Shown piece after piece: positions 1 to 64,000 of a stretch of DNA of 64,000 nucleotides (its first letter is position 1; the number at the start of each line of letters is the position of its first letter). The position numbers and the translations under genes are program-made. The DNA is from Deferribacterales bacterium (GTDB lineage: Bacteria; Chrysiogenota; Deferribacteres; Deferribacterales; Geovibrionaceae): contig JBFWJS010000002.1 of assembly GCA_050253075.1 (NCBI GenBank), forward strand, positions 320,001-384,000. Reading direction: 5' to 3'. A model generated the notes under the pieces. That model was not told the origin of the DNA. It was given only the letters and a program-made list of their open reading frames with translations, and searched no databases.

Positions 1-851
1 GTGAGACCGTTTGAAGCAAGGGGGAGTTTATACGCTGCTCTGCCGTTCACCAGACCGCCTGTGGTGCTGGTGATACCGCTGATGAAAAGTCTGTCGCCAA
101 TTCCTAAAGGAGAGTTTATCCCCGCACCTGCCATCACTCTGTTCGTACCGGTATATCTGAGTCCGTAGTTGTCTCCTATGAGATACCCATACACTCTCGG
201 AGTGGCAATGACGCTTATGTCGAAGCTGCTCGTTCCGAATTCATCCCCGGGCTTGATGTTTATCTTATTCAGATTCGCACCGGGAGTTTTATTCACCAAT
301 ATCATCTGACGCTCTACATCTTCGGCTTTGATAGTCTTCCCTTCTGTCATTTTGCCTATGATGCCGTTTATCCTTTTACTGCTTACGAGTGATTTGTTGT
401 CTACGTTCACAGAGCCGTACTCACCCTCGAGTATCACTATCTCGATGATGCCGTCTATTATCTCCTGCTTAGGCACGTATGCCTTCGCAACGAAAAATCC
501 ATTGTCTCTGTAATACTTTGTAAGCTCTTCGGCAACGGCATTTATCTCCGCCAGCGTCAGCTCACGGTTTATATTCTCAGGCTTGTTTGCTATGTCTGTC
601 AGCACCTCTGTGCTGATTGCTTTATTTCCTGAAACAGTGAAACCTTTGACAAGCATTGTCCGCTGGTCTGTCATCTTCATCTGAGGTCTGAGGTTTTCCT
701 TCAGTTCAGGCAGAGGGCTCTGCTTTTTCGGGATATCCTGCGGAGGTTCGACCTGTTTCAGCGCATCGCCTATATTAGGAACAGGCGCCGCATATGCAGC
801 AGCAGCGAAGCTCACTATCAAAAGTGCTGTTAATAATCTATTTATTTTCAT
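1..851 (-). CDS. ShlB/FhaC/HecB-family two-partner secretion transporter (TpsB); 3' end runs off the window
   Basis: Manual translation from ATG at 851: MKINRLLTALLIVSFAAAAYAAPVPNIGDALKQ (signal peptide), POTRA motif YYRDNGFFVAKAYVPKQEIIDGIIEIVILEG, then barrel start DNYGLRYTG; lies directly downstream of TpsA. Confidence 0.9.
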   Translation of the reverse strand, partial: MKINRLLTALLIVSFAAAAYAAPVPNIGDALKQVEPPQDIPKKQSPLPELKENLRPQMKMTDQRTMLVKGFTVSGNKAISTEVLTDIANKPENINRELTLAEINAVAEELTKYYRDNGFFVAKAYVPKQEIIDGIIEIVILEGEYGSVNVDNKSLVSSKRINGIIGKMTEGKTIKAEDVERQMILVNKTPGANLNKINIKPGDEFGTSSFDISVIATPRVYGYLIGDNYGLRYTGTNRVMAGAGINSPLGIGDRLFISGITSTTGGLVNGRAAYKLPLASNGL

Positions 852-871
852 TATTTAATCCTTACCTATAC

Positions 872-3800
872 TTATTCCGGCATCCTTATACCGCCGTTGA
901 TGATCTCAACAAGCCCGGTATACTGACCGCTGAAGCCTCTGCCGGCTCCGATATATCCTATCTGAGCACCGTCACCGCTATCGCCGATCTGCTCTCCGCC
1001 GTTGCCTGCTTCACCTGCTCCTGCATTACCCGATTCACCTGATCCGCTCTGCTGAGTATATTCAGGTGCTGAAGCAGGAGTATATTCAGGTATCTGGATA
1101 ACAGGCTGAGACGCAAGGTTGCTCATAATAGCCGGTGTTATGCTGGCTAAGAGCATCTGAGACTGTTGAGAATCGTCGGCAAGAACTGTCATGGTGTATT
1201 CATCTGTGCCGAGGGTATAGTTGTCGTCTGTCAGCTCGGCAGTGATGGTGTATTCACCAGCAGGGAGTGTCCCCGCCTCTGCCTGAGACGTAACGTCGTT
1301 GCCGTCGGCATCATATACAGTATAGGCAACCGTGCCCGTAACATTGCCCGGGTCGTCTGTGTAGCTGATGCTTATGGACGAAAGGTCGCTGCCGTATTCG
1401 ATGGTGGAAGGCGTGAGTGTATAGCCAAGTGATTTCTGTTCTACCGTAAATGTTGTTGTCGCTGTACCTGCGGTGTAGTTGCTGTCTGTGAGCGAAACAT
1501 GCACAGTGTATGTGCCTGCACCGAGCGTACCTGCATCTGCCTGTGCTGTTACGTCATTGCCGTCGGCATCCAGCACTGTGTATGCTGTCGAGCCTGTTAC
1601 ATCGGCTCCGCCGTCCACAACGCCTGTAAAGCTAACGTCCACGCTATATGAATCACCGTATGTCACAGTGTCTTCGCCGAGGGCTATCCCCAGCTCTTTC
1701 TTGCCCAGAGTGATCTGTGCGCCTGTGTTTGTCACTGTGTATTCGCCGTCTATCAGCACGGATACCGTATATGTACCTGCGGTCAGAGTTCCTGCTTCTG
1801 CCTGGCTTGTTACATCGTTGCCTTCGGCATCTGTAATCTTATACTCCACAGTGTCATAACCATCTGCATTCGCAAGGAAATCAGACACTAAAAGCCCTGT
1901 GCCGTATGTGTATGTTCCGTCCACTGTCAGGGCGACATCTGTGATGTCCTGCCACTGAAGGAGAGGCAAGCCGAGGTTTGTATTCGCACCTGTCCAGAGT
2001 GCAGAGTCCCATGCAGTATACATTGCCTCGAGTATCTCATCGTCTGAGGCTGCTATATTATTTGCGTTTTCTGTTATATTAGGGTTGGCATCTGAGCTGT
2101 AGAAGCTGTTTGTGATAGTACCTGAAGCATAATAGACCAGTCCGTTGACGTTACTGGTTCCTGAAACAGTACCAAGACCGTAGCTATCTGTTATTGAGCC
2201 TCCATCAATCTTTCCTACGAGAGAGCCGACATAGTTCGTCCATCGACATTACCTGTTGCGTAGCTGTCTGTGACTGTCTGAACTGTCATACCGCCTATAA
2301 GTCCGCCTGCATAATTATTGCTACCTTTGATATCTCCGGTGGCATAGCTGTTTGAAACGGATCCATTTGTGAAGTATCCTATAAGACCGCCGACATAATT
2401 ATACCCGCTGGCGTTCCCTGTGGCATAGCTTCCGGAGATAACATTATCTTCGCTGGTTGCCGCTCCGAGAAGCCCGCCGACTGCCGAAGAAGTCGGGCCG
2501 ACGTTAGCTGTGTTGGAGTTGACATCACCGGTGGCGTAGCTGTCTGTTACATCTACACCCTGAATTACGCCCACAAGACCTCCGACATAGTTTCCACTAG
2601 AGTCGACATCACCTGTGGCGTAACTATTTGTTATAGAACTGAGTGCCGCACTACCCACGAGTCCTCCGGTGTATGTACCACCTTTAACATCCCCTGTGGC
2701 ATAGCTGTTTGATATATCTATAAATTGCGCATACCCCACCAGACCGCCTGCCTGGTCTGCTCCGCCGCTTGTCACATCGGCTGTGGAGTAGCTGTCTTTT
2801 ATGCTCATATTGTCTACGAATCCAAAAACAGAACCAACGAGTCCCCCGACAGGATTTATACCGGATAACGAGGAATTCTCTACTTTCCCTTCGCTGAAAC
2901 TGCTTGCGATGTTAGTTCCCTCATTTAATTCTCCCACAAGCCCGCCGATAGAAGAAGCTCCATAAACGTCGACATCAACACCCGTATTATAGATGTATGT
3001 GTTTGTGACTGACCCTGCCAGAGCACCCACATACCATCCTCCTGTAGAATGGACATGTGCATTGTCGACAAAGATGTTGCTAAGCACGGCGCCGTTTGTC
3101 ACACCGAAGAGACCTACATAGTTAGAATTCACAGCATCTATAGTCAGGTTTGAAACAGAGTGACCGAGACCGTTCATTTTACCTGTGAAAGGAGATCCGT
3201 TTGAGCCTATGTATGAATAATTTACACCTGTAAGATCGAGGTCTGCGCCCAGTGCATAGCTTCCGCTGAGAGCACCCGACATTGCTGCCCATTCGGCATA
3301 GTCATTTATTATGGTATATGACACGCCGTTCATGGTGAGGCTGCTCGTATCGCTGAGGTTTACGACGCCTTCCCCAAGGGTGACTTTCATGTCGCCGCCG
3401 TATTCAAAGTCGATACCGCCTGTGTTGTTTACATTTATAGTACTGTTCACTGTGATGTCTTCTGCGGCATCCAGTGTCAGAGTATTTGCGTTTATAGTGA
3501 TGTCGGCATCTACTGTGATGCTTCCGTCTGATGTCGTCACGTCCGCATTACCGGATGCGAGCTGGCCTTCCAGTGTCGCAGCCATCGCTGAGTCTATAGT
3601 CACATCTGTCGGGTCTATGAGCCAGTGCCCCGTTGTGATGTTTGTGCCTTCTTCTATGTTCAGCTCGGCACCTGATGTTTCTATGAATCCTTCGCCTTTA
3701 CCCGTGGTGATTGTACCGCCTACGTTAGCCGTACCGCCGTGGGCAAAGATTATTACATCGCCTGAAAAGTCGTCCATTGTGGAAGCCTGCACAAGACCTG

Positions 3801-4557
3801 TATTATTCACAACGCCTGATATAAGCTCCTCTGCTGATGATGTGGTGAGGAATATATCACCGCCGTCTGCTATCACGGCACCGCTGTTCTCCACCAGAGC
3901 ATCCACGACGCTCTTATCCACTGTCAGCTCCACGAGAGAGTTGCCGTTAAGATTGATGGTGGCAGAGTCCGCACCGGACATATATATCTTTCCACGGACT
4001 ACATTTATGCTGCCTGAGTTACCTACATCAGCACCCAGTAGAGCCGCATAGCCCGCATCGGATATAGTGATGGAGCCCATGTTGATTACAGAAGCGTCCG
4101 AAGCATCTTTAAAGCTGTAATTGCCGTCCATGAAGTCTTTGTCAGACAGGCTCATTGTCGTAGCGACCAGACCTGCCGTGTTCACCGACGCATTTTTGCC
4201 GAAGAGCACTCCGTTTGAGTTCAGTATGAATACCTGTCCGTTAGCATTCAGCGCTCCGTTGATCACAGAGCTTTCGCTGCCGACTATGCGGTTCAGAGTG
4301 ATAGAGTCCTTATTCGGCTGTCTGAAATTGACCGTCTCGCCCCTGTCGATACTGAACGACTGCCAGTTGATAGCCGCATTTTGACTTGATTGGTTGATAG
4401 TTGTTGTCCCTGTAGTCTGAGTGATAGCTGCACTACCAGCCGAGACTACTCCTCCCGATGGACCTGCATCTGCAATAGCAACAGACAGCAGGAACGAGGC
4501 TGAAATCAGAAAGGTCATACCTTTCCTGATAATCCAAAACGGATTACGCGCCTTCAT
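872..4557 (-). pseudogene. Filamentous-haemagglutinin-family TpsA exoprotein (TPS domain, GLUG repeats, three C-terminal ~90-aa repeats), split by a 1-nt frameshift near 2240
   Basis: ATG 4557 with AGGAG RBS; TPS motifs AINWQSFSI, NANGQVFILNSNG; many (N/Y)VGGLVG/SYATGDV repeats; after GAT GG at 2244-2240 the reading continues in the frame of ORF 872..2023 as TNYVGSLVGKIDGGSITDSYG. Confidence 0.85.
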
Positions 4558-4776
4558 AAATATAACTCCTAGCTTATTAAATAGTAAGTTGTGTGTAATA
4601 TTGAAAAATTGTGTTTGATAAGCCCTGACATAAACAAATAATAAAAAAGTATAACAACTTTTTTTTATCAATACAAACTAAACTGATTCTAAATTTGCAT
4701 ATTTTTATAAAAAACATGCATAAACTCAATGATTTGAAAATTGGACAATTAGCCAATTATGGCACATGTGCACAAA

Positions 4777-5907
4777 TCACCTGTTTTTAATTATTTCCTC
4801 TACTATAAGAAGCCCGCTGTTTGCCGTTTTGCTATACGTGCGTATTTTTGATGCTTTCTGATATGCGTCTTTAACAGTTTCGAGGTCGTTCATCTGCCAC
4901 CCGCACACAGCACGGAGCATCTGTGCCTCGCCGTCGTTTTCGTCAGCTTTTTCCAGTGCCGTTAGCGCCTGTTCGTACTCACCCGCCATATACAGATACT
5001 TGCCTTTCAGCGTATGGAGGGCTCTGTCCGGGCTTTTATTGATCAGCATATCCATTGTCTCCACCCCTTTCTTATACTCACCTGCATAGATGTAATATTC
5101 CGAAAGTTTCAGCAGTTCTTCGTCCGTACTGCTAACCTTTGCCAGTGTTTTCGCGGCACGAACACTCGCACCGATATATCCGTACAGGTCTGCCAGATTC
5201 TTCAGGTCTTTTTCATCCGGTGCTTTGATAATGTGCGCAGTCTCCAGCGCAGATGCAGCCATTGTGTACTGCTCGAGGCTGAGATGAAGCTGTGACCTCA
5301 GCTCCCACATATCCCCGTCGTACGGGTTCTCTCTCAGGTATGACACAGTCAGGGCAAGGGCGGGTCTCGGCTTTCCGTTCTCGATCTTCACAGCCACTGC
5401 CAGCTTTAACCATTCGGGCTTGCGCTTCTTTTCCCTGCTGAACAGTTCGTCCATACGCTTTTCAGACACATCCATAGAGCCTTTCATATACCATGACGCA
5501 GCAGATCGGTAGAGTTCCTCGGGTGTGTTTGTCAGTCTGTAGAGCGTGTAGAAAAGCTCCCCTGCGTCGCTGAATTTACCCAGCTCATAAGCTGTCACTG
5601 CCGCATTACGGCAGAGGTCTTTATCATCCTGATATTTAGCGTGTCCTGAGGTAAATGTCTTAAATGCGGCATCCGCATCACCCATGCTGTACAGGGCGTT
5701 CCCCAACAGCAGGTAATAAAGCCCCGCATCGTCCGTGTGCTTCTTCCTGAACTCTGTCAGGGTATCCACGGCACCTTTAAAGTCTTTATTCTTTATCTTT
5801 TCCTGTGCTTTATGCAGAGCCGTCGCCAGTATCGGGGACAGCTTCACCTCTGCGTATGCGGACACACTGCAAAGGATCAAAGTGACAATAATTAGCTTCC
5901 TTATCAT
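4777..5907 (-). CDS. Periplasmic tetratricopeptide-repeat protein (TtpD-like, last gene of the TonB operon)
   Basis: Signal peptide (SAYA), TPR-like helices (YYLLLGNALYSMGDADAA), position after tonB. Confidence 0.8.
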   Translation of the reverse strand: MIRKLIIVTLILCSVSAYAEVKLSPILATALHKAQEKIKNKDFKGAVDTLTEFRKKHTDDAGLYYLLLGNALYSMGDADAAFKTFTSGHAKYQDDKDLCRNAAVTAYELGKFSDAGELFYTLYRLTNTPEELYRSAASWYMKGSMDVSEKRMDELFSREKKRKPEWLKLAVAVKIENGKPRPALALTVSYLRENPYDGDMWELRSQLHLSLEQYTMAASALETAHIIKAPDEKDLKNLADLYGYIGASVRAAKTLAKVSSTDEELLKLSEYYIYAGEYKKGVETMDMLINKSPDRALHTLKGKYLYMAGEYEQALTALEKADENDGEAQMLRAVCGWQMNDLETVKDAYQKASKIRTYSKTANSGLLIVEEIIKNR

Positions 5908-5910
5908 AAT

Positions 5911-6588
5911 CTATATCCTGAACTGGAACGGAGCGACAACCCATGTGCGCACCGCTTCTCCGTCATATATCCCCGCCTTGAATCTCCACCTTTTAACAGC
6001 ATCGATAGCGGCATCTTCAAATACCCCTGCAGGCTCGGCAGAGACAACGCTTATACGGCTGATCTGCCCGTTTTCATCCACGAGGAACCTGAGAACGACA
6101 TCCCCCGTGATACCCCTCCGCTTCGCAGCGAAAGGATAAACGGGTGCGGCTCTGAAAAGTGCCTGCGGAGGCGTGTCCACCTCGCCTATCTCGAAAGCCG
6201 TCCCCATGCCTGAGGTGAGCGACGTACCCTCCACCACGGGCATACTGACAGCCATGCCGTCTGCGAGGGAGGCATTCATGTCAAAGTTCATCTTCGGCGC
6301 AGAGAGCTCGGGCTTAGGTTTGTCAGCTCGTGCCTTGTCCTGCTTCACCTGCATCTCGGGCAGTTTTTTCGGTTTATTTTCTTCCACCCTTTTATCTGGC
6401 AGTTTCCTTTCGTCCTTCATCTCGGGCTTTGCGGTGTTGAAGCTGACAAAGCTGTCGAAGAGTTCTGCGGGCTTCTCCGCCGTCGCCACGGAGAGGAATG
6501 GTATACCGACGAATATCACTGCATTCATGAGCAGCGCCAGTAAAACACCACCTGCGACCATCGGGTTTATATTCAGCTTATCTTTCAT
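5911..6588 (-). CDS. tonB: Energy transducer TonB
   Basis: N-terminal TM helix, Pro/Lys-rich linker, C-terminal YPFAAKRRGITGDVVLRFLVDENG...FEDAAIDAVKRWRF. Confidence 0.95.
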   Translation of the reverse strand: MKDKLNINPMVAGGVLLALLMNAVIFVGIPFLSVATAEKPAELFDSFVSFNTAKPEMKDERKLPDKRVEENKPKKLPEMQVKQDKARADKPKPELSAPKMNFDMNASLADGMAVSMPVVEGTSLTSGMGTAFEIGEVDTPPQALFRAAPVYPFAAKRRGITGDVVLRFLVDENGQISRISVVSAEPAGVFEDAAIDAVKRWRFKAGIYDGEAVRTWVVAPFQFRI

Positions 6589-6996
6589 CTATTCCTTCTT
6601 AGCAGCGACACTTATCTGCTGTACACCCGCCAGACGACAAGCATCGAGAACCCTGATAACCTCGCCTGTACGGCTGCTCTCGTCAGCGGCGATAACCACC
6701 GAGCCCTCGGGTGTTTCGGCAAGGAATCTCTCCATCAGCCCTCTGACGGAGCGGATATCCACCACCCGTCCGTCCATGTATACCTGTCCGTCCTTTGTCA
6801 CGGATATTATTACGTTTGTCTTCTCCTGAGATGCCGCACTGGCTGCCTTCGGTCTGTTCACATCTACGCCCGATTCCTTGACAAAGCTGGTGGTAACTAT
6901 GAAAAATATCAGGAGTATGAATATCATATCTATCAGCGGGGCCATGTTTATCTCCACTGTTTTTGCTCTGCGGAGCCTGCTCATTCTTCTGTTCAT
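6589..6996 (-). CDS. exbD: Biopolymer transporter ExbD
   Basis: EINMAPLIDMIFILLIFFIVTTSF signature. Confidence 0.95.
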   Translation of the reverse strand: MNRRMSRLRRAKTVEINMAPLIDMIFILLIFFIVTTSFVKESGVDVNRPKAASAASQEKTNVIISVTKDGQVYMDGRVVDIRSVRGLMERFLAETPEGSVVIAADESSRTGEVIRVLDACRLAGVQQISVAAKKE

Positions 6997-7592
6997 ACTT
7001 CCAGCTCCTTCACCAGCATATGCCCGAAGAGCTTCACCCTGTCCTGCAGGACGCTCGCCCTCCGCCTCAGCAGATTACCCACTATCAGCCCGGGCACGGC
7101 AACAACCAAGCCCGCCTGTGTGGTTATCAGGGCTATGGATATGCCAGATGCCATCGCCTTCGGATTACCCGTGCCATAGAGCGATATAACGTCAAACGTG
7201 CTTATCATCCCCGTCACAGTGCCGAAAAGTCCGAATAGGGGCGCAGCCGAAGCCAGTACCAGAACAGTCGTGATATGTCTGCCCATCCCCGATGCCACGG
7301 AGTCGGTGAAGTCATCTATTAGCCTCTTGCGGTGCTTGCCTTTCAGGTGTGACGCATCCATAGCAAAGTTCAGCATCTTCACCTGCCACTCAGCTCCTCT
7401 CGCCTCTTTCCCTGCGGCACATTCGTGTATGCACTCTTCGAAGGGGACTTCGCTCTTTCTTATCCGCAAAAGCTGAAAGACCTTCACAAATATCAGCACC
7501 CACATATACAGCGACGAGATAAGCAGTGCGGGCATTACAATCCCTCCGCTTATAAAGTGCTGTACGGTCTTTTCTATGATAGCCGCTATCAC
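6993..7592 (-). CDS. exbB: MotA/TolQ/ExbB proton channel
   Basis: APLFGLFGTVTGMI...GISIALITTQAGLVVAVP. Confidence 0.93.
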   Translation of the reverse strand: MIAAIIEKTVQHFISGGIVMPALLISSLYMWVLIFVKVFQLLRIRKSEVPFEECIHECAAGKEARGAEWQVKMLNFAMDASHLKGKHRKRLIDDFTDSVASGMGRHITTVLVLASAAPLFGLFGTVTGMISTFDVISLYGTGNPKAMASGISIALITTQAGLVVAVPGLIVGNLLRRRASVLQDRVKLFGHMLVKELEV

Positions 7593-8968
7593 GCTATGCT
7601 CCTGCTTTTCTCATTTTTCAGTATCGCAACGGTGAATCTTGTTCCCTTCTCTTCGATGTCGGAGAGTATCCTGTCCACCCTGCGCTCCAGCATGTGGTGA
7701 CACAGCATCACGGGTATCGCCACGGCGAGACCTAGCTGAGTGGTTATCAGTGCCTCTGATATACCTCCGGACATCATCCTCGGGTCACCGGTGCCGAATA
7801 TGGTCAGTATGTTGAAAGTATTTATCATACCTGTCACGGTACCGAGCAGACCGAGCAGAGGGGCAACGGCAGCCAGTATGCTGAGTGTCGGCAGGAAGCG
7901 TTCCATACGGGGCAGCTCCCTGAGTATCGCCTCCTGCATCGCATTTTCTATAACTTCCTGTGTCTCACCCAGATGCGCCATCGTACTGCGGAGCACCCTG
8001 CAAGTAGGAAACTCGGAGTTTTCATCACAAAATCTATTACATGCTTCCCAGTCGTTCTTCTCCGCACACGCCATAATGTTATCCATGCGCTTTGTGGATG
8101 TAGACTTTATCCTCGTGAGCACAAACGCCCTCTCCAGTATCAGCACCAGAGCAATGAGCCCCACACCGATAATAGGATAAGCCAGCACCCCGCCCCCTTT
8201 GATAGAGGCAAGGAACGAATGACCGCCCTCAAGCTGCTGAAAGGATACCCCGCCGGAGAAATCCATAGGATACACCTCGCCATCTTCCAGAGCATCGGCA
8301 GCATCCGAAGGGAACCTTCCGCTGACGGCTATCAGCCTGTCCCCCTGAGCGTTTGATTTGAGCAGACCGTATCCGTCGCCCGATTTATAATATGCGCTGA
8401 AACGCCCGAGCCTGATTATATTCACAGGCAGTTCCGAGCCGTCCTGCGCAACAACCATCCCCTGATATCTGTCTATCTCTCCCCCTGCGCGCATCTCGTG
8501 GAAATATATATCTGCCAGAGATTTAATGCTCTCAATACCGGGGAATCGTTTGCTGTCCATCATCTCTGCCACAGTGTCCACACGTTCGGGTGAACCCGCC
8601 GTAACAGGGTTCGACCTTATCATCTCATCCGCATCCTTGACAGAGGCACGCACCGCACCCTCGAGAGCCTTTATCTCGTCCTGACGGTTCTCCAGCTCAT
8701 CGGTCAGCTTCTTTTCCGTATCCAGCAGGGATTCGAACTCTTGCTTCAGGTCTGCGTATACTTTTTCGAGGCGTTTCACCTCTGCGGATGCTTCTTTCAC
8801 CGTCATAGCGGCGTTTCTCTTCTGCTCTGTTACTGCATCGCCAAAGGCTTTATTCTCTGCCTTTACCTCGTTCATTTTCCCCTGCATAGCGGCCTCTGCG
8901 GAGGTGTCGGCAAATGCTCCGAATGTGAAAACCTGAAATATAATCAGCCACATTATTATCCTAGTCAT
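7589..8968 (-). CDS. Long ExbB-family protein with periplasmic coiled-coil N-terminus (TtpC-like)
   Basis: Signal peptide, coiled coil, C-terminal APLLGLLGTVTGMI...GGISEALITTQLGL. Confidence 0.88.
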   Translation of the reverse strand: MTRIIMWLIIFQVFTFGAFADTSAEAAMQGKMNEVKAENKAFGDAVTEQKRNAAMTVKEASAEVKRLEKVYADLKQEFESLLDTEKKLTDELENRQDEIKALEGAVRASVKDADEMIRSNPVTAGSPERVDTVAEMMDSKRFPGIESIKSLADIYFHEMRAGGEIDRYQGMVVAQDGSELPVNIIRLGRFSAYYKSGDGYGLLKSNAQGDRLIAVSGRFPSDAADALEDGEVYPMDFSGGVSFQQLEGGHSFLASIKGGGVLAYPIIGVGLIALVLILERAFVLTRIKSTSTKRMDNIMACAEKNDWEACNRFCDENSEFPTCRVLRSTMAHLGETQEVIENAMQEAILRELPRMERFLPTLSILAAVAPLLGLLGTVTGMINTFNILTIFGTGDPRMMSGGISEALITTQLGLAVAIPVMLCHHMLERRVDRILSDIEEKGTRFTVAILKNEKSRSIA

Positions 8969-9725
8969 TTACCGCCTCCCTAGCTGAAACAGGGAGGTAT
9001 ATTACCTCCATCATACGCTTACGTTCCGCTATCTCTGCGGCTTTGATGATCTCATTCTTATATTTTCCGTCGAGCTGAACCCACTTCATATCCTGAAGAG
9101 AGTAATAGCCGAAGTTTTTATTGTCAGGTGTCATGTAGTAGTAGCCGAGCCTGCCGAAGCGGTAAAGCCCCGCCGTGAGCTCTTCCCCGTTCACGTTTAT
9201 AGCCTCTGTGGTGACTTCTATCCCTTTCACATAGTCCGCCTCCACTTTCAGAGCTTCCAGTATCCTCCTCAGCTTTTCCCCTGCGGATATTCTGTAGTCC
9301 GCCAAAGAACCCCTGAGGAAGTCGAGCCTCTCGCTCCGCTCCCTCCGCAGGAAAGGCATGTCGGAGGCTATGAAGTCCTCCAGCCTTTTAAGAGTTTCGT
9401 CCAGATACGGTTCCAGCTCCTCGGCTATCCTTGTCAGCTCTTCCTTCTTTCTGTTCAGCTCGCTGATGTTTGAGTTAATTGTCACGATATACTTCTTATA
9501 CTGATAGATACGGTTCTCCAGCCACGTACGCTGAATGTACAGCTCTCTGAGCTTTTCTTCCTTTTCACTTTTTTCACCCTGCCAGCGTGCATTTCCGGAG
9601 CTTATCTCCGACTGTTTTTTCAACTGCTCAGAGTAGGACTCTCCGAGTTCATTGAGTGTTTCCGCCGTCACAGACGACGCCGCAAGGAACGCCAGCATCG
9701 TTAATAACAAAATCTTTGATCTCAT
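8961..9725 (-). CDS. DUF3450-like periplasmic coiled-coil protein (TtpB-like)
   Basis: Signal peptide; LEDFIASDMPFLRRERSERL...EKLRRILEALKVE pattern; first gene of TonB2-type operon. Confidence 0.8.
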   Translation of the reverse strand: MRSKILLLTMLAFLAASSVTAETLNELGESYSEQLKKQSEISSGNARWQGEKSEKEEKLRELYIQRTWLENRIYQYKKYIVTINSNISELNRKKEELTRIAEELEPYLDETLKRLEDFIASDMPFLRRERSERLDFLRGSLADYRISAGEKLRRILEALKVEADYVKGIEVTTEAINVNGEELTAGLYRFGRLGYYYMTPDNKNFGYYSLQDMKWVQLDGKYKNEIIKAAEIAERKRMMEVIYLPVSAREAVND

Positions 9726-9761
9726 TTATCTTCACCTGTCTTAAATAATTGCCGTTTTAAA

Positions 9762-10685
9762 TTAGATTTCCTTTCCGGTTTTCCCCGAATTTATATCATC
9801 ACCCAATCTAATGGTGTTTAAGCCGTTTACAGGGCATATCTTGCAGAATTCATTAGGATTCTTTCTGTATTGTTCACGTACGGCACTGGGGGAAAACCCG
9901 AAACGCTTACGGAATATGCGGCTGAAATACAGCGGGTCGAAGTATCCCGTGCGTGATGCCACCTCCCCTATGGGGCTGTCTGTGGTGATCAGCAGTTCCT
10001 TCGCCCTGTTCAGCCTGTAAGCTGTCAGATAATCTCCCGGTCCCATCCCTGCGTGCTTGCTGAAAACATAGAAGAGCCTGTTCTCGTTCACTCCGTTCTG
10101 CTCTGCCAGCCCGCTGACCGTTATTTCGTTCATATAGTTTTCGTGGATGAATGCAGATACCGACTCAAAGAGTTCCTGTGCATCTTCGCTCTGAGGTCTG
10201 TTTACACACATGAACACTTCTTCAAGTATGCATCTGAAGAGCATCTCGCACCTAAAGGAAGAGAGAGCACCCGGCTGATCGGATGCCTTCCATATCTTCC
10301 ATAACAGCTCGGTCAGTTTTCTGCTTTGCCCTGTTTTCAGCTCAAAGTGAAGGTTTGCTGGGTTTATCTCAGAATCTGATGATAAAAACTCATAGGGCAC
10401 GAATATCAGTTCCCACTTTCCGCTGCCTAGCACACGTTTATCCAGAGACATGTCGCCCCCGCCGTGTATAACATTCCCCGGATATGCTATGTACGGCGTG
10501 CCGTTAAAGCAGAACTCCGCCCGACCGCTGAGGGGGAATATAAACCCGGGGAAAGGCGATGTCCTCTGCCATCCCTTAGTCCCAGGCTCCACTACGAAAT
10601 GATGCACGCCCTTAAGCCTGAAGTGGTTTTCGGTGAAGCATCTTACGAGTTGATTCAGTTCGATATCCATGTCGTTACCTTTCAC
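9762..10685 (-). CDS. AraC-family transcriptional regulator
   Basis: C-terminal double HTH: RLNRAKELL...IGEVASRTGYFDPLYFSRIFRKRFGFSP. Confidence 0.93.
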   Translation of the reverse strand: MKGNDMDIELNQLVRCFTENHFRLKGVHHFVVEPGTKGWQRTSPFPGFIFPLSGRAEFCFNGTPYIAYPGNVIHGGGDMSLDKRVLGSGKWELIFVPYEFLSSDSEINPANLHFELKTGQSRKLTELLWKIWKASDQPGALSSFRCEMLFRCILEEVFMCVNRPQSEDAQELFESVSAFIHENYMNEITVSGLAEQNGVNENRLFYVFSKHAGMGPGDYLTAYRLNRAKELLITTDSPIGEVASRTGYFDPLYFSRIFRKRFGFSPSAVREQYRKNPNEFCKICPVNGLNTIRLGDDINSGKTGKEI

Positions 10686-11605
10686 TTATTTTCAACAGAT
10701 GCCCTAAGCGCAGCCTTCAATGCAGCAGGGAAGAGCGGGCCGTGAGACAGATAGCCGAGCTCTCTGTACTCGCAAAAGACTCCCGGGGTAAGGAAAAGCC
10801 TTTCCGCCGCCCTTCTCAGCGCATCTTTGGGAGAGTGTGCGTATAGCATCTTTCTCTTTCGTATCTTTTCGCTGTCCCCCTCTGACGGCAGGTAAGCATT
10901 CGCCAGTGCGCCTTTCATAAGCAGGATATGGCGACCGGCTAGGTCTGCTTCGGGGATGGTCTGCATAAAGCTCCAGAAATAATCCCCACGCTGCCACCAG
11001 AAGGAAGGATCAGCAGAAATGTAGCTCCTGAAAAGTTCAGGATGCTCCTTTATTACCGTCAGAACAAAAAGCCCCCCGTATGAATGTCCAAAGAGTGTCC
11101 TTCGCTCTATGTTCAAGGGGGCTCTCTTTTCCGACAGGGAGAAAACCTTATCTTTTATAAAATCTAAAAAAACAGATGCACCACCGCCCATACGTGAGGT
11201 GTCCAGCTCGTCCACGGCGTCTCTGCCGTCGCTTCTGGCGGGTGTATAGTCATATGTACGTGCGGGCATATGGAACAGCTTGTCTGTTTCATAGCCTATG
11301 GCGACGATGACGGGCGGTTCGCCCATGCTGAGCTCCCTGAGCTGTTCTTCGGTGATCATCTCAAGGACTGCATTGCCGTCTGTGGCATATATGGACGGAT
11401 ATCCGCCCTCTTTCGGCTGTTTCTTCGGCACTGCGGTGACTATCCTGTATGATCTTTCACCGTCTGCCGAGACAGCCTTGTCGTAGTAAAACGTATAAAA
11501 CTCCGAATCTCTGCTCTCTGTATAAACAGCAGTCACCGGAGCGGGTTGTGCAAATGCCTTCAGGCACAGCAGGGTCATAAAAACTGTCAGAAAAACTTTA
11601 TTCAT
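10682..11605 (-). CDS. Periplasmic alpha/beta-hydrolase, IroE/BesA-like siderophore esterase
   Basis: Signal peptide; TDGNA, RTYDYTP, GGGASVFLDFI and nucleophile elbow GHSYGG; immediately downstream of siderophore receptor. Confidence 0.82.
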   Translation of the reverse strand: MNKVFLTVFMTLLCLKAFAQPAPVTAVYTESRDSEFYTFYYDKAVSADGERSYRIVTAVPKKQPKEGGYPSIYATDGNAVLEMITEEQLRELSMGEPPVIVAIGYETDKLFHMPARTYDYTPARSDGRDAVDELDTSRMGGGASVFLDFIKDKVFSLSEKRAPLNIERRTLFGHSYGGLFVLTVIKEHPELFRSYISADPSFWWQRGDYFWSFMQTIPEADLAGRHILLMKGALANAYLPSEGDSEKIRKRKMLYAHSPKDALRRAAERLFLTPGVFCEYRELGYLSHGPLFPAALKAALRASVENK

Positions 11606-11628
11606 CTATACACCGCTATTAAAATGAG

Positions 11629-11652
11629 GCCGCCCCAATGCAGCGGGGCGGC
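11629..11652 (-). terminator. GC-rich hairpin between receptor and esterase (terminator or mRNA stabiliser)
   Basis: GCCGCCCC-N8-GGGGCGGC. Confidence 0.55.
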
Positions 11653-11664
11653 GACATTCGAGTA

Positions 11665-13716
11665 TCAGAATCTCAGTGTCATATCTGCTGTGACTCTGAG
11701 TCCTTCATCAAGCATCCAGTTTCCGTCGAGTCCGTCGTAACGTCCTCTGTCGTCCACTGCTACTTTTTTATCCGCAAGGTTAAGTACTGCCACCTTGAAT
11801 GTTATGTGGTCGTTAAGGTCGTATTTACCGCCTATGTCGAATGTGGCTGTGCCTTCACGCTCTCTTGTGTTCATAGCGCCGTTTCTGAAGCCTGCGTAGT
11901 ACTGCTTGCTTACCAGATTAGCCCTTGTGAAGAGGTAAAGGGAGCTTGTCGGCTGCCAGTCTATCTGAGCGTTGAACATATGCTCCGGTGTCATATCCAG
12001 AGGCTTACCGTCGAGGGAGCTGCCGTCAAATGCCGGCTCTCCGCCTTCACGCTCGGAGTCTGTGTATGTGTAGTTTGCTTTGAAAGAAACTGTCTCTGTC
12101 ACAGGTGTTGAAAATGATGCTTCCACACCTCTGATGTTTACTTTATCGATGTTTTCATACTCATAGAGCACATTGCCGTTTCCGTCTGTATCGCCGTTGC
12201 TGAAGCTGGATACCTTATCCTTCAGGTCGTTGTTATAAACTGTGAATCCGAAGTGGACACCGCCCGGCACGTCGTATCTGATGCCGATCTCTTCGGTGAT
12301 GCTCTTTTCAGGGTCGAGGTCTTCATTACCGCAAAGAACGCCTCTCTGCTGTGCACCGCCGCCTGTTGTCATGCAATATCCTTCTGTTGTCTGGCGTATT
12401 GTCGGAGCTTTATAGCCCATTGCGACACCGCCTCTCAGCGTCCATCTGTCTGTCAGCTTGTAGACTGTGTATAAACGCGGTGTCCAGTTGTCGCCGTATC
12501 TCTCGTCGTCGTCCATACGGAGCCCTGCTGTCACTGCGAGTCTGTCTGTGATAAAGTATTCATCCTCCAGATACAGCGCATATGCCTCTATCTGTACTTC
12601 GTCGCTGTTTGCAGGGTATCCTGTCACTGCGGCTTCATCGGAGATATCTTCCAGCTTAGAGTCCTGATACTGACCGCCGAAACGGAGTATGTTTGTGCTG
12701 AACTGATATGTGATACCTGCATCCACCACAGTGTTTCTCAGGTCAGGTGATGCGGATGACTCCACGCCGTCTGTGTATGATCTCTTCTCTGCGTATTCCT
12801 GACTGAGGCTGAAGCTGGTGCCCAGCTTGCCATAGCGTCCGTCATGGGAGAGCGACCAGTGCTTTCTGTCGTGCTCGGTGCGTGTATCGTCGGCAGTATC
12901 TGCGAGAGTCTTACCGCCTGTCTGGTCGTATACGAGCTCTTCACGTCCTGCTTCAAAGATTATGTCGTTATTCTTATCAGGGGTGAAAGTGAACTTACCT
13001 GCGAAGTTGTTCTCCTCCTGACCGTATTTACCGTATGTATTCGCATTGGAATAGTAGATGTCGTCTTCGGCCTGATCAGATATATCGCCGTAAAGCTGTA
13101 CGCCGAGCTTATCTTTCACCAGCGGACCGCCGACCCATATCTGGCTGCCGTAGCTGTTGCCGTAGTCGCTGTCTTTATGCTGAACAGTGCCGAAGTTGAT
13201 AGACCCGTGCCATTCGCTGGGCACTTTCTTTGTGATGATGTTCACCACACCGCCCATAGCATCAGAACCGTATACGGAAGACATCGGTCCTCTGATGACC
13301 TCTATCCTCTCTATCGCTTCAAGGGGCGGTATCATGTTCGACTGAACGCCTGTTGTGCCTCTGTTCATTGTCTCCCTGGTGTTCTGGCGTATGCCGTCCA
13401 CCATTATTAGTGTATAGCTACCGGGCAAACCTCTGATAACGATGTCTGTCTCGCTGGGGCTTGTCCCGTTGATGCTGACACCCTCTACTGTTTTAAGCAG
13501 TTCTCTGATATTATTTGCAGGGAGCTTTTCGATGTCTTCCCTGGTTATAATGCTAATACTGGCAGGAGCGTCTGCTATCTTCTGTTCGTATCCTGTTGCC
13601 GTCACGACGACAGCATCGAGTCCGTGCTCCTCTTCTGCCATTGCGGGCACTGTGTAGAGTGCCATTACAAGGGCGAGAGCCATCCCCCCGAGTTTAAACA
13701 AAGCTTTTATTTTCAT
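11665..13716 (-). CDS. TonB-dependent receptor, CirA/IrgA/CfrA-like (catechol siderophore)
   Basis: TonB box/plug DAVVVTATGYEQKIADAPASISII; IERIEVIRGPMSSVYGSDAMGGVVNIITKK; terminal Phe. Confidence 0.93.
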   Translation of the reverse strand: MKIKALFKLGGMALALVMALYTVPAMAEEEHGLDAVVVTATGYEQKIADAPASISIITREDIEKLPANNIRELLKTVEGVSINGTSPSETDIVIRGLPGSYTLIMVDGIRQNTRETMNRGTTGVQSNMIPPLEAIERIEVIRGPMSSVYGSDAMGGVVNIITKKVPSEWHGSINFGTVQHKDSDYGNSYGSQIWVGGPLVKDKLGVQLYGDISDQAEDDIYYSNANTYGKYGQEENNFAGKFTFTPDKNNDIIFEAGREELVYDQTGGKTLADTADDTRTEHDRKHWSLSHDGRYGKLGTSFSLSQEYAEKRSYTDGVESSASPDLRNTVVDAGITYQFSTNILRFGGQYQDSKLEDISDEAAVTGYPANSDEVQIEAYALYLEDEYFITDRLAVTAGLRMDDDERYGDNWTPRLYTVYKLTDRWTLRGGVAMGYKAPTIRQTTEGYCMTTGGGAQQRGVLCGNEDLDPEKSITEEIGIRYDVPGGVHFGFTVYNNDLKDKVSSFSNGDTDGNGNVLYEYENIDKVNIRGVEASFSTPVTETVSFKANYTYTDSEREGGEPAFDGSSLDGKPLDMTPEHMFNAQIDWQPTSSLYLFTRANLVSKQYYAGFRNGAMNTREREGTATFDIGGKYDLNDHITFKVAVLNLADKKVAVDDRGRYDGLDGNWMLDEGLRVTADMTLRF

Positions 13717-13778
13717 CTTTCCTCCTAAATATGTAACAAAGCCTTTTGAATCAGTACCTTCAAATCAAACCGTATAAT

Positions 13779-13797
13779 GGTATTGAAAATCAGTATC
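13779..13797. promoter_or_regulatory. Fur box upstream of TonB-dependent receptor
   Basis: GGTATTGAAAATCAGTATC, 15/19 to GATAATGATAATCATTATC. Confidence 0.75.
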
Positions 13798-13834
13798 AAC
13801 ACAGAGACATTAGCAGACCTTTTTCAGGAAGGGA

Positions 13835-13872
13835 ATGGAACCATCCTGAATTACATATGGATTTTTCCTGAA
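13835..13872. promoter_or_regulatory. Putative AraC-type operator: direct repeat ATGGA-N4-TCCTGAA x2
   Basis: Copies at 13835-13850 and 13857-13872 (22-bp period), upstream of the Fur box relative to the receptor. Confidence 0.5.
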
Positions 13873-13987
13873 CCGCCTAAAGCCGTTCTAATATTGTGTT
13901 ACGAGTGTTCATACAGGGCAAAGGACTGTGCCCCAATCTTCCGCAAAGCAGAATAAATGTGTCTGGTCAGTCGGTTAAGAGAGTCTC

Positions 13988-14893
13988 TTATCCATTTACT
14001 GCGGTATCTATATCCTGAATCATCAGCAGCAGCGACTTCACCCCGCCGTTTGCCAGATACCAGTAGTCAGCGGGAAGGTATACTATCCTGCCGTTCTTAT
14101 ATGCGTTTGTTGTTCTTATCAGTACATTTTCGATTTCGCTTCTGTCTGCGTCCTTACCTGTCACCACAGAGTTTCTGTCTATGATGAATAGATAGTCGGG
14201 GTTCAGCTTTGCGATGTATTCGCTGTTTACGCTCCAGCCGTGTGTTGAGACCTGAATGTTCTCATCCGCCGGCTTCACTTCAAATTCGTCGTGGATAATG
14301 CCGAATCTGGAGCCCTTTCCGTATACACTGAATTTACCGTTGTTATACAGTGTGATCAGCCCTCTGCCTGACTGACTGCCGACAGTGTCTTTCAGCCTTT
14401 CAAGTGCATTGTCGAACTCTTTTATGAGTCCTGAAGCCTCCGCCTCTTTCCCCCAGATGTGCCCGAGCAGCGCGGTATTCGCTCTGAAAGAGTCTATGTA
14501 TCTGCTGCTGTCGATGTTTATGTTCACCGTCGGGGCTATCTTCGACAGCTTTTCATGCAGTCTCGCCTGTCTGTTGCTGATTATTATCAGGTCGGGAGAG
14601 AGCTTATATACCTTTTCGATATCGAACTCCATTACTCCGCCGACATCAGTGTATTTTTCGCTTCTGAACCTTTCGAGGTAGTTAGGCAGGTGTCCTTTCG
14701 GCACTGCTATCACCACATTTTCCAGACCGAGCTCTTCCATAGTGTCGAGGGAGCTGTAGTCCATCACCACTACCTTCGAAGGATATTCGGGGAATTTTTC
14801 CACCACCTTCCCTTTGGACATAAGCTGATAATCAGCCGCAAAAACGCCCTGCGCCATTATCAGCAGAGCAAAAACTGTTAAAAGTCTTCTCAT
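13988..14893 (-). CDS. Siderophore ABC transporter substrate-binding protein (CeuE/YclQ/FatB-like)
   Basis: Start MRRLL with signal peptide; PSKVVVMDYSSLD, GSRFGIIHD, STHG, NPDYLFIIDR, WYL. Confidence 0.9.
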   Translation of the reverse strand: MRRLLTVFALLIMAQGVFAADYQLMSKGKVVEKFPEYPSKVVVMDYSSLDTMEELGLENVVIAVPKGHLPNYLERFRSEKYTDVGGVMEFDIEKVYKLSPDLIIISNRQARLHEKLSKIAPTVNINIDSSRYIDSFRANTALLGHIWGKEAEASGLIKEFDNALERLKDTVGSQSGRGLITLYNNGKFSVYGKGSRFGIIHDEFEVKPADENIQVSTHGWSVNSEYIAKLNPDYLFIIDRNSVVTGKDADRSEIENVLIRTTNAYKNGRIVYLPADYWYLANGGVKSLLLMIQDIDTAVNG

Positions 14894-14907
14894 CAAATAA
14901 ACCTCAC

Positions 14908-15663
14908 TTATGTATAATACAGGCATATCTTACTGCCGTTCATCTCATGCACGTTGAATCCCATGTCGAATATCCCCTGCAGGGTATCGTCCCTGATTAT
15001 CTCGTCCACACTGCCGAACTTAACCAGCTTTCCGTCCTTCATCGCTGCGATATAGTCGGAATAGCAAGAGGCAAAGTTTATGTCGTGTATCACCAGCAGA
15101 ATGGTCTTTCCGCTGTCGGCGAGCCTGCGCAGTGTCTTCATTATCTGCACCGAGTGCTTCATATCCAGATTGTTCAGCGGCTCGTCCAGCATGATGCAGT
15201 CTGTATCCTGCGCTATTATCATCGCTATGAAAGCTCTCTGCTTCTGTCCTCCGCTGAGTGTGCTGATATCCTTCCCCTCTGATTCACGCAGATCCATATA
15301 GTCTATGGCTCTTTCCACCATCTCTCTGTCTTCACGTGTCAGGCGTCCTCCGCTGTATGGGAACCTGCCGAACTCCACCAGCTCCCTCACGGTCAGCCTG
15401 ATGTTTATGTGTGTGGACTGCTTCAGTATCGATATCTGTTTAGCAAGAGAATTGTCGTTTATGGAGTCTATGGGTGTATTGTGAAGGTAGACCTGCCCCT
15501 CTGTCTGCTTTAAAAGCCTGCTCATCACAGCCAGCAGAGTACTTTTCCCTGCGCCGTTTGAGCCGATGAAGGATGTTATCTTCCCCTTCGGTATCTCAAG
15601 GCTGATGGACTCCACGACAGCCTTGTCGTCGTAATATTTTGATATATTTTCTGTTTTCAGCAT
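14908..15663 (-). CDS. Iron-siderophore ABC transporter ATPase (CeuD/YclP-like)
   Basis: GSNGAGKST, LSGGQKQR, LDEPLNNLDMKH. Confidence 0.95.
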   Translation of the reverse strand: MLKTENISKYYDDKAVVESISLEIPKGKITSFIGSNGAGKSTLLAVMSRLLKQTEGQVYLHNTPIDSINDNSLAKQISILKQSTHINIRLTVRELVEFGRFPYSGGRLTREDREMVERAIDYMDLRESEGKDISTLSGGQKQRAFIAMIIAQDTDCIMLDEPLNNLDMKHSVQIMKTLRRLADSGKTILLVIHDINFASCYSDYIAAMKDGKLVKFGSVDEIIRDDTLQGIFDMGFNVHEMNGSKICLYYT

Positions 15664-16604
15664 TTTTCACTCTCCCTGTTTAAGAGATACATAAAGTAGA
15701 CCCCGCCGACGAAGTTTATCACGATGGAGACTGTCACGTTGAAATAGAATACCCGCTCAATGATGAACTGCCCGCCCACGATGGCGATGACGGATATGCC
15801 CGATGCACAGGCTATGACATAGCCGTGCTTGTATGTCTTCATCGTTTCGTATGCGAGGTTGCTGACTATTATGCCGAGGAATGTCATCTGACCGACCAGA
15901 GCCGTAGGCACAGCCACAAGGAGCGTTATCAGTATCAGGCACAGCTTCACTATGCCGTCGTAGTTTATGCCCAGATTTATAGCGTTGTCCCTGCCGAGGA
16001 GCATCACGTCCAGCTTACGGAAAAGACGGGTGCTGAATAGAGCGATGACAGAGACTATCACGGCGGATATCCATGTCAGGTCCACACGGATGTTGTTAAA
16101 GCTGGCGAACATGGCGTCCTGTACTATCTGGAATTCGTTCGGGTCTATCAGCATCTGCATGAAGACCGTCAGACTGCGGAACAGAGTCCACATCACGACC
16201 CCCACCAGCATAAGGAAGAAGATGTTCCCGTGGCGGACAAATATCAGCCTGTAGAGTATGAATGTGAACAGCATAAGGCTGAGTGACGAAACACCGAAGT
16301 TGAACACCTCGTTCACCACCATCAGACCGCCGCTGCCGAAGACATACAGAGCCGTTGTCTGCAGAAACAGATACACCGAATCGAACCCCATGACAGACGG
16401 TGTCAGTATGCGGTTAAAGGATATGGTCTGGAATATCACTGATGAATATGCAACGGATATCCCCGTTATGACCATAGCGGCGACCTTTACACCCCTTTCC
16501 GGCAGGATGAAGGACAGGTCGCTCCCTGCATCATAAAACATGAACAGCAGTATGCTGAACACGGACAGGAGGCCTATTATAATGAGTTTCACATTATCCC
16601 GCAT
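15657..16604 (-). CDS. Iron-siderophore ABC permease (CeuC/YclO-like)
   Basis: FQTISFNRILTPSVMGFD; LDVMLLGRDNAINLG; multi-TM. Confidence 0.92.
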   Translation of the reverse strand: MRDNVKLIIIGLLSVFSILLFMFYDAGSDLSFILPERGVKVAAMVITGISVAYSSVIFQTISFNRILTPSVMGFDSVYLFLQTTALYVFGSGGLMVVNEVFNFGVSSLSLMLFTFILYRLIFVRHGNIFFLMLVGVVMWTLFRSLTVFMQMLIDPNEFQIVQDAMFASFNNIRVDLTWISAVIVSVIALFSTRLFRKLDVMLLGRDNAINLGINYDGIVKLCLILITLLVAVPTALVGQMTFLGIIVSNLAYETMKTYKHGYVIACASGISVIAIVGGQFIIERVFYFNVTVSIVINFVGGVYFMYLLNRESEKC

Positions 16605-17547
16605 TGAACCGCCTCCCGAGGATAAGATACAGGAAGACAGCCCCGCCTATTATCCCCACCATCACACTGACCGAGACCTCGAACGGAGCAATGACCGTCC
16701 GCCCGAGTATATCGCATATCAAAAGGAAGACCGCTCCGGACAAAGCTGTCAGAGGCAGTGTCTTTCTCAGATTGTCACCTGCTAATATGCTGACCACGTT
16801 CGGCACTATCAGCCCCACAAAGGGTATCATGCCCACTGTCAGCACTATCACCGCCGTAACACAAGAAACTATCACCAGCCCCATGCGGAACATGGACGAA
16901 TAGTTCAGCCCCAGATTAACGGCGAAGCTCTTACCCATCCCCATAAGGGTGAATCTGTCCGCATAAAGATATGCAAGTATCAGCAGAGGTATGCTTATAT
17001 ACATCAGCTCATACCTGCCCTGCATAACGGATGAAAAATCACCGTGGAGCCACGAAGACATGCTGTGCACCACATTGAACTGCAGTCCGATGAATGTCGT
17101 CACAGAGTCGAGAATATTTCCGAAAATGATGCCCAGCAGGGGCACAAAGACCAGATTCTTAAACTTTATCCTCTCGGCCAGTGTCATGAACACCGCAGAT
17201 GCGGCGAGTGTTACCCCGAGAGATATTATCAGCCTCTGATATGTCCCTCCCGACGGGAACATCAGCATGGAGAGCATTATGCCGAGTACGGCTGCATCCA
17301 TTGTGCCTGCCGTGGTCGGTGAAACGAATCTGTTGTGCGTCATCTGCTGCATTATGACACCGCAGATGCTCATGGATGCACCCGCTATGATAACCGCAGC
17401 GAGGCGTGGTATCCTGCTCGCAGCCATCACAAGGGACTGCCTGTCACTCAGGGAAAAGATATCTATGACAGATATATCCGTGAATCCCAGAAAGAGTGAA
17501 TAAAACCCGAGCACCAAAAGTAAAACCGATAAAATAATAATTTTCAT
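16594..17547 (-). CDS. Iron-siderophore ABC permease (CeuB/YclN-like)
   Basis: SRIPRL...MQQMTHNRFVSPTTAGT; GMIPFVGLIVPN; multi-TM. Confidence 0.92.
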   Translation of the reverse strand: MKIIILSVLLLVLGFYSLFLGFTDISVIDIFSLSDRQSLVMAASRIPRLAAVIIAGASMSICGVIMQQMTHNRFVSPTTAGTMDAAVLGIMLSMLMFPSGGTYQRLIISLGVTLAASAVFMTLAERIKFKNLVFVPLLGIIFGNILDSVTTFIGLQFNVVHSMSSWLHGDFSSVMQGRYELMYISIPLLILAYLYADRFTLMGMGKSFAVNLGLNYSSMFRMGLVIVSCVTAVIVLTVGMIPFVGLIVPNVVSILAGDNLRKTLPLTALSGAVFLLICDILGRTVIAPFEVSVSVMVGIIGGAVFLYLILGRRFNAG

Positions 17548-17562
17548 AATAATAATCCGCTA

Positions 17563-17581
17563 GATATTGAGAATCAATATC
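17563..17581. promoter_or_regulatory. Fur box upstream of ABC transporter operon
   Basis: GATATTGA-GAA-TCAATATC perfect 8-3-8 inverted repeat, 16/19 to consensus. Confidence 0.85.
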
Positions 17582-17772
17582 GACAGATATTGTATTTATA
17601 ATTTATTTTTGTCAAGCACTCTTTGAAACTTAAATGAAAATTCATATTTGCAGAAATGAGCGAAGATAAGGCTTTTGAAAAGGTATGGTTAAGATAGATC
17701 CTCACGGGTGAACCCTCAGGGCTGTGGCACTAGCCGAAGGCTGTACGAGTCCATGACAGTACTTTAACCCTA

Positions 17773-17811
17773 AGATTGCCGCGTCAAACCTACGGCTTTC
17801 CTCGCAATGAC
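17773..17811. repeat. REP-like palindromic element
   Basis: Minus strand GTCATTGCGAGGAAAGCCGTAGGTTTGACGCGGCAATCT resembles the GTCATTGCGAG...GCAATC class of intergenic repeats; single copy in the window. Confidence 0.45.
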
Positions 17812-17938
17812 TTTTCTGTGATTTGCTTATGCAGCTGAGGGTATAGATAAGATAAAAACGGGTGCCGCACACTACAGCACCCGCTACCTTACCAACATAG
17901 GGTCTAAACCCTCGGAGGAAATATTCGGAGGTTTTATG

Positions 17939-18841
17939 TTAGAATGATTTCACTATTGTAAACCACACAGCATCGCCTGCTGCGCAGTCTTTTGCACCGA
18001 ATTCTTTCTGGTATTTCAGCCTGAGCTGACCTTTCATCGCTGGGATGTTCATCTGCACTTCAGGACCTGCTCCGAAGAGTCTGTCTTTATCCGTGCTTGT
18101 GGCATCTGAGCCTTTATCCTCTGTGAGCTGCCAGTGAGCGAAACCTGATACGCCGAGCTCAAAAAGTCCGACCTGTCTGCCGATACCCCAGTCAAAGCTG
18201 AAGTCATCACCGGATCTCACGTCTGTTGATCTGTTTTTAAAATGCTTCTCGTATCTGGTGAGTACAGAAATGCTCCAGAGCTTCGCAGCATCGGGATAAA
18301 CTGTCGCACCGAGTGAATACATAAGTGTATAGCGGTCTGAGCCTATTGATGCGGCATCGTCTTTCTCATAATAGCCGGTAGGGAGAAATGCGGCGATGGC
18401 TGTCGATGCGTCCCATCTTTCTCCATGCCAGCTGATGAGAAGCGGCTCGAATGTGATATCGCCGATGTCTGTGCTGTCGTCATCGATGCCTGCAGCGTCT
18501 ATCTCCACATTAAGATTCACGACAGGAACGATAACATTCATCCCATAGTCACCGCCGAGTATCTTTTTGTTTGTAATGTATACGAAACGGTTAGCCATGA
18601 TAAAAGCGGAGAGGTCGAAACCGTTGTTTATCTCATCGCCGTCTTTGTCGTATGTTTTGTCTGCTTCATAGTATTTTGTATAGAGCACATAATAGAAGCC
18701 CGGAGGCGGAACAGTTGCACCCTTTATGCCTTCTGTACCTACGGGGTAATCCTGTGCTTTAACCTGTCCTGCTGTCACCATTACGAAAAGTGCAATGAGA
18801 GCCATTGAAATATTTTTTATTGTTTTTGCATTAATTCTCAT
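17939..18841 (-). CDS. SphA/Phenol_MetA_deg-family outer-membrane beta-barrel channel
   Basis: Signal peptide; YPVGTEGIKGATVPPPGFYY; GDITFEPLLISWH; LPTGYY; GAGPE; terminal Phe. Confidence 0.8.
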   Translation of the reverse strand: MRINAKTIKNISMALIALFVMVTAGQVKAQDYPVGTEGIKGATVPPPGFYYVLYTKYYEADKTYDKDGDEINNGFDLSAFIMANRFVYITNKKILGGDYGMNVIVPVVNLNVEIDAAGIDDDSTDIGDITFEPLLISWHGERWDASTAIAAFLPTGYYEKDDAASIGSDRYTLMYSLGATVYPDAAKLWSISVLTRYEKHFKNRSTDVRSGDDFSFDWGIGRQVGLFELGVSGFAHWQLTEDKGSDATSTDKDRLFGAGPEVQMNIPAMKGQLRLKYQKEFGAKDCAAGDAVWFTIVKSF

Positions 18842-18860
18842 ACTTGTCTCCTGTGATTCA

Positions 18861-19517
18861 TTATTTATAGAACGTAAGAGTCGTGAGCTTCAGCACGCCT
18901 TTGTAGAAATCTGTGCTGACGTGCTTCTCTGCCTCAGTGCAGAATGAGCCGAACCAGCTTGCGATGTGTTCCTCGATGAAGGAATCACGCTTTTCGCAAT
19001 AGAGTTCATACGCATCACTGCTGCCTGCAAGCATCTTTTCTGATGTATCACCTGCGAGATATGCCAGATAACCTATCAGTGTGCCGATATAGTCGTGTCT
19101 GTTATTCAGATCGAGAAAACCTGTGTAGCCTTCGCTGTTATACATTTCTGCCAGCTTGCTTATCACAGACAGATCCTTCGCCCCTTTATAAACCTGGGAA
19201 TAAGGCGGTCTCGGACCGTAATCGGGAGAAACTCCCCTGAAGGTCTTTGTCCAGTCACGCTTCAGCTCGAGCAGGATATCCTCATAGTCGCTCATCACGC
19301 CGTGAGGTATAGATGTCAGCATTTCCATGACACCTTTCAGGGTCGGGTCGGAGACATCTGCGGGCATCAGTTTTCCAACTGCCTTTATCAGCTCTTCGCA
19401 TGGATTGACATTATAAAATGCCGCCAGCAGAGAGAACGATGCTTCCTCCAGACGAACTTCCTGAAGCTCTATATCCTGATCTTCCATTACGGTTATATCG
19501 TTTTCTTTCATGTTCAT
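18861..19517 (-). CDS. TorD/DmsD-family molybdoenzyme chaperone
   Basis: PPYSQVY and DYIG (DHIG-like) motifs, FIEEHIASWF, FYKGV; operon position. Confidence 0.8.
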   Translation of the reverse strand: MNMKENDITVMEDQDIELQEVRLEEASFSLLAAFYNVNPCEELIKAVGKLMPADVSDPTLKGVMEMLTSIPHGVMSDYEDILLELKRDWTKTFRGVSPDYGPRPPYSQVYKGAKDLSVISKLAEMYNSEGYTGFLDLNNRHDYIGTLIGYLAYLAGDTSEKMLAGSSDAYELYCEKRDSFIEEHIASWFGSFCTEAEKHVSTDFYKGVLKLTTLTFYK

Positions 19518-19566
19518 ACCTCGCTTTATACGCCCCGCTAAGCAGGCGGGGCATAAAGTATTGTGA

Positions 19567-20172
19567 TCAATCTATGTAAAATACCCTTGGCACAGTGCCC
19601 TCTTCCGGTTTATAAGCCTCCGGCTTAAACTCACGGTAGACTTTAGATATTTCACTGTCGGGGTCGTCCAGATCGCCGAAGATCCTTGCTTTCGCAGGGC
19701 ATGTATCCACACATGCGGGCTCTATGCCTCTCTCTCTTCTGGAAGCGCAGAAAGTACATTTGTCCACTGTCTCAGTGACGTGCTCGCTGCTTCTCTTCTT
19801 CTCATATGCGTCCTGACCTTTATCGCCCCAGTATGTTGCTTTGTCTGCTTCGTTGAAGAAACGTGCGCCGTATGGGCATGCTTCCATACAGGCCTGACAT
19901 CCGATACACTCAGATGCTGTCACCTGAACTGTGCCGTCTGCGAGCTTTTTAGACGCTTTTGTCGGGCAGACCTCCACGCATGGAGCCTTGTCGCAGTGGT
20001 TACATATCAGAGGCATGTATGCCAGTCTGCTGTTAGGGAACTGGCCGTGCTCTAAAGTAAGCACTTTGGTGTAAAAAGTTCCCGGAGGTGTCGCATTCGC
20101 CTGTTTGCAGGCAACTGTACATCCGTTACATCCGAAACAGCGTCTTTTATCTATTATCATTGCCAGTTTCAT
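19567..20172 (-). CDS. 4Fe-4S dicluster electron-transfer subunit (DmsB/PsrB/ArrB-like)
   Basis: CFGCNGCTVAC, CNHCDKAPCVEVCP, CIGCQACMEACP, CTFC...PACVDTCP. Confidence 0.95.
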   Translation of the reverse strand: MKLAMIIDKRRCFGCNGCTVACKQANATPPGTFYTKVLTLEHGQFPNSRLAYMPLICNHCDKAPCVEVCPTKASKKLADGTVQVTASECIGCQACMEACPYGARFFNEADKATYWGDKGQDAYEKKRSSEHVTETVDKCTFCASRRERGIEPACVDTCPAKARIFGDLDDPDSEISKVYREFKPEAYKPEEGTVPRVFYID

Positions 20173-20181
20173 TTTTTACTC

Positions 20182-22899
20182 CTAACTTACCTTATAGATT
20201 TTTACTGGAACAGGGTTTGTGATACCCATAGCAACAGGGTCGCAGTCTGCGAGGTCTGTACATGTCAGTTTGTTATACATCAGATACTTAGTGCCTGATG
20301 CACCCGCAGATTTGACCAGTCGTCCCATACTTCCCGCTACACCGATAACGCCCGGCAGCAGCAGCTCTGTTACGAAGAGCTTTCCTGTTATCTTGCCGTT
20401 CTTTGACTCTACTGTCACAGTGTCGCCGGATTTCAGTCCTTTCTCATTTGCAGTGATAGTGCTCAGTGTTACTGTTCCGTATGTAGGGTCGAATGTCTCG
20501 CCCACTTCGTTCAGGTACGGAAGCTGATCCACGGCGCCCACACGCATAGGAGAGTATGGTGTTTTATATGTTATAGAAACGAGATCGTATTCATCTGTAC
20601 TCTTGATAGAGTTGATTTTATTAGGTCTCCAGTTGATAACAGCCTCGTAGTACGCAAGGTGCTTTTCAGCGTCGATACCGAGTGCTTTGACAACGTCATT
20701 GTGCTTTTTAAAGAATGGACGGAGGCCGTCACCGCTCTTTTTCAGTCTTTCGAAATAGAATGGGAACCTTGTCTCTCCTTTAGCATACAGACCTGTGTTG
20801 TAACAGTCGGCAGGAGCTTCTCTCTGTATGATGAGTCCTGTATCGTTCAGGCTGTCCATCGTGTGTTCTTTACCGAAGTATTTCTGAACACCTCTGTCCC
20901 AGACCTCTCTTACAGTGTAGAGTTTGTCAGGTTTGAAGTAGTCCTTCTTATCAAGGAATGCGATGGATATCTCACCGATCATAACGCCCATCTTGTTCAT
21001 CGCTTCGTTAAAGTCGCTGATAATACCCATCTTTTCGCAGAGCTGCATTATGATATCCTGTGACTGACGGGAATCAAATACAGGCGGGATAGGGTCTCTG
21101 TACATCAGCATCTTCAGCCCGAGTGTCTCTTTGGTGAAAACGTCGAAGCCTGACTCGTAGCAGTTCACGGATTCTTTCTCAAGGATCGCATGTGACGGAA
21201 GCAGGATGTCGGACATGTGCGCCATCTCGTCGTAGTGGTATGCCAGAGTGGCAGAGAACGGGATGCGGGAGATAGACTCTGCAACCATGTATGGCTCTGT
21301 CGTACTGGATATAGGGTTACCGCCGACGGTAAGGAGTGCATCGATCTCATACTCGACACCGTATTTCTTCGGATCCATAGCCACTTTATAAGCCAGTGCA
21401 GGCGTAGAGTGTCTGTGCGGGAAGAATTCGTAAAGGTCGATATGCTTCGGCGGCCATGTAGGCTCTTTGAAAAGTGCCTCCATCTTAGGCTCTACCACAC
21501 CGTCTTTATCAGGTGAGAGGAAAGGTCCTCTGGCGCAGGCGATGTTTCCGCCCGGCACATCAAGGGAACCGACGAGCATGTTGCATATCTTGCTCATAAG
21601 GTCGGCGCCGATACCGTCTCTCTGTCCCATTGCTCCACGCTGGCATATGATGCTGGATGTTCTGAGAGGGAATGTCTTGTCTTTGCCGTTCTTATCTTTC
21701 AGAGTGATAGTTTTGCCGATGCTGGCATTATCGACAAATCCTTTAGCTACTTCTCTGAGTCTAGCAGCAGGGATCTTTGTCAGCTCAGCCGCCCACTCAG
21801 GTGTTTTATCTTTCAGGCTTTCTTTAACAAGTGTAAAGCCTGTCACAAGTTTCTCGCCGTTCTGCTTGAGGTCTTTCACCTCGAGAGCAGGAGTTTTAAG
21901 TGTTTTATCGTCAAAGGATTTGACCTTTTTATCAGCAAGGTCATATATCTGAGGCTTGCCGTCTTTGCCTCTGTAGTAATCCCCTTTTGTATCGATGAGG
22001 TAAGGAGCGTTTGTGGACCAGCGCATGGTCTCTTCGTCATATTTACCTATCTCAAAGATTATCGTATGTGCGATGGTCATAAGGAATGGAAGCTCTGTTC
22101 CGGGCTTGATAGGAAGCCATTCGCCTTTTGATGCTTCTGCCGTGCATCTCGGGTCTACTACCACGTATTTAAGGTCTGTGTCGGCAAGAGCATCGCCGAG
22201 GCCTCTTGCTCCGCCGTTCGCAGCTCCGATGGACATACCTGTGTGGCGTCCGACAGCTATAACGTATTTAGCGTATTTAAGGTCGGATACCGTAACAGGG
22301 AAGATACCCTGTACAAGGTCTGCCGCATAGTGCAGCGCACAAAGTGTTCCGTTACTCTTCAGATAGTTAGGAGTGCCGTAAGCAGCAGCAAAGTAGAAAA
22401 GATATGTACAGAAATAGTTCATATCTCCGAAGCCCACCTGAAAGATGAATCTCTTAGGATCTCTGTCCCTTACTTTTTTCAGTGTCTTGGCTGTTGTAGT
22501 CAGAGCCTCTTCCCATGATATCTCTACCCACATCGGGTCTTCGTTCAGCCCCTTCTTAGGGTTTGTACGCTTCATAGGAGCTTTCACTCTGTAAGGGTTG
22601 TAAAGGTTCTGTATAAGAGAGTTACCCCTTGCACACATTGTACCTTTATTGTTTGGAGCTTTTGGATTTCCTTTCAGCTCGACAACAACGCCGTTTTCCA
22701 CACGGTACATGTTCGGGCAGTCGCCCCTCATGCACATTCTGCAGTGACTGAAGTGCCAGCTGTCCTTTGGGATCTGCTTTGAGCTTTTAGCAATACCGTT
22801 TACAGGCAGTGCGGCGTTTAATGCTGAAGCAGCACTTAAAACCCCCGCTGCTTTCAAAACTGACCGTCTACTAACCTTTAGTGTTGATAAACTCGCCAT
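20182..22899 (-). CDS. Tat-exported DMSO-reductase-superfamily molybdopterin oxidoreductase, substrate unknown
   Basis: SRRSVLK Tat motif; CX2CX4CX27C Fe-S motif; PMKRTNPKKGLNEDP..VEISWEEAL; VVDPRC; SDILLPS. Confidence 0.92.
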   Translation of the reverse strand: MASLSTLKVSRRSVLKAAGVLSAASALNAALPVNGIAKSSKQIPKDSWHFSHCRMCMRGDCPNMYRVENGVVVELKGNPKAPNNKGTMCARGNSLIQNLYNPYRVKAPMKRTNPKKGLNEDPMWVEISWEEALTTTAKTLKKVRDRDPKRFIFQVGFGDMNYFCTYLFYFAAAYGTPNYLKSNGTLCALHYAADLVQGIFPVTVSDLKYAKYVIAVGRHTGMSIGAANGGARGLGDALADTDLKYVVVDPRCTAEASKGEWLPIKPGTELPFLMTIAHTIIFEIGKYDEETMRWSTNAPYLIDTKGDYYRGKDGKPQIYDLADKKVKSFDDKTLKTPALEVKDLKQNGEKLVTGFTLVKESLKDKTPEWAAELTKIPAARLREVAKGFVDNASIGKTITLKDKNGKDKTFPLRTSSIICQRGAMGQRDGIGADLMSKICNMLVGSLDVPGGNIACARGPFLSPDKDGVVEPKMEALFKEPTWPPKHIDLYEFFPHRHSTPALAYKVAMDPKKYGVEYEIDALLTVGGNPISSTTEPYMVAESISRIPFSATLAYHYDEMAHMSDILLPSHAILEKESVNCYESGFDVFTKETLGLKMLMYRDPIPPVFDSRQSQDIIMQLCEKMGIISDFNEAMNKMGVMIGEISIAFLDKKDYFKPDKLYTVREVWDRGVQKYFGKEHTMDSLNDTGLIIQREAPADCYNTGLYAKGETRFPFYFERLKKSGDGLRPFFKKHNDVVKALGIDAEKHLAYYEAVINWRPNKINSIKSTDEYDLVSITYKTPYSPMRVGAVDQLPYLNEVGETFDPTYGTVTLSTITANEKGLKSGDTVTVESKNGKITGKLFVTELLLPGVIGVAGSMGRLVKSAGASGTKYLMYNKLTCTDLADCDPVAMGITNPVPVKIYKVS

Positions 22900-22987
22900 G
22901 CTATACCTCCATTATTGATTGGCCGAATAAATCTAAAAAACCCGGAATCGGCCTCTGATAAAAGGATATGGTTTTAATTGGATACTT

Positions 22988-23066
22988 TTAAGGTCCAAGC
23001 CCCCCTAAGAAAGAGGTGCCAAAAGGCTTTTTTAGGGTCCAGATCCCGTATAGTTTACAGGGCCAG
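22988..23066. promoter_or_regulatory. Putative MocR/TauR-type operator repeats
   Basis: Minus-strand TTGGACCTTAA (22988-22998) and CTGGACCCTAA (23032-23042), each with a weaker copy 24 bp away. Confidence 0.45.
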
Positions 23067-23132
23067 CGACTCCGGCAGATGAATTAACAAATTTTTGTGT
23101 TATTTTTAAATATACATACAAAAGGTGAGCAT

Positions 23133-24551
23133 ATGTTATACGATTGGAACCCTGATAAGGACTCTGAGATACCAATTTATGTCCAGCTCGCTAACCACAT
23201 TAGAGGATTAATTACCTCAGGTGTTATCAAAAGCGGGGCAAAGCTCCCGAGCAGACGCACACTGACGGCAAAGCTGGATGTAAGCAGGAATTCGGTTATT
23301 GCTGCTCTGGAGCTGCTGATAGAGGAAGGACTTATCATATCTTTTCCCAAATGCGGCTTCTTTGTAACGGATAACTGGGACATTTCAATAGCAAACTGGC
23401 AGGCTTATATAAAACGTGCCAGACACAGACCGGGGAATTCTGAGATAAGACACTGGTCGGATGCGGGCGGGCTTACCGAATTTGCCCTCAGTCCAGATTT
23501 CGACTGCGGTCCATATCTGCAGGAATCCTTCATCAGCGCCATGAACAAAATGAGCAAGCTCGACATGAAGTGCAAGTTCAGCAAGTTCGGCTTTCTCGGT
23601 CTGCGTGAAGCTATTGTTAAACATGTACGCACTTTCGGCATAAAGGCCGATGTAGACAACATATTGATCTGCCCTTCCAACATACTCGTATTATATCCGC
23701 TGTATGAATCACTTATGACCAGCGGGTCAAACTTCTTCTATGAGCAGAGCAACCTGATCATGGCGATATCGAACATCCACTCCATAGGTATGAACATGAT
23801 ACCCATACCACTCGACCAGCACGGACTTTCTGTCACAGAGCTGAAAAAGAATATCAGCAGGTACAAACATCCTGTGCTGCACCTTGACCTCACTGATCAG
23901 GCTCCCACCGGCATAGTGATGTCTCGTAAGCGTAAGAGAGACCTCATGGACATCATAAACGAGCACAGACTGCCCGTGGTGGAGATAGACCACCTGCGTG
24001 ATGCGTGGCACGATAAACCCTTCCCCTATCCTCTGAAATCAATGGATGAGCAGGGGAATATAATCTATATGGGCTCGATGATACGAAGCTGTCCCTGCGA
24101 CCTGCAGATGACATGGCTCATCGCAGATAAATATATTGTCGATCATCTGGCTGATGTTCTGGTGCAGAACGGCATAAAGGCAAACTTCCTTATGCAGATA
24201 GCACAGGCGGAGCTTTTCGATTCAGGTGCTTACTATGAGCTGATGGAAGGCGTCAGGGAATTCATAAAGAAGCGCAGGGAGAAAGCTCTGGGCTATCTGA
24301 AGACCCATCTTTCAGACATAGCATTATGGAAAGAGAAGAACTGCGGTTTTCACTTCTGGCTGGAGTTTCCTAATGTAAATATACGAAAGGTCTTTGAAAA
24401 CTCATACTTCCACGACTTCCATCCGGGATATTTCTTCGACCTTAAAGATAACAGCCACATCCTGCTCTGCCCTGCATCACTCAGGGACGCAGACATCGAA
24501 AAATCCATTATAGAGATATCAGAAACCGTGCGTGCAAGCATGGTAAAATAA
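23133..24551 (+). CDS. MocR/GabR-family regulator (GntR wHTH + aminotransferase-like domain)
   Basis: PIYVQLANHIR...GAKLPSRRTLTAKLDVSRNSV; QAPTGIVMS; GFHFWL. Confidence 0.9.
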   Translation: MLYDWNPDKDSEIPIYVQLANHIRGLITSGVIKSGAKLPSRRTLTAKLDVSRNSVIAALELLIEEGLIISFPKCGFFVTDNWDISIANWQAYIKRARHRPGNSEIRHWSDAGGLTEFALSPDFDCGPYLQESFISAMNKMSKLDMKCKFSKFGFLGLREAIVKHVRTFGIKADVDNILICPSNILVLYPLYESLMTSGSNFFYEQSNLIMAISNIHSIGMNMIPIPLDQHGLSVTELKKNISRYKHPVLHLDLTDQAPTGIVMSRKRKRDLMDIINEHRLPVVEIDHLRDAWHDKPFPYPLKSMDEQGNIIYMGSMIRSCPCDLQMTWLIADKYIVDHLADVLVQNGIKANFLMQIAQAELFDSGAYYELMEGVREFIKKRREKALGYLKTHLSDIALWKEKNCGFHFWLEFPNVNIRKVFENSYFHDFHPGYFFDLKDNSHILLCPASLRDADIEKSIIEISETVRASMVK

Positions 24552-24560
24552 TAACGCCAT

Positions 24561-24590
24561 AAAAAGGCCGGTGCTTTAAACACCGGCCTT
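24561..24590. terminator. Intrinsic terminator between convergent genes
   Basis: AAAAAGGCCGGTG-N-CACCGGCCTT. Confidence 0.8.
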
Positions 24591-24593
24591 AAC

Positions 24594-24971
24594 TTATATA
24601 TAGTTTGAAACCTCGATAAGGTTCAGATCAGGGTCTCTGAAATAGAGTGACAATATAGGGCCAACGGCACCCGTCCTCTCCACCGGTCCTTCAACGATCT
24701 CAACACCATGCTCGGATGCTCTTTCTGCCACATCCTCTATCGGCACATCAGTGATAAAACATATATCTATGGCTCCGGGCACGGGCAGCTTTGCCTTAGG
24801 CTCAAACTCTCTGCCGTATTCGTGTATGTTTATTTTCTGACTGCCGAATTCCAGAGCTTTTCTGCCGCCTCTGAATGTTACTTCTTTCATCCCGAGGAAA
24901 CCGACGTAAAACTTAAGAGTGGCTTCAACATCTCTTACAGTGAGTACAATATGGTCGACGCTTTTTATCAT
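24594..24971 (-). CDS. VOC/glyoxalase-family protein
   Basis: VDHIVLTV, FGSQKINIH, GPVERTGA.GPI.SLYFRDPDLNLIEV. Confidence 0.92.
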   Translation of the reverse strand: MIKSVDHIVLTVRDVEATLKFYVGFLGMKEVTFRGGRKALEFGSQKINIHEYGREFEPKAKLPVPGAIDICFITDVPIEDVAERASEHGVEIVEGPVERTGAVGPILSLYFRDPDLNLIEVSNYI

Positions 24972-25073
24972 TGCGAACCTCCCGCTTTGAAATTTTAAAT
25001 GTATGAAGAGTATTATAACATCTAACTAGTTATAAAGTGAATATTGCAAGTGGATCGATTATAAAAATTTAGG

Positions 25074-26945
25074 TCAGAATGTTATTTTGAAGACTGCTCC
25101 GCTGTCGCTGTTTTCAGCCGTCAGCTTTCCGCAGAGTCGTTTTTCGATGATGCTTTTCGCAAGGGCGAGCCCTATACCTAGCCCCTTTTCTTCCCTTTTC
25201 GAATAATGCATGTTGAAGATATATTTCATATCATCTGCGTTTATACCGCCTGCATTGTCTGCAATGCAGAGGCACAGACCTTTTGATTCTTTACATGATA
25301 TCTCTATCACAGGGTTTGCCGTCTTCCGCTCCAGCATTATGGACACTGCGTTTTCAATGATTATCAGCAGAGCCTGACTCAGCTGTTTCTCGTCTGTGGT
25401 CACCGTCTTATCCAGATCTACCCTTTCGACTATGACGCCTGCGGATTTTATCGATGAATTCATAATTTTCATGGTATTTTCCACAACATCTGCCAGATTT
25501 ATCTCACGGATATCTGAATTCTTTGAATAAAAGCTGTAGAAATTCCCCACAAGCTCGTTCATATTCTGGATATGGTTTTCCATATTAGACAGCATTACGG
25601 ATTCTTTACTCTTTTCATCGCCCTTTTTGAAATACTCCACTTTCAGGTTCAGCACCTCAGAGCCCAGATATATCAAAGGCTGCTTAAACTGGTGCAGTAT
25701 CCCTGCCAGCAGGTGACTGGTGGAATTGAATTTGTTCATCTCCTCCACGAGAAGGGCATTCTCCAGCCTCTCTTTTTCCAGCAGTTTTATCTTCATGCTG
25801 AGTATCACCGCAAAGAGAAATGCGTCCACTGTCTTGCCGAAAGGCACGGCATATATGATCCATGTTCCGAAATTAACTTTACCAAGAAAATATGCGATAT
25901 AACACAGGATAAACACCATAAATGTACCTGTACCGACCAGAAAAAGTGTCGAACCCTGTAGATTTTTCTGTTTTATCACTATCGAGCTGAATATCACAAC
26001 CAGCAGACCGAACTGTACCATGACGGCCGTTGCCCTATTGTGGGTTATCAGACTGTCTGCATAGTAAAAGTACGCCACCGACAGGGCAAGAGCTCCGAAG
26101 ACTGCTATGGTGACAAGGTTGAACTTATACAGCCAGCGGATATTCTTCCTAAGATCGAAGAGCACAATGGTGAACATAGACATAAAGATGATGCCCAGCG
26201 ACGGCATCAGCTTATACGACAGGTCGAGGATAACCGTCGACACATAAGGGCTGAGATATGTATGCACATGCCCCGATGTGGTCAGCGCATTATAAATGTT
26301 TGTAATGCTGTGAATGATATACAGCACAAACGCCATATCCCTCAGAGATGTAAAGATCATAAGGTTATACACTATGAGCGCGAGGGTGATACCTATGAAC
26401 ATCCCCCATATGGTGACGTCTTTTATGACGAAAATATTGAATTTATGCTGGTCGAATACCCTCAGCTTTGCTTTTATTGGTGATGTGGAATGATACCTCG
26501 CAAACACTGCGATGCTCTCCTGCGGGGCAAGTGTCACGTCAATATTCGGGTAGCGCTTCATAATGCTCTTAAGGTTTATGGGGCGCTGGTCGCCGAACCT
26601 CTCAGTCTTTATCACCTGCCAGCCTTTTACAACGTAAAAATCGACTTCGTCCATAGCGGCAAAATCATTCAAAAGGTGCAGGGTAACATTTTCTTTCGTT
26701 TTATTCATCAGTGGGATGATCGTCCAGACGGTTTTGTCTGAATATGGGAAGAAGTCCCTTTCGGCAGGCTTGAATTCGGAGCGTCTCCCCAGCATGTCGT
26801 ATATGTTCAGACTGCTGCCTTCCTCGACATATACGCTCAGCTCACGGCTGTCGGCTATCCTCTTCACAGAGGTGTCAAAGATGTCGAAAGCATGGGCGGA
26901 AGCACCGCACAGCATCAGAATAAAAACGATAAAATACCTGATCAT
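25074..26945 (-). CDS. 7TM-DISM sensor histidine kinase
   Basis: Signal peptide, extracellular DISM-like domain, 7 TM helices (YNLMIFTSLRD), H-box ILHQFKQPL, DNAGGI, GLGIGL. Confidence 0.88.
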   Translation of the reverse strand: MIRYFIVFILMLCGASAHAFDIFDTSVKRIADSRELSVYVEEGSSLNIYDMLGRRSEFKPAERDFFPYSDKTVWTIIPLMNKTKENVTLHLLNDFAAMDEVDFYVVKGWQVIKTERFGDQRPINLKSIMKRYPNIDVTLAPQESIAVFARYHSTSPIKAKLRVFDQHKFNIFVIKDVTIWGMFIGITLALIVYNLMIFTSLRDMAFVLYIIHSITNIYNALTTSGHVHTYLSPYVSTVILDLSYKLMPSLGIIFMSMFTIVLFDLRKNIRWLYKFNLVTIAVFGALALSVAYFYYADSLITHNRATAVMVQFGLLVVIFSSIVIKQKNLQGSTLFLVGTGTFMVFILCYIAYFLGKVNFGTWIIYAVPFGKTVDAFLFAVILSMKIKLLEKERLENALLVEEMNKFNSTSHLLAGILHQFKQPLIYLGSEVLNLKVEYFKKGDEKSKESVMLSNMENHIQNMNELVGNFYSFYSKNSDIREINLADVVENTMKIMNSSIKSAGVIVERVDLDKTVTTDEKQLSQALLIIIENAVSIMLERKTANPVIEISCKESKGLCLCIADNAGGINADDMKYIFNMHYSKREEKGLGIGLALAKSIIEKRLCGKLTAENSDSGAVFKITF

Positions 26946-26946
26946 A

Positions 26947-27639
26947 TTACTCTTTACCCGGCACAAACATATAGCCCATGTCTTTCACATTTACTATATG
27001 GTCGCCCTGAATACGTTTTTTAAGCCTGTATACCAGATTCTTCAGAGAGCTGTCAGAGCACTCTATGTCGAAGAGAGTGTCTTCGAGGAACTCCTTTTTC
27101 AACAGCCTGTTCTTATTGTTTATCAGCATGTCGAGAAGCTCTTTCTCACGCTTCGGCAAAACCTCTGCAGGCTTGTCATCATATATGAGCTCACCTGACA
27201 GCTTATTATATTTCAATGAATTATTAATGCTATACAGCAGCTGACCATGCTTATCAAGGTAGTCCACGCACTTAGTAAGGGCATTGCGGAGCTGGTCAAA
27301 CTGCAGAGGCTTTATGATATATTCCACCAGCATAAGTGGGATAGCCTCTTTTATATGGTTTATATCCTGAAATGACGTGACGATGAATATCGGCGTGGAA
27401 GAGTCTTTCTCGCGTATCTTTTTAGCGACCTGAAGCCCGCTGTATTCGGGCATTTCTATATCCAGCAGGAGAATATCGGGCTTTCTGTTTTCATACATCT
27501 CCAGAGCCTGCCTGCCGTCTTTCACGGCTATGACATTCTCCACGAAAAGCCCTACGGCGTTCACGACGCTCTCACGCACGGCATCGTCGTCTTCCGCCAC
27601 CATTATCGTCATATTTTTCAGATATTCGCTTTGTTTCAT
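26947..27639 (-). CDS. OmpR/PhoB-type response regulator
   Basis: AEDD, LLDIEMP, YIIKP; winged helix LVYRLKKR...NVKDMGY. Confidence 0.92.
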   Translation of the reverse strand: MKQSEYLKNMTIMVAEDDDAVRESVVNAVGLFVENVIAVKDGRQALEMYENRKPDILLLDIEMPEYSGLQVAKKIREKDSSTPIFIVTSFQDINHIKEAIPLMLVEYIIKPLQFDQLRNALTKCVDYLDKHGQLLYSINNSLKYNKLSGELIYDDKPAEVLPKREKELLDMLINNKNRLLKKEFLEDTLFDIECSDSSLKNLVYRLKKRIQGDHIVNVKDMGYMFVPGKE

Positions 27640-27677
27640 TCACCGGTCCATTTTTGTTTTCTCTACAATACTATTGA

Positions 27678-27735
27678 AAAGTCGCATGAAAGTCGAATTG
27701 ATATTTTTCTATTTATACGACTTTGGTTCGACTTT
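27678..27735. promoter_or_regulatory. Two opposed tandem pairs of heptamer AAAGTCG (likely OmpR-type operators)
   Basis: AAAGTCG at 27678 and 27689; CGACTTT at 27718 and 27729; 11-bp period. Confidence 0.7.
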
Positions 27736-27786
27736 CGTTTGATAGTCTCATCCTGTCCAATACTATTTTCTTATATTGAGGTAGAG

Positions 27787-30700
27787 ATGAGATCAAAATT
27801 AAAATCTTTATTTATTTTCTCGGCTTTGGTTATCCTCCTCACCGGATGCGGGGTTCTCGACGGTGACGGCAATCATTCCGGGACGGAATCATCTGCAGGG
27901 GCAGACCTTGACTTTTACGGCGTGGCAGCCATAGGAGCACCTGCAGCGGGCTACACAGTTTATCTTCAGAGTGCCGACGGACAGCTTTTACAGGCTGTGG
28001 CGGACGGCAGCGGAGGATACTCCATAAATGCTAGAAACATACAGGCGCCGTACCTGCTCTGGTTTGAGCTGACAGGCGGAGAAAAGATATATGCAGTCAC
28101 ATTTCAGGACGGCGTGGTAAACCTGAATGCGATAACGAGCGCACTCACAAAAGCGGCGTACGCTCTATCAGGCGGAGAGGATGAAGACATCGACCCCGCC
28201 TCATTCAGCGAAGACAGGTTCGGCATAGCTCAGGACGCTCTGGCGGATTTCATGCAGCCGGTGCTTGCGCTTTACGGTGTAGACCACGAAGGCTTTAACT
28301 CTGTGCAGATGCCTGACTTCATAGCCGACGGATTCGGCGTGGACGGCATACTGGACGACTTCGAGATAAGCTACGACGACGCTTCCGAAGAGATAAAAAT
28401 AAGGATCAAGGGAACCGGTACAGATATAGGATCCCTCGATATAGACGGTGTTAGAAATAATGAAGAGAATGTCGATAACATAGATGAGACATCTCTCGCA
28501 TCGGTAACGGCCTCTATGGTGGCTAAAACAGCATCCAACATCACCTTCACTGCGATCGCGGGGGAGAATACTTCTGCTAATAATGTCGTGACAGCCCTCA
28601 ACCTTTTCACGACTTATAAGAACGGCACGACAGTAACATGGACAAGCAGTGACGAGGCCGTATCCACCGATGGAACCATCACAAGACAAAGCACCGACAC
28701 CACGGTAACGCTCACGGCGACTGTCGGCAAAGACGACTACACATCGACCAAGAGCATAATCATACTGGTGAAAGCGGCTGAAAGCACAGGCGGCGGTGAA
28801 GAGCCCCCCGCAGAATTCGACGACAGATACGACTTCCTAGGGAACAACCGCACGGCAGAAAGCGTGATACTCAACCTGAACATGCCGACATCGCTCTCAG
28901 ACGGCACAACGATAAGCTGGGCTTCCAGCGAACCTGAATACATAACCACAAACGGCGAGCTTCTCAAACGCCCTGCCGTATCCGAAGGTGATAAGATCGT
29001 CACTCTGACAGCCACAGAGACGAAAAACTCCATAACAGAGACCAACATATACACCGTTACGATACCGGCGATAATCCCACATAGGATGTCTTACGGATCA
29101 TTGATCAAAGAAGACGGAAGCCTCTGGCAGTCGGGTGAAATTGCTAATTATAGCGTCGGCATCGGCTACGGCGTCCACAATACATTCACACAGGAGATTA
29201 CCGGTGCATACGACTGGGTCTCCGTTTCTTCAAACACCTCATACACCCTCGCTATCAAATCAGACGGAACGCTCTGGGGATGGGGATTCAATCATGATAA
29301 ACAACTGACCTCAGACGACGTTCTCTTAGTCGAAACCCCGATACAAATAGGCACTGACGACGATTGGGTCTCAGTATCCTTGGGTATGTATCTAAATGTC
29401 GCCGTAGCTCTGAAAGCTGACGGGACAGCATGGGTATGCGGCAGTAATGACTACGACATAGTACCATCCGCAGACGGCGAGTCGGTACAGATCCCAATAC
29501 AGGAGCTCAGTCTGGCGAGCGACTGGGCAGATGTACAGGTGGGCTACCTATACATCACAGGCCTGAAGACTGACGGAACAATATGGAGCTGGGGGAGAAA
29601 TTACTTCGGCGGATTCGGAACAGCCAGATCATATGATCTGACCGCCACCCCCGTACAGGAATCGACAAAGGCCACAGACTGGTCTGCGATAGATGCCTAC
29701 TCCGGTACTGCTGCGGTGAAAAAGGACGGCACACTCTGGCTATGGGGAGGCGTTTCGATATCTTTGTTCGCCTCAGCCGAAGAAAGGGTAATCAAAAAGG
29801 CGGGCCCATCATTTTACTCCATAGAAGCTCCTATGCAGGAGCCGAGCCTGTCCACCGACTGGGTCAGACCATTCTTCGGATCCAGCATAGGCGGTGTGAA
29901 ATCTGACGGAACCATATGGAGCTTCGGCAGCGGAAAATCCTGTATCCTCGGCAACGGCCTTTGCGAAGACAGCCTTGAAATAGTGCAGGAATCCACCGCA
30001 AGCACAGACTGGATAGACGCCGTAACAGCGGGTGCAAACATCTATGCCCTCAAGTCCGACGGTTCCTTTTGGGGATGGGGATCTAACAACGGCGGAGAGC
30101 TCGGCACAGGTCAGGGCTATTTAACTACATATGAACCGGAAGTTTATGATAGAAAATCATTCGTTAAAGTAGATAGAAGAGGCGGAGGAGAATACTTCTG
30201 CGGAATTGAGGCAGACGGAGACCTCTGGTGTAAAAGTTATTACACCCCTTTCTTCTATCAGGTAGAAGGCTCATGGAGTGATGTCGTCACAGACGGATAC
30301 GGAGTATGGGGCATCAAAACCGACGGCACACTCTGGTTCTGGGGTTCAGACTATTACGGCTATTTCATGAACGGCGGGGCATATATGGAATATGACACCC
30401 CTACGCAGATAGGCACCGCCACATGGAAACAAATCGCCCTTGAAAAACACGACAGCGCATCCAGATATATGATGGGCATACAGACCGACGGCACACTCTG
30501 GGCAATGGGTAGAGACTCATACTATGACGGCAGTGCATGGGTCACAACCACCTCACCGACAAAGCTGAGCGACGATTCATGGAGCAAGATAGTACTGGGA
30601 AACTACCGCATGGCTATCAAAACAGACGGCACTCTGTGGGCATGGAGTTCAGGCGATTCCACAGGGCTGGGAGACACCATACCGCCGTCTTACCCTGTGC

Positions 30701-31152
30701 AGATAGGTACAGACACATGGAAAGATGTATCCATATCAAGAGGACAGTACGGCATCGGCGTCAAGACCGACGGCAAGCTCTACGGATGGGGATATTCATG
30801 GCAGTCATTCATGTTTGACGACAGCTACGACTACGATGTGCCGACAGCCATGTCAAACGCTGATACCGACTGGGAACGTGTCTGGGTAGGCTACGGCTAT
30901 TTCGCAGCTCAGAAATCAGACGGCAGCCTCTATACGGCAGGGAACAACGATGTCTATCCTGTGTATATGCAGGGGCTGGGAATCACCGAGACCAGCATCA
31001 ATACCCTCAGAAAGGTGGCAGGAACATACAACGATATCTTCTTCCTCTATGATGCCGTATATGCCAAGGGCACAGACGGAAAAGACTATACATGGGGCAG
31101 ACAGGGTTATTTAGAATTCGCCGAACCCAACCCTATAAAGATAATGGACTGA
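27787..31152 (+). CDS. Large lipoprotein with two Ig-like repeats and 14 RCC1/BLIP-II-like repeats
   Basis: ATG 27787 with GAGG RBS; lipobox LLTGC; two W.SS...VTLTAT repeats; 14 copies of xKxDG(T/S)LWxWG-like motif. Confidence 0.85.
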   Translation: MRSKLKSLFIFSALVILLTGCGVLDGDGNHSGTESSAGADLDFYGVAAIGAPAAGYTVYLQSADGQLLQAVADGSGGYSINARNIQAPYLLWFELTGGEKIYAVTFQDGVVNLNAITSALTKAAYALSGGEDEDIDPASFSEDRFGIAQDALADFMQPVLALYGVDHEGFNSVQMPDFIADGFGVDGILDDFEISYDDASEEIKIRIKGTGTDIGSLDIDGVRNNEENVDNIDETSLASVTASMVAKTASNITFTAIAGENTSANNVVTALNLFTTYKNGTTVTWTSSDEAVSTDGTITRQSTDTTVTLTATVGKDDYTSTKSIIILVKAAESTGGGEEPPAEFDDRYDFLGNNRTAESVILNLNMPTSLSDGTTISWASSEPEYITTNGELLKRPAVSEGDKIVTLTATETKNSITETNIYTVTIPAIIPHRMSYGSLIKEDGSLWQSGEIANYSVGIGYGVHNTFTQEITGAYDWVSVSSNTSYTLAIKSDGTLWGWGFNHDKQLTSDDVLLVETPIQIGTDDDWVSVSLGMYLNVAVALKADGTAWVCGSNDYDIVPSADGESVQIPIQELSLASDWADVQVGYLYITGLKTDGTIWSWGRNYFGGFGTARSYDLTATPVQESTKATDWSAIDAYSGTAAVKKDGTLWLWGGVSISLFASAEERVIKKAGPSFYSIEAPMQEPSLSTDWVRPFFGSSIGGVKSDGTIWSFGSGKSCILGNGLCEDSLEIVQESTASTDWIDAVTAGANIYALKSDGSFWGWGSNNGGELGTGQGYLTTYEPEVYDRKSFVKVDRRGGGEYFCGIEADGDLWCKSYYTPFFYQVEGSWSDVVTDGYGVWGIKTDGTLWFWGSDYYGYFMNGGAYMEYDTPTQIGTATWKQIALEKHDSASRYMMGIQTDGTLWAMGRDSYYDGSAWVTTTSPTKLSDDSWSKIVLGNYRMAIKTDGTLWAWSSGDSTGLGDTIPPSYPVQIGTDTWKDVSISRGQYGIGVKTDGKLYGWGYSWQSFMFDDSYDYDVPTAMSNADTDWERVWVGYGYFAAQKSDGSLYTAGNNDVYPVYMQGLGITETSINTLRKVAGTYNDIFFLYDAVYAKGTDGKDYTWGRQGYLEFAEPNPIKIMD

Positions 31153-31160
31153 TAATCACC

Positions 31161-31195
31161 AAAGGCTGTCGTAGAAATATGGCAGCCTTTTTTAT
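31161..31195 (+). terminator. Intrinsic terminator
   Basis: AAAGGCTGTC-N-GGCAGCCTTTTTT. Confidence 0.75.
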
Positions 31196-31377
31196 TCCGC
31201 CCGTTAAGAATCGAACAAATGCGCATATCGTAAAAAGAGTATCTAAAAAATCAATTTCTCATTCACGCCTTTATGCTTATATATGAATACAATAAAATAA
31301 CACAATAAAAGTCTTTAATATCAACGGTGAATTTTATTTATTGACTCATTATTAAAAGCATTATATACGTTGCTAAC

Positions 31378-31405
31378 ACCGTTATGTTTTTCAAAATATA
31401 ACGGT
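31378..31405. promoter_or_regulatory. ModE-type box 1
   Basis: ACCGTTAT-N12-ATAACGGT (28 bp, perfect 8-bp arms), just downstream of TTGACT-N17-TATACG (31341-31369). Confidence 0.75.
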
Positions 31406-31417
31406 TTTTAAACGGGC

Positions 31418-31445
31418 ATCGTTATTCTCTATAAAAGATAACGAT
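31418..31445. promoter_or_regulatory. ModE-type box 2
   Basis: ATCGTTAT-N12-ATAACGAT (28 bp); same length and outer arms as ATCGNTATATA-N6-TATATANCGAT. Confidence 0.8.
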
Positions 31446-31465
31446 AACATTCGGAGGTTATTATT

Positions 31466-32245
31466 ATGGACGGAAAATTATCCAGAAGAGATGTCTTGAC
31501 CAGAGCGGCCGTGCTGGGGGCGGGAGCTGTGTTCGGCGGTCTTACCACTTCGGCGGCAAAGGCTTCCGAGGCTGAATCTCTCATGAAGCAGTGGCCATGG
31601 CCATATGAAAAACTCGATCCTGCCGTTACGGCAGAGATAGCATACAACGAATGGTACAACCTCGGCTGCGGAGGGACGGTCATCCACTCCGTATTCGAAC
31701 AGCTCGCAGAGATCGTGGGCGAACCATACAAATCTTTTCCCGTGGAGTCATTCGCAATATTCGAAGGCGGTATGGCAGGCTGGGGAACCATATGCGGGTC
31801 TGTGAACGGTGCGTCCGTCGTGGCTGCGCTCATAGTCGGCCCTCCTACATGGGAGGAGATATCAGCCATAATAGCTTCAAACACTATGGACTGGTACTCC
31901 CACGCAAATATGCCACTTTACGTTCCGCAGGAACCGAGGGCAAACAAAGACTCCATCGTACAGACAGTGAGCGACTCTCCCCTCTGCCACGTATCCGTGG
32001 GCAAGTGGATGAAAGCGTCGGGCTTCTCACTCGGCAGTGACGAACGTCAGGACAGATGCGCACGTGTTTCAGCATCCGTGGCGTATAAGCTGGTGGAAAA
32101 GCTGAACGAATGGAAAGATCAGGGTGAAGACTTCTTCGAAGAAAAGGCATGGTCAGGTCCGAAAAAATCAGGAATCACAGCCCAATACAACTGCGCATCC
32201 TGCCACGGCGAAAATGTGCCGAAACCACCTCTTGCCAAAAAATAA
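31466..32245 (+). CDS. Split-Soret cytochrome c-like Tat protein (C_GCAxxG_C_C family)
   Basis: SRRDVL Tat motif; WPWPYEKLDP; GCGG; GGMAGWGTICGSVNG; SPLCHVSV; RCAR; C-terminal CASCH. Confidence 0.85.
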   Translation: MDGKLSRRDVLTRAAVLGAGAVFGGLTTSAAKASEAESLMKQWPWPYEKLDPAVTAEIAYNEWYNLGCGGTVIHSVFEQLAEIVGEPYKSFPVESFAIFEGGMAGWGTICGSVNGASVVAALIVGPPTWEEISAIIASNTMDWYSHANMPLYVPQEPRANKDSIVQTVSDSPLCHVSVGKWMKASGFSLGSDERQDRCARVSASVAYKLVEKLNEWKDQGEDFFEEKAWSGPKKSGITAQYNCASCHGENVPKPPLAKK

Positions 32246-32263
32246 TCTATAAGGAGTGGTTAG

Positions 32264-32953
32264 ATGAAAAGAAGAGATTTCGTAAAAGGAATGACCGGCG
32301 TGACCGTTCTGTCGCTCTCGCCTATGCCCATAATCTTTAAGAACAGGGACAAGTGGAACGGCTTCAACACCCTGACAGCAGACAGACCGGAGAAAGAGCA
32401 TCACTATGCTATGGTTATCGTTCAGAACAACTGCATAGGGTGCAGAGCATGCGAAAAGGCGTGCAAGGGCGCATGGGACATATCCGAAGAGAGCGGACAT
32501 TTCCGCACCAGAGTGCTCTATGGCGCTCAGGCGCAGAGTAACAATACAAAGATGACATGGCTGCCTGTGCTCTGTAACCAGTGCGACAACGCTCCATGTG
32601 TAAAAGTATGCCCCACAAAGGCAAGCTATAAAAGATCAGAAGACGGTGTGATACTGGTGGATGCGGCAAAGTGCATCGGGTGCAAGACATGCATCGTAGC
32701 ATGCCCCTACGACGCCAGATATTATTCCGAAGAAAAGCATACGGTCGACAAGTGTACGTTCTGTCTTCCAAAAGTCCAGCAGGGGCAGCTGCCGGCATGT
32801 GTCGAACGCTGTCCTATGCAGGTCAGGTTTTTCGGCGACCTGCTCGACCCGCACTCTAAGGTGTCTAAGATACTCAAAGAGGCTGTCTCCTATCATGTGC
32901 TGAAACCTGAGGCAGGTACAAAATCTAATGTGTTCTATACACAGGAAATATAG
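32264..32953 (+). CDS. Tat-signal 4Fe-4S dicluster protein (NrfC/PsrB-like)
   Basis: KRRDFVK; CIGCRACEKAC, CNQCDNAPCVKVCP, CIGCKTCIVACP, CTFC...PACVERCP. Confidence 0.93.
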   Translation: MKRRDFVKGMTGVTVLSLSPMPIIFKNRDKWNGFNTLTADRPEKEHHYAMVIVQNNCIGCRACEKACKGAWDISEESGHFRTRVLYGAQAQSNNTKMTWLPVLCNQCDNAPCVKVCPTKASYKRSEDGVILVDAAKCIGCKTCIVACPYDARYYSEEKHTVDKCTFCLPKVQQGQLPACVERCPMQVRFFGDLLDPHSKVSKILKEAVSYHVLKPEAGTKSNVFYTQEI

Positions 32954-32960
32954 GGGGGCG

Positions 32961-34136
32961 ATGATGTCTGTAAACATAAAGAATAAACAAATCTCGGCTA
33001 TGCCTTTCATACTGCTCGGGCTGGTGCTCGTGGCTGTCGGCGGCATTTCGGCGATTACAGTTTTCATAAAAGGTCACGAGACTATGTACGGCGTTACACG
33101 TCAGATGCCGTGGGGGCTGCTCATCGCTACCTATGCGTATTTTGTAATAACCTCCACAGGGCTCGCATTCATAGGCGGGCTGGGGCACGCATTCGGATAT
33201 GAGAAATATGCCGTCATCAGCAGACGCATCGTCGTCCTCGCTACCGTTGTGCTCCTTGCCGGCTTCACACAGATACTCATGGAGATAGGCCAGCCGCTGA
33301 AGATGGTGTATATGATGATATCGCCAAACCCTACGGCGCCTATATTCTGGATGGGCATATTCTACAGCGTAGAGCTGGTGATACTCGCCTTTGAGCTTTA
33401 CCTCATATTCAAACCGAATCAAACGGAAAGAGACCATAAAATGGCGGCCGGTGCGGGATTCATGGCGCTTTTAGTCGGTGTTTTAGCCACCAGCAACCTC
33501 GGGTTCGTTTTCGGATCTATCTCAGCCAGAGCGTGGTTTCAGGGGATATATTTTTCGACATTTCTGGTGATATCAGGCATATCCGCAGGCGCAGGCCTCC
33601 TTATACTTGTGCACTATGTAATATATAAAGGCAGAGTGCCCGAAGACACCAAAGATGCACTTATCTCACTCGGTAAATTGATGGGCGGCGGCATCGCACT
33701 GATGCTTTTCCTGTATGTATGGAAAATGTTCTCATCCGTGTTCATAGGCTCAGGCGATGCCTACGCTTCCGCAATGGCGCTTCTCAACGGTGCATACAGC
33801 CTTAATTTCTGGGTGGGGGAGATACTCATGGCAGTTGTCATACCTCTCCTGCTGATAATGACAGCGAAAGGACGCATAGGCAGACTTGCCTTTGGCGGGT
33901 TCATATTCCTCATCGGGCTGTTTTTCACCAGATACGACTTTGTCGTGGTGGGTCAGCTTCCGCCGATGCGTGCGGGCTTTTTCGGCTCGGGCGCACTGAC
34001 AGATGTTGTGGGGCTGGATTTCTATTCGCCTTCCATGACGGAGTGGCTGATATACCTTTTAGGTTTCGGTGTATTTTTCCTCTTATATTTCTCTGCGGAA
34101 AAGTTTCTGAACCTCGAAACAATGGACAAACACTAG
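32961..34136 (+). CDS. NrfD/PsrC-family quinone-interacting membrane subunit
   Basis: PWGLLIATYAYF; EIGQP; SPNPTAPIFWM; RYDFVVVGQ; YSPSMTEW; many TM helices. Confidence 0.9.
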   Translation: MMSVNIKNKQISAMPFILLGLVLVAVGGISAITVFIKGHETMYGVTRQMPWGLLIATYAYFVITSTGLAFIGGLGHAFGYEKYAVISRRIVVLATVVLLAGFTQILMEIGQPLKMVYMMISPNPTAPIFWMGIFYSVELVILAFELYLIFKPNQTERDHKMAAGAGFMALLVGVLATSNLGFVFGSISARAWFQGIYFSTFLVISGISAGAGLLILVHYVIYKGRVPEDTKDALISLGKLMGGGIALMLFLYVWKMFSSVFIGSGDAYASAMALLNGAYSLNFWVGEILMAVVIPLLLIMTAKGRIGRLAFGGFIFLIGLFFTRYDFVVVGQLPPMRAGFFGSGALTDVVGLDFYSPSMTEWLIYLLGFGVFFLLYFSAEKFLNLETMDKH

Positions 34137-34199
34137 CGAATTAGGGACCGCTGGTATAATATGCGGGGCTTCTTTTGCCAGGGAGGCCCCGTTATTTAA

Positions 34200-34586
34200 T
34201 CAGAATTTATCCAGAATATCCTTCTGAGAATCGAGGAACCCTTCAAAGTTTTCACACAGCTCCCAGTAAAGTTTGATGACACGCATCCCCTCCTCCGTGA
34301 GCTCTGCTCCGCCTCCGCCTGTTCCGCCGGTGCTCTTTATCACCAGAGGCTTTTCAGACATGGAGTTTATGCTCTCCACCAGCTTCCACGCACGGCTGTA
34401 AGACATCTTTTCAGAAGATGCCGCCTTTGATATCGAGCCGTATTCGAGTATCTTTTCCAGAAAGATGATCTTGCCCAGACCGAGGAAGTTTTTGTCGTCA
34501 CGGTCTATCCATATACGCCCGCTGAGGGTCGTGTTTCCCGAGCGTTTTTTCAGTTCTATTCGTTTTGTCATATCATTTCTTCGCAT
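34200..34586 (-). CDS. ModE-family regulator, DNA-binding domain only (no molybdate-binding TOBE domains)
   Basis: LGLGKIIFLEKI...GSISKAA..MSYSRAW...GGTGGGGAELT; 128 aa. Confidence 0.88.
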   Translation of the reverse strand: MRRNDMTKRIELKKRSGNTTLSGRIWIDRDDKNFLGLGKIIFLEKILEYGSISKAASSEKMSYSRAWKLVESINSMSEKPLVIKSTGGTGGGGAELTEEGMRVIKLYWELCENFEGFLDSQKDILDKF

Positions 34587-34631
34587 TTATAGAGTTTATT
34601 GAACTTATCATTGTTTTTATACCAAGGCAAA

Positions 34632-35510
34632 TCAGTCTTTCCACACTGTCCTTATGGTTTGCCCGAAAGACTTGAATATCCGGTCGCTCCCTCTGCTCAT
34701 CAGCCAGCCTATATACAGAGAGACCATATATGTCTTCACCGGCCATATGGCCACATAGCCCTCTTCCACCAGCTTTTCGGCTATGCTCTGCTGCATGATG
34801 GCAGCGCCCTGCCCCTCCTTCACCAGCTCACGCACGATGTTTTCATCCTCTGTGGTGATGACCTTATCCGGCTCTATCCCCCTCTCCTCAAACTCTCTCC
34901 GAAGCTCCTGATAAAATGGACATCCTTTGAACGTCCACACCCACGGCAGCTTCACGATATCCTCATGGGACAGCTTCGAAGGGTCGTCACAAAATGATTT
35001 CGGTATTACCACACAGATAGGCACATCCGCCACCTTTGACCTTTCGATATCTTCAGACATCTCGTATTCGAAGTAAAAACCGAGGTCGATCTTTCCACGC
35101 TTCAGCATATCTTCCGTTTTTCTGGTTTCGCTGACCATGAAGATGATGTTCAGCTGAGGAAAGCAGGCGGAGAGCTTTGCGTTCATAGCGGCTATTTTAA
35201 GGGATGCGGGGTCTGTGTTCAGCCCTATGGTGAGGGTTGTGACATGCTCATCGCTGAGGGAGAACGCCTTGCTCTTCATAGATTCGGCAGAGGTCAGTAT
35301 GTTTCGGGCATAGCTTATCAGCTCTTCTCCGCTGACGGTCAGCTCCATCCCCTTCGAGGACCTTTCGAAAAGGCTCAGCCGCAGCTCTTCCTCCAGCTGT
35401 CTCAGCTTTGTGCTCAGTGCCGACTGGCTTATGTTCAGGTTGCACGCCGCCTTTGTGAGATTCCCCGTGTCTGCTATCTCTGTGAAAGCGTAAAGCTGGC
35501 TTATCTCCAT
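34632..35510 (-). CDS. LysR-family transcriptional regulator
   Basis: GNLTKAACNLNISQSALSTKLRQLEEEL...LFER. Confidence 0.95.
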   Translation of the reverse strand: MEISQLYAFTEIADTGNLTKAACNLNISQSALSTKLRQLEEELRLSLFERSSKGMELTVSGEELISYARNILTSAESMKSKAFSLSDEHVTTLTIGLNTDPASLKIAAMNAKLSACFPQLNIIFMVSETRKTEDMLKRGKIDLGFYFEYEMSEDIERSKVADVPICVVIPKSFCDDPSKLSHEDIVKLPWVWTFKGCPFYQELRREFEERGIEPDKVITTEDENIVRELVKEGQGAAIMQQSIAEKLVEEGYVAIWPVKTYMVSLYIGWLMSRGSDRIFKSFGQTIRTVWKD

Positions 35511-35520
35511 AGCTCCCTCC

Positions 35521-35548
35521 GTTCTGTTTTACAGAACGCATTGTTCTG
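35521..35548. promoter_or_regulatory. Putative LysR operator
   Basis: GTTCTG-N5-CAGAAC-N5-GTTCTG containing T-N11-A, between divergent lysR and permease. Confidence 0.5.
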
Positions 35549-35654
35549 ATTATTCGATTTGACTACACATATAATTACTTATATTAAAATAGATTACAAG
35601 ATATACATTACATCGGCAAACAGCTAGATGTTTCGAAATACCGAATGAGGAACA

Positions 35655-36866
35655 ATGATGGACAACAAAAAGATAGGCACTGCAAAACTGTGCGGGCTCA
35701 TAGTAGGCCCCATATTAGGATCGGGGATAATCATACTGCCGCCTATCAGTCTGAACATTATGGGTGAGTGGGCGATATACGGCTGGATAACCATCATGTG
35801 CATCAGCTTCATGTTCGCCCATGTTTTCGGAAAGCTGTCTGTGATGTTCCCCGGGGATGCGGGTGTTTCAAACGCTGTGGAGCAGGCATTCGGCAAAGGG
35901 GTGAAACAGCTCACGTCTTTTTATCTGGCCGGTGCGGCATGCTTCGGTCCTGTGGCGGTACTGCTGACCGCATCGGATTATGCAAATGTATCAGGCACTT
36001 TAAACGAACACCTCTTGGCCGCAGGCTTCCTTATCCTCTCCATGTTCTTACTGCTGAGGAGGCTGACTCACATAGGCACCGTGTCCTTCATACTGACATC
36101 TGCCGCAGCCGTCATACTCTTCATAGGGAGCGCATCGGGGCTTTCAGACGGAGGTCTCAGCCTCAGCCCCACAGAGCCTTTCAGCGTTCAGAGCTTTGGC
36201 TACGGACTGCTTCTGCTCTTCTGGACTATCGTAGGATGGGAGATAATAGGAAACTTTTCAAATGATATAAAAGACCCCGAAAGAACAATGCCGAGGGCAA
36301 TATTCATCAGCGTGCTTCTGATAGCGGGCATAAGCCTGATAGTGGTCGCCGCCCTTCAGACCAGATATCCGCAGCAGGATATCTCGATCACACTGCTGCT
36401 GAAGCCCATCTTCGGCGGTACTGCCCCGTATGTAACTGCTTTCCTCACACTGTCACTGTGCATCACGACATATCTGGCATTCACGGGTGCAGTGGCGAGG
36501 CTCCTTAACGCCCTATCCACAGACGGAAAGCTCCCCCGGTGGCTGAAAATACGAAACACGTCAAACGCCCCCGCAGCAGGCATTTATGTCATGATATCCA
36601 TACACGCCCTTGCGCTTATAATGGTTTCAGGCGGTTGGCTGAATGTAGAAAAGCTGGTCTCCATAGCCGACGGATTCTTTCTGGCGAATGCTCTGACGGG
36701 TATCCTGGCGGGAATAAAGATATTTAAAAGCAAGAGGGAGAAATGGCTCTCAGTCTTTTTAGCAGTCCTGCTGTGCATCATCCTGCTCTTTTCAAACATC
36801 TATGTGATAGCAGTCATCATAATAATGGCATTTGCCATACCGAAGATGGTCTCCGCCGACCGCTAA
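35655..36866 (+). CDS. APC-family amino-acid permease/exporter (YjeH-like)
   Basis: GPILGSGIIILP; FPGDAGV; FWTIVGWE; KDPERTMPRA; ~12 TM. Confidence 0.85.
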   Translation: MMDNKKIGTAKLCGLIVGPILGSGIIILPPISLNIMGEWAIYGWITIMCISFMFAHVFGKLSVMFPGDAGVSNAVEQAFGKGVKQLTSFYLAGAACFGPVAVLLTASDYANVSGTLNEHLLAAGFLILSMFLLLRRLTHIGTVSFILTSAAAVILFIGSASGLSDGGLSLSPTEPFSVQSFGYGLLLLFWTIVGWEIIGNFSNDIKDPERTMPRAIFISVLLIAGISLIVVAALQTRYPQQDISITLLLKPIFGGTAPYVTAFLTLSLCITTYLAFTGAVARLLNALSTDGKLPRWLKIRNTSNAPAAGIYVMISIHALALIMVSGGWLNVEKLVSIADGFFLANALTGILAGIKIFKSKREKWLSVFLAVLLCIILLFSNIYVIAVIIIMAFAIPKMVSADR

Positions 36867-36984
36867 CACTATAATGGCATTATACATATAAATACTTTCC
36901 GGTTCATTTACTGCCGCCTTTATTGTGACAATTAGTGTAGCAAATTTAGCTATGAAATTCTCATAATGGGGGGTAACATATTTC

Positions 36985-37839
36985 ATGAAAAACATACTGA
37001 CTATTTTATTTATATTACTCAGCCTGAACCTGTATGCCGAGCCTCTGCGCTTCGGCATAGCTTCTATAATATCACCCGAGGAGTCCCTCGCCCTTTATCA
37101 CGACTTTAACGACTATATAGGCGACAAGCTCGGACGTGATGTAGAAACAGTGATCAAAAGAGACTACGACGTCATGAACCAGATGCTGAAAAGCTCCAGT
37201 GTGGACATAGCATCGATATGCACGGGTGCTGTGGCTTATCTGGACGATTCGGACATCCGCATAATAGCCGTGCCCGAAGTTCAGGGGAAGCACTCGTATC
37301 AGTCGTACATCATAACAAACACCGAAAGCGGCATAAAGGATGTGAACGGTCTGAAAGGGAGCACATTCGCCTTTACGGACAGGCTTTCAAACAGCGGGAC
37401 GATATACCCGACATTCCTTATCATCAAAATTTTCAGCAAAACACCCGAAGAGATATTCAAAAACGTCTATTACACCAAGAGCCACGACAAGTCTATCTAT
37501 CTGGTGAATAAGGGTGTTGTGGATGCTGCAGCAGTGGACAGCCTTATATACGACTATATAAAGAAGACCCGCCCGGCAGAGGTCTCCAACACAGAGATAA
37601 TACATAAATCTCCTGAGATAATAGCTCCGCCGATAGTCGCATCGGGCACTCTGGATGAGACGATTTTCTTGAAGATACAGGACATTCTGCTGAATATGCA
37701 CAAAACAAACGAAGGCTCAGAGATACTTAAACATCTGAACATAGACAAGTTTGTAAAGGCGGACATGGCGGATTTTAAAACTATCAGAGAGATAAGGCAG
37801 GCAGTTGAAACATTTAATTCTGAAAGTAATACCAAATAG
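36985..37839 (+). CDS. PhnD/SsuA-fold periplasmic binding protein (AioX/ArxX-like sensory component)
   Basis: Signal peptide; ICTG; YQSYII; FAFTDRLSNSG; SHDKSIYLV; DAAAVDSLIY; overlaps a histidine kinase, no permease nearby. Confidence 0.85.
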   Translation: MKNILTILFILLSLNLYAEPLRFGIASIISPEESLALYHDFNDYIGDKLGRDVETVIKRDYDVMNQMLKSSSVDIASICTGAVAYLDDSDIRIIAVPEVQGKHSYQSYIITNTESGIKDVNGLKGSTFAFTDRLSNSGTIYPTFLIIKIFSKTPEEIFKNVYYTKSHDKSIYLVNKGVVDAAAVDSLIYDYIKKTRPAEVSNTEIIHKSPEIIAPPIVASGTLDETIFLKIQDILLNMHKTNEGSEILKHLNIDKFVKADMADFKTIREIRQAVETFNSESNTK

Positions 37840-39187
37840 TTTCAGCAAGAGGATAGCATTCCTTATACTCATCCTCGCTTTCCTGACAATGAGCATAAAT
37901 GTCATTGTGACCATATTCTACGAGTATTCAAACACATACAACAACGCCCGAAAGATGATAGACTCTCAGTTCAGCATCATGTCGAAAGACATATCCGAAG
38001 CCATCATCACAGACGACATCTACAGGCTGTATACTATGACAGAGGAAGTATCCAGCAATATCAGCCACATAGACAACATCATCATATTCGACTCCAAGAA
38101 GGGCTACATCACAGATGCGAAGGTGCGCAAAACCCCGCCTGAAAGAAATGAGCTGTTCGTCACCATAGAAAAAGAGCTTTTCGTAGGGTCACATAAGACT
38201 GTGGGCTATATAGATTTTTACATCAGCAGACAGTCGATACTTAACAGCGTGCTGAAGAATGTCGCCGTACTCATCCTCATAAACGGGCTGGTGCTGATAT
38301 TCGGTGCGATGGCGGGTATGTTCATCAGCAACAAGCTGACATGGCCTATGCTCTCGCTATCGGAGCAGATATCAAAGCTGGATGTTCTCAATCTGCCTTA
38401 CAAGGTCTCACTGCCGATATACAGCTCGAAAGAAACGCAGCAGCTGAAGAACGTTATCGAAGACCTGTCTGAAAACCTGAAAGAATCGCTGGATAAGATA
38501 AGCCAGCAGCAGAAGGACATATCAAGGTCTGAGAGGCTGGCATACATAGGCACTATGTCTGCGGGGCTGGCGCACGAGCTGAAAAACCCGATAATGTCCA
38601 TAAACCTGATACTGGAGTCGCTGGCGGCTGATTATAAGAACGATAAACAGTTTCAGGAGGACTACCGTATAATAAAGGCACAGGCGGACAAGCTTGTCTA
38701 CAGGATAAACGAATTCCTCAATTACTCTAAACCTATCAGCCTGAACAACAAACCCGACATGCTCTTTGACATAATATCTGAGATAAAGCGTCAGAGCTAT
38801 TCGATGAAGCTGTCCGGGCTGGATATCATCACCGACGCAAAGGCAGATATCCCGATGAACATAGACAGGGATAAATTTATACAGATATTCGAAATACTGC
38901 TGAACAACTCCAAGGATGCAGGAGCATACAAGGTTTCGCTGGAGTTTTATGAAGCCGAAGAGAAACTGAATGTGACATATGAAGACAACGGACCGGGCTT
39001 TGCCGAAAGCGAAGTTGCTAAGATAATGCTCCCCTTCTACAGCACAAAGAAAGAGGGCTCAGGTCTCGGGCTTGCCATCTGCTCTGCCATAATAGATGCC
39101 ATGGGCGGTATCATCACTGCTGAAAACCTCTCCGCCGGGGGCGCATGCTTCAAAATGAACATACCGCTCGAGTCTCAGCAGCCGTAA
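37805..39187 (+). CDS. Sensor histidine kinase (NtrB-type)
   Basis: Two TM; ERLAYIGTMSAGLAHELKNP; DNGPG; PFYSTKKEGSGLGL. Confidence 0.93.
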   Translation: MKHLILKVIPNSFSKRIAFLILILAFLTMSINVIVTIFYEYSNTYNNARKMIDSQFSIMSKDISEAIITDDIYRLYTMTEEVSSNISHIDNIIIFDSKKGYITDAKVRKTPPERNELFVTIEKELFVGSHKTVGYIDFYISRQSILNSVLKNVAVLILINGLVLIFGAMAGMFISNKLTWPMLSLSEQISKLDVLNLPYKVSLPIYSSKETQQLKNVIEDLSENLKESLDKISQQQKDISRSERLAYIGTMSAGLAHELKNPIMSINLILESLAADYKNDKQFQEDYRIIKAQADKLVYRINEFLNYSKPISLNNKPDMLFDIISEIKRQSYSMKLSGLDIITDAKADIPMNIDRDKFIQIFEILLNNSKDAGAYKVSLEFYEAEEKLNVTYEDNGPGFAESEVAKIMLPFYSTKKEGSGLGLAICSAIIDAMGGIITAENLSAGGACFKMNIPLESQQP

Positions 39188-39528
39188 TCTCTCTCTTCCA
39201 ATATCACCTTATCCAGCTTCAGCTTTACTGCTTCGCTTTTCTCGCCTGACTTTATAGTAATGATGACCTCGTCACCTTCGAAACAGCCGTTTTCAAAATA
39301 TATCGCCCCTTCGTCTGAGCGGTAGGTCTCGCCGTTTTTCGTGATATTCTCCATACGCTGGATTTTGATGCAGGGCATGTTTATATCTATATTAAAGCTC
39401 TCTATGCTGTTCAGTTTTATACGAAAGTTTTCGAACTCCCTCACCTTCTCAGGCTTTGCGTTTATGAGATCGCCCGCATTGGCTGTCAGTGCTGTCATCA
39501 GGAGCATCAGTGATAAAAAGTATTTCAT
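39175..39528 (-). CDS. Small secreted hypothetical protein
   Basis: ATG 39528 with GAGG RBS; MKYFLSLMLLMTALTANA signal peptide. Confidence 0.6.
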   Translation of the reverse strand: MKYFLSLMLLMTALTANAGDLINAKPEKVREFENFRIKLNSIESFNIDINMPCIKIQRMENITKNGETYRSDEGAIYFENGCFEGDEVIITIKSGEKSEAVKLKLDKVILEERDYGC

Positions 39529-39540
39529 AACGAACCTCAT

Positions 39541-39573
39541 AAAAAAAGGCGGGGCACACTTCTGCACCCCGCC
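39541..39573 (-). terminator. Intrinsic terminator after TtrA/SrdA-like gene
   Basis: GGCGGGG..CCCCGCC stem with T7 on the minus strand. Confidence 0.8.
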
Positions 39574-39582
39574 GTGATTGAT

Positions 39583-42500
39583 CTATGCTTTTACAATAGT
39601 TACTTTTGTATCATAGAAGGATGCGCTTCCTCCTATCTTGTCTGTTGCGCACATGTTCTTCAGCACGGGGTCAACGGCATTTGCAGCATTACTGCAAAGT
39701 CCTTTTGCCCGCTTAGGCTCGCCCTTGATCACCTCTCCGTCGAGGATGATGTCGGATGAACCGTATGCCCAGTGTCCATAGTGCCATGATACTGCCACTG
39801 TTCCGGGGCGGATGGTCTCTGTGACAACCAGCTTGCCTGTCATTGGGACTTTACGTCCGTTATTCAGATCCCATACTCCGTCAGGGTTGAAAGCAGATAC
39901 TATAGTGCCCATTTCGCCGTCTTTCAGACCGAGCCTTTTAGCATCGCTTGTGTGTATCATTATGCCGTTTTCAGGCATATGGAGTTCGTTCGACCAGTAG
40001 TTGCCTATTGTTCTGGACTGACCGCCTGTTATCTCTTTGAAAGTGATAAGGTCGAGGTCTGCACCTTTGAAATCAAAAGGTCTGTCGAACATGTCGCCTG
40101 CGATGGTATAGACAGGGTATCCGAGGAAGCGTTTACCTGTCATGGAGTCCTTCGCAGTGGCTACACGAGGCACATAGAGGCTGATCTTATTCTTGAACTT
40201 ATGCGCCACCTTGTCTCCGCTGTATGCCTTCGGCAGGAATTCGAAACGTCCGCCCCTGTTCAGGGTGTAGACTATCTGCGCCCAGTTTTTGGTATGAGAC
40301 TTTGCTCTCTCCATGTCGAATGCCGCAGGTGAAAGATGCTTTCTAGCATTGAGGAAAGTTTTCATCTCTTCGGCATCGGCAGCAGGTACACCGTCCCCTT
40401 CCATGGCGATGTTTTCTATCAGCTTCATGAAGAAGTCTTCCTCACGCATGTTGTCCATGCCTTCGCCGAATCCGTCTTTGCCGAATCCGCCGAGGCCGAG
40501 TCTCTCAGCGATGGCATATGCCACAGCTTCCATAGAGAGGTGTACTGTCTGGCCGTATACGGTTGTGGTGTCTGTCATCGGCTCTACGATAGGCTGTCTT
40601 ATCTTCGATATCTTCGAAGCTACGTCAGGTGTTGTATGGGATGTTCCCCATCTTTCCCAGATGGCCTTATCAGGGAAGATGTAGTCTGCGTACATACTTG
40701 TCTCGCCCACGACGATATCTGATGATATGTGCAGAGGGAGCTTTTTAGTATCGCAGAGCATCTCGATAAACACGTTACCCGCAGGAGAAGCATAAGCCGC
40801 TGTTCCCATGTGTGTGAACAGACACTTGATACCGTAAGGATATTTGTCGTCGCCTGACGGTATGATCTCCTGATACACATTGCCTGTGAACGGATAGAAA
40901 GGACGTTTTGCAGGGTATCCGTTGAAGAATGAAGTCTTTTCATAGACAGTCTTCTCCCTTGTGATAGGATATCCGAATTTTCCGAGCTTGTTATTAACGA
41001 GCTTGCCCATGTCGTATGGGTTTCCGCCTTTACCGCCGTATTCGTGCCAGTGGCCTCCGCCTATCATCATACCGCCTGTCCAGTCTGCATTACCCATGAG
41101 AACGTTCAGGGCGATGATAGCCGTAGCGTTGTAGTATCCGTTAGTATGCTGTACAGGGCCTCTGTAGAAATCTATCGATGTCTGCTTGCCATAGTTTGTG
41201 TATTCCTTAGCTACGAGCTCTATGTCGCTCGCAGGCACACCGCATATCTCTGCCCATTCTGAGACAGTCTTCTCAAATGCAGACTCTTTATAGATAGTGA
41301 ATGCCGATTTAACCTTGATACCGTTTATAACTGTATCAACTTCAAGCTCGCCTGTCACAGCGTCGCCCTTCTCGGTTCCTGCGACAGCTTTTCCGCCGCT
41401 CATGACGACAAAGTCGCCTTCCATGCCGATGTCGGACGGTTTAAGTATATCCGCAGGGCCGTCTTTCTCTATCTTCACCAGCCATGAAGAGTTAGAGAAT
41501 GTTGTCTCGCTGAGTGCTGCGCCCGCCTTAAAGTTTGCAGCGGCGAGGTATTTTGCGTCAAATCTGCCTTTTTCGATCATCCATCTGGCCATACCCAGAG
41601 CAAATGCGGCGTCTGTGCCCGCTTTGATAGGTATCCACTTTGTAGCTTTCGCTGCTGTTTTGGAGAATCTAGGGTCAATGACGTAAACCTTCATACCGCG
41701 CTCTGTCAGACCCTGTGTGATCTTTTCACTGAGCGGCGGTGGTCCGAAGTTTGCTTCGAATCCCCCTGTTCCAAAGTAAAGAACGCATTTGGTATTCATG
41801 ATATCAGGCTTCAGGTGTGTCTTGCCCGAATACATCTCTGCGTATCCGATGTGGTGGGACTGCTCGCATATTGTTGTATGCTCAAAGAAGTTTGGCGAGC
41901 CGAAGCAGTCCTGCATAAAGCGTTTCATAAACTCTTTACGTCCGTGCTCGATACGTCCGCCCATAAAGACGAACTGAGCGTTTGCAGGGCCGGCATCAGG
42001 ATGCTCAGGGTTCGCAAACATGTCCATCATGCCTGCGTACTTCGCTTTAAAGTCTGCCATAGACATCTTTTTGCCTGCGACAGCTTTTGCATCTTCTGCC
42101 ATCTTCTTCATTGTTTTAGAGTCGCGTACTTTATATATGTCTTTGAGACCTTCTACGTTTCTGCTCTCTTCACCGGGGACTTTCGCAAAGATGTTTCCGC
42201 CGTTTACGATCTCGTCCACAGCCTGATTGAAGTCTATGCTCTCCCACTTATTCTCGCCCCTTTTACCCGCTCTTTTCAGCACTTTTGTCACTCTGTACGG
42301 GTCATAAAGGGACTGTATGCCTGCCTGACCTTTCGGGCATATCTTTGCATCTATGCGTGCGCTCCTCTCGAGGGGCTCTGTCATTTCGATGTTAGGATAA
42401 AGGTTCTGCGCTGCGTATGGGTTTCCGTCTATTTTCAGAAGCACGCCTTCCGCCACCTTGCCTTTGATAGCGCAGGCAGTGTGACACTGCAGACAGATGG

Positions 42501-42693
42501 AGTATATTACATTTTCGGGTGAAGCGAGCTCGTATTTACTCTTGCTGGAGTTATCCATCATCTTTTCGATCTTTTTACCGGCACAGCCCAGATTGGTCGT
42601 CAGGAGAGCCGAGCCGCCCAGAAGCGCAGATGTCTTCATGAAGCATCTACGGTTCAGTGTTATCTTATCTATTATATCTTTATATCTGCTCAT
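39583..42693 (-). CDS. Tetrathionate/selenate-reductase (TtrA/SrdA)-clade molybdopterin oxidoreductase catalytic subunit
   Basis: NRRCFMK Tat motif; CLQCHTAC...KIDGNPY...CPKG; LYDPYR..KVLKRAGKRGE; HTTICEQSHH; GGSASFYDT; 1036 aa. Confidence 0.85.
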   Translation of the reverse strand: MSRYKDIIDKITLNRRCFMKTSALLGGSALLTTNLGCAGKKIEKMMDNSSKSKYELASPENVIYSICLQCHTACAIKGKVAEGVLLKIDGNPYAAQNLYPNIEMTEPLERSARIDAKICPKGQAGIQSLYDPYRVTKVLKRAGKRGENKWESIDFNQAVDEIVNGGNIFAKVPGEESRNVEGLKDIYKVRDSKTMKKMAEDAKAVAGKKMSMADFKAKYAGMMDMFANPEHPDAGPANAQFVFMGGRIEHGRKEFMKRFMQDCFGSPNFFEHTTICEQSHHIGYAEMYSGKTHLKPDIMNTKCVLYFGTGGFEANFGPPPLSEKITQGLTERGMKVYVIDPRFSKTAAKATKWIPIKAGTDAAFALGMARWMIEKGRFDAKYLAAANFKAGAALSETTFSNSSWLVKIEKDGPADILKPSDIGMEGDFVVMSGGKAVAGTEKGDAVTGELEVDTVINGIKVKSAFTIYKESAFEKTVSEWAEICGVPASDIELVAKEYTNYGKQTSIDFYRGPVQHTNGYYNATAIIALNVLMGNADWTGGMMIGGGHWHEYGGKGGNPYDMGKLVNNKLGKFGYPITREKTVYEKTSFFNGYPAKRPFYPFTGNVYQEIIPSGDDKYPYGIKCLFTHMGTAAYASPAGNVFIEMLCDTKKLPLHISSDIVVGETSMYADYIFPDKAIWERWGTSHTTPDVASKISKIRQPIVEPMTDTTTVYGQTVHLSMEAVAYAIAERLGLGGFGKDGFGEGMDNMREEDFFMKLIENIAMEGDGVPAADAEEMKTFLNARKHLSPAAFDMERAKSHTKNWAQIVYTLNRGGRFEFLPKAYSGDKVAHKFKNKISLYVPRVATAKDSMTGKRFLGYPVYTIAGDMFDRPFDFKGADLDLITFKEITGGQSRTIGNYWSNELHMPENGIMIHTSDAKRLGLKDGEMGTIVSAFNPDGVWDLNNGRKVPMTGKLVVTETIRPGTVAVSWHYGHWAYGSSDIILDGEVIKGEPKRAKGLCSNAANAVDPVLKNMCATDKIGGSASFYDTKVTIVKA

Positions 42694-42711
42694 TGTTTCC
42701 TCCGGTTGACC

Positions 42712-43437
42712 TTATCCGTGGCACTTTTTACAAAGCTCAACACTGTCGGTGATGTACTTTGTAGTCGGCACGGTTTTCTCATTCTGCATGTATACGTATA
42801 CATCCAGCTCTTTCGCCTTTTGAGCGATGAGGCTCTCAGGGTCGTTGATATCTCCGAAGTATGTCGCTCCGCCGAGGCATGTTGTGGCACATGTGGGGAG
42901 CATTCCCGCCGTGAGTCTGTGCAGACAGTAGTGGCACTTTCTGCAGCTGTTTACAGGAAGCGTATCTTTATCTCTCTTATACTTGTTTCCGTATTCATAG
43001 ACAGGTCCGTTCTCATAGGCTTTATCAGTGTAGAAGTCGCCCTTATCGAGAGAAACAGCACCGTAAGGACATGCTGCAACGGCATTACCCCCGCAGCCCA
43101 CACACTTGGAATAGTCTATGGCTACGATACCGTCGGCTCTTTTGATTATGGCGCCTGATGTGCAGGCCTTGATGCAGGGAGCGTCGTCGCACTGCATACA
43201 CATGCCCGGCATGAAATAACGCTGAACATTAGGGAATGTACCGTCCTCCGTCTCCTTAACCCACCTGTAATTAACGCCCTCGGGGGTTTTGTTCTCTGCT
43301 TTGCATGATACTGAGCATGCATGACACCCTGTACACTTTCTGATGTCAATCAACATGGCCCATTTCCGATTCTTTTCAGGCTTCAGAAGAGCTCTTTCGA
43401 GGTCTCTCTGCATCCTTAGGATATTGGATTCATTCAT
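42712..43437 (-). CDS. 4Fe-4S dicluster subunit (TtrB/SrdB-like)
   Basis: WAMLIDIRKCTGCHACSVSCKAEN; CMQCDDAPC; KCHYCLHRL.AGMLPTCATTC. Confidence 0.92.
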   Translation of the reverse strand: MNESNILRMQRDLERALLKPEKNRKWAMLIDIRKCTGCHACSVSCKAENKTPEGVNYRWVKETEDGTFPNVQRYFMPGMCMQCDDAPCIKACTSGAIIKRADGIVAIDYSKCVGCGGNAVAACPYGAVSLDKGDFYTDKAYENGPVYEYGNKYKRDKDTLPVNSCRKCHYCLHRLTAGMLPTCATTCLGGATYFGDINDPESLIAQKAKELDVYVYMQNEKTVPTTKYITDSVELCKKCHG

Positions 43438-43475
43438 ATCGGAACCTCCATTGTATTATGGTCCGTATATACTAA

Positions 43476-43492
43476 TGCAATGGGTGTGCCAG
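43476..43492 (-). promoter_or_regulatory. Sigma-54 -24/-12 promoter
   Basis: Minus strand CTGGCAC-ACCCA-TTGCA. Confidence 0.9.
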
Positions 43493-43504
43493 ATATTATC
43501 GGCG

Positions 43505-43517
43505 TAAGTTATTGATA
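43505..43517 (-). promoter_or_regulatory. IHF site
   Basis: TATCAATAACTTA matches WATCAANNNNTTR. Confidence 0.7.
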
Positions 43518-43539
43518 AATGACTACGAGAGGAGCAGAC

Positions 43540-43579
43540 TGTAAAGAATGTTTACACAGAAGTGTAAGGATATCTTACT
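43540..43579. promoter_or_regulatory. Two enhancer (UAS) palindromes for a sigma-54 activator
   Basis: TGTAAA-N5-TTTACA (43540-43556) and TGTAAG-N5-CTTACT (43563-43579). Confidence 0.7.
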
Positions 43580-44936
43580 CTATGCCGTATCTTTTGATCT
43601 TGTCATACAGGGTCACTCTGCTTATGCCCAGCTTTTTTGCTGCTGCGGTGTGGTTTTCGGATTCGGCGAGAATCTTTTTAATAAGAGTCACTTCCAGCTC
43701 TTCCACAGAGTTGCCCAAAACAGACTCGGGATATTTAGCAATGAAATAAGAGTAGATATCGCCCGATTCAGGCTTTTCACCTGTTATTATCGATGAGATA
43801 AGCTCATATGAGATTATATTTTTATTTGCCATCACGGCGGCTTTCGCCATGATATTTTTCAGTTCACGAACATTACCTTTCCAGATATGAGACTCCAGAA
43901 TGTCCCTGCATGTATTCTCTATGGCAGTTATATTCTTCTTCAGCTCGTCTTTCTGTCTGCTGAGATAATAGAGCGACAGAGGCCAGATATCCCCCTTTCT
44001 CTCCCGAAGCGGCGGGATGTTCATCTTAAATGCGTTTATCCTGTAGTAGAGGTCTTCGCGGAAACCGCCTTCCTCCACCAGAGTCTCCAGACATTTGTTG
44101 GTGGCTGAGATTATGCGGATGTCCACCTTCTGAAATGAGTTGTCGCCAACCCTCTGTATCAGCCCGTCCTGAAGCACATGCAGCAGTTTTGCCTGAAGCT
44201 GAAGGGGCATGTCGCCTATCTCATCCAGAAAGATAGTCCCCTTGTCTGCCATCTGAAATTTACCCTGCTTGTTCGTAGCGGCACCTGTGAAGGAGCCCTT
44301 AACATGACCGAAAAGTTCGCTCTCCAGAAGTGTCTCGGGGATAGCTGCGCAGTTTATACTTACAAAAGGGCTGTTCTTCCTCGGGCTGTATCTGTGTATC
44401 AGCTTCGCCATGACATCCTTCCCTGTCCCGCTCTCTCCCGTCAGCAATACGGGCGATCTGGTCTCTGATATCACAACGATATTTTTCAGGATATCACGCA
44501 TATCCTCAGACTCGGCGATGACTATATCCTCAGCGGAACTCTTTATAGCCGTATACTTGTCGCTGTTTATGTCTATCTGCGGGGCACCTGCATATTTTTC
44601 GACTATTTCCTTCAGCTTTCCGCTGTCCACGGGCTTTGCGAGGAAGTCCACGGCACCGAGACGTATGGCATCCATCAGCACCTCGGACGTTCCGTGGGCG
44701 GTGAGGAAGGCAACGGGGATGTCTTTTTTCACAGACCTCAGCTTCTTCATGACGTCTATGCCTGTCTCGTTTTCGAGCTGATAGTCGAGGAATATGAAAT
44801 CGATATCCTCGTTATTAAGAAATGGGAGCGCATCTTCATATGAGAGCGCAGTGAATATGTCAAAGTCCTTTGATAAAGACCGTTTTATCCCGTAGCAAAT
44901 CGACTCATCGTCATCAATCAACAGTATCTTCAGCAT
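43575..44936 (-). CDS. Sigma-54-dependent response regulator (NtrC family)
   Basis: Receiver domain; GESGTGKD; ESELFGHVKGSFTGA; FLDEIGD; WKGNVREL; Fis-type HTH. Confidence 0.96.
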   Translation of the reverse strand: MLKILLIDDDESICYGIKRSLSKDFDIFTALSYEDALPFLNNEDIDFIFLDYQLENETGIDVMKKLRSVKKDIPVAFLTAHGTSEVLMDAIRLGAVDFLAKPVDSGKLKEIVEKYAGAPQIDINSDKYTAIKSSAEDIVIAESEDMRDILKNIVVISETRSPVLLTGESGTGKDVMAKLIHRYSPRKNSPFVSINCAAIPETLLESELFGHVKGSFTGAATNKQGKFQMADKGTIFLDEIGDMPLQLQAKLLHVLQDGLIQRVGDNSFQKVDIRIISATNKCLETLVEEGGFREDLYYRINAFKMNIPPLRERKGDIWPLSLYYLSRQKDELKKNITAIENTCRDILESHIWKGNVRELKNIMAKAAVMANKNIISYELISSIITGEKPESGDIYSYFIAKYPESVLGNSVEELEVTLIKKILAESENHTAAAKKLGISRVTLYDKIKRYGIE

Positions 44937-45258
44937 GTTTCTACCTTATGTCTTCTCTCTTTTATAAACAGATAGTAGCATAACTAATCCCTATCTGCGA
45001 TTTCCAATATTCAGACAAGCCGTAATATTTTGATGAGTGCATAACTAAGGCTTCGAACCATATAAAATAAAAGCAGACACCTGTACCCGTGTTTTCAGTG
45101 TAATTAATATCCTCATAAACAACAAACAAGAGCATAGCCATCTGCTAGGCATAGTGAAATTAAAATTTAAGAAGAGATCTATACCTGAGTATCGAAACGT
45201 AAAAAAGGCGGTCCTTATAAGACCGCCCCTGACATAGTAAAGTAAATTTTACAGTTAA

Positions 45259-46449
45259 CTATTTTGCTGATTTAAGAACACCTACGATGTCTTCCACGCT
45301 CATAGGCGGACGGCTGAGGAGTTTTCCGCTTCCGTCATTTACCACTAGCATAGAGTCCTTCGCATACTGCTCAAAGAGTGACTCGTCTTTTATGCCGACC
45401 TCTGAAAGCCTTGTGGGACATCCGATCTCTTTAAGGAATGCCTCGAAAACGTCAATCCCCTCAAGAGCGAAATCCACATCAGACTTTCCGCCCTGCTCCA
45501 GATCAAGCACATTCTTAGCGAAAAGTACGAAACGCTCAGGGTGAACCTTCGCAGCGAATCTCATCCATGCAGGATTTACAATGGCAAGCCCCGCACCGTG
45601 TGTGATGTCATGATGCGCAGATAGAGCATGCTCTATCATATGCACAGGAGGGAGGAAATTCACGCCGGATGTTATCCATCCGTTCAGCGCAAGGATAGAT
45701 GCCCACTGGAGCTGTGCTCTCGCCTCGAGGTTGCTTCCGTCTTTCACTGCTATTTTTCCGTATTCCATAGTAGTGCGGATAACTCCCTCGGCGAAGCTGT
45801 CCTGAATAGGAGTACCGCCGAGACCGTTAAAGTATCCTTCTGTGACGTGTGTGATGATGTCACAAACACCGTATGCCGTCTGGTCAACCGGCACGGTAAG
45901 AGTCAGCTCGGGGTCTACCACGGCTTCCACAGGATAGAGATTTTCGTTTTGTATGAAAGACTTGATCTTTGTCTCGTCATTACTGATAACAGAGCCGCAG
46001 TTCATCTCTGAGCCTGTGGCGGCGAGTGTCGGCACTGTGATAACAGGGAGAGCTTTCTGCGGAATATACACATCGGCCTGACCGTGAAATATCATGTCCC
46101 ACGGGTCGCCGTCGTAATAGAAAGCCGCAGCCATAACCTTTGCCGCATCCATGACACTGCCTCCGCCTAGAGCGATAACAACATCACACCCCTCAGCTTT
46201 TGCTGTTTTACCGCCACGATCCACTGTGGTGATGCGAGGGTTCGGCTCTACGCCTGCACACTCGACATAGTCAACGCCGGCTTCTTTAAGGCTGGCTACA
46301 GCCTTGTCGAAAACGCCTGTCTTTTTCACACTGCTTCCGCCTGTCACGATGAGCGCTTTCTTACCGTATTTAGCTGTTACGGCACCGAGCTCTGCGAGCT
46401 TGCCTGCGCCGAAGTTCAATCTTGTGGGATTATAATACTGGAAATTCAT
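45259..46449 (-). CDS. Iron-containing alcohol dehydrogenase (YqhD/BdhA-like)
   Basis: YNPTRLNFG; GVEPNP; GGGSVMDAAK; TLAATGSEMN; HMIEH; THGAGLA. Confidence 0.93.
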   Translation of the reverse strand: MNFQYYNPTRLNFGAGKLAELGAVTAKYGKKALIVTGGSSVKKTGVFDKAVASLKEAGVDYVECAGVEPNPRITTVDRGGKTAKAEGCDVVIALGGGSVMDAAKVMAAAFYYDGDPWDMIFHGQADVYIPQKALPVITVPTLAATGSEMNCGSVISNDETKIKSFIQNENLYPVEAVVDPELTLTVPVDQTAYGVCDIITHVTEGYFNGLGGTPIQDSFAEGVIRTTMEYGKIAVKDGSNLEARAQLQWASILALNGWITSGVNFLPPVHMIEHALSAHHDITHGAGLAIVNPAWMRFAAKVHPERFVLFAKNVLDLEQGGKSDVDFALEGIDVFEAFLKEIGCPTRLSEVGIKDESLFEQYAKDSMLVVNDGSGKLLSRPPMSVEDIVGVLKSAK

Positions 46450-46506
46450 TCATTTCTCCTTGATCTGCTTTTGTATAATTCAATATAGCCCTCTTATATA
46501 TAATAC

Positions 46507-46540
46507 GTTAGCCCGATACACCGTGATTATTGCCTATTAC
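46507..46540 (-). promoter_or_regulatory. 34-bp operator copy A (upstream of Fe-ADH)
   Basis: GTAATAGGCAATAATCACGGTGTATCGGGCTAAC, 19 bp before TATATT. Confidence 0.7.
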
Positions 46541-46617
46541 TATTTAACATCACCACGACATCTTGCGCTCATCATTCTTTACGAATATATTTAGACTATC
46601 AAAAAGGAGCGCAAACA

Positions 46618-47535
46618 ATGACTAATGAGGCAGATAACAACCAGCACCTAACAAACGGCAGGAAACAGCTCGCCGAAATAATTGAACAATTAACCAAAGA
46701 CACGACAACCCTTGAAACAGGTATCCCCGGTCTTATACTTCACAGATGGGAGCACCCCACAGACCCCGTAAGCTATATGCACGACCCGAGCCTGTGTCTC
46801 ATCGCTCAGGGGAAAAAGCGTGTCGTCCTCGCCGAGGAAGACTATCACTACAGCGAAAACCAGTTTCTGCTCTCCTCCCTCGATCTGCCTATTATAGCAA
46901 ACATTGTAGAAGCCTCAAAAGACAGACCCTATCTGGGCATAACATACCGCCTGAATCAGAAAGAGATATCCCATCTGCTGGTGGATAACAACCTGCCGAA
47001 AAGCAGCAAAAGGGAAACATCAAAAAGTATTGGCGTTGGCGATGCATCCACAGAAATGATGGACGCCTTCATCAGGCTGGTAAGCCTCATAAAAGAACCG
47101 GACAATATAAACATGCTCGCTCCGCTGATACAGAAAGAGATACTCTTCAGACTGCTGATGAGCGATCAGGGGCCGAGGCTCAGAGAGCTCGCCATGGCAG
47201 GCAGCAAAGAGAGCCAGATAGCCAAAGCTATCGAATGGCTTAAAAAGAATTACAACACACAGCTGAAAATAGAGAATCTGGCAAACCACGCCCGCATGAG
47301 TTCGTCATCTCTTCATCAGCATTTCCGTGAAATGACAAACATGAGCCCGCTTCAGTATCAGAAATGGATACGCCTGCACGAGGCAAGAAGGCTTATGCTT
47401 GCGGAGAAATACGATGCATCAAACGCCGCTTTCGAAGTGGGATATGAGAGCCCCTCGCAGTTCAGCCGTGAATACAAAAGGCTCTTCGGCAACCCCCCGC
47501 TCAGAGACATAAAGCTGATGAGCGCTAACGGCTGA
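46618..47535 (+). CDS. AraC-family regulator (YqhC-like, AraC_N domain)
   Basis: PSLCLIAQGKK; MSPLQYQKWIRLHEARRLM; VGYESPSQFSREYKRLFG. Confidence 0.95.
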   Translation: MTNEADNNQHLTNGRKQLAEIIEQLTKDTTTLETGIPGLILHRWEHPTDPVSYMHDPSLCLIAQGKKRVVLAEEDYHYSENQFLLSSLDLPIIANIVEASKDRPYLGITYRLNQKEISHLLVDNNLPKSSKRETSKSIGVGDASTEMMDAFIRLVSLIKEPDNINMLAPLIQKEILFRLLMSDQGPRLRELAMAGSKESQIAKAIEWLKKNYNTQLKIENLANHARMSSSSLHQHFREMTNMSPLQYQKWIRLHEARRLMLAEKYDASNAAFEVGYESPSQFSREYKRLFGNPPLRDIKLMSANG

Positions 47536-47541
47536 TAAATA

Positions 47542-47575
47542 GTATCAGGCAAGAATATAGCAGTATCGGTATAAC
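47542..47575 (+). promoter_or_regulatory. 34-bp operator copy B (upstream of flavodoxin)
   Basis: GTATCAGGCAAGAATATAGCAGTATCGGTATAAC, 20 bp before TATAAT. Confidence 0.75.
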
Positions 47576-47627
47576 ACTTTCACAACCTGCACGCTTATAA
47601 TAATAAGAGATAATCAGAGGTGAAAAA

Positions 47628-48098
47628 ATGGAAAACAGAATACTGATCGCCTATTACTCATGGAAGGGAAACACTAAGAGGATAGCCGAGCTGATACAGA
47701 AGCAGACTGGCGGAGACCTTTTCGAGATAAAACCCGCAGAAGCATATACAATAGACTATAACGCATTAACCAAGCAGGCAAAGACCGAGATCCGCTCAGG
47801 ATTTCTCCCCGAGCTTGCCCAGATGCCTGATACAGCCCCATACACTACCATATTCCTCGGCACTCCTAATTGGTGGAACACTATGGCACCGCCGCTCGCA
47901 TCATTCATCTCCGAATGCGACACAAGAAGTAAAACCATAATACCATTCCTGACCCACGGAGGAGGCGGCTCGGGAACCATAGAAAAAGACATATCCGCAA
48001 TGTGCCCGCAGGCAGTTATGAAAAAAGGCTTTGCAGTGTATAACCGAGGCGGCAGTGATGTCGCAGATGAAATAAACGACTGGCTGGATAAACTATGA
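47628..48098 (+). CDS. Flavodoxin (Flavodoxin_4-like)
   Basis: IAYYSWKGNT; GTPNWW; PFLTHGGGG. Confidence 0.9.
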   Translation: MENRILIAYYSWKGNTKRIAELIQKQTGGDLFEIKPAEAYTIDYNALTKQAKTEIRSGFLPELAQMPDTAPYTTIFLGTPNWWNTMAPPLASFISECDTRSKTIIPFLTHGGGGSGTIEKDISAMCPQAVMKKGFAVYNRGGSDVADEINDWLDKL

Positions 48099-48520
48099 AA
48101 AAGATAACGGTAATTCTGCTGATGCTGACAACCATGACAGGCTTTATCCTTAAATCACACGCCGAAGGAGACAAAAGCACAATGATGATAAAAGTGACAT
48201 CAAATGGCAAAGTTACAGAATTCAGGCTGAATAACAGCACTGCGTCAAAGGATCTCTATGACCAGCTCCCCATGACCATAAAAGTCGAGAACTTCGGAGG
48301 GAACGAAAAGATTTTTTACCCGCCGAAAAAGCTGAATACGGCAGATACTCCCAAAGCAAATGCAAAGAACGGAACACTCGCATACTATGCTCCGTGGGGC
48401 GATGTCGTTATGTTTTACGAAGATTTCGGCTCGGCATCCGGTCTGTATGAACTGGGCGAGGCGACATCAGGCAAAGAACTCATCAGTAAAATGTCAGGCA
48501 ATATCTTAATAGAAAAATAA
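48095..48520 (+). CDS. Cyclophilin-like-fold protein with signal peptide
   Basis: QLPMTI...GNEKIFYPPKKL...GTLAYYAPWGDVVMFY. Confidence 0.82.
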   Translation: MKKITVILLMLTTMTGFILKSHAEGDKSTMMIKVTSNGKVTEFRLNNSTASKDLYDQLPMTIKVENFGGNEKIFYPPKKLNTADTPKANAKNGTLAYYAPWGDVVMFYEDFGSASGLYELGEATSGKELISKMSGNILIEK

Positions 48521-48573
48521 CACTCAGAGCCTTAATAAACTTTAAGGCTCTATTCCTCCCTTCCACTTTCACA

Positions 48574-48607
48574 GTATCAGGCAAAAATTACGCTGTATCG
48601 GTCTAAC
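48574..48607 (+). promoter_or_regulatory. 34-bp operator copy C (upstream of hydrolase)
   Basis: GTATCAGGCAAAAATTACGCTGTATCGGTCTAAC, 20 bp before TATATT. Confidence 0.75.
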
Positions 48608-48661
48608 ACTCTGCTCAATGACGGGCTTATATTAATTACATAAGAAAAACGGAGGAGTTTT

Positions 48662-49723
48662 ATGAAGAAAAAAATAACAGCCGCAAGCCTTTCGACAGGC
48701 TTTCTCAGGCTGGCAGCCATAATGGCTCTGACAATAGGCATGATGGGAGTAATGAACATGAACGCACATGCTGAGAATCCCGAAGGATGGGATAAAACAT
48801 TCGACAAAAGCGATAAGGTACAACATCAGAAGGTACAGTACCGCAACAGATACGGCATAACACTCGTGGCCGACATGTATTCACCTTTGAAAATGACAGC
48901 AGGCAGGAAATATCCCGCACTGATCGTCGGCGCACCATACGGCGGCGTTAAAGAGCAGGGACCCGGCAGATATGCACAGGAAATGGCAGAAAGAGGCTAT
49001 GTCGCCATCGCCTTTGACCCTTCATACAACGGTGAAAGCGGAGGCTATCCGAGACAGGTATCTTCCCCTGACATCTTTGTCGAGGACTTCAGCGCAGGTG
49101 TAGACTTCCTCGGCACACGTCCATACATAGACAGGGAGCGCATCGGCGTAATAGGCATATGCGGAAGCGGAGCATTCTCCATCAGCGCAGCAGCTATAGA
49201 CCCACGCATCAAAGCCGTGGCGACTGTCAGCATGTATGACATGACAAGGGTAAAGGCAAAAGGCTGGATGGACTCCATGACAAAAGAGCAGCGTCAGGAA
49301 TACCTTGTAAAACTCGGTGAACAGCGCTGGAAAGAGTTCGACGGGGCGAAGCCTGTGACTCTGGGACTGCCCCCTGCAATAGACGAAAACACAGACCCTA
49401 TCACAAGGGAGTTCTATGAATATTATCTGATGCCGCGCGGTTACCACCCACGCTCCACAGCACACTTTACCATGACCAGCGACACGGCTTTCATGAACTT
49501 TCAGCTCTTTAACCATATAAAAGAGATTTCTCCACGCCCGGTACTCTTCATCATGGGCGAAAACGCACACTCACGCTACTTCACAGAGGATGCATACGAG
49601 ATGGCAGCAGAGCCGAAAGAGCTCTATATAGTTAAAGGCGCAGGACACGTTGACCTTTATGACAAAATGGATATTATCCCTTTTGACAAGCTGGAGTCAT
49701 TCTTCAACACTAATCTGAAGTAA
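48662..49723 (+). CDS. Alpha/beta hydrolase (YcjY-like, Cys nucleophile) with signal peptide
   Basis: NRYGITL; PYGGVKEQ; FDPSYNGESGG; GICGSG; HVDLYD. Confidence 0.88.
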   Translation: MKKKITAASLSTGFLRLAAIMALTIGMMGVMNMNAHAENPEGWDKTFDKSDKVQHQKVQYRNRYGITLVADMYSPLKMTAGRKYPALIVGAPYGGVKEQGPGRYAQEMAERGYVAIAFDPSYNGESGGYPRQVSSPDIFVEDFSAGVDFLGTRPYIDRERIGVIGICGSGAFSISAAAIDPRIKAVATVSMYDMTRVKAKGWMDSMTKEQRQEYLVKLGEQRWKEFDGAKPVTLGLPPAIDENTDPITREFYEYYLMPRGYHPRSTAHFTMTSDTAFMNFQLFNHIKEISPRPVLFIMGENAHSRYFTEDAYEMAAEPKELYIVKGAGHVDLYDKMDIIPFDKLESFFNTNLK

Positions 49724-49747
49724 CACGGACACCCATATTAAAACTCT

Positions 49748-49824
49748 GAGCCTCGCTGATTCGGGGCTCTTTTTTTGACCGGGGAGACATAATGAAAAAG
49801 CCCGCCATAAAGACGGGCTTTTTT
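49748..49824. terminator. Pair of intrinsic terminators between convergent genes
   Basis: GAGCCTCG..CGGGGCTC-T7 and AAAAAGCCCG..CGGGCTTTTT. Confidence 0.8.
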
Positions 49825-49868
49825 CTACTAGGAGGTTTGCAGTTAAATTGCGTTGCTTATTGCTTCTG

Positions 49869-50501
49869 TTAGAATGAAACGGCGAGCTCTCTCGCTTTAA
49901 CTTTCGCACTTTCCACCGTATCTGCTGTTTTAGCAGGGACAGCGTCCAGACCGTCAGCCACGATGGACTGTACGTCGGTGATACCGAGAAACTTCAGAAG
50001 AGATTCTACGTAAGGTGTGCAGAAATCCTCTGAATTACCGAAGTGGAATCCGCCGTAAGTGGAAACCAGAATTGCCTTCCTCGGCTTATCATTCAGGAGC
50101 CCTATCGGACCCTTCTCTGTGTATCTGAATGTTTTGCCTACTATTGTGATGTTGTCTATGTACTTCTTCATCTCTGCGGGACAGGAGAGGTTCCACATTG
50201 GGAAAGAAAAAACATATACATCTGCAGACATGAACTGCTCTGTCAGTTCGCCCACTCTCGCGAGCTTATGTTTCTGGATATCAGAGAGTTCATCAAATCC
50301 CTTACCCTGCTGAAGCATGCCCCAGGCATTGAATATATCTTTATCAAGTCCGGGCAGTTCACAGGAGAAAAGGTCCAGCTCTTCGACCTCTGCGTCAGGA
50401 TGCTTCTCTGAGAAGTTTTTGATAAATTCATCACTGATCGCGATAGTTCTGGAGCTGTTGCTGTCCTTCATATTACATTTTACATAAAGAACTTTTTTCA
50501 T
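49869..50501 (-). CDS. azoR: FMN-dependent NADH-azoreductase/quinone reductase
   Basis: FPMWNLS.PA.MKKYID; GKTFRYTEKGPIGLL; FLGITD. Confidence 0.88.
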   Translation of the reverse strand: MKKVLYVKCNMKDSNSSRTIAISDEFIKNFSEKHPDAEVEELDLFSCELPGLDKDIFNAWGMLQQGKGFDELSDIQKHKLARVGELTEQFMSADVYVFSFPMWNLSCPAEMKKYIDNITIVGKTFRYTEKGPIGLLNDKPRKAILVSTYGGFHFGNSEDFCTPYVESLLKFLGITDVQSIVADGLDAVPAKTADTVESAKVKARELAVSF

Positions 50502-50520
50502 TTTCTCACCTCGAAATAAA

Positions 50521-51183
50521 TTATTTACCTAAGATACGCAGGAACAGTGTCTTGAGTTTTTCCGGAACTTCTTCCGTTGTCACTGTTCCCAAAATGGCTT
50601 CGTCACATCCGCCACGAAAGCTGTAAAACATTGTGACCGCTGTCCAGTGCGGATCTTCTATATTCCACACACCTGCATCGGCGCCGTCTATTATTATAGT
50701 TTTAAGACTCTTTGTTATCTCTGCATCTGCCATGGTGTTTCTGAAAGGCATACCGGAACCGTATATAGCAACGTCGTGCATCTCGTTCAGTTCGAAATAT
50801 GCCCTGACGGCACCGTCCACCCACGCCTTTATCTTTGATATATGGTCGTCAGGCTCACAGGCCGAAACCGCAGGAATGACACGAGCCATAGCCTCTTTTT
50901 CAAAGTCCTCACGCATAGCCTGAAGGAGCTCTGCCTTGTTTTTGAAATAATGATAAAGCGTCCCCTTCGCCACATTTGCGGCGGAGGCTATCTCGTCCAT
51001 GGTTGCTTTGTCGTAGCCCTTTTCTATAAACAGACTGCTGGCTGCCTCAAGCAGAAGAGATCTTTTCCCGTCGGCATTGCGGGGTCCTGTCGGAGCGCCT
51101 ATCTTACGTGATTTCTTTATCTTTTTAGCTTCCAAAACATACTCCTGAAATGCATCTTCATGCGGCTTTCTATGATTTAACAT
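50521..51183 (-). CDS. TetR/AcrR-family regulator
   Basis: LLEAASSLFIEKGYDKATMDEIASAANVAKGTLYHYFKNK. Confidence 0.93.
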   Translation of the reverse strand: MLNHRKPHEDAFQEYVLEAKKIKKSRKIGAPTGPRNADGKRSLLLEAASSLFIEKGYDKATMDEIASAANVAKGTLYHYFKNKAELLQAMREDFEKEAMARVIPAVSACEPDDHISKIKAWVDGAVRAYFELNEMHDVAIYGSGMPFRNTMADAEITKSLKTIIIDGADAGVWNIEDPHWTAVTMFYSFRGGCDEAILGTVTTEEVPEKLKTLFLRILGK

Positions 51184-51192
51184 AATACCAAT

Positions 51193-51229
51193 TCGACCAT
51201 TAGTCAATTTTAAATTGACTCTTAGTCTA
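51193..51229. promoter_or_regulatory. Putative TetR operators
   Basis: Two GAC-N5-GTC units 22 bp apart (51195, 51217), joined by palindrome AGTCAATTT-T-AAATTGACT. Confidence 0.65.
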
Positions 51230-51291
51230 TTTTTATATAAATTAGCATCAGGAACACAGCATAAACACATTTATTTAAACAGGAGACGCAT

Positions 51292-53472
51292 ATGAGCGAG
51301 ATCAGAAAAAGCTATTGTGGACTATGCCACCCGAGATGCGGAACACTGCTGCATATCGAAGACGGCAAAGTTGTCAAAGTAACAGGCGACCCGGAACACC
51401 CCATAAACAGAGGCTCCATATGTGAGCGCGGACGCCTTATGCTGGACCACCTATATCACCCCGACCGCATAAACTACCCTATGAAGAGAGTCGGAGAAAA
51501 AGGCGAAGGAAAGTGGGAACGTATAAGCTGGGATCAGGCTCTCGATGAAGTCGCAGAAAAACTGCAGACATTAAAAGATAAATACGGAGCAGAGACACTC
51601 ACCTTTACCCACGGGACAAAACGCACATACCACTGGGACTGCCGCAGGTTCTTTAACCTTTTCGGCTCCCCAAACACATGCGGAGTGAATACCATATGCA
51701 TGTGCCCCAGCTATGCCACAGAGTTCGCCACATACGGCGGTATGATAATGGGCAGTGAAGTGCCTATGTCTAAGTGCATAGTGCTCTGGGGGTGCAATGC
51801 TTCACAGTCAGACCCTAACCTGCTCTATCCTATGATAATACACGCCAGAAAAGCAGGCGCGAAGCTCATCGTCATAGACCCCAGAAAGACGAGAGAAGCA
51901 GGCATGGCCGACCTGTGGCTGCAGATACGCCCCGGTACAGACCTCGCCCTCATGCTCGGCTGGATAAACCTCATCATTCAGGACGAGATGTATGATAAAG
52001 AATTTGTAAAAAACTATACCGTGGGCTTCGACGAGCTGAAAACGGAAGTTCAGAAATACACACCTAAATATGTCTCTGAGATAACAGGCGTTCCCGTTGA
52101 GGCCATTGTCGAATCCGCCACAATGTATGCCACCACAAAGCCAGGCGTCATTCCGTTCGGCTTCGGCATTGATAAGCAGGGGATAAACGCTACACAGTGC
52201 GCCAGAGCAAAAGCCATCATAAGAGCTATCACGGGCAACCTCGAAGTTCCCGGCGGTGAAGTGTTCAGTATGGCAGAAAACATAGGCAACATCCGTGACT
52301 GGACATACCTGGAGCTGAACGAAGCCATGCCCGAAGAGCAAAAAAGCAAACAGCTCGGTGCTGACAAGTATCCATTCTTCGGATATCCCGGATGGGAAAT
52401 GAACTCCGAGGCAAACAGTAAGCTCCCCGAAGGATATATGATGCCGCCTGAAAGCTGGCACAGCAACCTCGCCCACGCAAGGGAAGTCATGGATGCCATA
52501 GTCACAAAGAAACCGTATCCCGTGACAGCCGCCATAACACTTGCGAACAACCCGATGGTGGCACTGCCGAACACTCAAAAGGTATTCGAGGCTCTTAAAG
52601 CTCTTGAGCTTTATGTTGTGGTCGAATATTACATGACACCGTCTGCCGCACTGGCAGACTACATATTCCCTGCCGCCTCCACTGTGGAGACATCCGAGCT
52701 GTGGCTGACAAACAGGTTCTGCATGGCTTGTCCGCAGGGGATAGAGCCCCTTTACGAGCGCAGAAACAGCTATGACTTCTACAGAGGTCTCGGCATGCGC
52801 CTCGGACAGGCGGACCAGTGGCCCTGGGAAACAATAGAGGAAGTCTACGATCATTGTCTTGAGCCCGTGGGACTGACATTCAAACAACTGTCAGACCAAC
52901 ACGGTATCTTTGGCAGGATGGAATATAAGAGATACGAAAAATACGGCTTCGGCACACCATCCGGTAAGGTAGAGCTGAAATCGTCTATATTTGAAAAACT
53001 GGGCAACGACCCGCTGCCTAGATATAAAGAACCGCTCTGGAGCCCGAACGGCGACAAAGCCCTCACAGATGAATACCCGCTCATCCTTATAACAGGGAGC
53101 AGATTCATGCCTATGTACCAGTCCGAGCAGAGACAGATAGAAAAGGCACGTAAGAAGATGCCCGATCCTCTGGTCTCCATGCACCCCGATACAGCGAAAA
53201 AGCTGAAACTGGCAGAAGGCGACTGGGCAAAAATATCAACACTGCAGGGCTCTATACGCCAGCGTGTGAGGATAACAGATGCAATGGATCCGGGCATGGT
53301 GGACGTACAGCATTCATGGTGGTTCCCCGAGAGGAGTCCGAAGCTGCCAGAGCTATTCGGCGTGTTTGAGTCAAATGCAAACATGCTGTGCCCGGACGAC
53401 CATGAGCTATGCAGTCCGGAGATAGGGAGCTGGCCTCACTCGGCTCTGATGTGTAAGGTTGAAAAAGAGTAA
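51292..53472 (+). CDS. Cytoplasmic Mo/W-bis-PGD enzyme, acetylene-hydratase-like clade
   Basis: No signal peptide; CGLCHPRC..C; YHPDRINYPMKRVGEKGEGKWERISWDQAL; NTICMCP; GFGTPSGKVE; HSWWFPE; 726 aa. Confidence 0.85.
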   Translation: MSEIRKSYCGLCHPRCGTLLHIEDGKVVKVTGDPEHPINRGSICERGRLMLDHLYHPDRINYPMKRVGEKGEGKWERISWDQALDEVAEKLQTLKDKYGAETLTFTHGTKRTYHWDCRRFFNLFGSPNTCGVNTICMCPSYATEFATYGGMIMGSEVPMSKCIVLWGCNASQSDPNLLYPMIIHARKAGAKLIVIDPRKTREAGMADLWLQIRPGTDLALMLGWINLIIQDEMYDKEFVKNYTVGFDELKTEVQKYTPKYVSEITGVPVEAIVESATMYATTKPGVIPFGFGIDKQGINATQCARAKAIIRAITGNLEVPGGEVFSMAENIGNIRDWTYLELNEAMPEEQKSKQLGADKYPFFGYPGWEMNSEANSKLPEGYMMPPESWHSNLAHAREVMDAIVTKKPYPVTAAITLANNPMVALPNTQKVFEALKALELYVVVEYYMTPSAALADYIFPAASTVETSELWLTNRFCMACPQGIEPLYERRNSYDFYRGLGMRLGQADQWPWETIEEVYDHCLEPVGLTFKQLSDQHGIFGRMEYKRYEKYGFGTPSGKVELKSSIFEKLGNDPLPRYKEPLWSPNGDKALTDEYPLILITGSRFMPMYQSEQRQIEKARKKMPDPLVSMHPDTAKKLKLAEGDWAKISTLQGSIRQRVRITDAMDPGMVDVQHSWWFPERSPKLPELFGVFESNANMLCPDDHELCSPEIGSWPHSALMCKVEKE

Positions 53473-53479
53473 CAGACAT

Positions 53480-53512
53480 AAAAAAAGGTCAGTTAGAAAT
53501 GACTGACCTTTT
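53480..53512. terminator. Bidirectional intrinsic terminator
   Basis: AAAAAAAGGTCAGT..ACTGACCTTTT. Confidence 0.82.
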
Positions 53513-53516
53513 ATTT

Positions 53517-53744
53517 TTATAACTTATAGCCCGGCTTTTTATATAGCTTGTCCAGATTCGGCCTGATATCGACATCATAGACCTCTGATTTCCAGTCGGA
53601 AGGCTCGATCTCTTCTATCGCTACAGAGACAGAGCTTTCGCCTGCACCTGAATGCTTCATGATATCCTGAACGATGGCGTCGGCCATGCGCTCCTTCTCC
53701 TCTTCTGACCTGCCGGGGTACATTTTGATTATCACATGCGGCAT
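53517..53744 (-). CDS. 4-oxalocrotonate-tautomerase-family protein (PptA-like); in-frame Tat-like leader extends to 53873
   Basis: MPHVIIKMYPGRSEEEK...LYKKPGY; GAGGT RBS before Met-Pro. Confidence 0.85.
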   Translation of the reverse strand: MPHVIIKMYPGRSEEEKERMADAIVQDIMKHSGAGESSVSVAIEEIEPSDWKSEVYDVDIRPNLDKLYKKPGYKL

Positions 53745-53883
53745 AATACTTACCTCTTTATTCGTTTCTCCTGCGTGTGCCTTTGGCAATGAGTATGTAA
53801 AGACAACTGCACTACCGATATAGGTAACACATTTTTTAAGAAACGTCCTCCTGGAGTATTCGTTTTCAGACATAGCTTTCAAA

Positions 53884-54609
53884 TTACTTTCTGTCTGCCA
53901 GCACGTTTTTCAGCACTTCGGCGGCCGTATCGCCCTCTTCTGTGCCGACTTTTTCTGCTATGAGGGTTACGAACTCAGTGAGCTCTGCTTCCGTATTCCC
54001 CACGTTCATAGCTGCGCCTATATGATACTTGAGCTGTCCTGCCGTGCCTGAAAGGCTTGCGAGGGCCGATATTGTCACCAGCTCTCTCGTCTTATGATCG
54101 AGGACATCACGGATGAAGATATCCGCAAAGAGATGTTCCTTAAGGAACTGATCCATAACAGGGTTAAACTTCTGCCACTTAGCCTCAGGCGGAACCTCAT
54201 CCAGCCCTGAAAGCATCGCTCTTATCTTTGCGCCGTATTCATCTCTGTTTATATCAGTTGGCACGGGTGAGGCTGTCCTGCCCTCCACGTCTTTGATCCC
54301 CTGCTTTACCCTTTCATCCATCAGAACCATAAAGGCTGTCTGGGCATTCAGCGCACAGGGGAAGCCCACATAGGCATAAAGATGTGCGACGATCTCTTTT
54401 ATCTCGTTCACAGTGAGCCCCGACTCCAGACCTTTAACAAGGGCGGGCTTCAGCTTTGCTATATCTCCGTTTGCGGTGTAGGCTGAAATAAGCACTACAC
54501 TCTGCTCTTTCTTATCCAAGGCTTTATACTCCTTCGCATTTGATGTCACTGCCGTGACGATGAAGAGCGCGGCGGATAACACAAGTGTGATTATCTTTTT
54601 ATAATTCAT
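53884..54609 (-). CDS. Carboxymuconolactone-decarboxylase (CMD/AhpD)-family protein with signal peptide
   Basis: GLTVNEIKE..HLYAYVGFP; FLKEHLFADIF.RDVLD..TRELVTISAL. Confidence 0.85.
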   Translation of the reverse strand: MNYKKIITLVLSAALFIVTAVTSNAKEYKALDKKEQSVVLISAYTANGDIAKLKPALVKGLESGLTVNEIKEIVAHLYAYVGFPCALNAQTAFMVLMDERVKQGIKDVEGRTASPVPTDINRDEYGAKIRAMLSGLDEVPPEAKWQKFNPVMDQFLKEHLFADIFIRDVLDHKTRELVTISALASLSGTAGQLKYHIGAAMNVGNTEAELTEFVTLIAEKVGTEEGDTAAEVLKNVLADRK

Positions 54610-54616
54610 GGCTGAC

Positions 54617-55105
54617 CTACTCACCTTTATACTGCTTGTCGGTCACATGCTCCATCCATTCGACAGCCGAGCCTTCCACCACTTCCTGAATGGCGACATG
54701 AACGAGAGGAGTGCTCTCGGATGCGCCGTGCCAGTGCTTCACGCCCTTAGGGAAAAAGACGACATCGCCCGCTGAGACAGCTCTTTTAGGAAATCCTTCC
54801 TGCTGGACAAAGCCCGAGCCTGAAGTAACGACAAGCACCTGACCCGCAGGGTGTGTGTGCCATGCTGTTCTTGCGCCCGGCTCAAATGTTACATAGGCAC
54901 TGGTCACCCTTGTGGGTGCTTCAGGTTTAAGGAAGAGAGGGTCAACACTGACATCTCCCGTGAAAACTTTTTCCGAGCCTTTGAATGATGCCTGAGTGCC
55001 GTTTTTGAGCACTTTGATCTGTTCTTCGGCAGCGAAACCCGTGGCCGCCATTGATACGATCATGATTCCCATTGTGGAAACAAATAATAATTTTCTCAGA
55101 TTCAT
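54617..55105 (-). CDS. Cupin-domain protein with signal peptide
   Basis: [34 protein letters not shown]. Confidence 0.92.
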   Translation of the reverse strand: MNLRKLLFVSTMGIMIVSMAATGFAAEEQIKVLKNGTQASFKGSEKVFTGDVSVDPLFLKPEAPTRVTSAYVTFEPGARTAWHTHPAGQVLVVTSGSGFVQQEGFPKRAVSAGDVVFFPKGVKHWHGASESTPLVHVAIQEVVEGSAVEWMEHVTDKQYKGE

Positions 55106-55119
55106 GTTACCTCCAAAAG

Positions 55120-55518
55120 TTATGATTTATACTGTTCGTCGGACACCTTCTCCATCCATGCGACAGAGGATCCGTCGATCGATTCCTGTATTGCGATGTG
55201 CGTCATGGCCGTGTCCGGGCCTGCGCCGTGCCAGTGTTTTTCCCCTGCGGGGAACCACACGACATCCCCTGCCCTGATCTCTTCTATATCTCCGCCTTCA
55301 CGCTGAACTCTCCCGCAGCCGAATGTCACTATCAGTGTCTGGCCTGCGGGGTGCGTATGCCACGCTGTTCTTGCGCCCGGTTCGAATGTTACATAAGCAC
55401 CGGATGTCCTTGACGGGTCTTCCGGTTTAAGAAAGAGCGGATCCAGCCTGACAGTCCCTGTGAACCAGTCTTCGGGTCCTTGCATAGATGCCTGCGCTCC
55501 ACTTCTTGTAATCTTCAT
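55120..55518 (-). CDS. Cupin-domain protein (cytoplasmic paralog)
   Basis: [43 protein letters not shown]. Confidence 0.93.
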
Positions 55519-55577
55519 TTAGATGCTCCTTTGTATTTGATCTTATTATTAAATATAGGGGCTGGATGTGCGTAATC

Positions 55578-55611
55578 GTTAGACCAATACTGCTGAATTC
55601 TTGCCCGATAC
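55578..55611 (-). promoter_or_regulatory. 34-bp operator copy D (upstream of cupin operon)
   Basis: GTATCGGGCAAGAATTCAGCAGTATTGGTCTAAC, 20 bp before TATATT. Confidence 0.75.
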
Positions 55612-55799
55612 AGCAAATCGGATATGGAGTGATAATTTTATCTGAGAATATGATGACGGTGCTTTTCTATGATCTATGTTCAGAAATCTTTCAAATACAT
55701 GACATTTATAAATCCCTACGGTTAAACCCGTGGTTCTATGCTTCGCACATGCTAATGCACGGAATTATGACTTCGTTGTCACAAGCTAGAGTATATGAA

Positions 55800-56063
55800 A
55801 AAAGCAAAGTAGAGATCAGCTTTTACCGTACATCTGACGGTAAAGAAATAGACTTTATACTGGACAACGGAAGCTCACTCACTGCCATAGAGATAAAGAG
55901 TGCAAAAACAGTAACCATGTCAGACTTTTAACATATCAAATATTTTGCAGAATCTACAAAAGGATTGCTGAAAACAGGTTACGTCATGTACAACGGCAAT
56001 AAAGTTCTCAGCTTCGGCGAACATGCCGGAACAAAACTTTACGCTGTACCCATATACCTTTAA
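55800..56063 (+). pseudogene. C-terminal remnant of AAA-ATPase/DUF4143 (PD-(D/E)XK-like) protein
   Basis: FYRTSDGKEIDFIL...AIEIKSAKTV..SDF*HIKYF...GYVMYNG; in-frame TAA at 55929-55931; ATPase part missing; left boundary approximate. Confidence 0.7.
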
Positions 56064-56084
56064 ACAAATCCCAGCAATGTAAAA

Positions 56085-57566
56085 TCATTTAAGTTTTTCT
56101 TCTAAAAAGGATACTAGTTTTTGAACATCTTCACTTTGTTCATCCAATAAAAACTCAACAATTTTATTAATAAGCAAAACTCTCGGCTTAGAAACATTTT
56201 CTAACTCATTTTCAATTCTATCAAATAGTTTTTTACCATTTGAATCGTTCAAATACTCTTTACTATTTTTATATTCCTGAATTAAATTACGTAAGCTTTT
56301 CAACATAAAAACGCTATCTTGTAAATGCTCATAAAGGTCTTGGTTAACATTATCGAACAAGTGATACTTTAAATATTTCTCTAAGCTTTTAATTGGTAGA
56401 TAGTTTAGAGGTATTACATTTTTAGAAATATTTTTTCTAATAAACTTTTGCGCATCATCTTTAACATCTGCATCTAAAATAATTATAATATTTGACATAT
56501 GAGATAATATTTTATTTCTAGTAACATCATAAGCCAGCGTAATTACATTTGTATATCCACCACAAGGTAAAACATGTACAAGCTTACTCGAACGTAATTT
56601 ATTTCTATCTAGCAAGTTGTCAATTAAATCTTTAGCTAACTCATCCTCAGCTAGTATCACATAGTCAAAACCAGCATGTACATACAAATCCCTTGTGGCG
56701 TAAGCAGGGTAGCAAGGGTTAATGACTTTCATCGAATTGTCATGAAATCTCTCTAAGTAGTATATATTCTCTGGTCTAATTGAACTAATTAATTCAATTG
56801 AATGAGTTGAAAAGTAAACTACAAAATTGTATTCTTCAGCAATTGACTCAATAAAACTGAGCAACCTCAGCAGTGCAGAAGGATGAAGTGCTAATTCGAT
56901 TTCATCAAGAAGAATAAGTTTTGGTTCAAGAGTGTCAGCTCCCCTCTCAATTCTTTTGTGCAAAGAATTCAATATACTTATCAGTAAGTTTTCCCCAGTT
57001 GACATATGGAACTGATTTATAATAATATTATTTTTTTTATAACAGAAAATCTCACCTTTAAGCCCAAGCTCTTCAGTAACATAGCGTTTATGAACTCTAT
57101 ATATTACTTCGTAGAACTCTGGATCATCCTGAAGAATCCTTCCTAAATTCTCCCGAATAAATTCATTGTAAACATTTAACTTGCTTTCATCAATACCAGA
57201 TAATTTACGGAGTGTTTCAACATTAGCATTTCTAAATCTATTTCCATAAATCAGACTACCCTCATAAAACCCTTTCAAATTGAAGCCATCGTCTTTTTTT
57301 GCTCCCCATTCCATATTATCTTTCACATAGTAATTTTTAGAAAATCCATTATAAGAAAAAGATATACGAGAATCTGAATTAGGAAATCCAAAATAATCAT
57401 CAAGAGCATTATTCCTATTAAAAAATGCACAGGATGCACAGGATATTAAGGTACTCTTACCAGAACCATTTAAGCCAGTTATAGCATATAGCCCTTTTTT
57501 TAAAGGAAGCTTGACTGTAAGTTTTTCTACAGACTTAATGTTATTTATTTCAACTATTAAATTCAT
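56085..57566 (-). CDS. ABC-type ATPase fused to TOPRIM-like domain (OLD-like architecture; candidate defence protein)
   Basis: Walker A GLNGSGKST, signature MSTGE, Walker B LLDEIELALHP, STHS; TOPRIM-like ILAED..LPCGG..ILDAD; markedly AT-rich. Confidence 0.8.
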   Translation of the reverse strand: MNLIVEINNIKSVEKLTVKLPLKKGLYAITGLNGSGKSTLISCASCAFFNRNNALDDYFGFPNSDSRISFSYNGFSKNYYVKDNMEWGAKKDDGFNLKGFYEGSLIYGNRFRNANVETLRKLSGIDESKLNVYNEFIRENLGRILQDDPEFYEVIYRVHKRYVTEELGLKGEIFCYKKNNIIINQFHMSTGENLLISILNSLHKRIERGADTLEPKLILLDEIELALHPSALLRLLSFIESIAEEYNFVVYFSTHSIELISSIRPENIYYLERFHDNSMKVINPCYPAYATRDLYVHAGFDYVILAEDELAKDLIDNLLDRNKLRSSKLVHVLPCGGYTNVITLAYDVTRNKILSHMSNIIIILDADVKDDAQKFIRKNISKNVIPLNYLPIKSLEKYLKYHLFDNVNQDLYEHLQDSVFMLKSLRNLIQEYKNSKEYLNDSNGKKLFDRIENELENVSKPRVLLINKIVEFLLDEQSEDVQKLVSFLEEKLK

Positions 57567-57631
57567 AATAACCTCTGATATAAAATAACTTAATCTCTCA
57601 TAAAAATATATTAGAATAATTGAATGGATTT

Positions 57632-57649
57632 TGCACCAGAAATGCACCA
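57632..57649. repeat. TGCACCA direct repeat (possible integrase arm-type sites)
   Basis: Copies at 57632 and 57643 beside the att-like repeat. Confidence 0.4.
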
Positions 57650-57696
57650 AATAAAAAAGCGGCTCTTGGGAAGCCGCTTCAGTCAAATCCTTAAGT

Positions 57697-57714
57697 AATC
57701 GGGGTGAAAGGATT
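57697..57714 (-). repeat. att-like duplicate of tRNA-Pro 3' end
   Basis: AATCGGGGTGAAAGGATT identical to 57819-57836; followed on the minus strand by its own terminator (57653-57679). Confidence 0.8.
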
Positions 57715-57774
57715 GAGCCCGAAACGAGTTCGGGCAATCACGAATATAACCTGACGAAATATGATTTTTAACGT

Positions 57775-57803
57775 AAAAAAGGCGATCCTTGGGAGATCGC
57801 CTT
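57775..57803 (-). terminator. tRNA-Pro terminator
   Basis: AAGGCGATC-N-GATCGCCTT with T-run on the minus strand. Confidence 0.8.
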
Positions 57804-57820
57804 AACTCTTTTCCTATAAA

Positions 57821-57894
57821 TCGGGGTGAAAGGATTTGAACCTTCGACCCCCTGTTCCCAAGACAGGTGCGCTACCAACCTGCGCTACACCCCG
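57821..57894 (-). tRNA. tRNA-Pro (anticodon TGG), CCA not encoded
   Basis: CGGGGTG acceptor stem, anticodon arm CCTGT-CTTGGGA-ACAGG, T-loop GGTTCAAATCC. Confidence 0.97.
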
Positions 57895-58303
57895 TAAGGA
57901 GAACTATGTATATATGACGTAAAAAGAATTGTCAAGCATATAGATAGATTTTTTTTACCTCTTTATACATTTTTTTGTATTTCCCCCGTCATCTCTCTGA
58001 CACATCCTATATATATTATTCTCGTACTTATTATTTTCAGGAGATTTCGTCCATGAAAAGTTACAAAATACTGCCCATAACCACCCTCGCATATACCCCT
58101 GCTTGCGGGCTGTAACAAGAATGAACGACAACGACTTCGGCATAGCAGATGCCGAGACAGTCTTTTATATAATATCACTCCCTATTCATTAATAACCCCC
58201 TATTCGTTTGTTTAAGCCGGTGCTGAAAGGTGCCGGCACTTTTTTTCATTGACAAAGCCTTATCCCCCAAGTATCTACATATTTTCAGCAATGCGGGTGA
58301 CAA

Positions 58304-59170
58304 ATGATCAAAGGTATACTTATCGCTCTTATTTCAGCTTGTGCATACGCCACTCTGCCGATATTCGGAAAGATGGGCTACGAGGTCGGCTTATCCGCCG
58401 TAAACATGCTCGCATACAGGTTTACCTTTGGGGCGGCTGCCCTTGCCCTGCTTCTGGCTTTTTCGAAACCTAAGGCACTGGTGCCGTCTTTCAGACTGTT
58501 GCTTAAGTGCGCAGGGCTCGGCATAGGTCTTTATATGATGCAGAGCTTCTTCTTTTTCAAAGCGGTGCAATACATCCCAGCATCCACCACATCACTGATA
58601 CTATACATATATCCCCTTGTGGTGCTGATACTTTCCACTGTTTTCCTTAAGATAAAGTTCCGCATGGCTTCACTGATATCCATCGTTCTCATAATGATCG
58701 GGTGCTGTCTGGTGTTTTACGATGCGTTCCAGCGCGAGCTGAACCTCACAGGGCTGATATTCGCCCTCGCCGCACCGATAACATTCGGAGCATACCTAAC
58801 ACTCAGTCAGGTAGTGCTTAAGAATGAAAAGCCGACGACGGTGGCGCTTTACATGATGCTTCTCACAGGGATAGGCTTCACCATCATCAACGGCGGTCTG
58901 CCTATAACCACGGCGACAAGCTCACAGCTTATGGTCGGGCTTGGGCTCGGTCTGATACCTGCGGCGATAGCCATACTCACACTTTATATATCCATAGAGA
59001 TGATAGGAGCGACATACGTATCCGTCTTCAGCTCCATAGAGCCTGCGGTGACGCTGCTTCTTGCGGGTATGCTGCTGGGTGAAAATATCGTGATATACCA
59101 GATATACGGCGTAGGTCTCCTGATGCTAGGCATCATCGTGCCGAATATGAAGCTGATCAAAAACAGATAA
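58304..59170 (+). CDS. DMT/EamA-family transporter
   Basis: 10 TM in two repeats; LAYRF; IYPLVV; SSIEPAVTLLL..LLGE. Confidence 0.92.
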   Translation: MIKGILIALISACAYATLPIFGKMGYEVGLSAVNMLAYRFTFGAAALALLLAFSKPKALVPSFRLLLKCAGLGIGLYMMQSFFFFKAVQYIPASTTSLILYIYPLVVLILSTVFLKIKFRMASLISIVLIMIGCCLVFYDAFQRELNLTGLIFALAAPITFGAYLTLSQVVLKNEKPTTVALYMMLLTGIGFTIINGGLPITTATSSQLMVGLGLGLIPAAIAILTLYISIEMIGATYVSVFSSIEPAVTLLLAGMLLGENIVIYQIYGVGLLMLGIIVPNMKLIKNR

Positions 59171-59174
59171 ACCA

Positions 59175-59624
59175 TTAAAGCAGCTTATCTATCTTATCCT
59201 TCCAGTCGTCAGAATCTTTTATGATGACAGGGTCATACCCCTTTGCTTTTATGTGTGACGTGATGCGTGCAAGAGTCGCTCTGTCCTTCGCATGGACGAC
59301 GACAACCTTGTCACCGCCTTCAACAGTCCCTCCGATGGATTCTCTCACCTGCTCCAACAGCTCGATGAGCTTCTCCACCCCGCTTTCAAAGACGCTCCTT
59401 TTGATATGTTCCTCGCTCGCACCGAGACTGCCGTAGACAGCGCTGTCCCTCGGAGAGAACACTATAAGCCCGAGCTTCTGCATATATACGCTGGAGTGAC
59501 CGAATTCGTCCGAGATCAGCTTCCCCGCATACTGCAAAACCTTGTCTTTGGCGTCATAGTCGTCATATTTAAGACTGCACGCCATTTTCACCAGATTGTC
59601 TGCTATGTCGTATGTTTTTCCCAT
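59175..59624 (-). CDS. Hypothetical protein ending in a truncated TIR-like segment
   Basis: KVVVVHAKD...KGYDPVII resembles the KVFIVHGHD...LGLEPIIL start of TIR-like nucleotide-binding domains. Confidence 0.55.
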   Translation of the reverse strand: MGKTYDIADNLVKMACSLKYDDYDAKDKVLQYAGKLISDEFGHSSVYMQKLGLIVFSPRDSAVYGSLGASEEHIKRSVFESGVEKLIELLEQVRESIGGTVEGGDKVVVVHAKDRATLARITSHIKAKGYDPVIIKDSDDWKDKIDKLL

Positions 59625-59664
59625 ATACTAATAATACTTTGAAATACAGATATTGAAACAGGAA

Positions 59665-61383
59665 TTATAACTTTACAGGTACATCGGCGTAAAAAGCGTA
59701 CCTGTTCTTCCCTGTTGCTTTGACATAATACATGGCTCTGTCCGCCATAACCATAAGGTCTGAGTGGTCTTTGGAATCATCAGGATAAACACTCACGCCG
59801 AGGCTGGCCCCGACGAGAAACTCATATCCATCTATGTTCAGTGGTTCATTTATCTTATTTAAGATGCGCTCAGCCACGGCTGATACCTCATTAAGTCCCG
59901 TCACGCCCTCAAGGAGAATTACAAATTCATCCCCGCCGATGCGTGCCGCCGTGTCGCTGGCTCTTATGCTGTCTTTCAGCCTTACGGCTATCTCCTGCAG
60001 AGCCTTGTCCCCTGCATCGTGTCCGAGGGTGTCGTTTATAGGTTTGAATCCGTCGAGGTCGAGGTATATCACGGCATTCTTCAGGCTGTCTCTGCTGCGC
60101 CTCTTCATGGCTTTTGATATCCTGTCGGCTAGGAGCTCCCTGTTCGGCAGCCCTGTCAGCTTGTCGTGCAGGGCGAGGTATCTTATATATTCATCCTGCT
60201 TCTTTTTTTCAGTCACGTCTCTGATGACTACCTGCACGGCTGTGGTACCGTCCATTTCAAAAGGCATGGCGGCGTATTCCACATGTATCAGGCTTCCGTC
60301 CACACGCAGCATATCTGTCTCTATCAAAGGGAGCGAACGCTTTTTAACATAAAGCTCATCAAGACGTTCTTTGACAGCCTCGTGCCTCTCCTCGGGGAAG
60401 AAGCCTATGACATCACGTCCGAGTATCTCTTCCTCTGTTTTTGCGCCTAAGATAGCAGCCCCCGCGGGATTGATGTATTTCAGCACGCCCTTCTTATGTA
60501 TTACGATGCCGTCGGGTGACAGCTCCACAAGCTGTCTGTATCTGCTCTCTGAGCTTCTCAGGCTGTCCTCTATCACTTTTTTATCGGTGATGTCTTTTAC
60601 GGTTACGAGCAGAACTTCGTCGCCCATCTTATTTATACGTGTGACAAAAACCTCGACGTCTATAACGCTCCCGCAGGCAGGCTTTTTCAGCTGCCATGTG
60701 AAGAACTGGTCTGTACCGTTGAAAGCATCTTTCAGCAGTTTATCAGCCACTTTGATGTTTATCTCTTTCGGTGTAATGTTTGCGATGTTGCCTATGTCAG
60801 ACATCTGCTCTATGTCTATATCCAGCATTTCGAGCAGCTTCATGTTATAGCTGATGATATTGCCGTTTATGTCCAAGATTAAGATAGAGTCCTGTATGCC
60901 GTGGAAAATGTTGCAGAGGAACTCTTCCTTGCGGTCTTTGTCCTCGATGGCGACCCATTTCTTTTCGCCGTTTTCGTCTACATAGCTTTTGGTGAGGCTC
61001 TCACCCGTATATTTATCGAAAAAGAGCACATGACCTGCGATCTTTCCGTTTTCGTCGTTGAGATTTACGATGTTCAGTATGCAGTCGATGTATTGACCGC
61101 CTTTTTTGCGGAATTTTATAAATATGCCAGATCTGTTTCGCCTCTGCCCCGGCATATGACTACAGCTGGCGTAGAGGTCCTCCACGTTATCGGGGTGTAC
61201 GAGGGTGTCGAGGCATAGCCCTCTGAGGTCTTCGTCTGCATAGCCTGTCACGGCGCACATCTTACCGTTCACACGGACTATCTTCCCCGCTTCGGTCACA
61301 AGGATAATGCCTGTAAATGGGTTCTCAAACAGCCTTTCGTCTGCAATAGTTTCGATTTTCACTTTAATACCCGATGTTTTCAT
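59665..61383 (-). CDS. PAS-PAS-PAS diguanylate cyclase
   Basis: Three PAS/PAC segments; HDKLTGLPNR; DLDGFKPINDTLGH; I-site RASD; GGDEF intact. Confidence 0.95.
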   Translation of the reverse strand: MKTSGIKVKIETIADERLFENPFTGIILVTEAGKIVRVNGKMCAVTGYADEDLRGLCLDTLVHPDNVEDLYASCSHMPGQRRNRSGIFIKFRKKGGQYIDCILNIVNLNDENGKIAGHVLFFDKYTGESLTKSYVDENGEKKWVAIEDKDRKEEFLCNIFHGIQDSILILDINGNIISYNMKLLEMLDIDIEQMSDIGNIANITPKEINIKVADKLLKDAFNGTDQFFTWQLKKPACGSVIDVEVFVTRINKMGDEVLLVTVKDITDKKVIEDSLRSSESRYRQLVELSPDGIVIHKKGVLKYINPAGAAILGAKTEEEILGRDVIGFFPEERHEAVKERLDELYVKKRSLPLIETDMLRVDGSLIHVEYAAMPFEMDGTTAVQVVIRDVTEKKKQDEYIRYLALHDKLTGLPNRELLADRISKAMKRRSRDSLKNAVIYLDLDGFKPINDTLGHDAGDKALQEIAVRLKDSIRASDTAARIGGDEFVILLEGVTGLNEVSAVAERILNKINEPLNIDGYEFLVGASLGVSVYPDDSKDHSDLMVMADRAMYYVKATGKNRYAFYADVPVKL

Positions 61384-61498
61384 AGATTTGACTTTATAAA
61401 ATTCATCTAACTAATCGACCATTAAATTCAAGAGTTTAATTATATTCTGCGCTTCACAATCACTCCTCATAGCTTTATAATCACATAACGGAGGAGCA

Positions 61499-64000
61499 AT
61501 GCTGAAAGTATACACGGGCAACCGTCTGGACGACCTGCTTTTACAGATGGACGGAAACATCACGGCTAGCTGTGTGAACCCTCTGGCGAAGGTTCCCGTA
61601 TGCATCCAGACCCCCGGTATGCAGCGATGGATAGGCATAAAACTGGCAAAGCTGACAGGCATCAGCGCAAACCTCGACTTCATATTCCCCGGAGCCCTGA
61701 TGAAGAGGCTCTCGGGCGTCGGCGCAGGGGAAAAAGCTCCATGGGCAGAGAAAGATGATCTGGTCTGGCGGGTGATGCATGCCCTGCTCTCTCTACCCGA
61801 CGAGCCGATCTATAAAAACATAAACAATTATCTGAAAGACGACACCGACGGCATAAGATCATTCCGTCTGGCACGCCGTGTTGCGGACGTCTTCGACCAA
61901 TACCAGATATACAGACCAGAGATGGTGCTCGGCTGGCTGAAACCAAAGGCTGAGAACCTACCCAATGAAGATAGCGACCTATGGCAGCCGGAAGTATTCC
62001 GAAGGATATTCAGCAAACCCGACAGCTGTAAGACATCCGTATTCGACAAAACTATCCGCAGATGTAAAACATGCTATGAAGGGACAGAAAACACAGTGCA
62101 CGTATTCGGCATCAGCGTACTGCCGAAGTACTTCATAGACATGCTTAAAGCCGCATCGAAACACATAGACATATGCTTCTATCTGCTGAACCCCAGCATG
62201 GAATACTGGGGGGACAGCCTCACGAATAAAGAGAAACGCTGGAGGGAAAAACGCCAGCCCGATACAGAATTTTACGAACTGCACGAACTCCTCGACAACC
62301 TCGGGGTGATAGGCAGAGATTTCTTTGACTATATATACAGCTCCGACGACGAGATGATCACAGACGAACATTTCGAAGAGATAGAGCCCGTCAGCCTGCT
62401 TTCATCCATCCAGCATGAGATACTGCACCTATCACGCTCAGAGGCAAGCCCGTCCAACGACGGATCGATAATCATAAACAACTGTCACAACCCCCTCCGA
62501 GAACTGGAGACACTGTACGACACACTCCTAGACCTGTTCAACACAGATAAAACCCTCGAGGCATCAGACATCCTAATCATGACGCCCGAGATAGAGAGCT
62601 ATGCTCCGTATATAAAGTCAGTATTCGACAATCCATACGGAGAGCGTGAACGCATCCCGTACTCCATAGCTGACGTCAGCGAGAAACATGTGAATAAGCC
62701 CGCAGGTATATTCCTCGAGCTTCTGGAAACAGTAAGGGGCGACTTCACCCTTTCTGATGTGGCAAAGCTGATGGCGAACGAACCCGTCGCAAACAAATTC
62801 GGCATAAACAGCGCAGACCTCGCCACCATAACAAACATGCTGAACACGGCAGGAGCCTTCTGGGGATACGGCGCAGACCATCTGAAAGCCGAAGGACTCA
62901 GCATAGATGACAAATTCACATGGGAACGTGCACTCCGCAGGATAGCACTCGGGCTGGCCGAGGGGAACACATGCGGGGTATATAACGATGCCTCAGCAAT
63001 TAACGTACCTTTCAGCATGTCTGCACAGATAGGCGGTCTAATGAAATTCACAGACCTCGCAAAGACATATGCCTCAAAGCTCACATGTAAAAAGACCGTA
63101 TCCGAATGGTGCGCAGTTTTGCAGTCTATGGCGCAGGACTTCCTTCTTGAAACATTTGAAAACGCAGACGACATCCTCTACCTGAATAAATGCATAACAG
63201 ACATAAACACAGAGTCAGAGAAAGGCGGCTTTGACAAAGCTATCCCATCGGAGCCTGTATTAGAGAGGCTCACTGATAAACTAAACGAGACACGGGGCGC
63301 AAAAGGCTTCATCTCTGGCAGAGTAACATTCTGTGCTATGCTCCCCATGAGGAGTATCCCTTTCAAAGTTATATGCATCATAGGCTTGAACGAAAACACT
63401 TTCCCCCGACAAAAGTCCTCTCTGGAATTTGACCTGATGGCGAAACACCCCGCAAAGGGGGATAGAAACAACAGAGACAGCGACAGATACCTCTTTCTGG
63501 AGACACTGATATCAGCGAAAGAAAGACTCATACTCAGCTATGTGGGGCAGAGCGAAAGGGACAACAAGGAGCTTCCTCCGTCAACCCTGATAACGGAACT
63601 GACAACACACATCAACTCCCGCTTTGGCATAGACGACATTATAGCAAAGCAGAAGCTGCACAGTTTCTCCAAAGACTACTTTAAAAATGATAGACTGTTC
63701 ACTTATTCAAGCGATAAGTATAATACCGCTTTGGCTTTCTCATCGGCAAAGTCTCAGCATAGATTCTGCACCGAGATGCCCGATGTGGACGATATATCCG
63801 AAGTCACTCTTTCAGACTTTGAGAACTTCTTTATAAGCCCTCCTGAACAGTTCCTTAAAAAGACTCTGGGTATAAGGCCGAAGATGTACGACGACACACT
63901 CCCCGAAACAGAAGTGCTCAGCATGGACAGCCTTCGTAAATACGGCATAACAAACGAAGCCCTGACAGAAAGATTAGCGGGGAAAGACCCTGACAATATG
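61499..64000 (+). CDS. recC: Exodeoxyribonuclease V gamma subunit; 3' end runs off the window
   Basis: Manual translation MLKVYTGNRLDDL...QTPGMQRW...GISANLDFIFP; ADVFDQYQIYRP; LNPSMEYWGD; IMTPEIESYAPYI; MLPMRSIPFKVICIIGLN; DRYLFLETLISA. Confidence 0.95.
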   Translation, partial: MLKVYTGNRLDDLLLQMDGNITASCVNPLAKVPVCIQTPGMQRWIGIKLAKLTGISANLDFIFPGALMKRLSGVGAGEKAPWAEKDDLVWRVMHALLSLPDEPIYKNINNYLKDDTDGIRSFRLARRVADVFDQYQIYRPEMVLGWLKPKAENLPNEDSDLWQPEVFRRIFSKPDSCKTSVFDKTIRRCKTCYEGTENTVHVFGISVLPKYFIDMLKAASKHIDICFYLLNPSMEYWGDSLTNKEKRWREKRQPDTEFYELHELLDNLGVIGRDFFDYIYSSDDEMITDEHFEEIEPVSLLSSIQHEILHLSRSEASPSNDGSIIINNCHNPLRELETLYDTLLDLFNTDKTLEASDILIMTPEIESYAPYIKSVFDNPYGERERIPYSIADVSEKHVNKPAGIFLELLETVRGDFTLSDVAKLMANEPVANKFGINSADLATITNMLNTAGAFWGYGADHLKAEGLSIDDKFTWERALRRIALGLAEGNTCGVYNDASAINVPFSMSAQIGGLMKFTDLAKTYASKLTCKKTVSEWCAVLQSMAQDFLLETFENADDILYLNKCITDINTESEKGGFDKAIPSEPVLERLTDKLNETRGAKGFISGRVTFCAMLPMRSIPFKVICIIGLNENTFPRQKSSLEFDLMAKHPAKGDRNNRDSDRYLFLETLISAKERLILSYVGQSERDNKELPPSTLITELTTHINSRFGIDDIIAKQKLHSFSKDYFKNDRLFTYSSDKYNTALAFSSAKSQHRFCTEMPDVDDISEVTLSDFENFFISPPEQFLKKTLGIRPKMYDDTLPETEVLSMDSLRKYGITNEALTERLAGKDPDNM

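Follow-up and report, generated by a model that had tools for sequence, protein, structure and literature searches.

A periplasmic molybdoenzyme module related to PadB as a candidate system for the respiration of organic compounds in Deferribacterota

A five-gene module encoded in a Deferribacterales genome most likely enables an anaerobic Deferribacterota cell to respire some organic compound. The module lies in a stretch of 64,000 nucleotides (assembly GCA_050253075.1, contig JBFWJS010000002.1, positions 320,001 to 384,000 of the forward strand; hereafter the window). The reading that we favor, with a probability of about 0.45, is that its molybdoenzyme is a soluble periplasmic terminal reductase that deoxygenates an organic electron acceptor of low polarity, probably an aromatic one.

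Gene content and operon layout

All five open reading frames were found where a first-pass annotation, made from the sequence alone, had placed them, and Pfam matches confirmed its gene assignments, namely a Tat molybdenum (Mo) subunit, a 4Fe-4S subunit, a TorD chaperone, an SphA-type barrel, and a divergent MocR regulator. The features of the locus, in window positions, are as follows:

17857-17885, minus strand: intrinsic terminator-like hairpin (13-pair stem and T-run; z -7.0), directly 3' of the barrel gene
17939-18841, minus strand: COG4313/SphA-type outer-membrane barrel, 300 aa
18861-19517, minus strand: TorD/DmsD-family chaperone, 218 aa
19530-19554, minus strand: GC-rich hairpin in the Fe-S/TorD intergenic gap (z -2.7), without a U-tail
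19567-20172, minus strand: Fe-S electron-transfer subunit (B), 201 aa
20182-22899, minus strand: catalytic bis-MGD Mo subunit (A), 905 aa
23036-23066, plus strand: direct repeat GGTCCAG-N17-GGGCCAG, probably bound by the regulator as its operator
23097-24551, plus strand: MocR-type GntR regulator, more likely 23133-24551 (472 aa from the ATG at 23133)
32264-34136, plus strand: Fe-S and NrfD gene pair, with no adjoining catalytic subunit gene

The gaps within the four-gene unit are 9, 49 and 19 bp, and on this spacing the barrel gene is probably co-transcribed with A-B-TorD. The hairpin at 17857-17885 is predicted to close the unit, while that at 19530-19554 is absent from the list of predicted terminators, is not classed as a terminator, and is possibly an mRNA stability element. 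A promoter scan performed at chance level (9 found vs 10.7 expected). The operon contains no membrane anchor gene, as the first-pass annotation stated, but this absence is not a distinguishing trait, because the window's ttrBA-like pair and the arr-like operon of another genome (G023) also lack an anchor. The Fe-S and NrfD pair at 32264-34136 is a mere candidate for a quinol-oxidising partner in trans. The iron ABC genes downstream were rejected as module members, since the terminator intervenes and they are not kept beside the module elsewhere. The 7TMR-DISM kinase/regulator pair at 25074-27639 was likewise rejected, being 21% identical to the pair upstream of L081, a 50% identical relative of the enzyme, and ranking only 26th of 27 genome matches.

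Catalytic and electron-transfer subunits

Subunit A is a catalytic subunit of the DMSO reductase (bis-MGD) family, with above-cut-off matches to the Pfam families Molybdopterin (PF00384), Fe4S4 (PF04879) and Molydop_binding (PF01568). The closest solved fold to its AF2 model (pLDDT 87.7) is ArrA (6cz7; TM 0.69, 22% identity), and the fold also matches PcrA and PsrA. The RTNPKKG.NEDP motif reported earlier is present at residues 111-122 (RTNPKKGLNEDP). The FS0 ligands C53, C56, C61 and C89 form the CX2CX4CX27C motif, as described in the first-pass annotation, but this motif is not the unusual feature it was taken for, as CX2CX4C occurs in 28 of the 34 aligned homolog rows with the N-terminus present. 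The SNGTLC motif ends at C187, which aligns with the Cys of 'SHSSVCAEAH' in ArrA (6cz7) and is invariant in all 35 aligned homologs; the Cys proposed earlier in SNGTLCALH is thus the probable Mo ligand. H190 is also invariant. The Tat motif (SRRSVLK) recurs in orthologs, with a Tat Pfam match of 19.5 bits, below the cut-off of 22.7, and the subunit is predicted to be periplasmic.

A motif scan bore out the earlier observation that [RK]GRY, the ArrA active-site motif, is absent from the Mo subunit; the motif is present in 6cz7 and in the ArrA-like proteins L161 and L162. The pocket was compared by sequence alignment rather than on model coordinates. In the Mo subunit, GFGD takes the place of RGRY, amid residues rich in Phe, Met and Tyr, and the adjacent His/Lys positions of ArrA are not conserved, so that a neutral substrate would fit better than an oxyanion. 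The Fe-S subunit matches Fer4_11, contains 16 Cys, by which it would hold four [4Fe-4S] clusters, and has no visible Tat motif, and the chaperone matches Nitrate_red_del.

Phylogenetic placement

In line with its earlier description as unassigned, the Mo enzyme is placed by phylogenetic analysis outside the ArrA, Psr and PadB clades, in an unnamed radiation neighbouring PadB. The AU test rejected a grouping of the query clade with ArrA (p=0.0005) and did not reject a sister position to PadB (p=0.28). In two trees, the query lineage and the PadB-like proteins form a joint clade (97 SH-like, 93 SH-aLRT); the PadB-like rows constitute their own clade (support 100) on a long stem, and the query lies outside it. 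These references (L151-L153, L159 and L160), to which the Mo subunit is 24-27% identical, were picked by synteny and do not include the characterised T. aromatica sequence. The search for a PadB reference gave a single plasmid tblastn match, in Sporomusa, and a homolog search from L039 returned no named PadB. A PadI family search matched 0 of 133 genomes and is uninformative, since the controls likewise gave no match.

Against the ArrA model (NF041714, cut-off 1600) the Mo subunit scored 148 bits, vs 1164 for the ArrA-like L161 of G023, and its best NCBIfam match was PhsA (PRK15488; 207 bits, cut-off 694). The genome's own psr-like protein reached 501 bits on the PhsA model and stands apart from the Mo subunit in both trees. 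L047 and L048, found beside aioA-like and PhnD/kinase genes (ArxA identity unconfirmed), also branch outside the query clade in both trees. With a limit of E<=1e-40, the lineage takes in 448 clusters out of the 8000 candidates that were scored, and database labels of its members are PadB, BisC or nitrate reductase. The homologs P0049 (40% identity) and P0015 (54%) bear CDD-style phenylacetyl-CoA-OR names, and automatic annotation therefore already files relatives in that broad sequence class. An ESM Atlas search returned generic molybdopterin clusters only. The literature searched, which covered few subscription papers, contained no description of the clade, its reaction or the module.

Conservation of the module and its channel

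Among the 13 Deferribacterota copies, A-B-TorD is kept in all and MocR in 11, whereas the channel varies: five copies have an SphA-type barrel, six an OprD-type porin and two neither. The five-gene neighbourhood suggested by the first-pass annotation is therefore conserved in its core but not in its channel. In none of the 13 loci is the module accompanied by catabolic genes. Four genomes (G027, G029, G035 and G036) carry two paralogs each, with different channels and, among the loci listed, different pocket motifs, which suggests substrate specialisation. L032 has no barrel, and its pocket motifs are nearly those of the query among the loci listed; the match between channel and pocket covers two or three lineages rather than independent events. 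Because six copies have OprD and two, including L032, have no barrel, the SphA channel is not essential for the chemistry. The L081 operon has the order A-B-TorD-NapC/NirT cytochrome-rhodanese-OprD porin. NapC proteins feed periplasmic reductases.

The window's barrel matches PF13557 (Phenol_MetA_deg; 174.9 bits, cut-off 22), has a signal-peptide-like N-terminus and a C-terminal Phe, and weakly matches 4rl8 (E 0.0012). By this match, its export signal, its C-terminal aromatic residue and its size, it is assigned to the COG4313/SphA/MetA-pathway class, for which passages of PMC4493636 give a mature size of 270-320 aa. The same passages report COG4313 channels for trichlorophenol and sphingosine, poor conductance of polar solutes, and frequent location of the genes within degradation clusters; by analogy, the barrel would pass a hydrophobic solute into the cell envelope.

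A search of 68 Deferribacterota genomes at >=48% identity gave 15 barrel matches, one being the window's own, and the other 14 all adjoin exported oxidoreductases: four in this same module, one in a different Tat Mo operon that includes NapGH-like genes, and nine in flavocytochrome c and cytochrome c3 operons. Six of these nine operons have a divergent XylR/V4R activator, and all five flavocytochromes scanned fell below NCBIfam cut-offs. The first-pass annotation inferred an organic substrate that needs a dedicated channel. The barrel subfamily does accompany exported oxidoreductases of probable organic substrates, but the OprD-type and barrel-free copies count against a general need for an SphA channel.

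Regulator and operator

The regulator start at ATG 23133 is preceded by a AAAGGTGAG ribosome site and agrees with ortholog starts. The protein matches Pfam GntR, the PdxR model (195 bits over residues 26-470) and GabR (E 1.6e-21), which assigns it to the MocR/GabR subfamily, with a GntR wHTH and an aminotransferase-like domain. In the alignment, GabR residues K312, D279, R319, Y205 and Y281 correspond to R318, I285, Q325, L208 and H287. Of the PLP-site residues, the pyridine-N Asp and the stacking Tyr are retained by none of 32 close homologs, the Schiff-base Lys by 9 and the phosphate Arg by 10; the corresponding counts for 24 outer homologs from the same search are 23, 23, 22 and 24. The regulator thus seems to have lost its PLP (vitamin B6) site, which suggests a MocR subfamily that works without PLP.

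In 10 of the 12 intergenic regions, from which the pattern was itself derived, the half-sites of the direct repeat stand exactly 24 bp apart; other spacings of 10-40 bp give at most 1. The strict pattern occurs twice in the genome, at 23036-23066 and before a MocR paralog. The recurrence at 24-bp spacing indicates that the regulator is still tied to the operon.

Proposed function and alternative explanations

In the proposed mechanism, TorD would mature the Mo subunit, which would be exported by Tat and, as is usual in such families, carry the Fe-S subunit along, and the substrate would enter via the COG4313 barrel. Electrons derived from menaquinol would be supplied by a quinol dehydrogenase whose genes lie elsewhere and pass through the four B-subunit clusters and FS0 to the Cys187-ligated Mo(IV). 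The Mo would then remove oxygen from its substrate, either an S- or N-oxide or a compound with a hydroxyl beside a carbonyl (PadB chemistry in reverse), and His190 may donate the proton. The regulator would activate the operon from the 24-bp direct repeat, probably by sensing the substrate without PLP. The first-pass annotation had left respiration and oxidation of an organic substrate side by side, and the evidence leans toward reduction. Reduction of an organic acceptor is favored because the barrel homologs adjoin exported oxidoreductases, nine of them in flavocytochrome c operons, and because L081 includes NapC. The module loci without catabolic genes, the COG4313 channel reports, the GFGD pocket and the apparently specialised paralogs are consistent with such a reductase, and PadB, the nearest lineage with a known reaction, has an aromatic organic substrate. 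Against this reading, PadB itself oxidises, and the sulfur-type neighbours of some copies point to sulfur chemistry.

These neighbours are part of the basis for an alternative that we consider unlikely, in which the enzyme acts on organic or hydrophobic sulfur compounds (organic polysulfides or disulfides, thiosulfonates, S-sulfonates or S8), reducing their S-S or S-oxyanion bonds and passing sulfane sulfur to rhodanese or YeeE. The Cys-ligated relatives Psr, Phs and Ttr act on sulfur compounds, according to part of PMC7331816, and PhsA is the best NCBIfam match. Genes of the SufS-like, YeeE and rhodanese types border 5 of the 13 copies as well as L081/L086; in the five (L025, L026, L028, L030 and L032), SufS-like and YeeE genes are mostly joined by rhodanese. 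The L081 operon has a triple rhodanese, whose homolog in the window's genome sits behind the psr-like operon, and the distant L135 is flanked by a YeeE pair and a class V enzyme. However, the window copy and the four further SphA-type copies have no such sulfur-partner gene nearby, and queries with YeeE and single-domain rhodanese matched no ORF of >=100 aa in the window's genome. Alternatively, the sulfur genes could provide the cofactor with a sulfido ligand, and the barrel subfamily otherwise accompanies XylR-controlled flavocytochromes. Oxidation in the PadB direction, that is, O2-independent periplasmic hydroxylation or dehydrogenation of a hydrophobic donor with electrons going to nitrate respiration, appears somewhat less likely again. 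The unrejected sister position to PadB, the C..H arrangement at the Mo ligand common to PadB-like proteins, the genome's Nap-like enzyme and the placement of COG4313 genes in degradation clusters agree with it, but the 13 loci lack downstream catabolic genes, the PadB substrate is a CoA thioester, PadB-like proteins have no Tat motif while the query is predicted to be periplasmic, and NapC in L081 favors reduction.

Reduction of a metalloid compound, whether an oxyanion of As, Sb or Se or an organoarsenical, is improbable; the barrel would then be a passenger or let aryl-metalloids in. ArrA provides the closest solved structure, and OprD-type copies in G023 and G029 have ArrA-like genes ~18 kb and ~30 kb away, respectively, but (R/K)GRY is missing, the AU test rejects the ArrA grouping, the Mo enzymes of the window's genome include no ArrA-like ORF, and of the 5 module-bearing genomes checked, 3 gave no ArrA match. 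The first-pass annotation took MocR to point to an amino compound, and use of taurine or a similar compound, sensed through a PLP aldimine, is now very improbable. The minus-strand half-site CTGGACC does resemble CTGGACYTAA, the consensus for TauR, and bisC/dmsC/hybA belong to some TauR regulons (PMC5320631). This lead is weakened because the PLP-binding residues are replaced and no Xsc exceeded the cut-off in the genome (best 353 bits vs 676); moreover, no taurine genes were recognised in the module loci, and taurine is polar and fits a COG4313 channel poorly.

A more specific form of the favored reading, which we regard as doubtful, is that this PadB-sister periplasmic enzyme represents a new respiratory system, cleaving C-O bonds (dehydroxylation next to a carbonyl) of an aromatic or other hydrophobic compound taken up via COG4313, under a PLP-free, substrate-binding MocR-derived regulator. 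If so, it would provide the first reaction for a lineage whose members, in the hundreds, come from anaerobes of sediments, digesters and guts, and would establish a MocR subfamily that is independent of PLP. The module architecture itself is of a familiar kind, and the enzyme belongs to a wide Cys-ligated molybdoenzyme lineage without a described reaction in the literature searched. With channel, regulator and a defined operator in one compact module, it offers a practical entry point to this lineage, and an operator-reporter screen could reveal the inducer and, through it, the substrate. In these anaerobes, COG4313 barrels may serve periplasmic organic respiration, beyond catabolic uptake alone.

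Comparison with known systems

PadBCD of Thauera/Aromatoleum is the neighbouring lineage in both trees, and PadB shares with the query the RTNPKKG..EDP motif, Cys then His at the Mo ligand, the four-residue spacing after the second FS0 Cys, and a DmsB-type B subunit. Unlike PadB-like proteins, the query has a Tat motif; its third FS0 ligand is Cys, whereas that of PadB is Asp, and it lacks a membrane subunit and nearby PaaK-like ligase, 2-oxoacid oxidoreductase, had and benzoyl-CoA pathway genes. ArrAB resembles the module in structure, in its Tat A, Fe-S B and TorD set, in its Cys ligand and, in the G023 arr-like operon, in the missing anchor gene, but it is 22-24% identical and carries (R/K)GRY. 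PsrABC/PhsABC share the Cys ligand, the best NCBIfam match and, near some relatives of the query, rhodanese partners; the query, however, is ~130 aa longer, has no NrfD subunit in its operon and groups with them in neither tree. The regulator resembles GabR, TauR and PdxR in its wHTH and aminotransferase-like domains, divergent gene and direct-repeat operator, and differs from them in its replaced PLP lysine, aspartate, arginine and stacking tyrosine.

Flavocytochrome c of the methacrylate reductase Mrd/Mcc type has a similar soluble two-component periplasmic layout, and such operons carry the same barrel subfamily in this bacterial family, although it uses FAD rather than Mo-bisMGD. The Mrd homolog has 507 aa (PMC4427408) and most barrel-linked flavocytochromes, at best putative Mrd orthologs, have 564-582 aa. 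Gut catechol dehydroxylases and corticoid 21-dehydroxylase are also DMSO-reductase-family enzymes that respire organic acceptors, a likeness by analogy only. As stated in part of PMC11574389, corticoid 21-dehydroxylase removes an OH alpha to a ketone, and this chemistry would be of the reverse-PadB type considered here for the query enzyme.

Organization and conservation of the module

The first-pass annotation had described a five-gene layout, and its genes were recovered at the same positions, supported by ORF and profile matches.

Genes and flanking elements of the module
17885-17857: strong terminator-like hairpin after the barrel gene (z -7.0)
17939-18841, minus strand: PF13557 (SphA-type) barrel
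18861-19517, minus strand: TorD-family chaperone
19567-20172, minus strand: Fe-S protein (B), 201 aa, 16 Cys
20182-22899, minus strand: molybdopterin oxidoreductase (A), 905 aa
23133, best start ATG: MocR-type regulator, divergent from the four minus-strand genes

Further features of the window
27631-31152, plus strand: lipoprotein-like ORF, 1173 aa, whose Ig-like and RCC1/BLIP-II-like repeats were recognised by eye; a response regulator and a 7TMR-DISM kinase lie divergent to it
31466-34136, plus strand: unit of a Tat C_GCAxxG_C_C protein, Fe-S protein and NrfD, catalytic subunit absent, 5 kb from the ttrBA-like pair
32264-34136, plus strand: Fe-S and NrfD pair, catalytic gene absent
34200-34586: ModE-like HTH gene adjoining the C_GCAxxG_C_C/Fe-S/NrfD unit
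39583-43437, minus strand: ttrBA-like pair, ttrC absent; genes for a PhnD-like protein and a sensor kinase lie close by
51292-53472, plus strand: further molybdopterin oxidoreductase, 726 aa, without a Tat motif, amid flavodoxin/cupin-type genes
about 55000-58500: low-GC stretch (32-40% versus about 48%), possibly a recent insertion

The minus-strand genes are separated by 9, 49 and 19 bp and are probably co-transcribed, and the enzyme is predicted to be exported. The terminator scan also returned two weak 5-pair minus-strand sites within genes, its total of 8 lying near the chance expectation of 5.7 +/- 2.4.

The host falls within the Deferribacterota: loci that bear names and match at 58-77% come from Deferribacterales. 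The module is real and conserved, with 13 matches in nine of 68 Deferribacterota genomes and the A-B-TorD order kept in all 13. A divergent MocR gene accompanies 11 copies, a sigma-54 activator takes its place in L027, and in L031 the contig ends. As the first-pass annotation had observed for the window, a membrane anchor gene is missing, here from every module operon (0/13), which is ordinary in this setting because the ttrBA-like pair and an arrAB-TorD operon of genome G023 are equally anchorless. TorD is followed by an SphA barrel in five copies (the window, L022, L023, L024 and L027), by an OprD-family porin in six (L021, L025, L026, L028, L029 and L030) and by neither in L031 and L032, which weakens the proposal of one dedicated SphA channel. 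With 10 of 16 rows covered, ligand-adjacent motifs FPV(T/A)VSD and R..G..ANG occur in the SphA-type copies and L032, and FPGVKPD and SSDG in four OprD-type copies; this correspondence stems from two or three lineages and is not a set of independent events. Genomes G027, G029, G035 and G036 each carry one copy of each type. Genome G068, labelled Xanthobacteraceae (L004, L033-L037), holds a copy at 67-72% identity under a GAF/sigma-54 activator, together with at least three distant paralogs; transfer and mis-binning are both candidate origins.

Phylogenetic position of the catalytic subunit

The enzyme contains RTNPKKGLNEDP and SNGTLC and lacks [RK]GRY, in agreement with the original description; the CX2CX4CX27C motif is likewise present, but it is not unusual, CX2CX4C being usual in the clade (28 of the 34 rows that include an N-terminus). 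In the alignment C187 falls on the ArrA ligand Cys, and C187 and H190 are invariant in 35/35 aligned homologs. The predicted model (pLDDT 87.7) is nearest to the ArrA structure 6cz7 (TM 0.69, 22% identity), and no NCBIfam model exceeded its cut-off (best PhsA 207/694, ArrA 148/1600). Among 8000 candidates scored, 448 homolog clusters were obtained at E<=1e-40, with names from Deferribacterota, Halarcobacter, Eggerthella, Desulfitobacterium, Sporomusa, Chloroflexota and others; one homolog at 40% bears the database label 'MopB_phenylacetyl-CoA family'.

PadB-like references were picked by synteny (pad gene content is described in PMC4453571): L151 and L152 adjoin a PaaK-like ligase, 2-oxoacid oxidoreductase and had (profiles), L153 adjoins PaaX (profile), and L159 and L160 have PaaK-like ligase/2-oxoacid oxidoreductase/had-type neighbours by similarity. 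Unlike the query, to which they are 24-27% identical, these proteins lack a Tat motif and carry CX2CX4D. In a FastTree phylogeny of 81 rows, hand-picked for spread from about 150 gathered sequences, the query fell within a 62-row unnamed radiation (support 97) beside the PadB clade (100), with ArrA-like, Psr-like and Ttr-like rows outside. IQ-TREE (28 rows) recovered the 14-row clade that contains the query with support 100; a node at 93 unites this clade with PadB and two more unnamed lineages, the branching order among them being unsettled. AU tests rejected a grouping with ArrA (p=0.0005) and did not reject PadB as sister (p=0.28); the deep order is soft because long branches are present. 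The query thus nests within none of ArrA, PsrA or PadB, and we judge it to be no member of these groups.

At the N-terminal cluster FS0, the ArrA-like proteins from genomes G023 and G029 (L193:12246-14783 and L162) carry CX2CX3D, not CX2CX3C. A very abundant non-Tat sister lineage (L039, P0121-P0240; 1285 clusters at E<=1e-60) has 'GTMCGGAYH' at the ligand and uninformative names.

Molybdoenzyme clades without characterisation are common. No description of this clade or module was found in the main texts searched, most subscription journals, including superfamily reviews, lying outside the search, and the available main text of the family-wide phylogeny PMC7331816 contains no word starting 'pad' or 'anra'.

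Regulator and its likely operator

The regulator aligns with GabR across both domains, but where GabR binds PLP through K312, Asp279, R319, Y205 and Y281 (available text of PMC11669113), the query has R318, I285, Q325, L208 and H287. None of the 32 close homologs (39-100%) keeps the Asp or the stacking Tyr, while 9 keep the Lys and 10 the Arg; in 24 more distant matches of the same search, Asp, Tyr, Lys and Arg are kept in 23, 23, 22 and 24, respectively. Since these residues are replaced in the query and largely so in its close homologs, the regulator is unlikely to sense through a PLP aldimine, which undercuts the earlier suggestion of amino-compound sensing.

MocR proteins use direct repeats (PMC5320631, in part), and 10 of 12 intergenic regions contain two half-sites spaced at exactly 24 bp, the misses being L026 and L038 with the loose pattern; other spacings of 10-40 bp occur in at most one region. 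Shuffled regions contain the pair in 1% or less per region, a figure that flatters the pattern because it was read from these same sequences, and the constant spacing carries more weight. The genome has two instances of the strict pattern, one at 23036-23066 and one before the MocR paralog on C1. The recurring pair ties the regulator to the operon, and operator and regulator make the substrate question directly testable. The half-site resembles the TauR consensus CTGGACYTAA (same source); Xsc was not found in the genome at the profile cut-off.

A second regulator copy (L038:9146-11636, C1 about 33145-35635), 62% identical with the same degenerate PLP site and 24-bp repeat, is divergent from a solitary TorD-like gene, whose product is 34% identical to the TorD of the window. 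Mo and Fe-S genes are absent there, and the locus seems to be left over from a second module.

Genomic company of the barrel

The barrel search gave 30 matches, 15 of them at 48% identity or more including the window's own; context was read systematically for the 14 others, the remaining 15 matches being weaker (26-35%). Four of the 14 lie in copies of the module, and one (L185) is last in a different operon, which encodes a Tat Mo enzyme and NapGH-like proteins. The remaining nine (L183, L184, L186-L192) are in operons of an FAD_binding_2 flavoprotein (profile scan in five loci, BLAST match in four) and a c3-type cytochrome, six with a divergent XylR/V4R activator (three by each method). Methacrylate reductase has a two-protein layout (PMC4427408, in part) like these operons, the likeness being one of layout, and COG4313 channels are reported for trichlorophenol and sphingosine, with polar solutes passing poorly (available text of PMC4493636). 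Together, these contexts, layout and solute reports suggest that the barrel is, in this bacterial family, an accessory of exported oxidoreductases whose substrates are probably organic compounds.

The arrangement of XylR/V4R activator, Tat flavoprotein, cytochrome c3 and SphA barrel (L183-L192) recurs in related genomes, and its flavoproteins are candidate reductases of aromatic or unsaturated acceptors.

Reaction direction and proposed function

As the likeliest reading we tentatively propose (probability roughly 0.45) that a quinol dehydrogenase encoded in trans feeds a soluble periplasmic AB reductase, which would deoxygenate an organic acceptor of low polarity (an S/N-oxide or alpha-hydroxy carbonyl); the acceptor would enter through the barrel and induce the operon via a regulator that probably acts independently of PLP. 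The Fe-S and NrfD pair at 32264-34136 is a candidate electron donor. Both direction and substrate are read from sequence and gene context. In L081, whose enzyme shares 50% identity, a NapC/NirT cytochrome, triple rhodanese and OprD porin come after TorD; the cytochrome is shared by L086 and L087, and NrfD- or DmsC-type anchors occur in more distant relatives. NapC argues for quinol-fed reduction and against oxidation in the PadB direction, which we consider improbable; of the respiration or oxidation first suggested for an organic substrate, reduction is thus favoured and oxidation is the weaker part. At the ArrA RGRY position the alignment places GFGD, then MNYFCTYLFYF, and the entrance is predicted to be less cationic than that of ArrA, given the role of these residues there.

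Organosulfur or polysulfide reduction, a somewhat better though still unlikely reading, draws on SufS-like and YeeE genes, mostly with rhodanese, that adjoin 5/13 copies, with similar genes beside the distant L135; these neighbours, which speak against the favoured reading, may point to sulfur chemistry or to sulfuration of the cofactor. Neither the window's copy nor any other SphA-type copy has them alongside. Metalloid reduction seems less probable than either, the [RK]GRY motif being absent and a grouping with ArrA rejected. Taurine or amine use is very improbable, the PLP residues of the regulator being lost.

Genes for a SufS-like desulfurase, a split YeeE/YedE pair and rhodaneses recur next to enzymes of this clade in several lineages (L025, L026, L028, L030, L032, L081 and L135), possibly as a sulfur relay for cofactor or product.

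For the favoured deoxygenation, a Mo enzyme of gut Eggerthella takes off an OH alpha to a ketone (PMC11574389, in part), so reverse-PadB chemistry exists; for the query this serves as an analogy of chemistry. Overall, the module appears to act in the manner of periplasmic respiratory reductases, to which it adds a channel, probably for hydrophobic solutes, and a regulator whose PLP site is degenerate.
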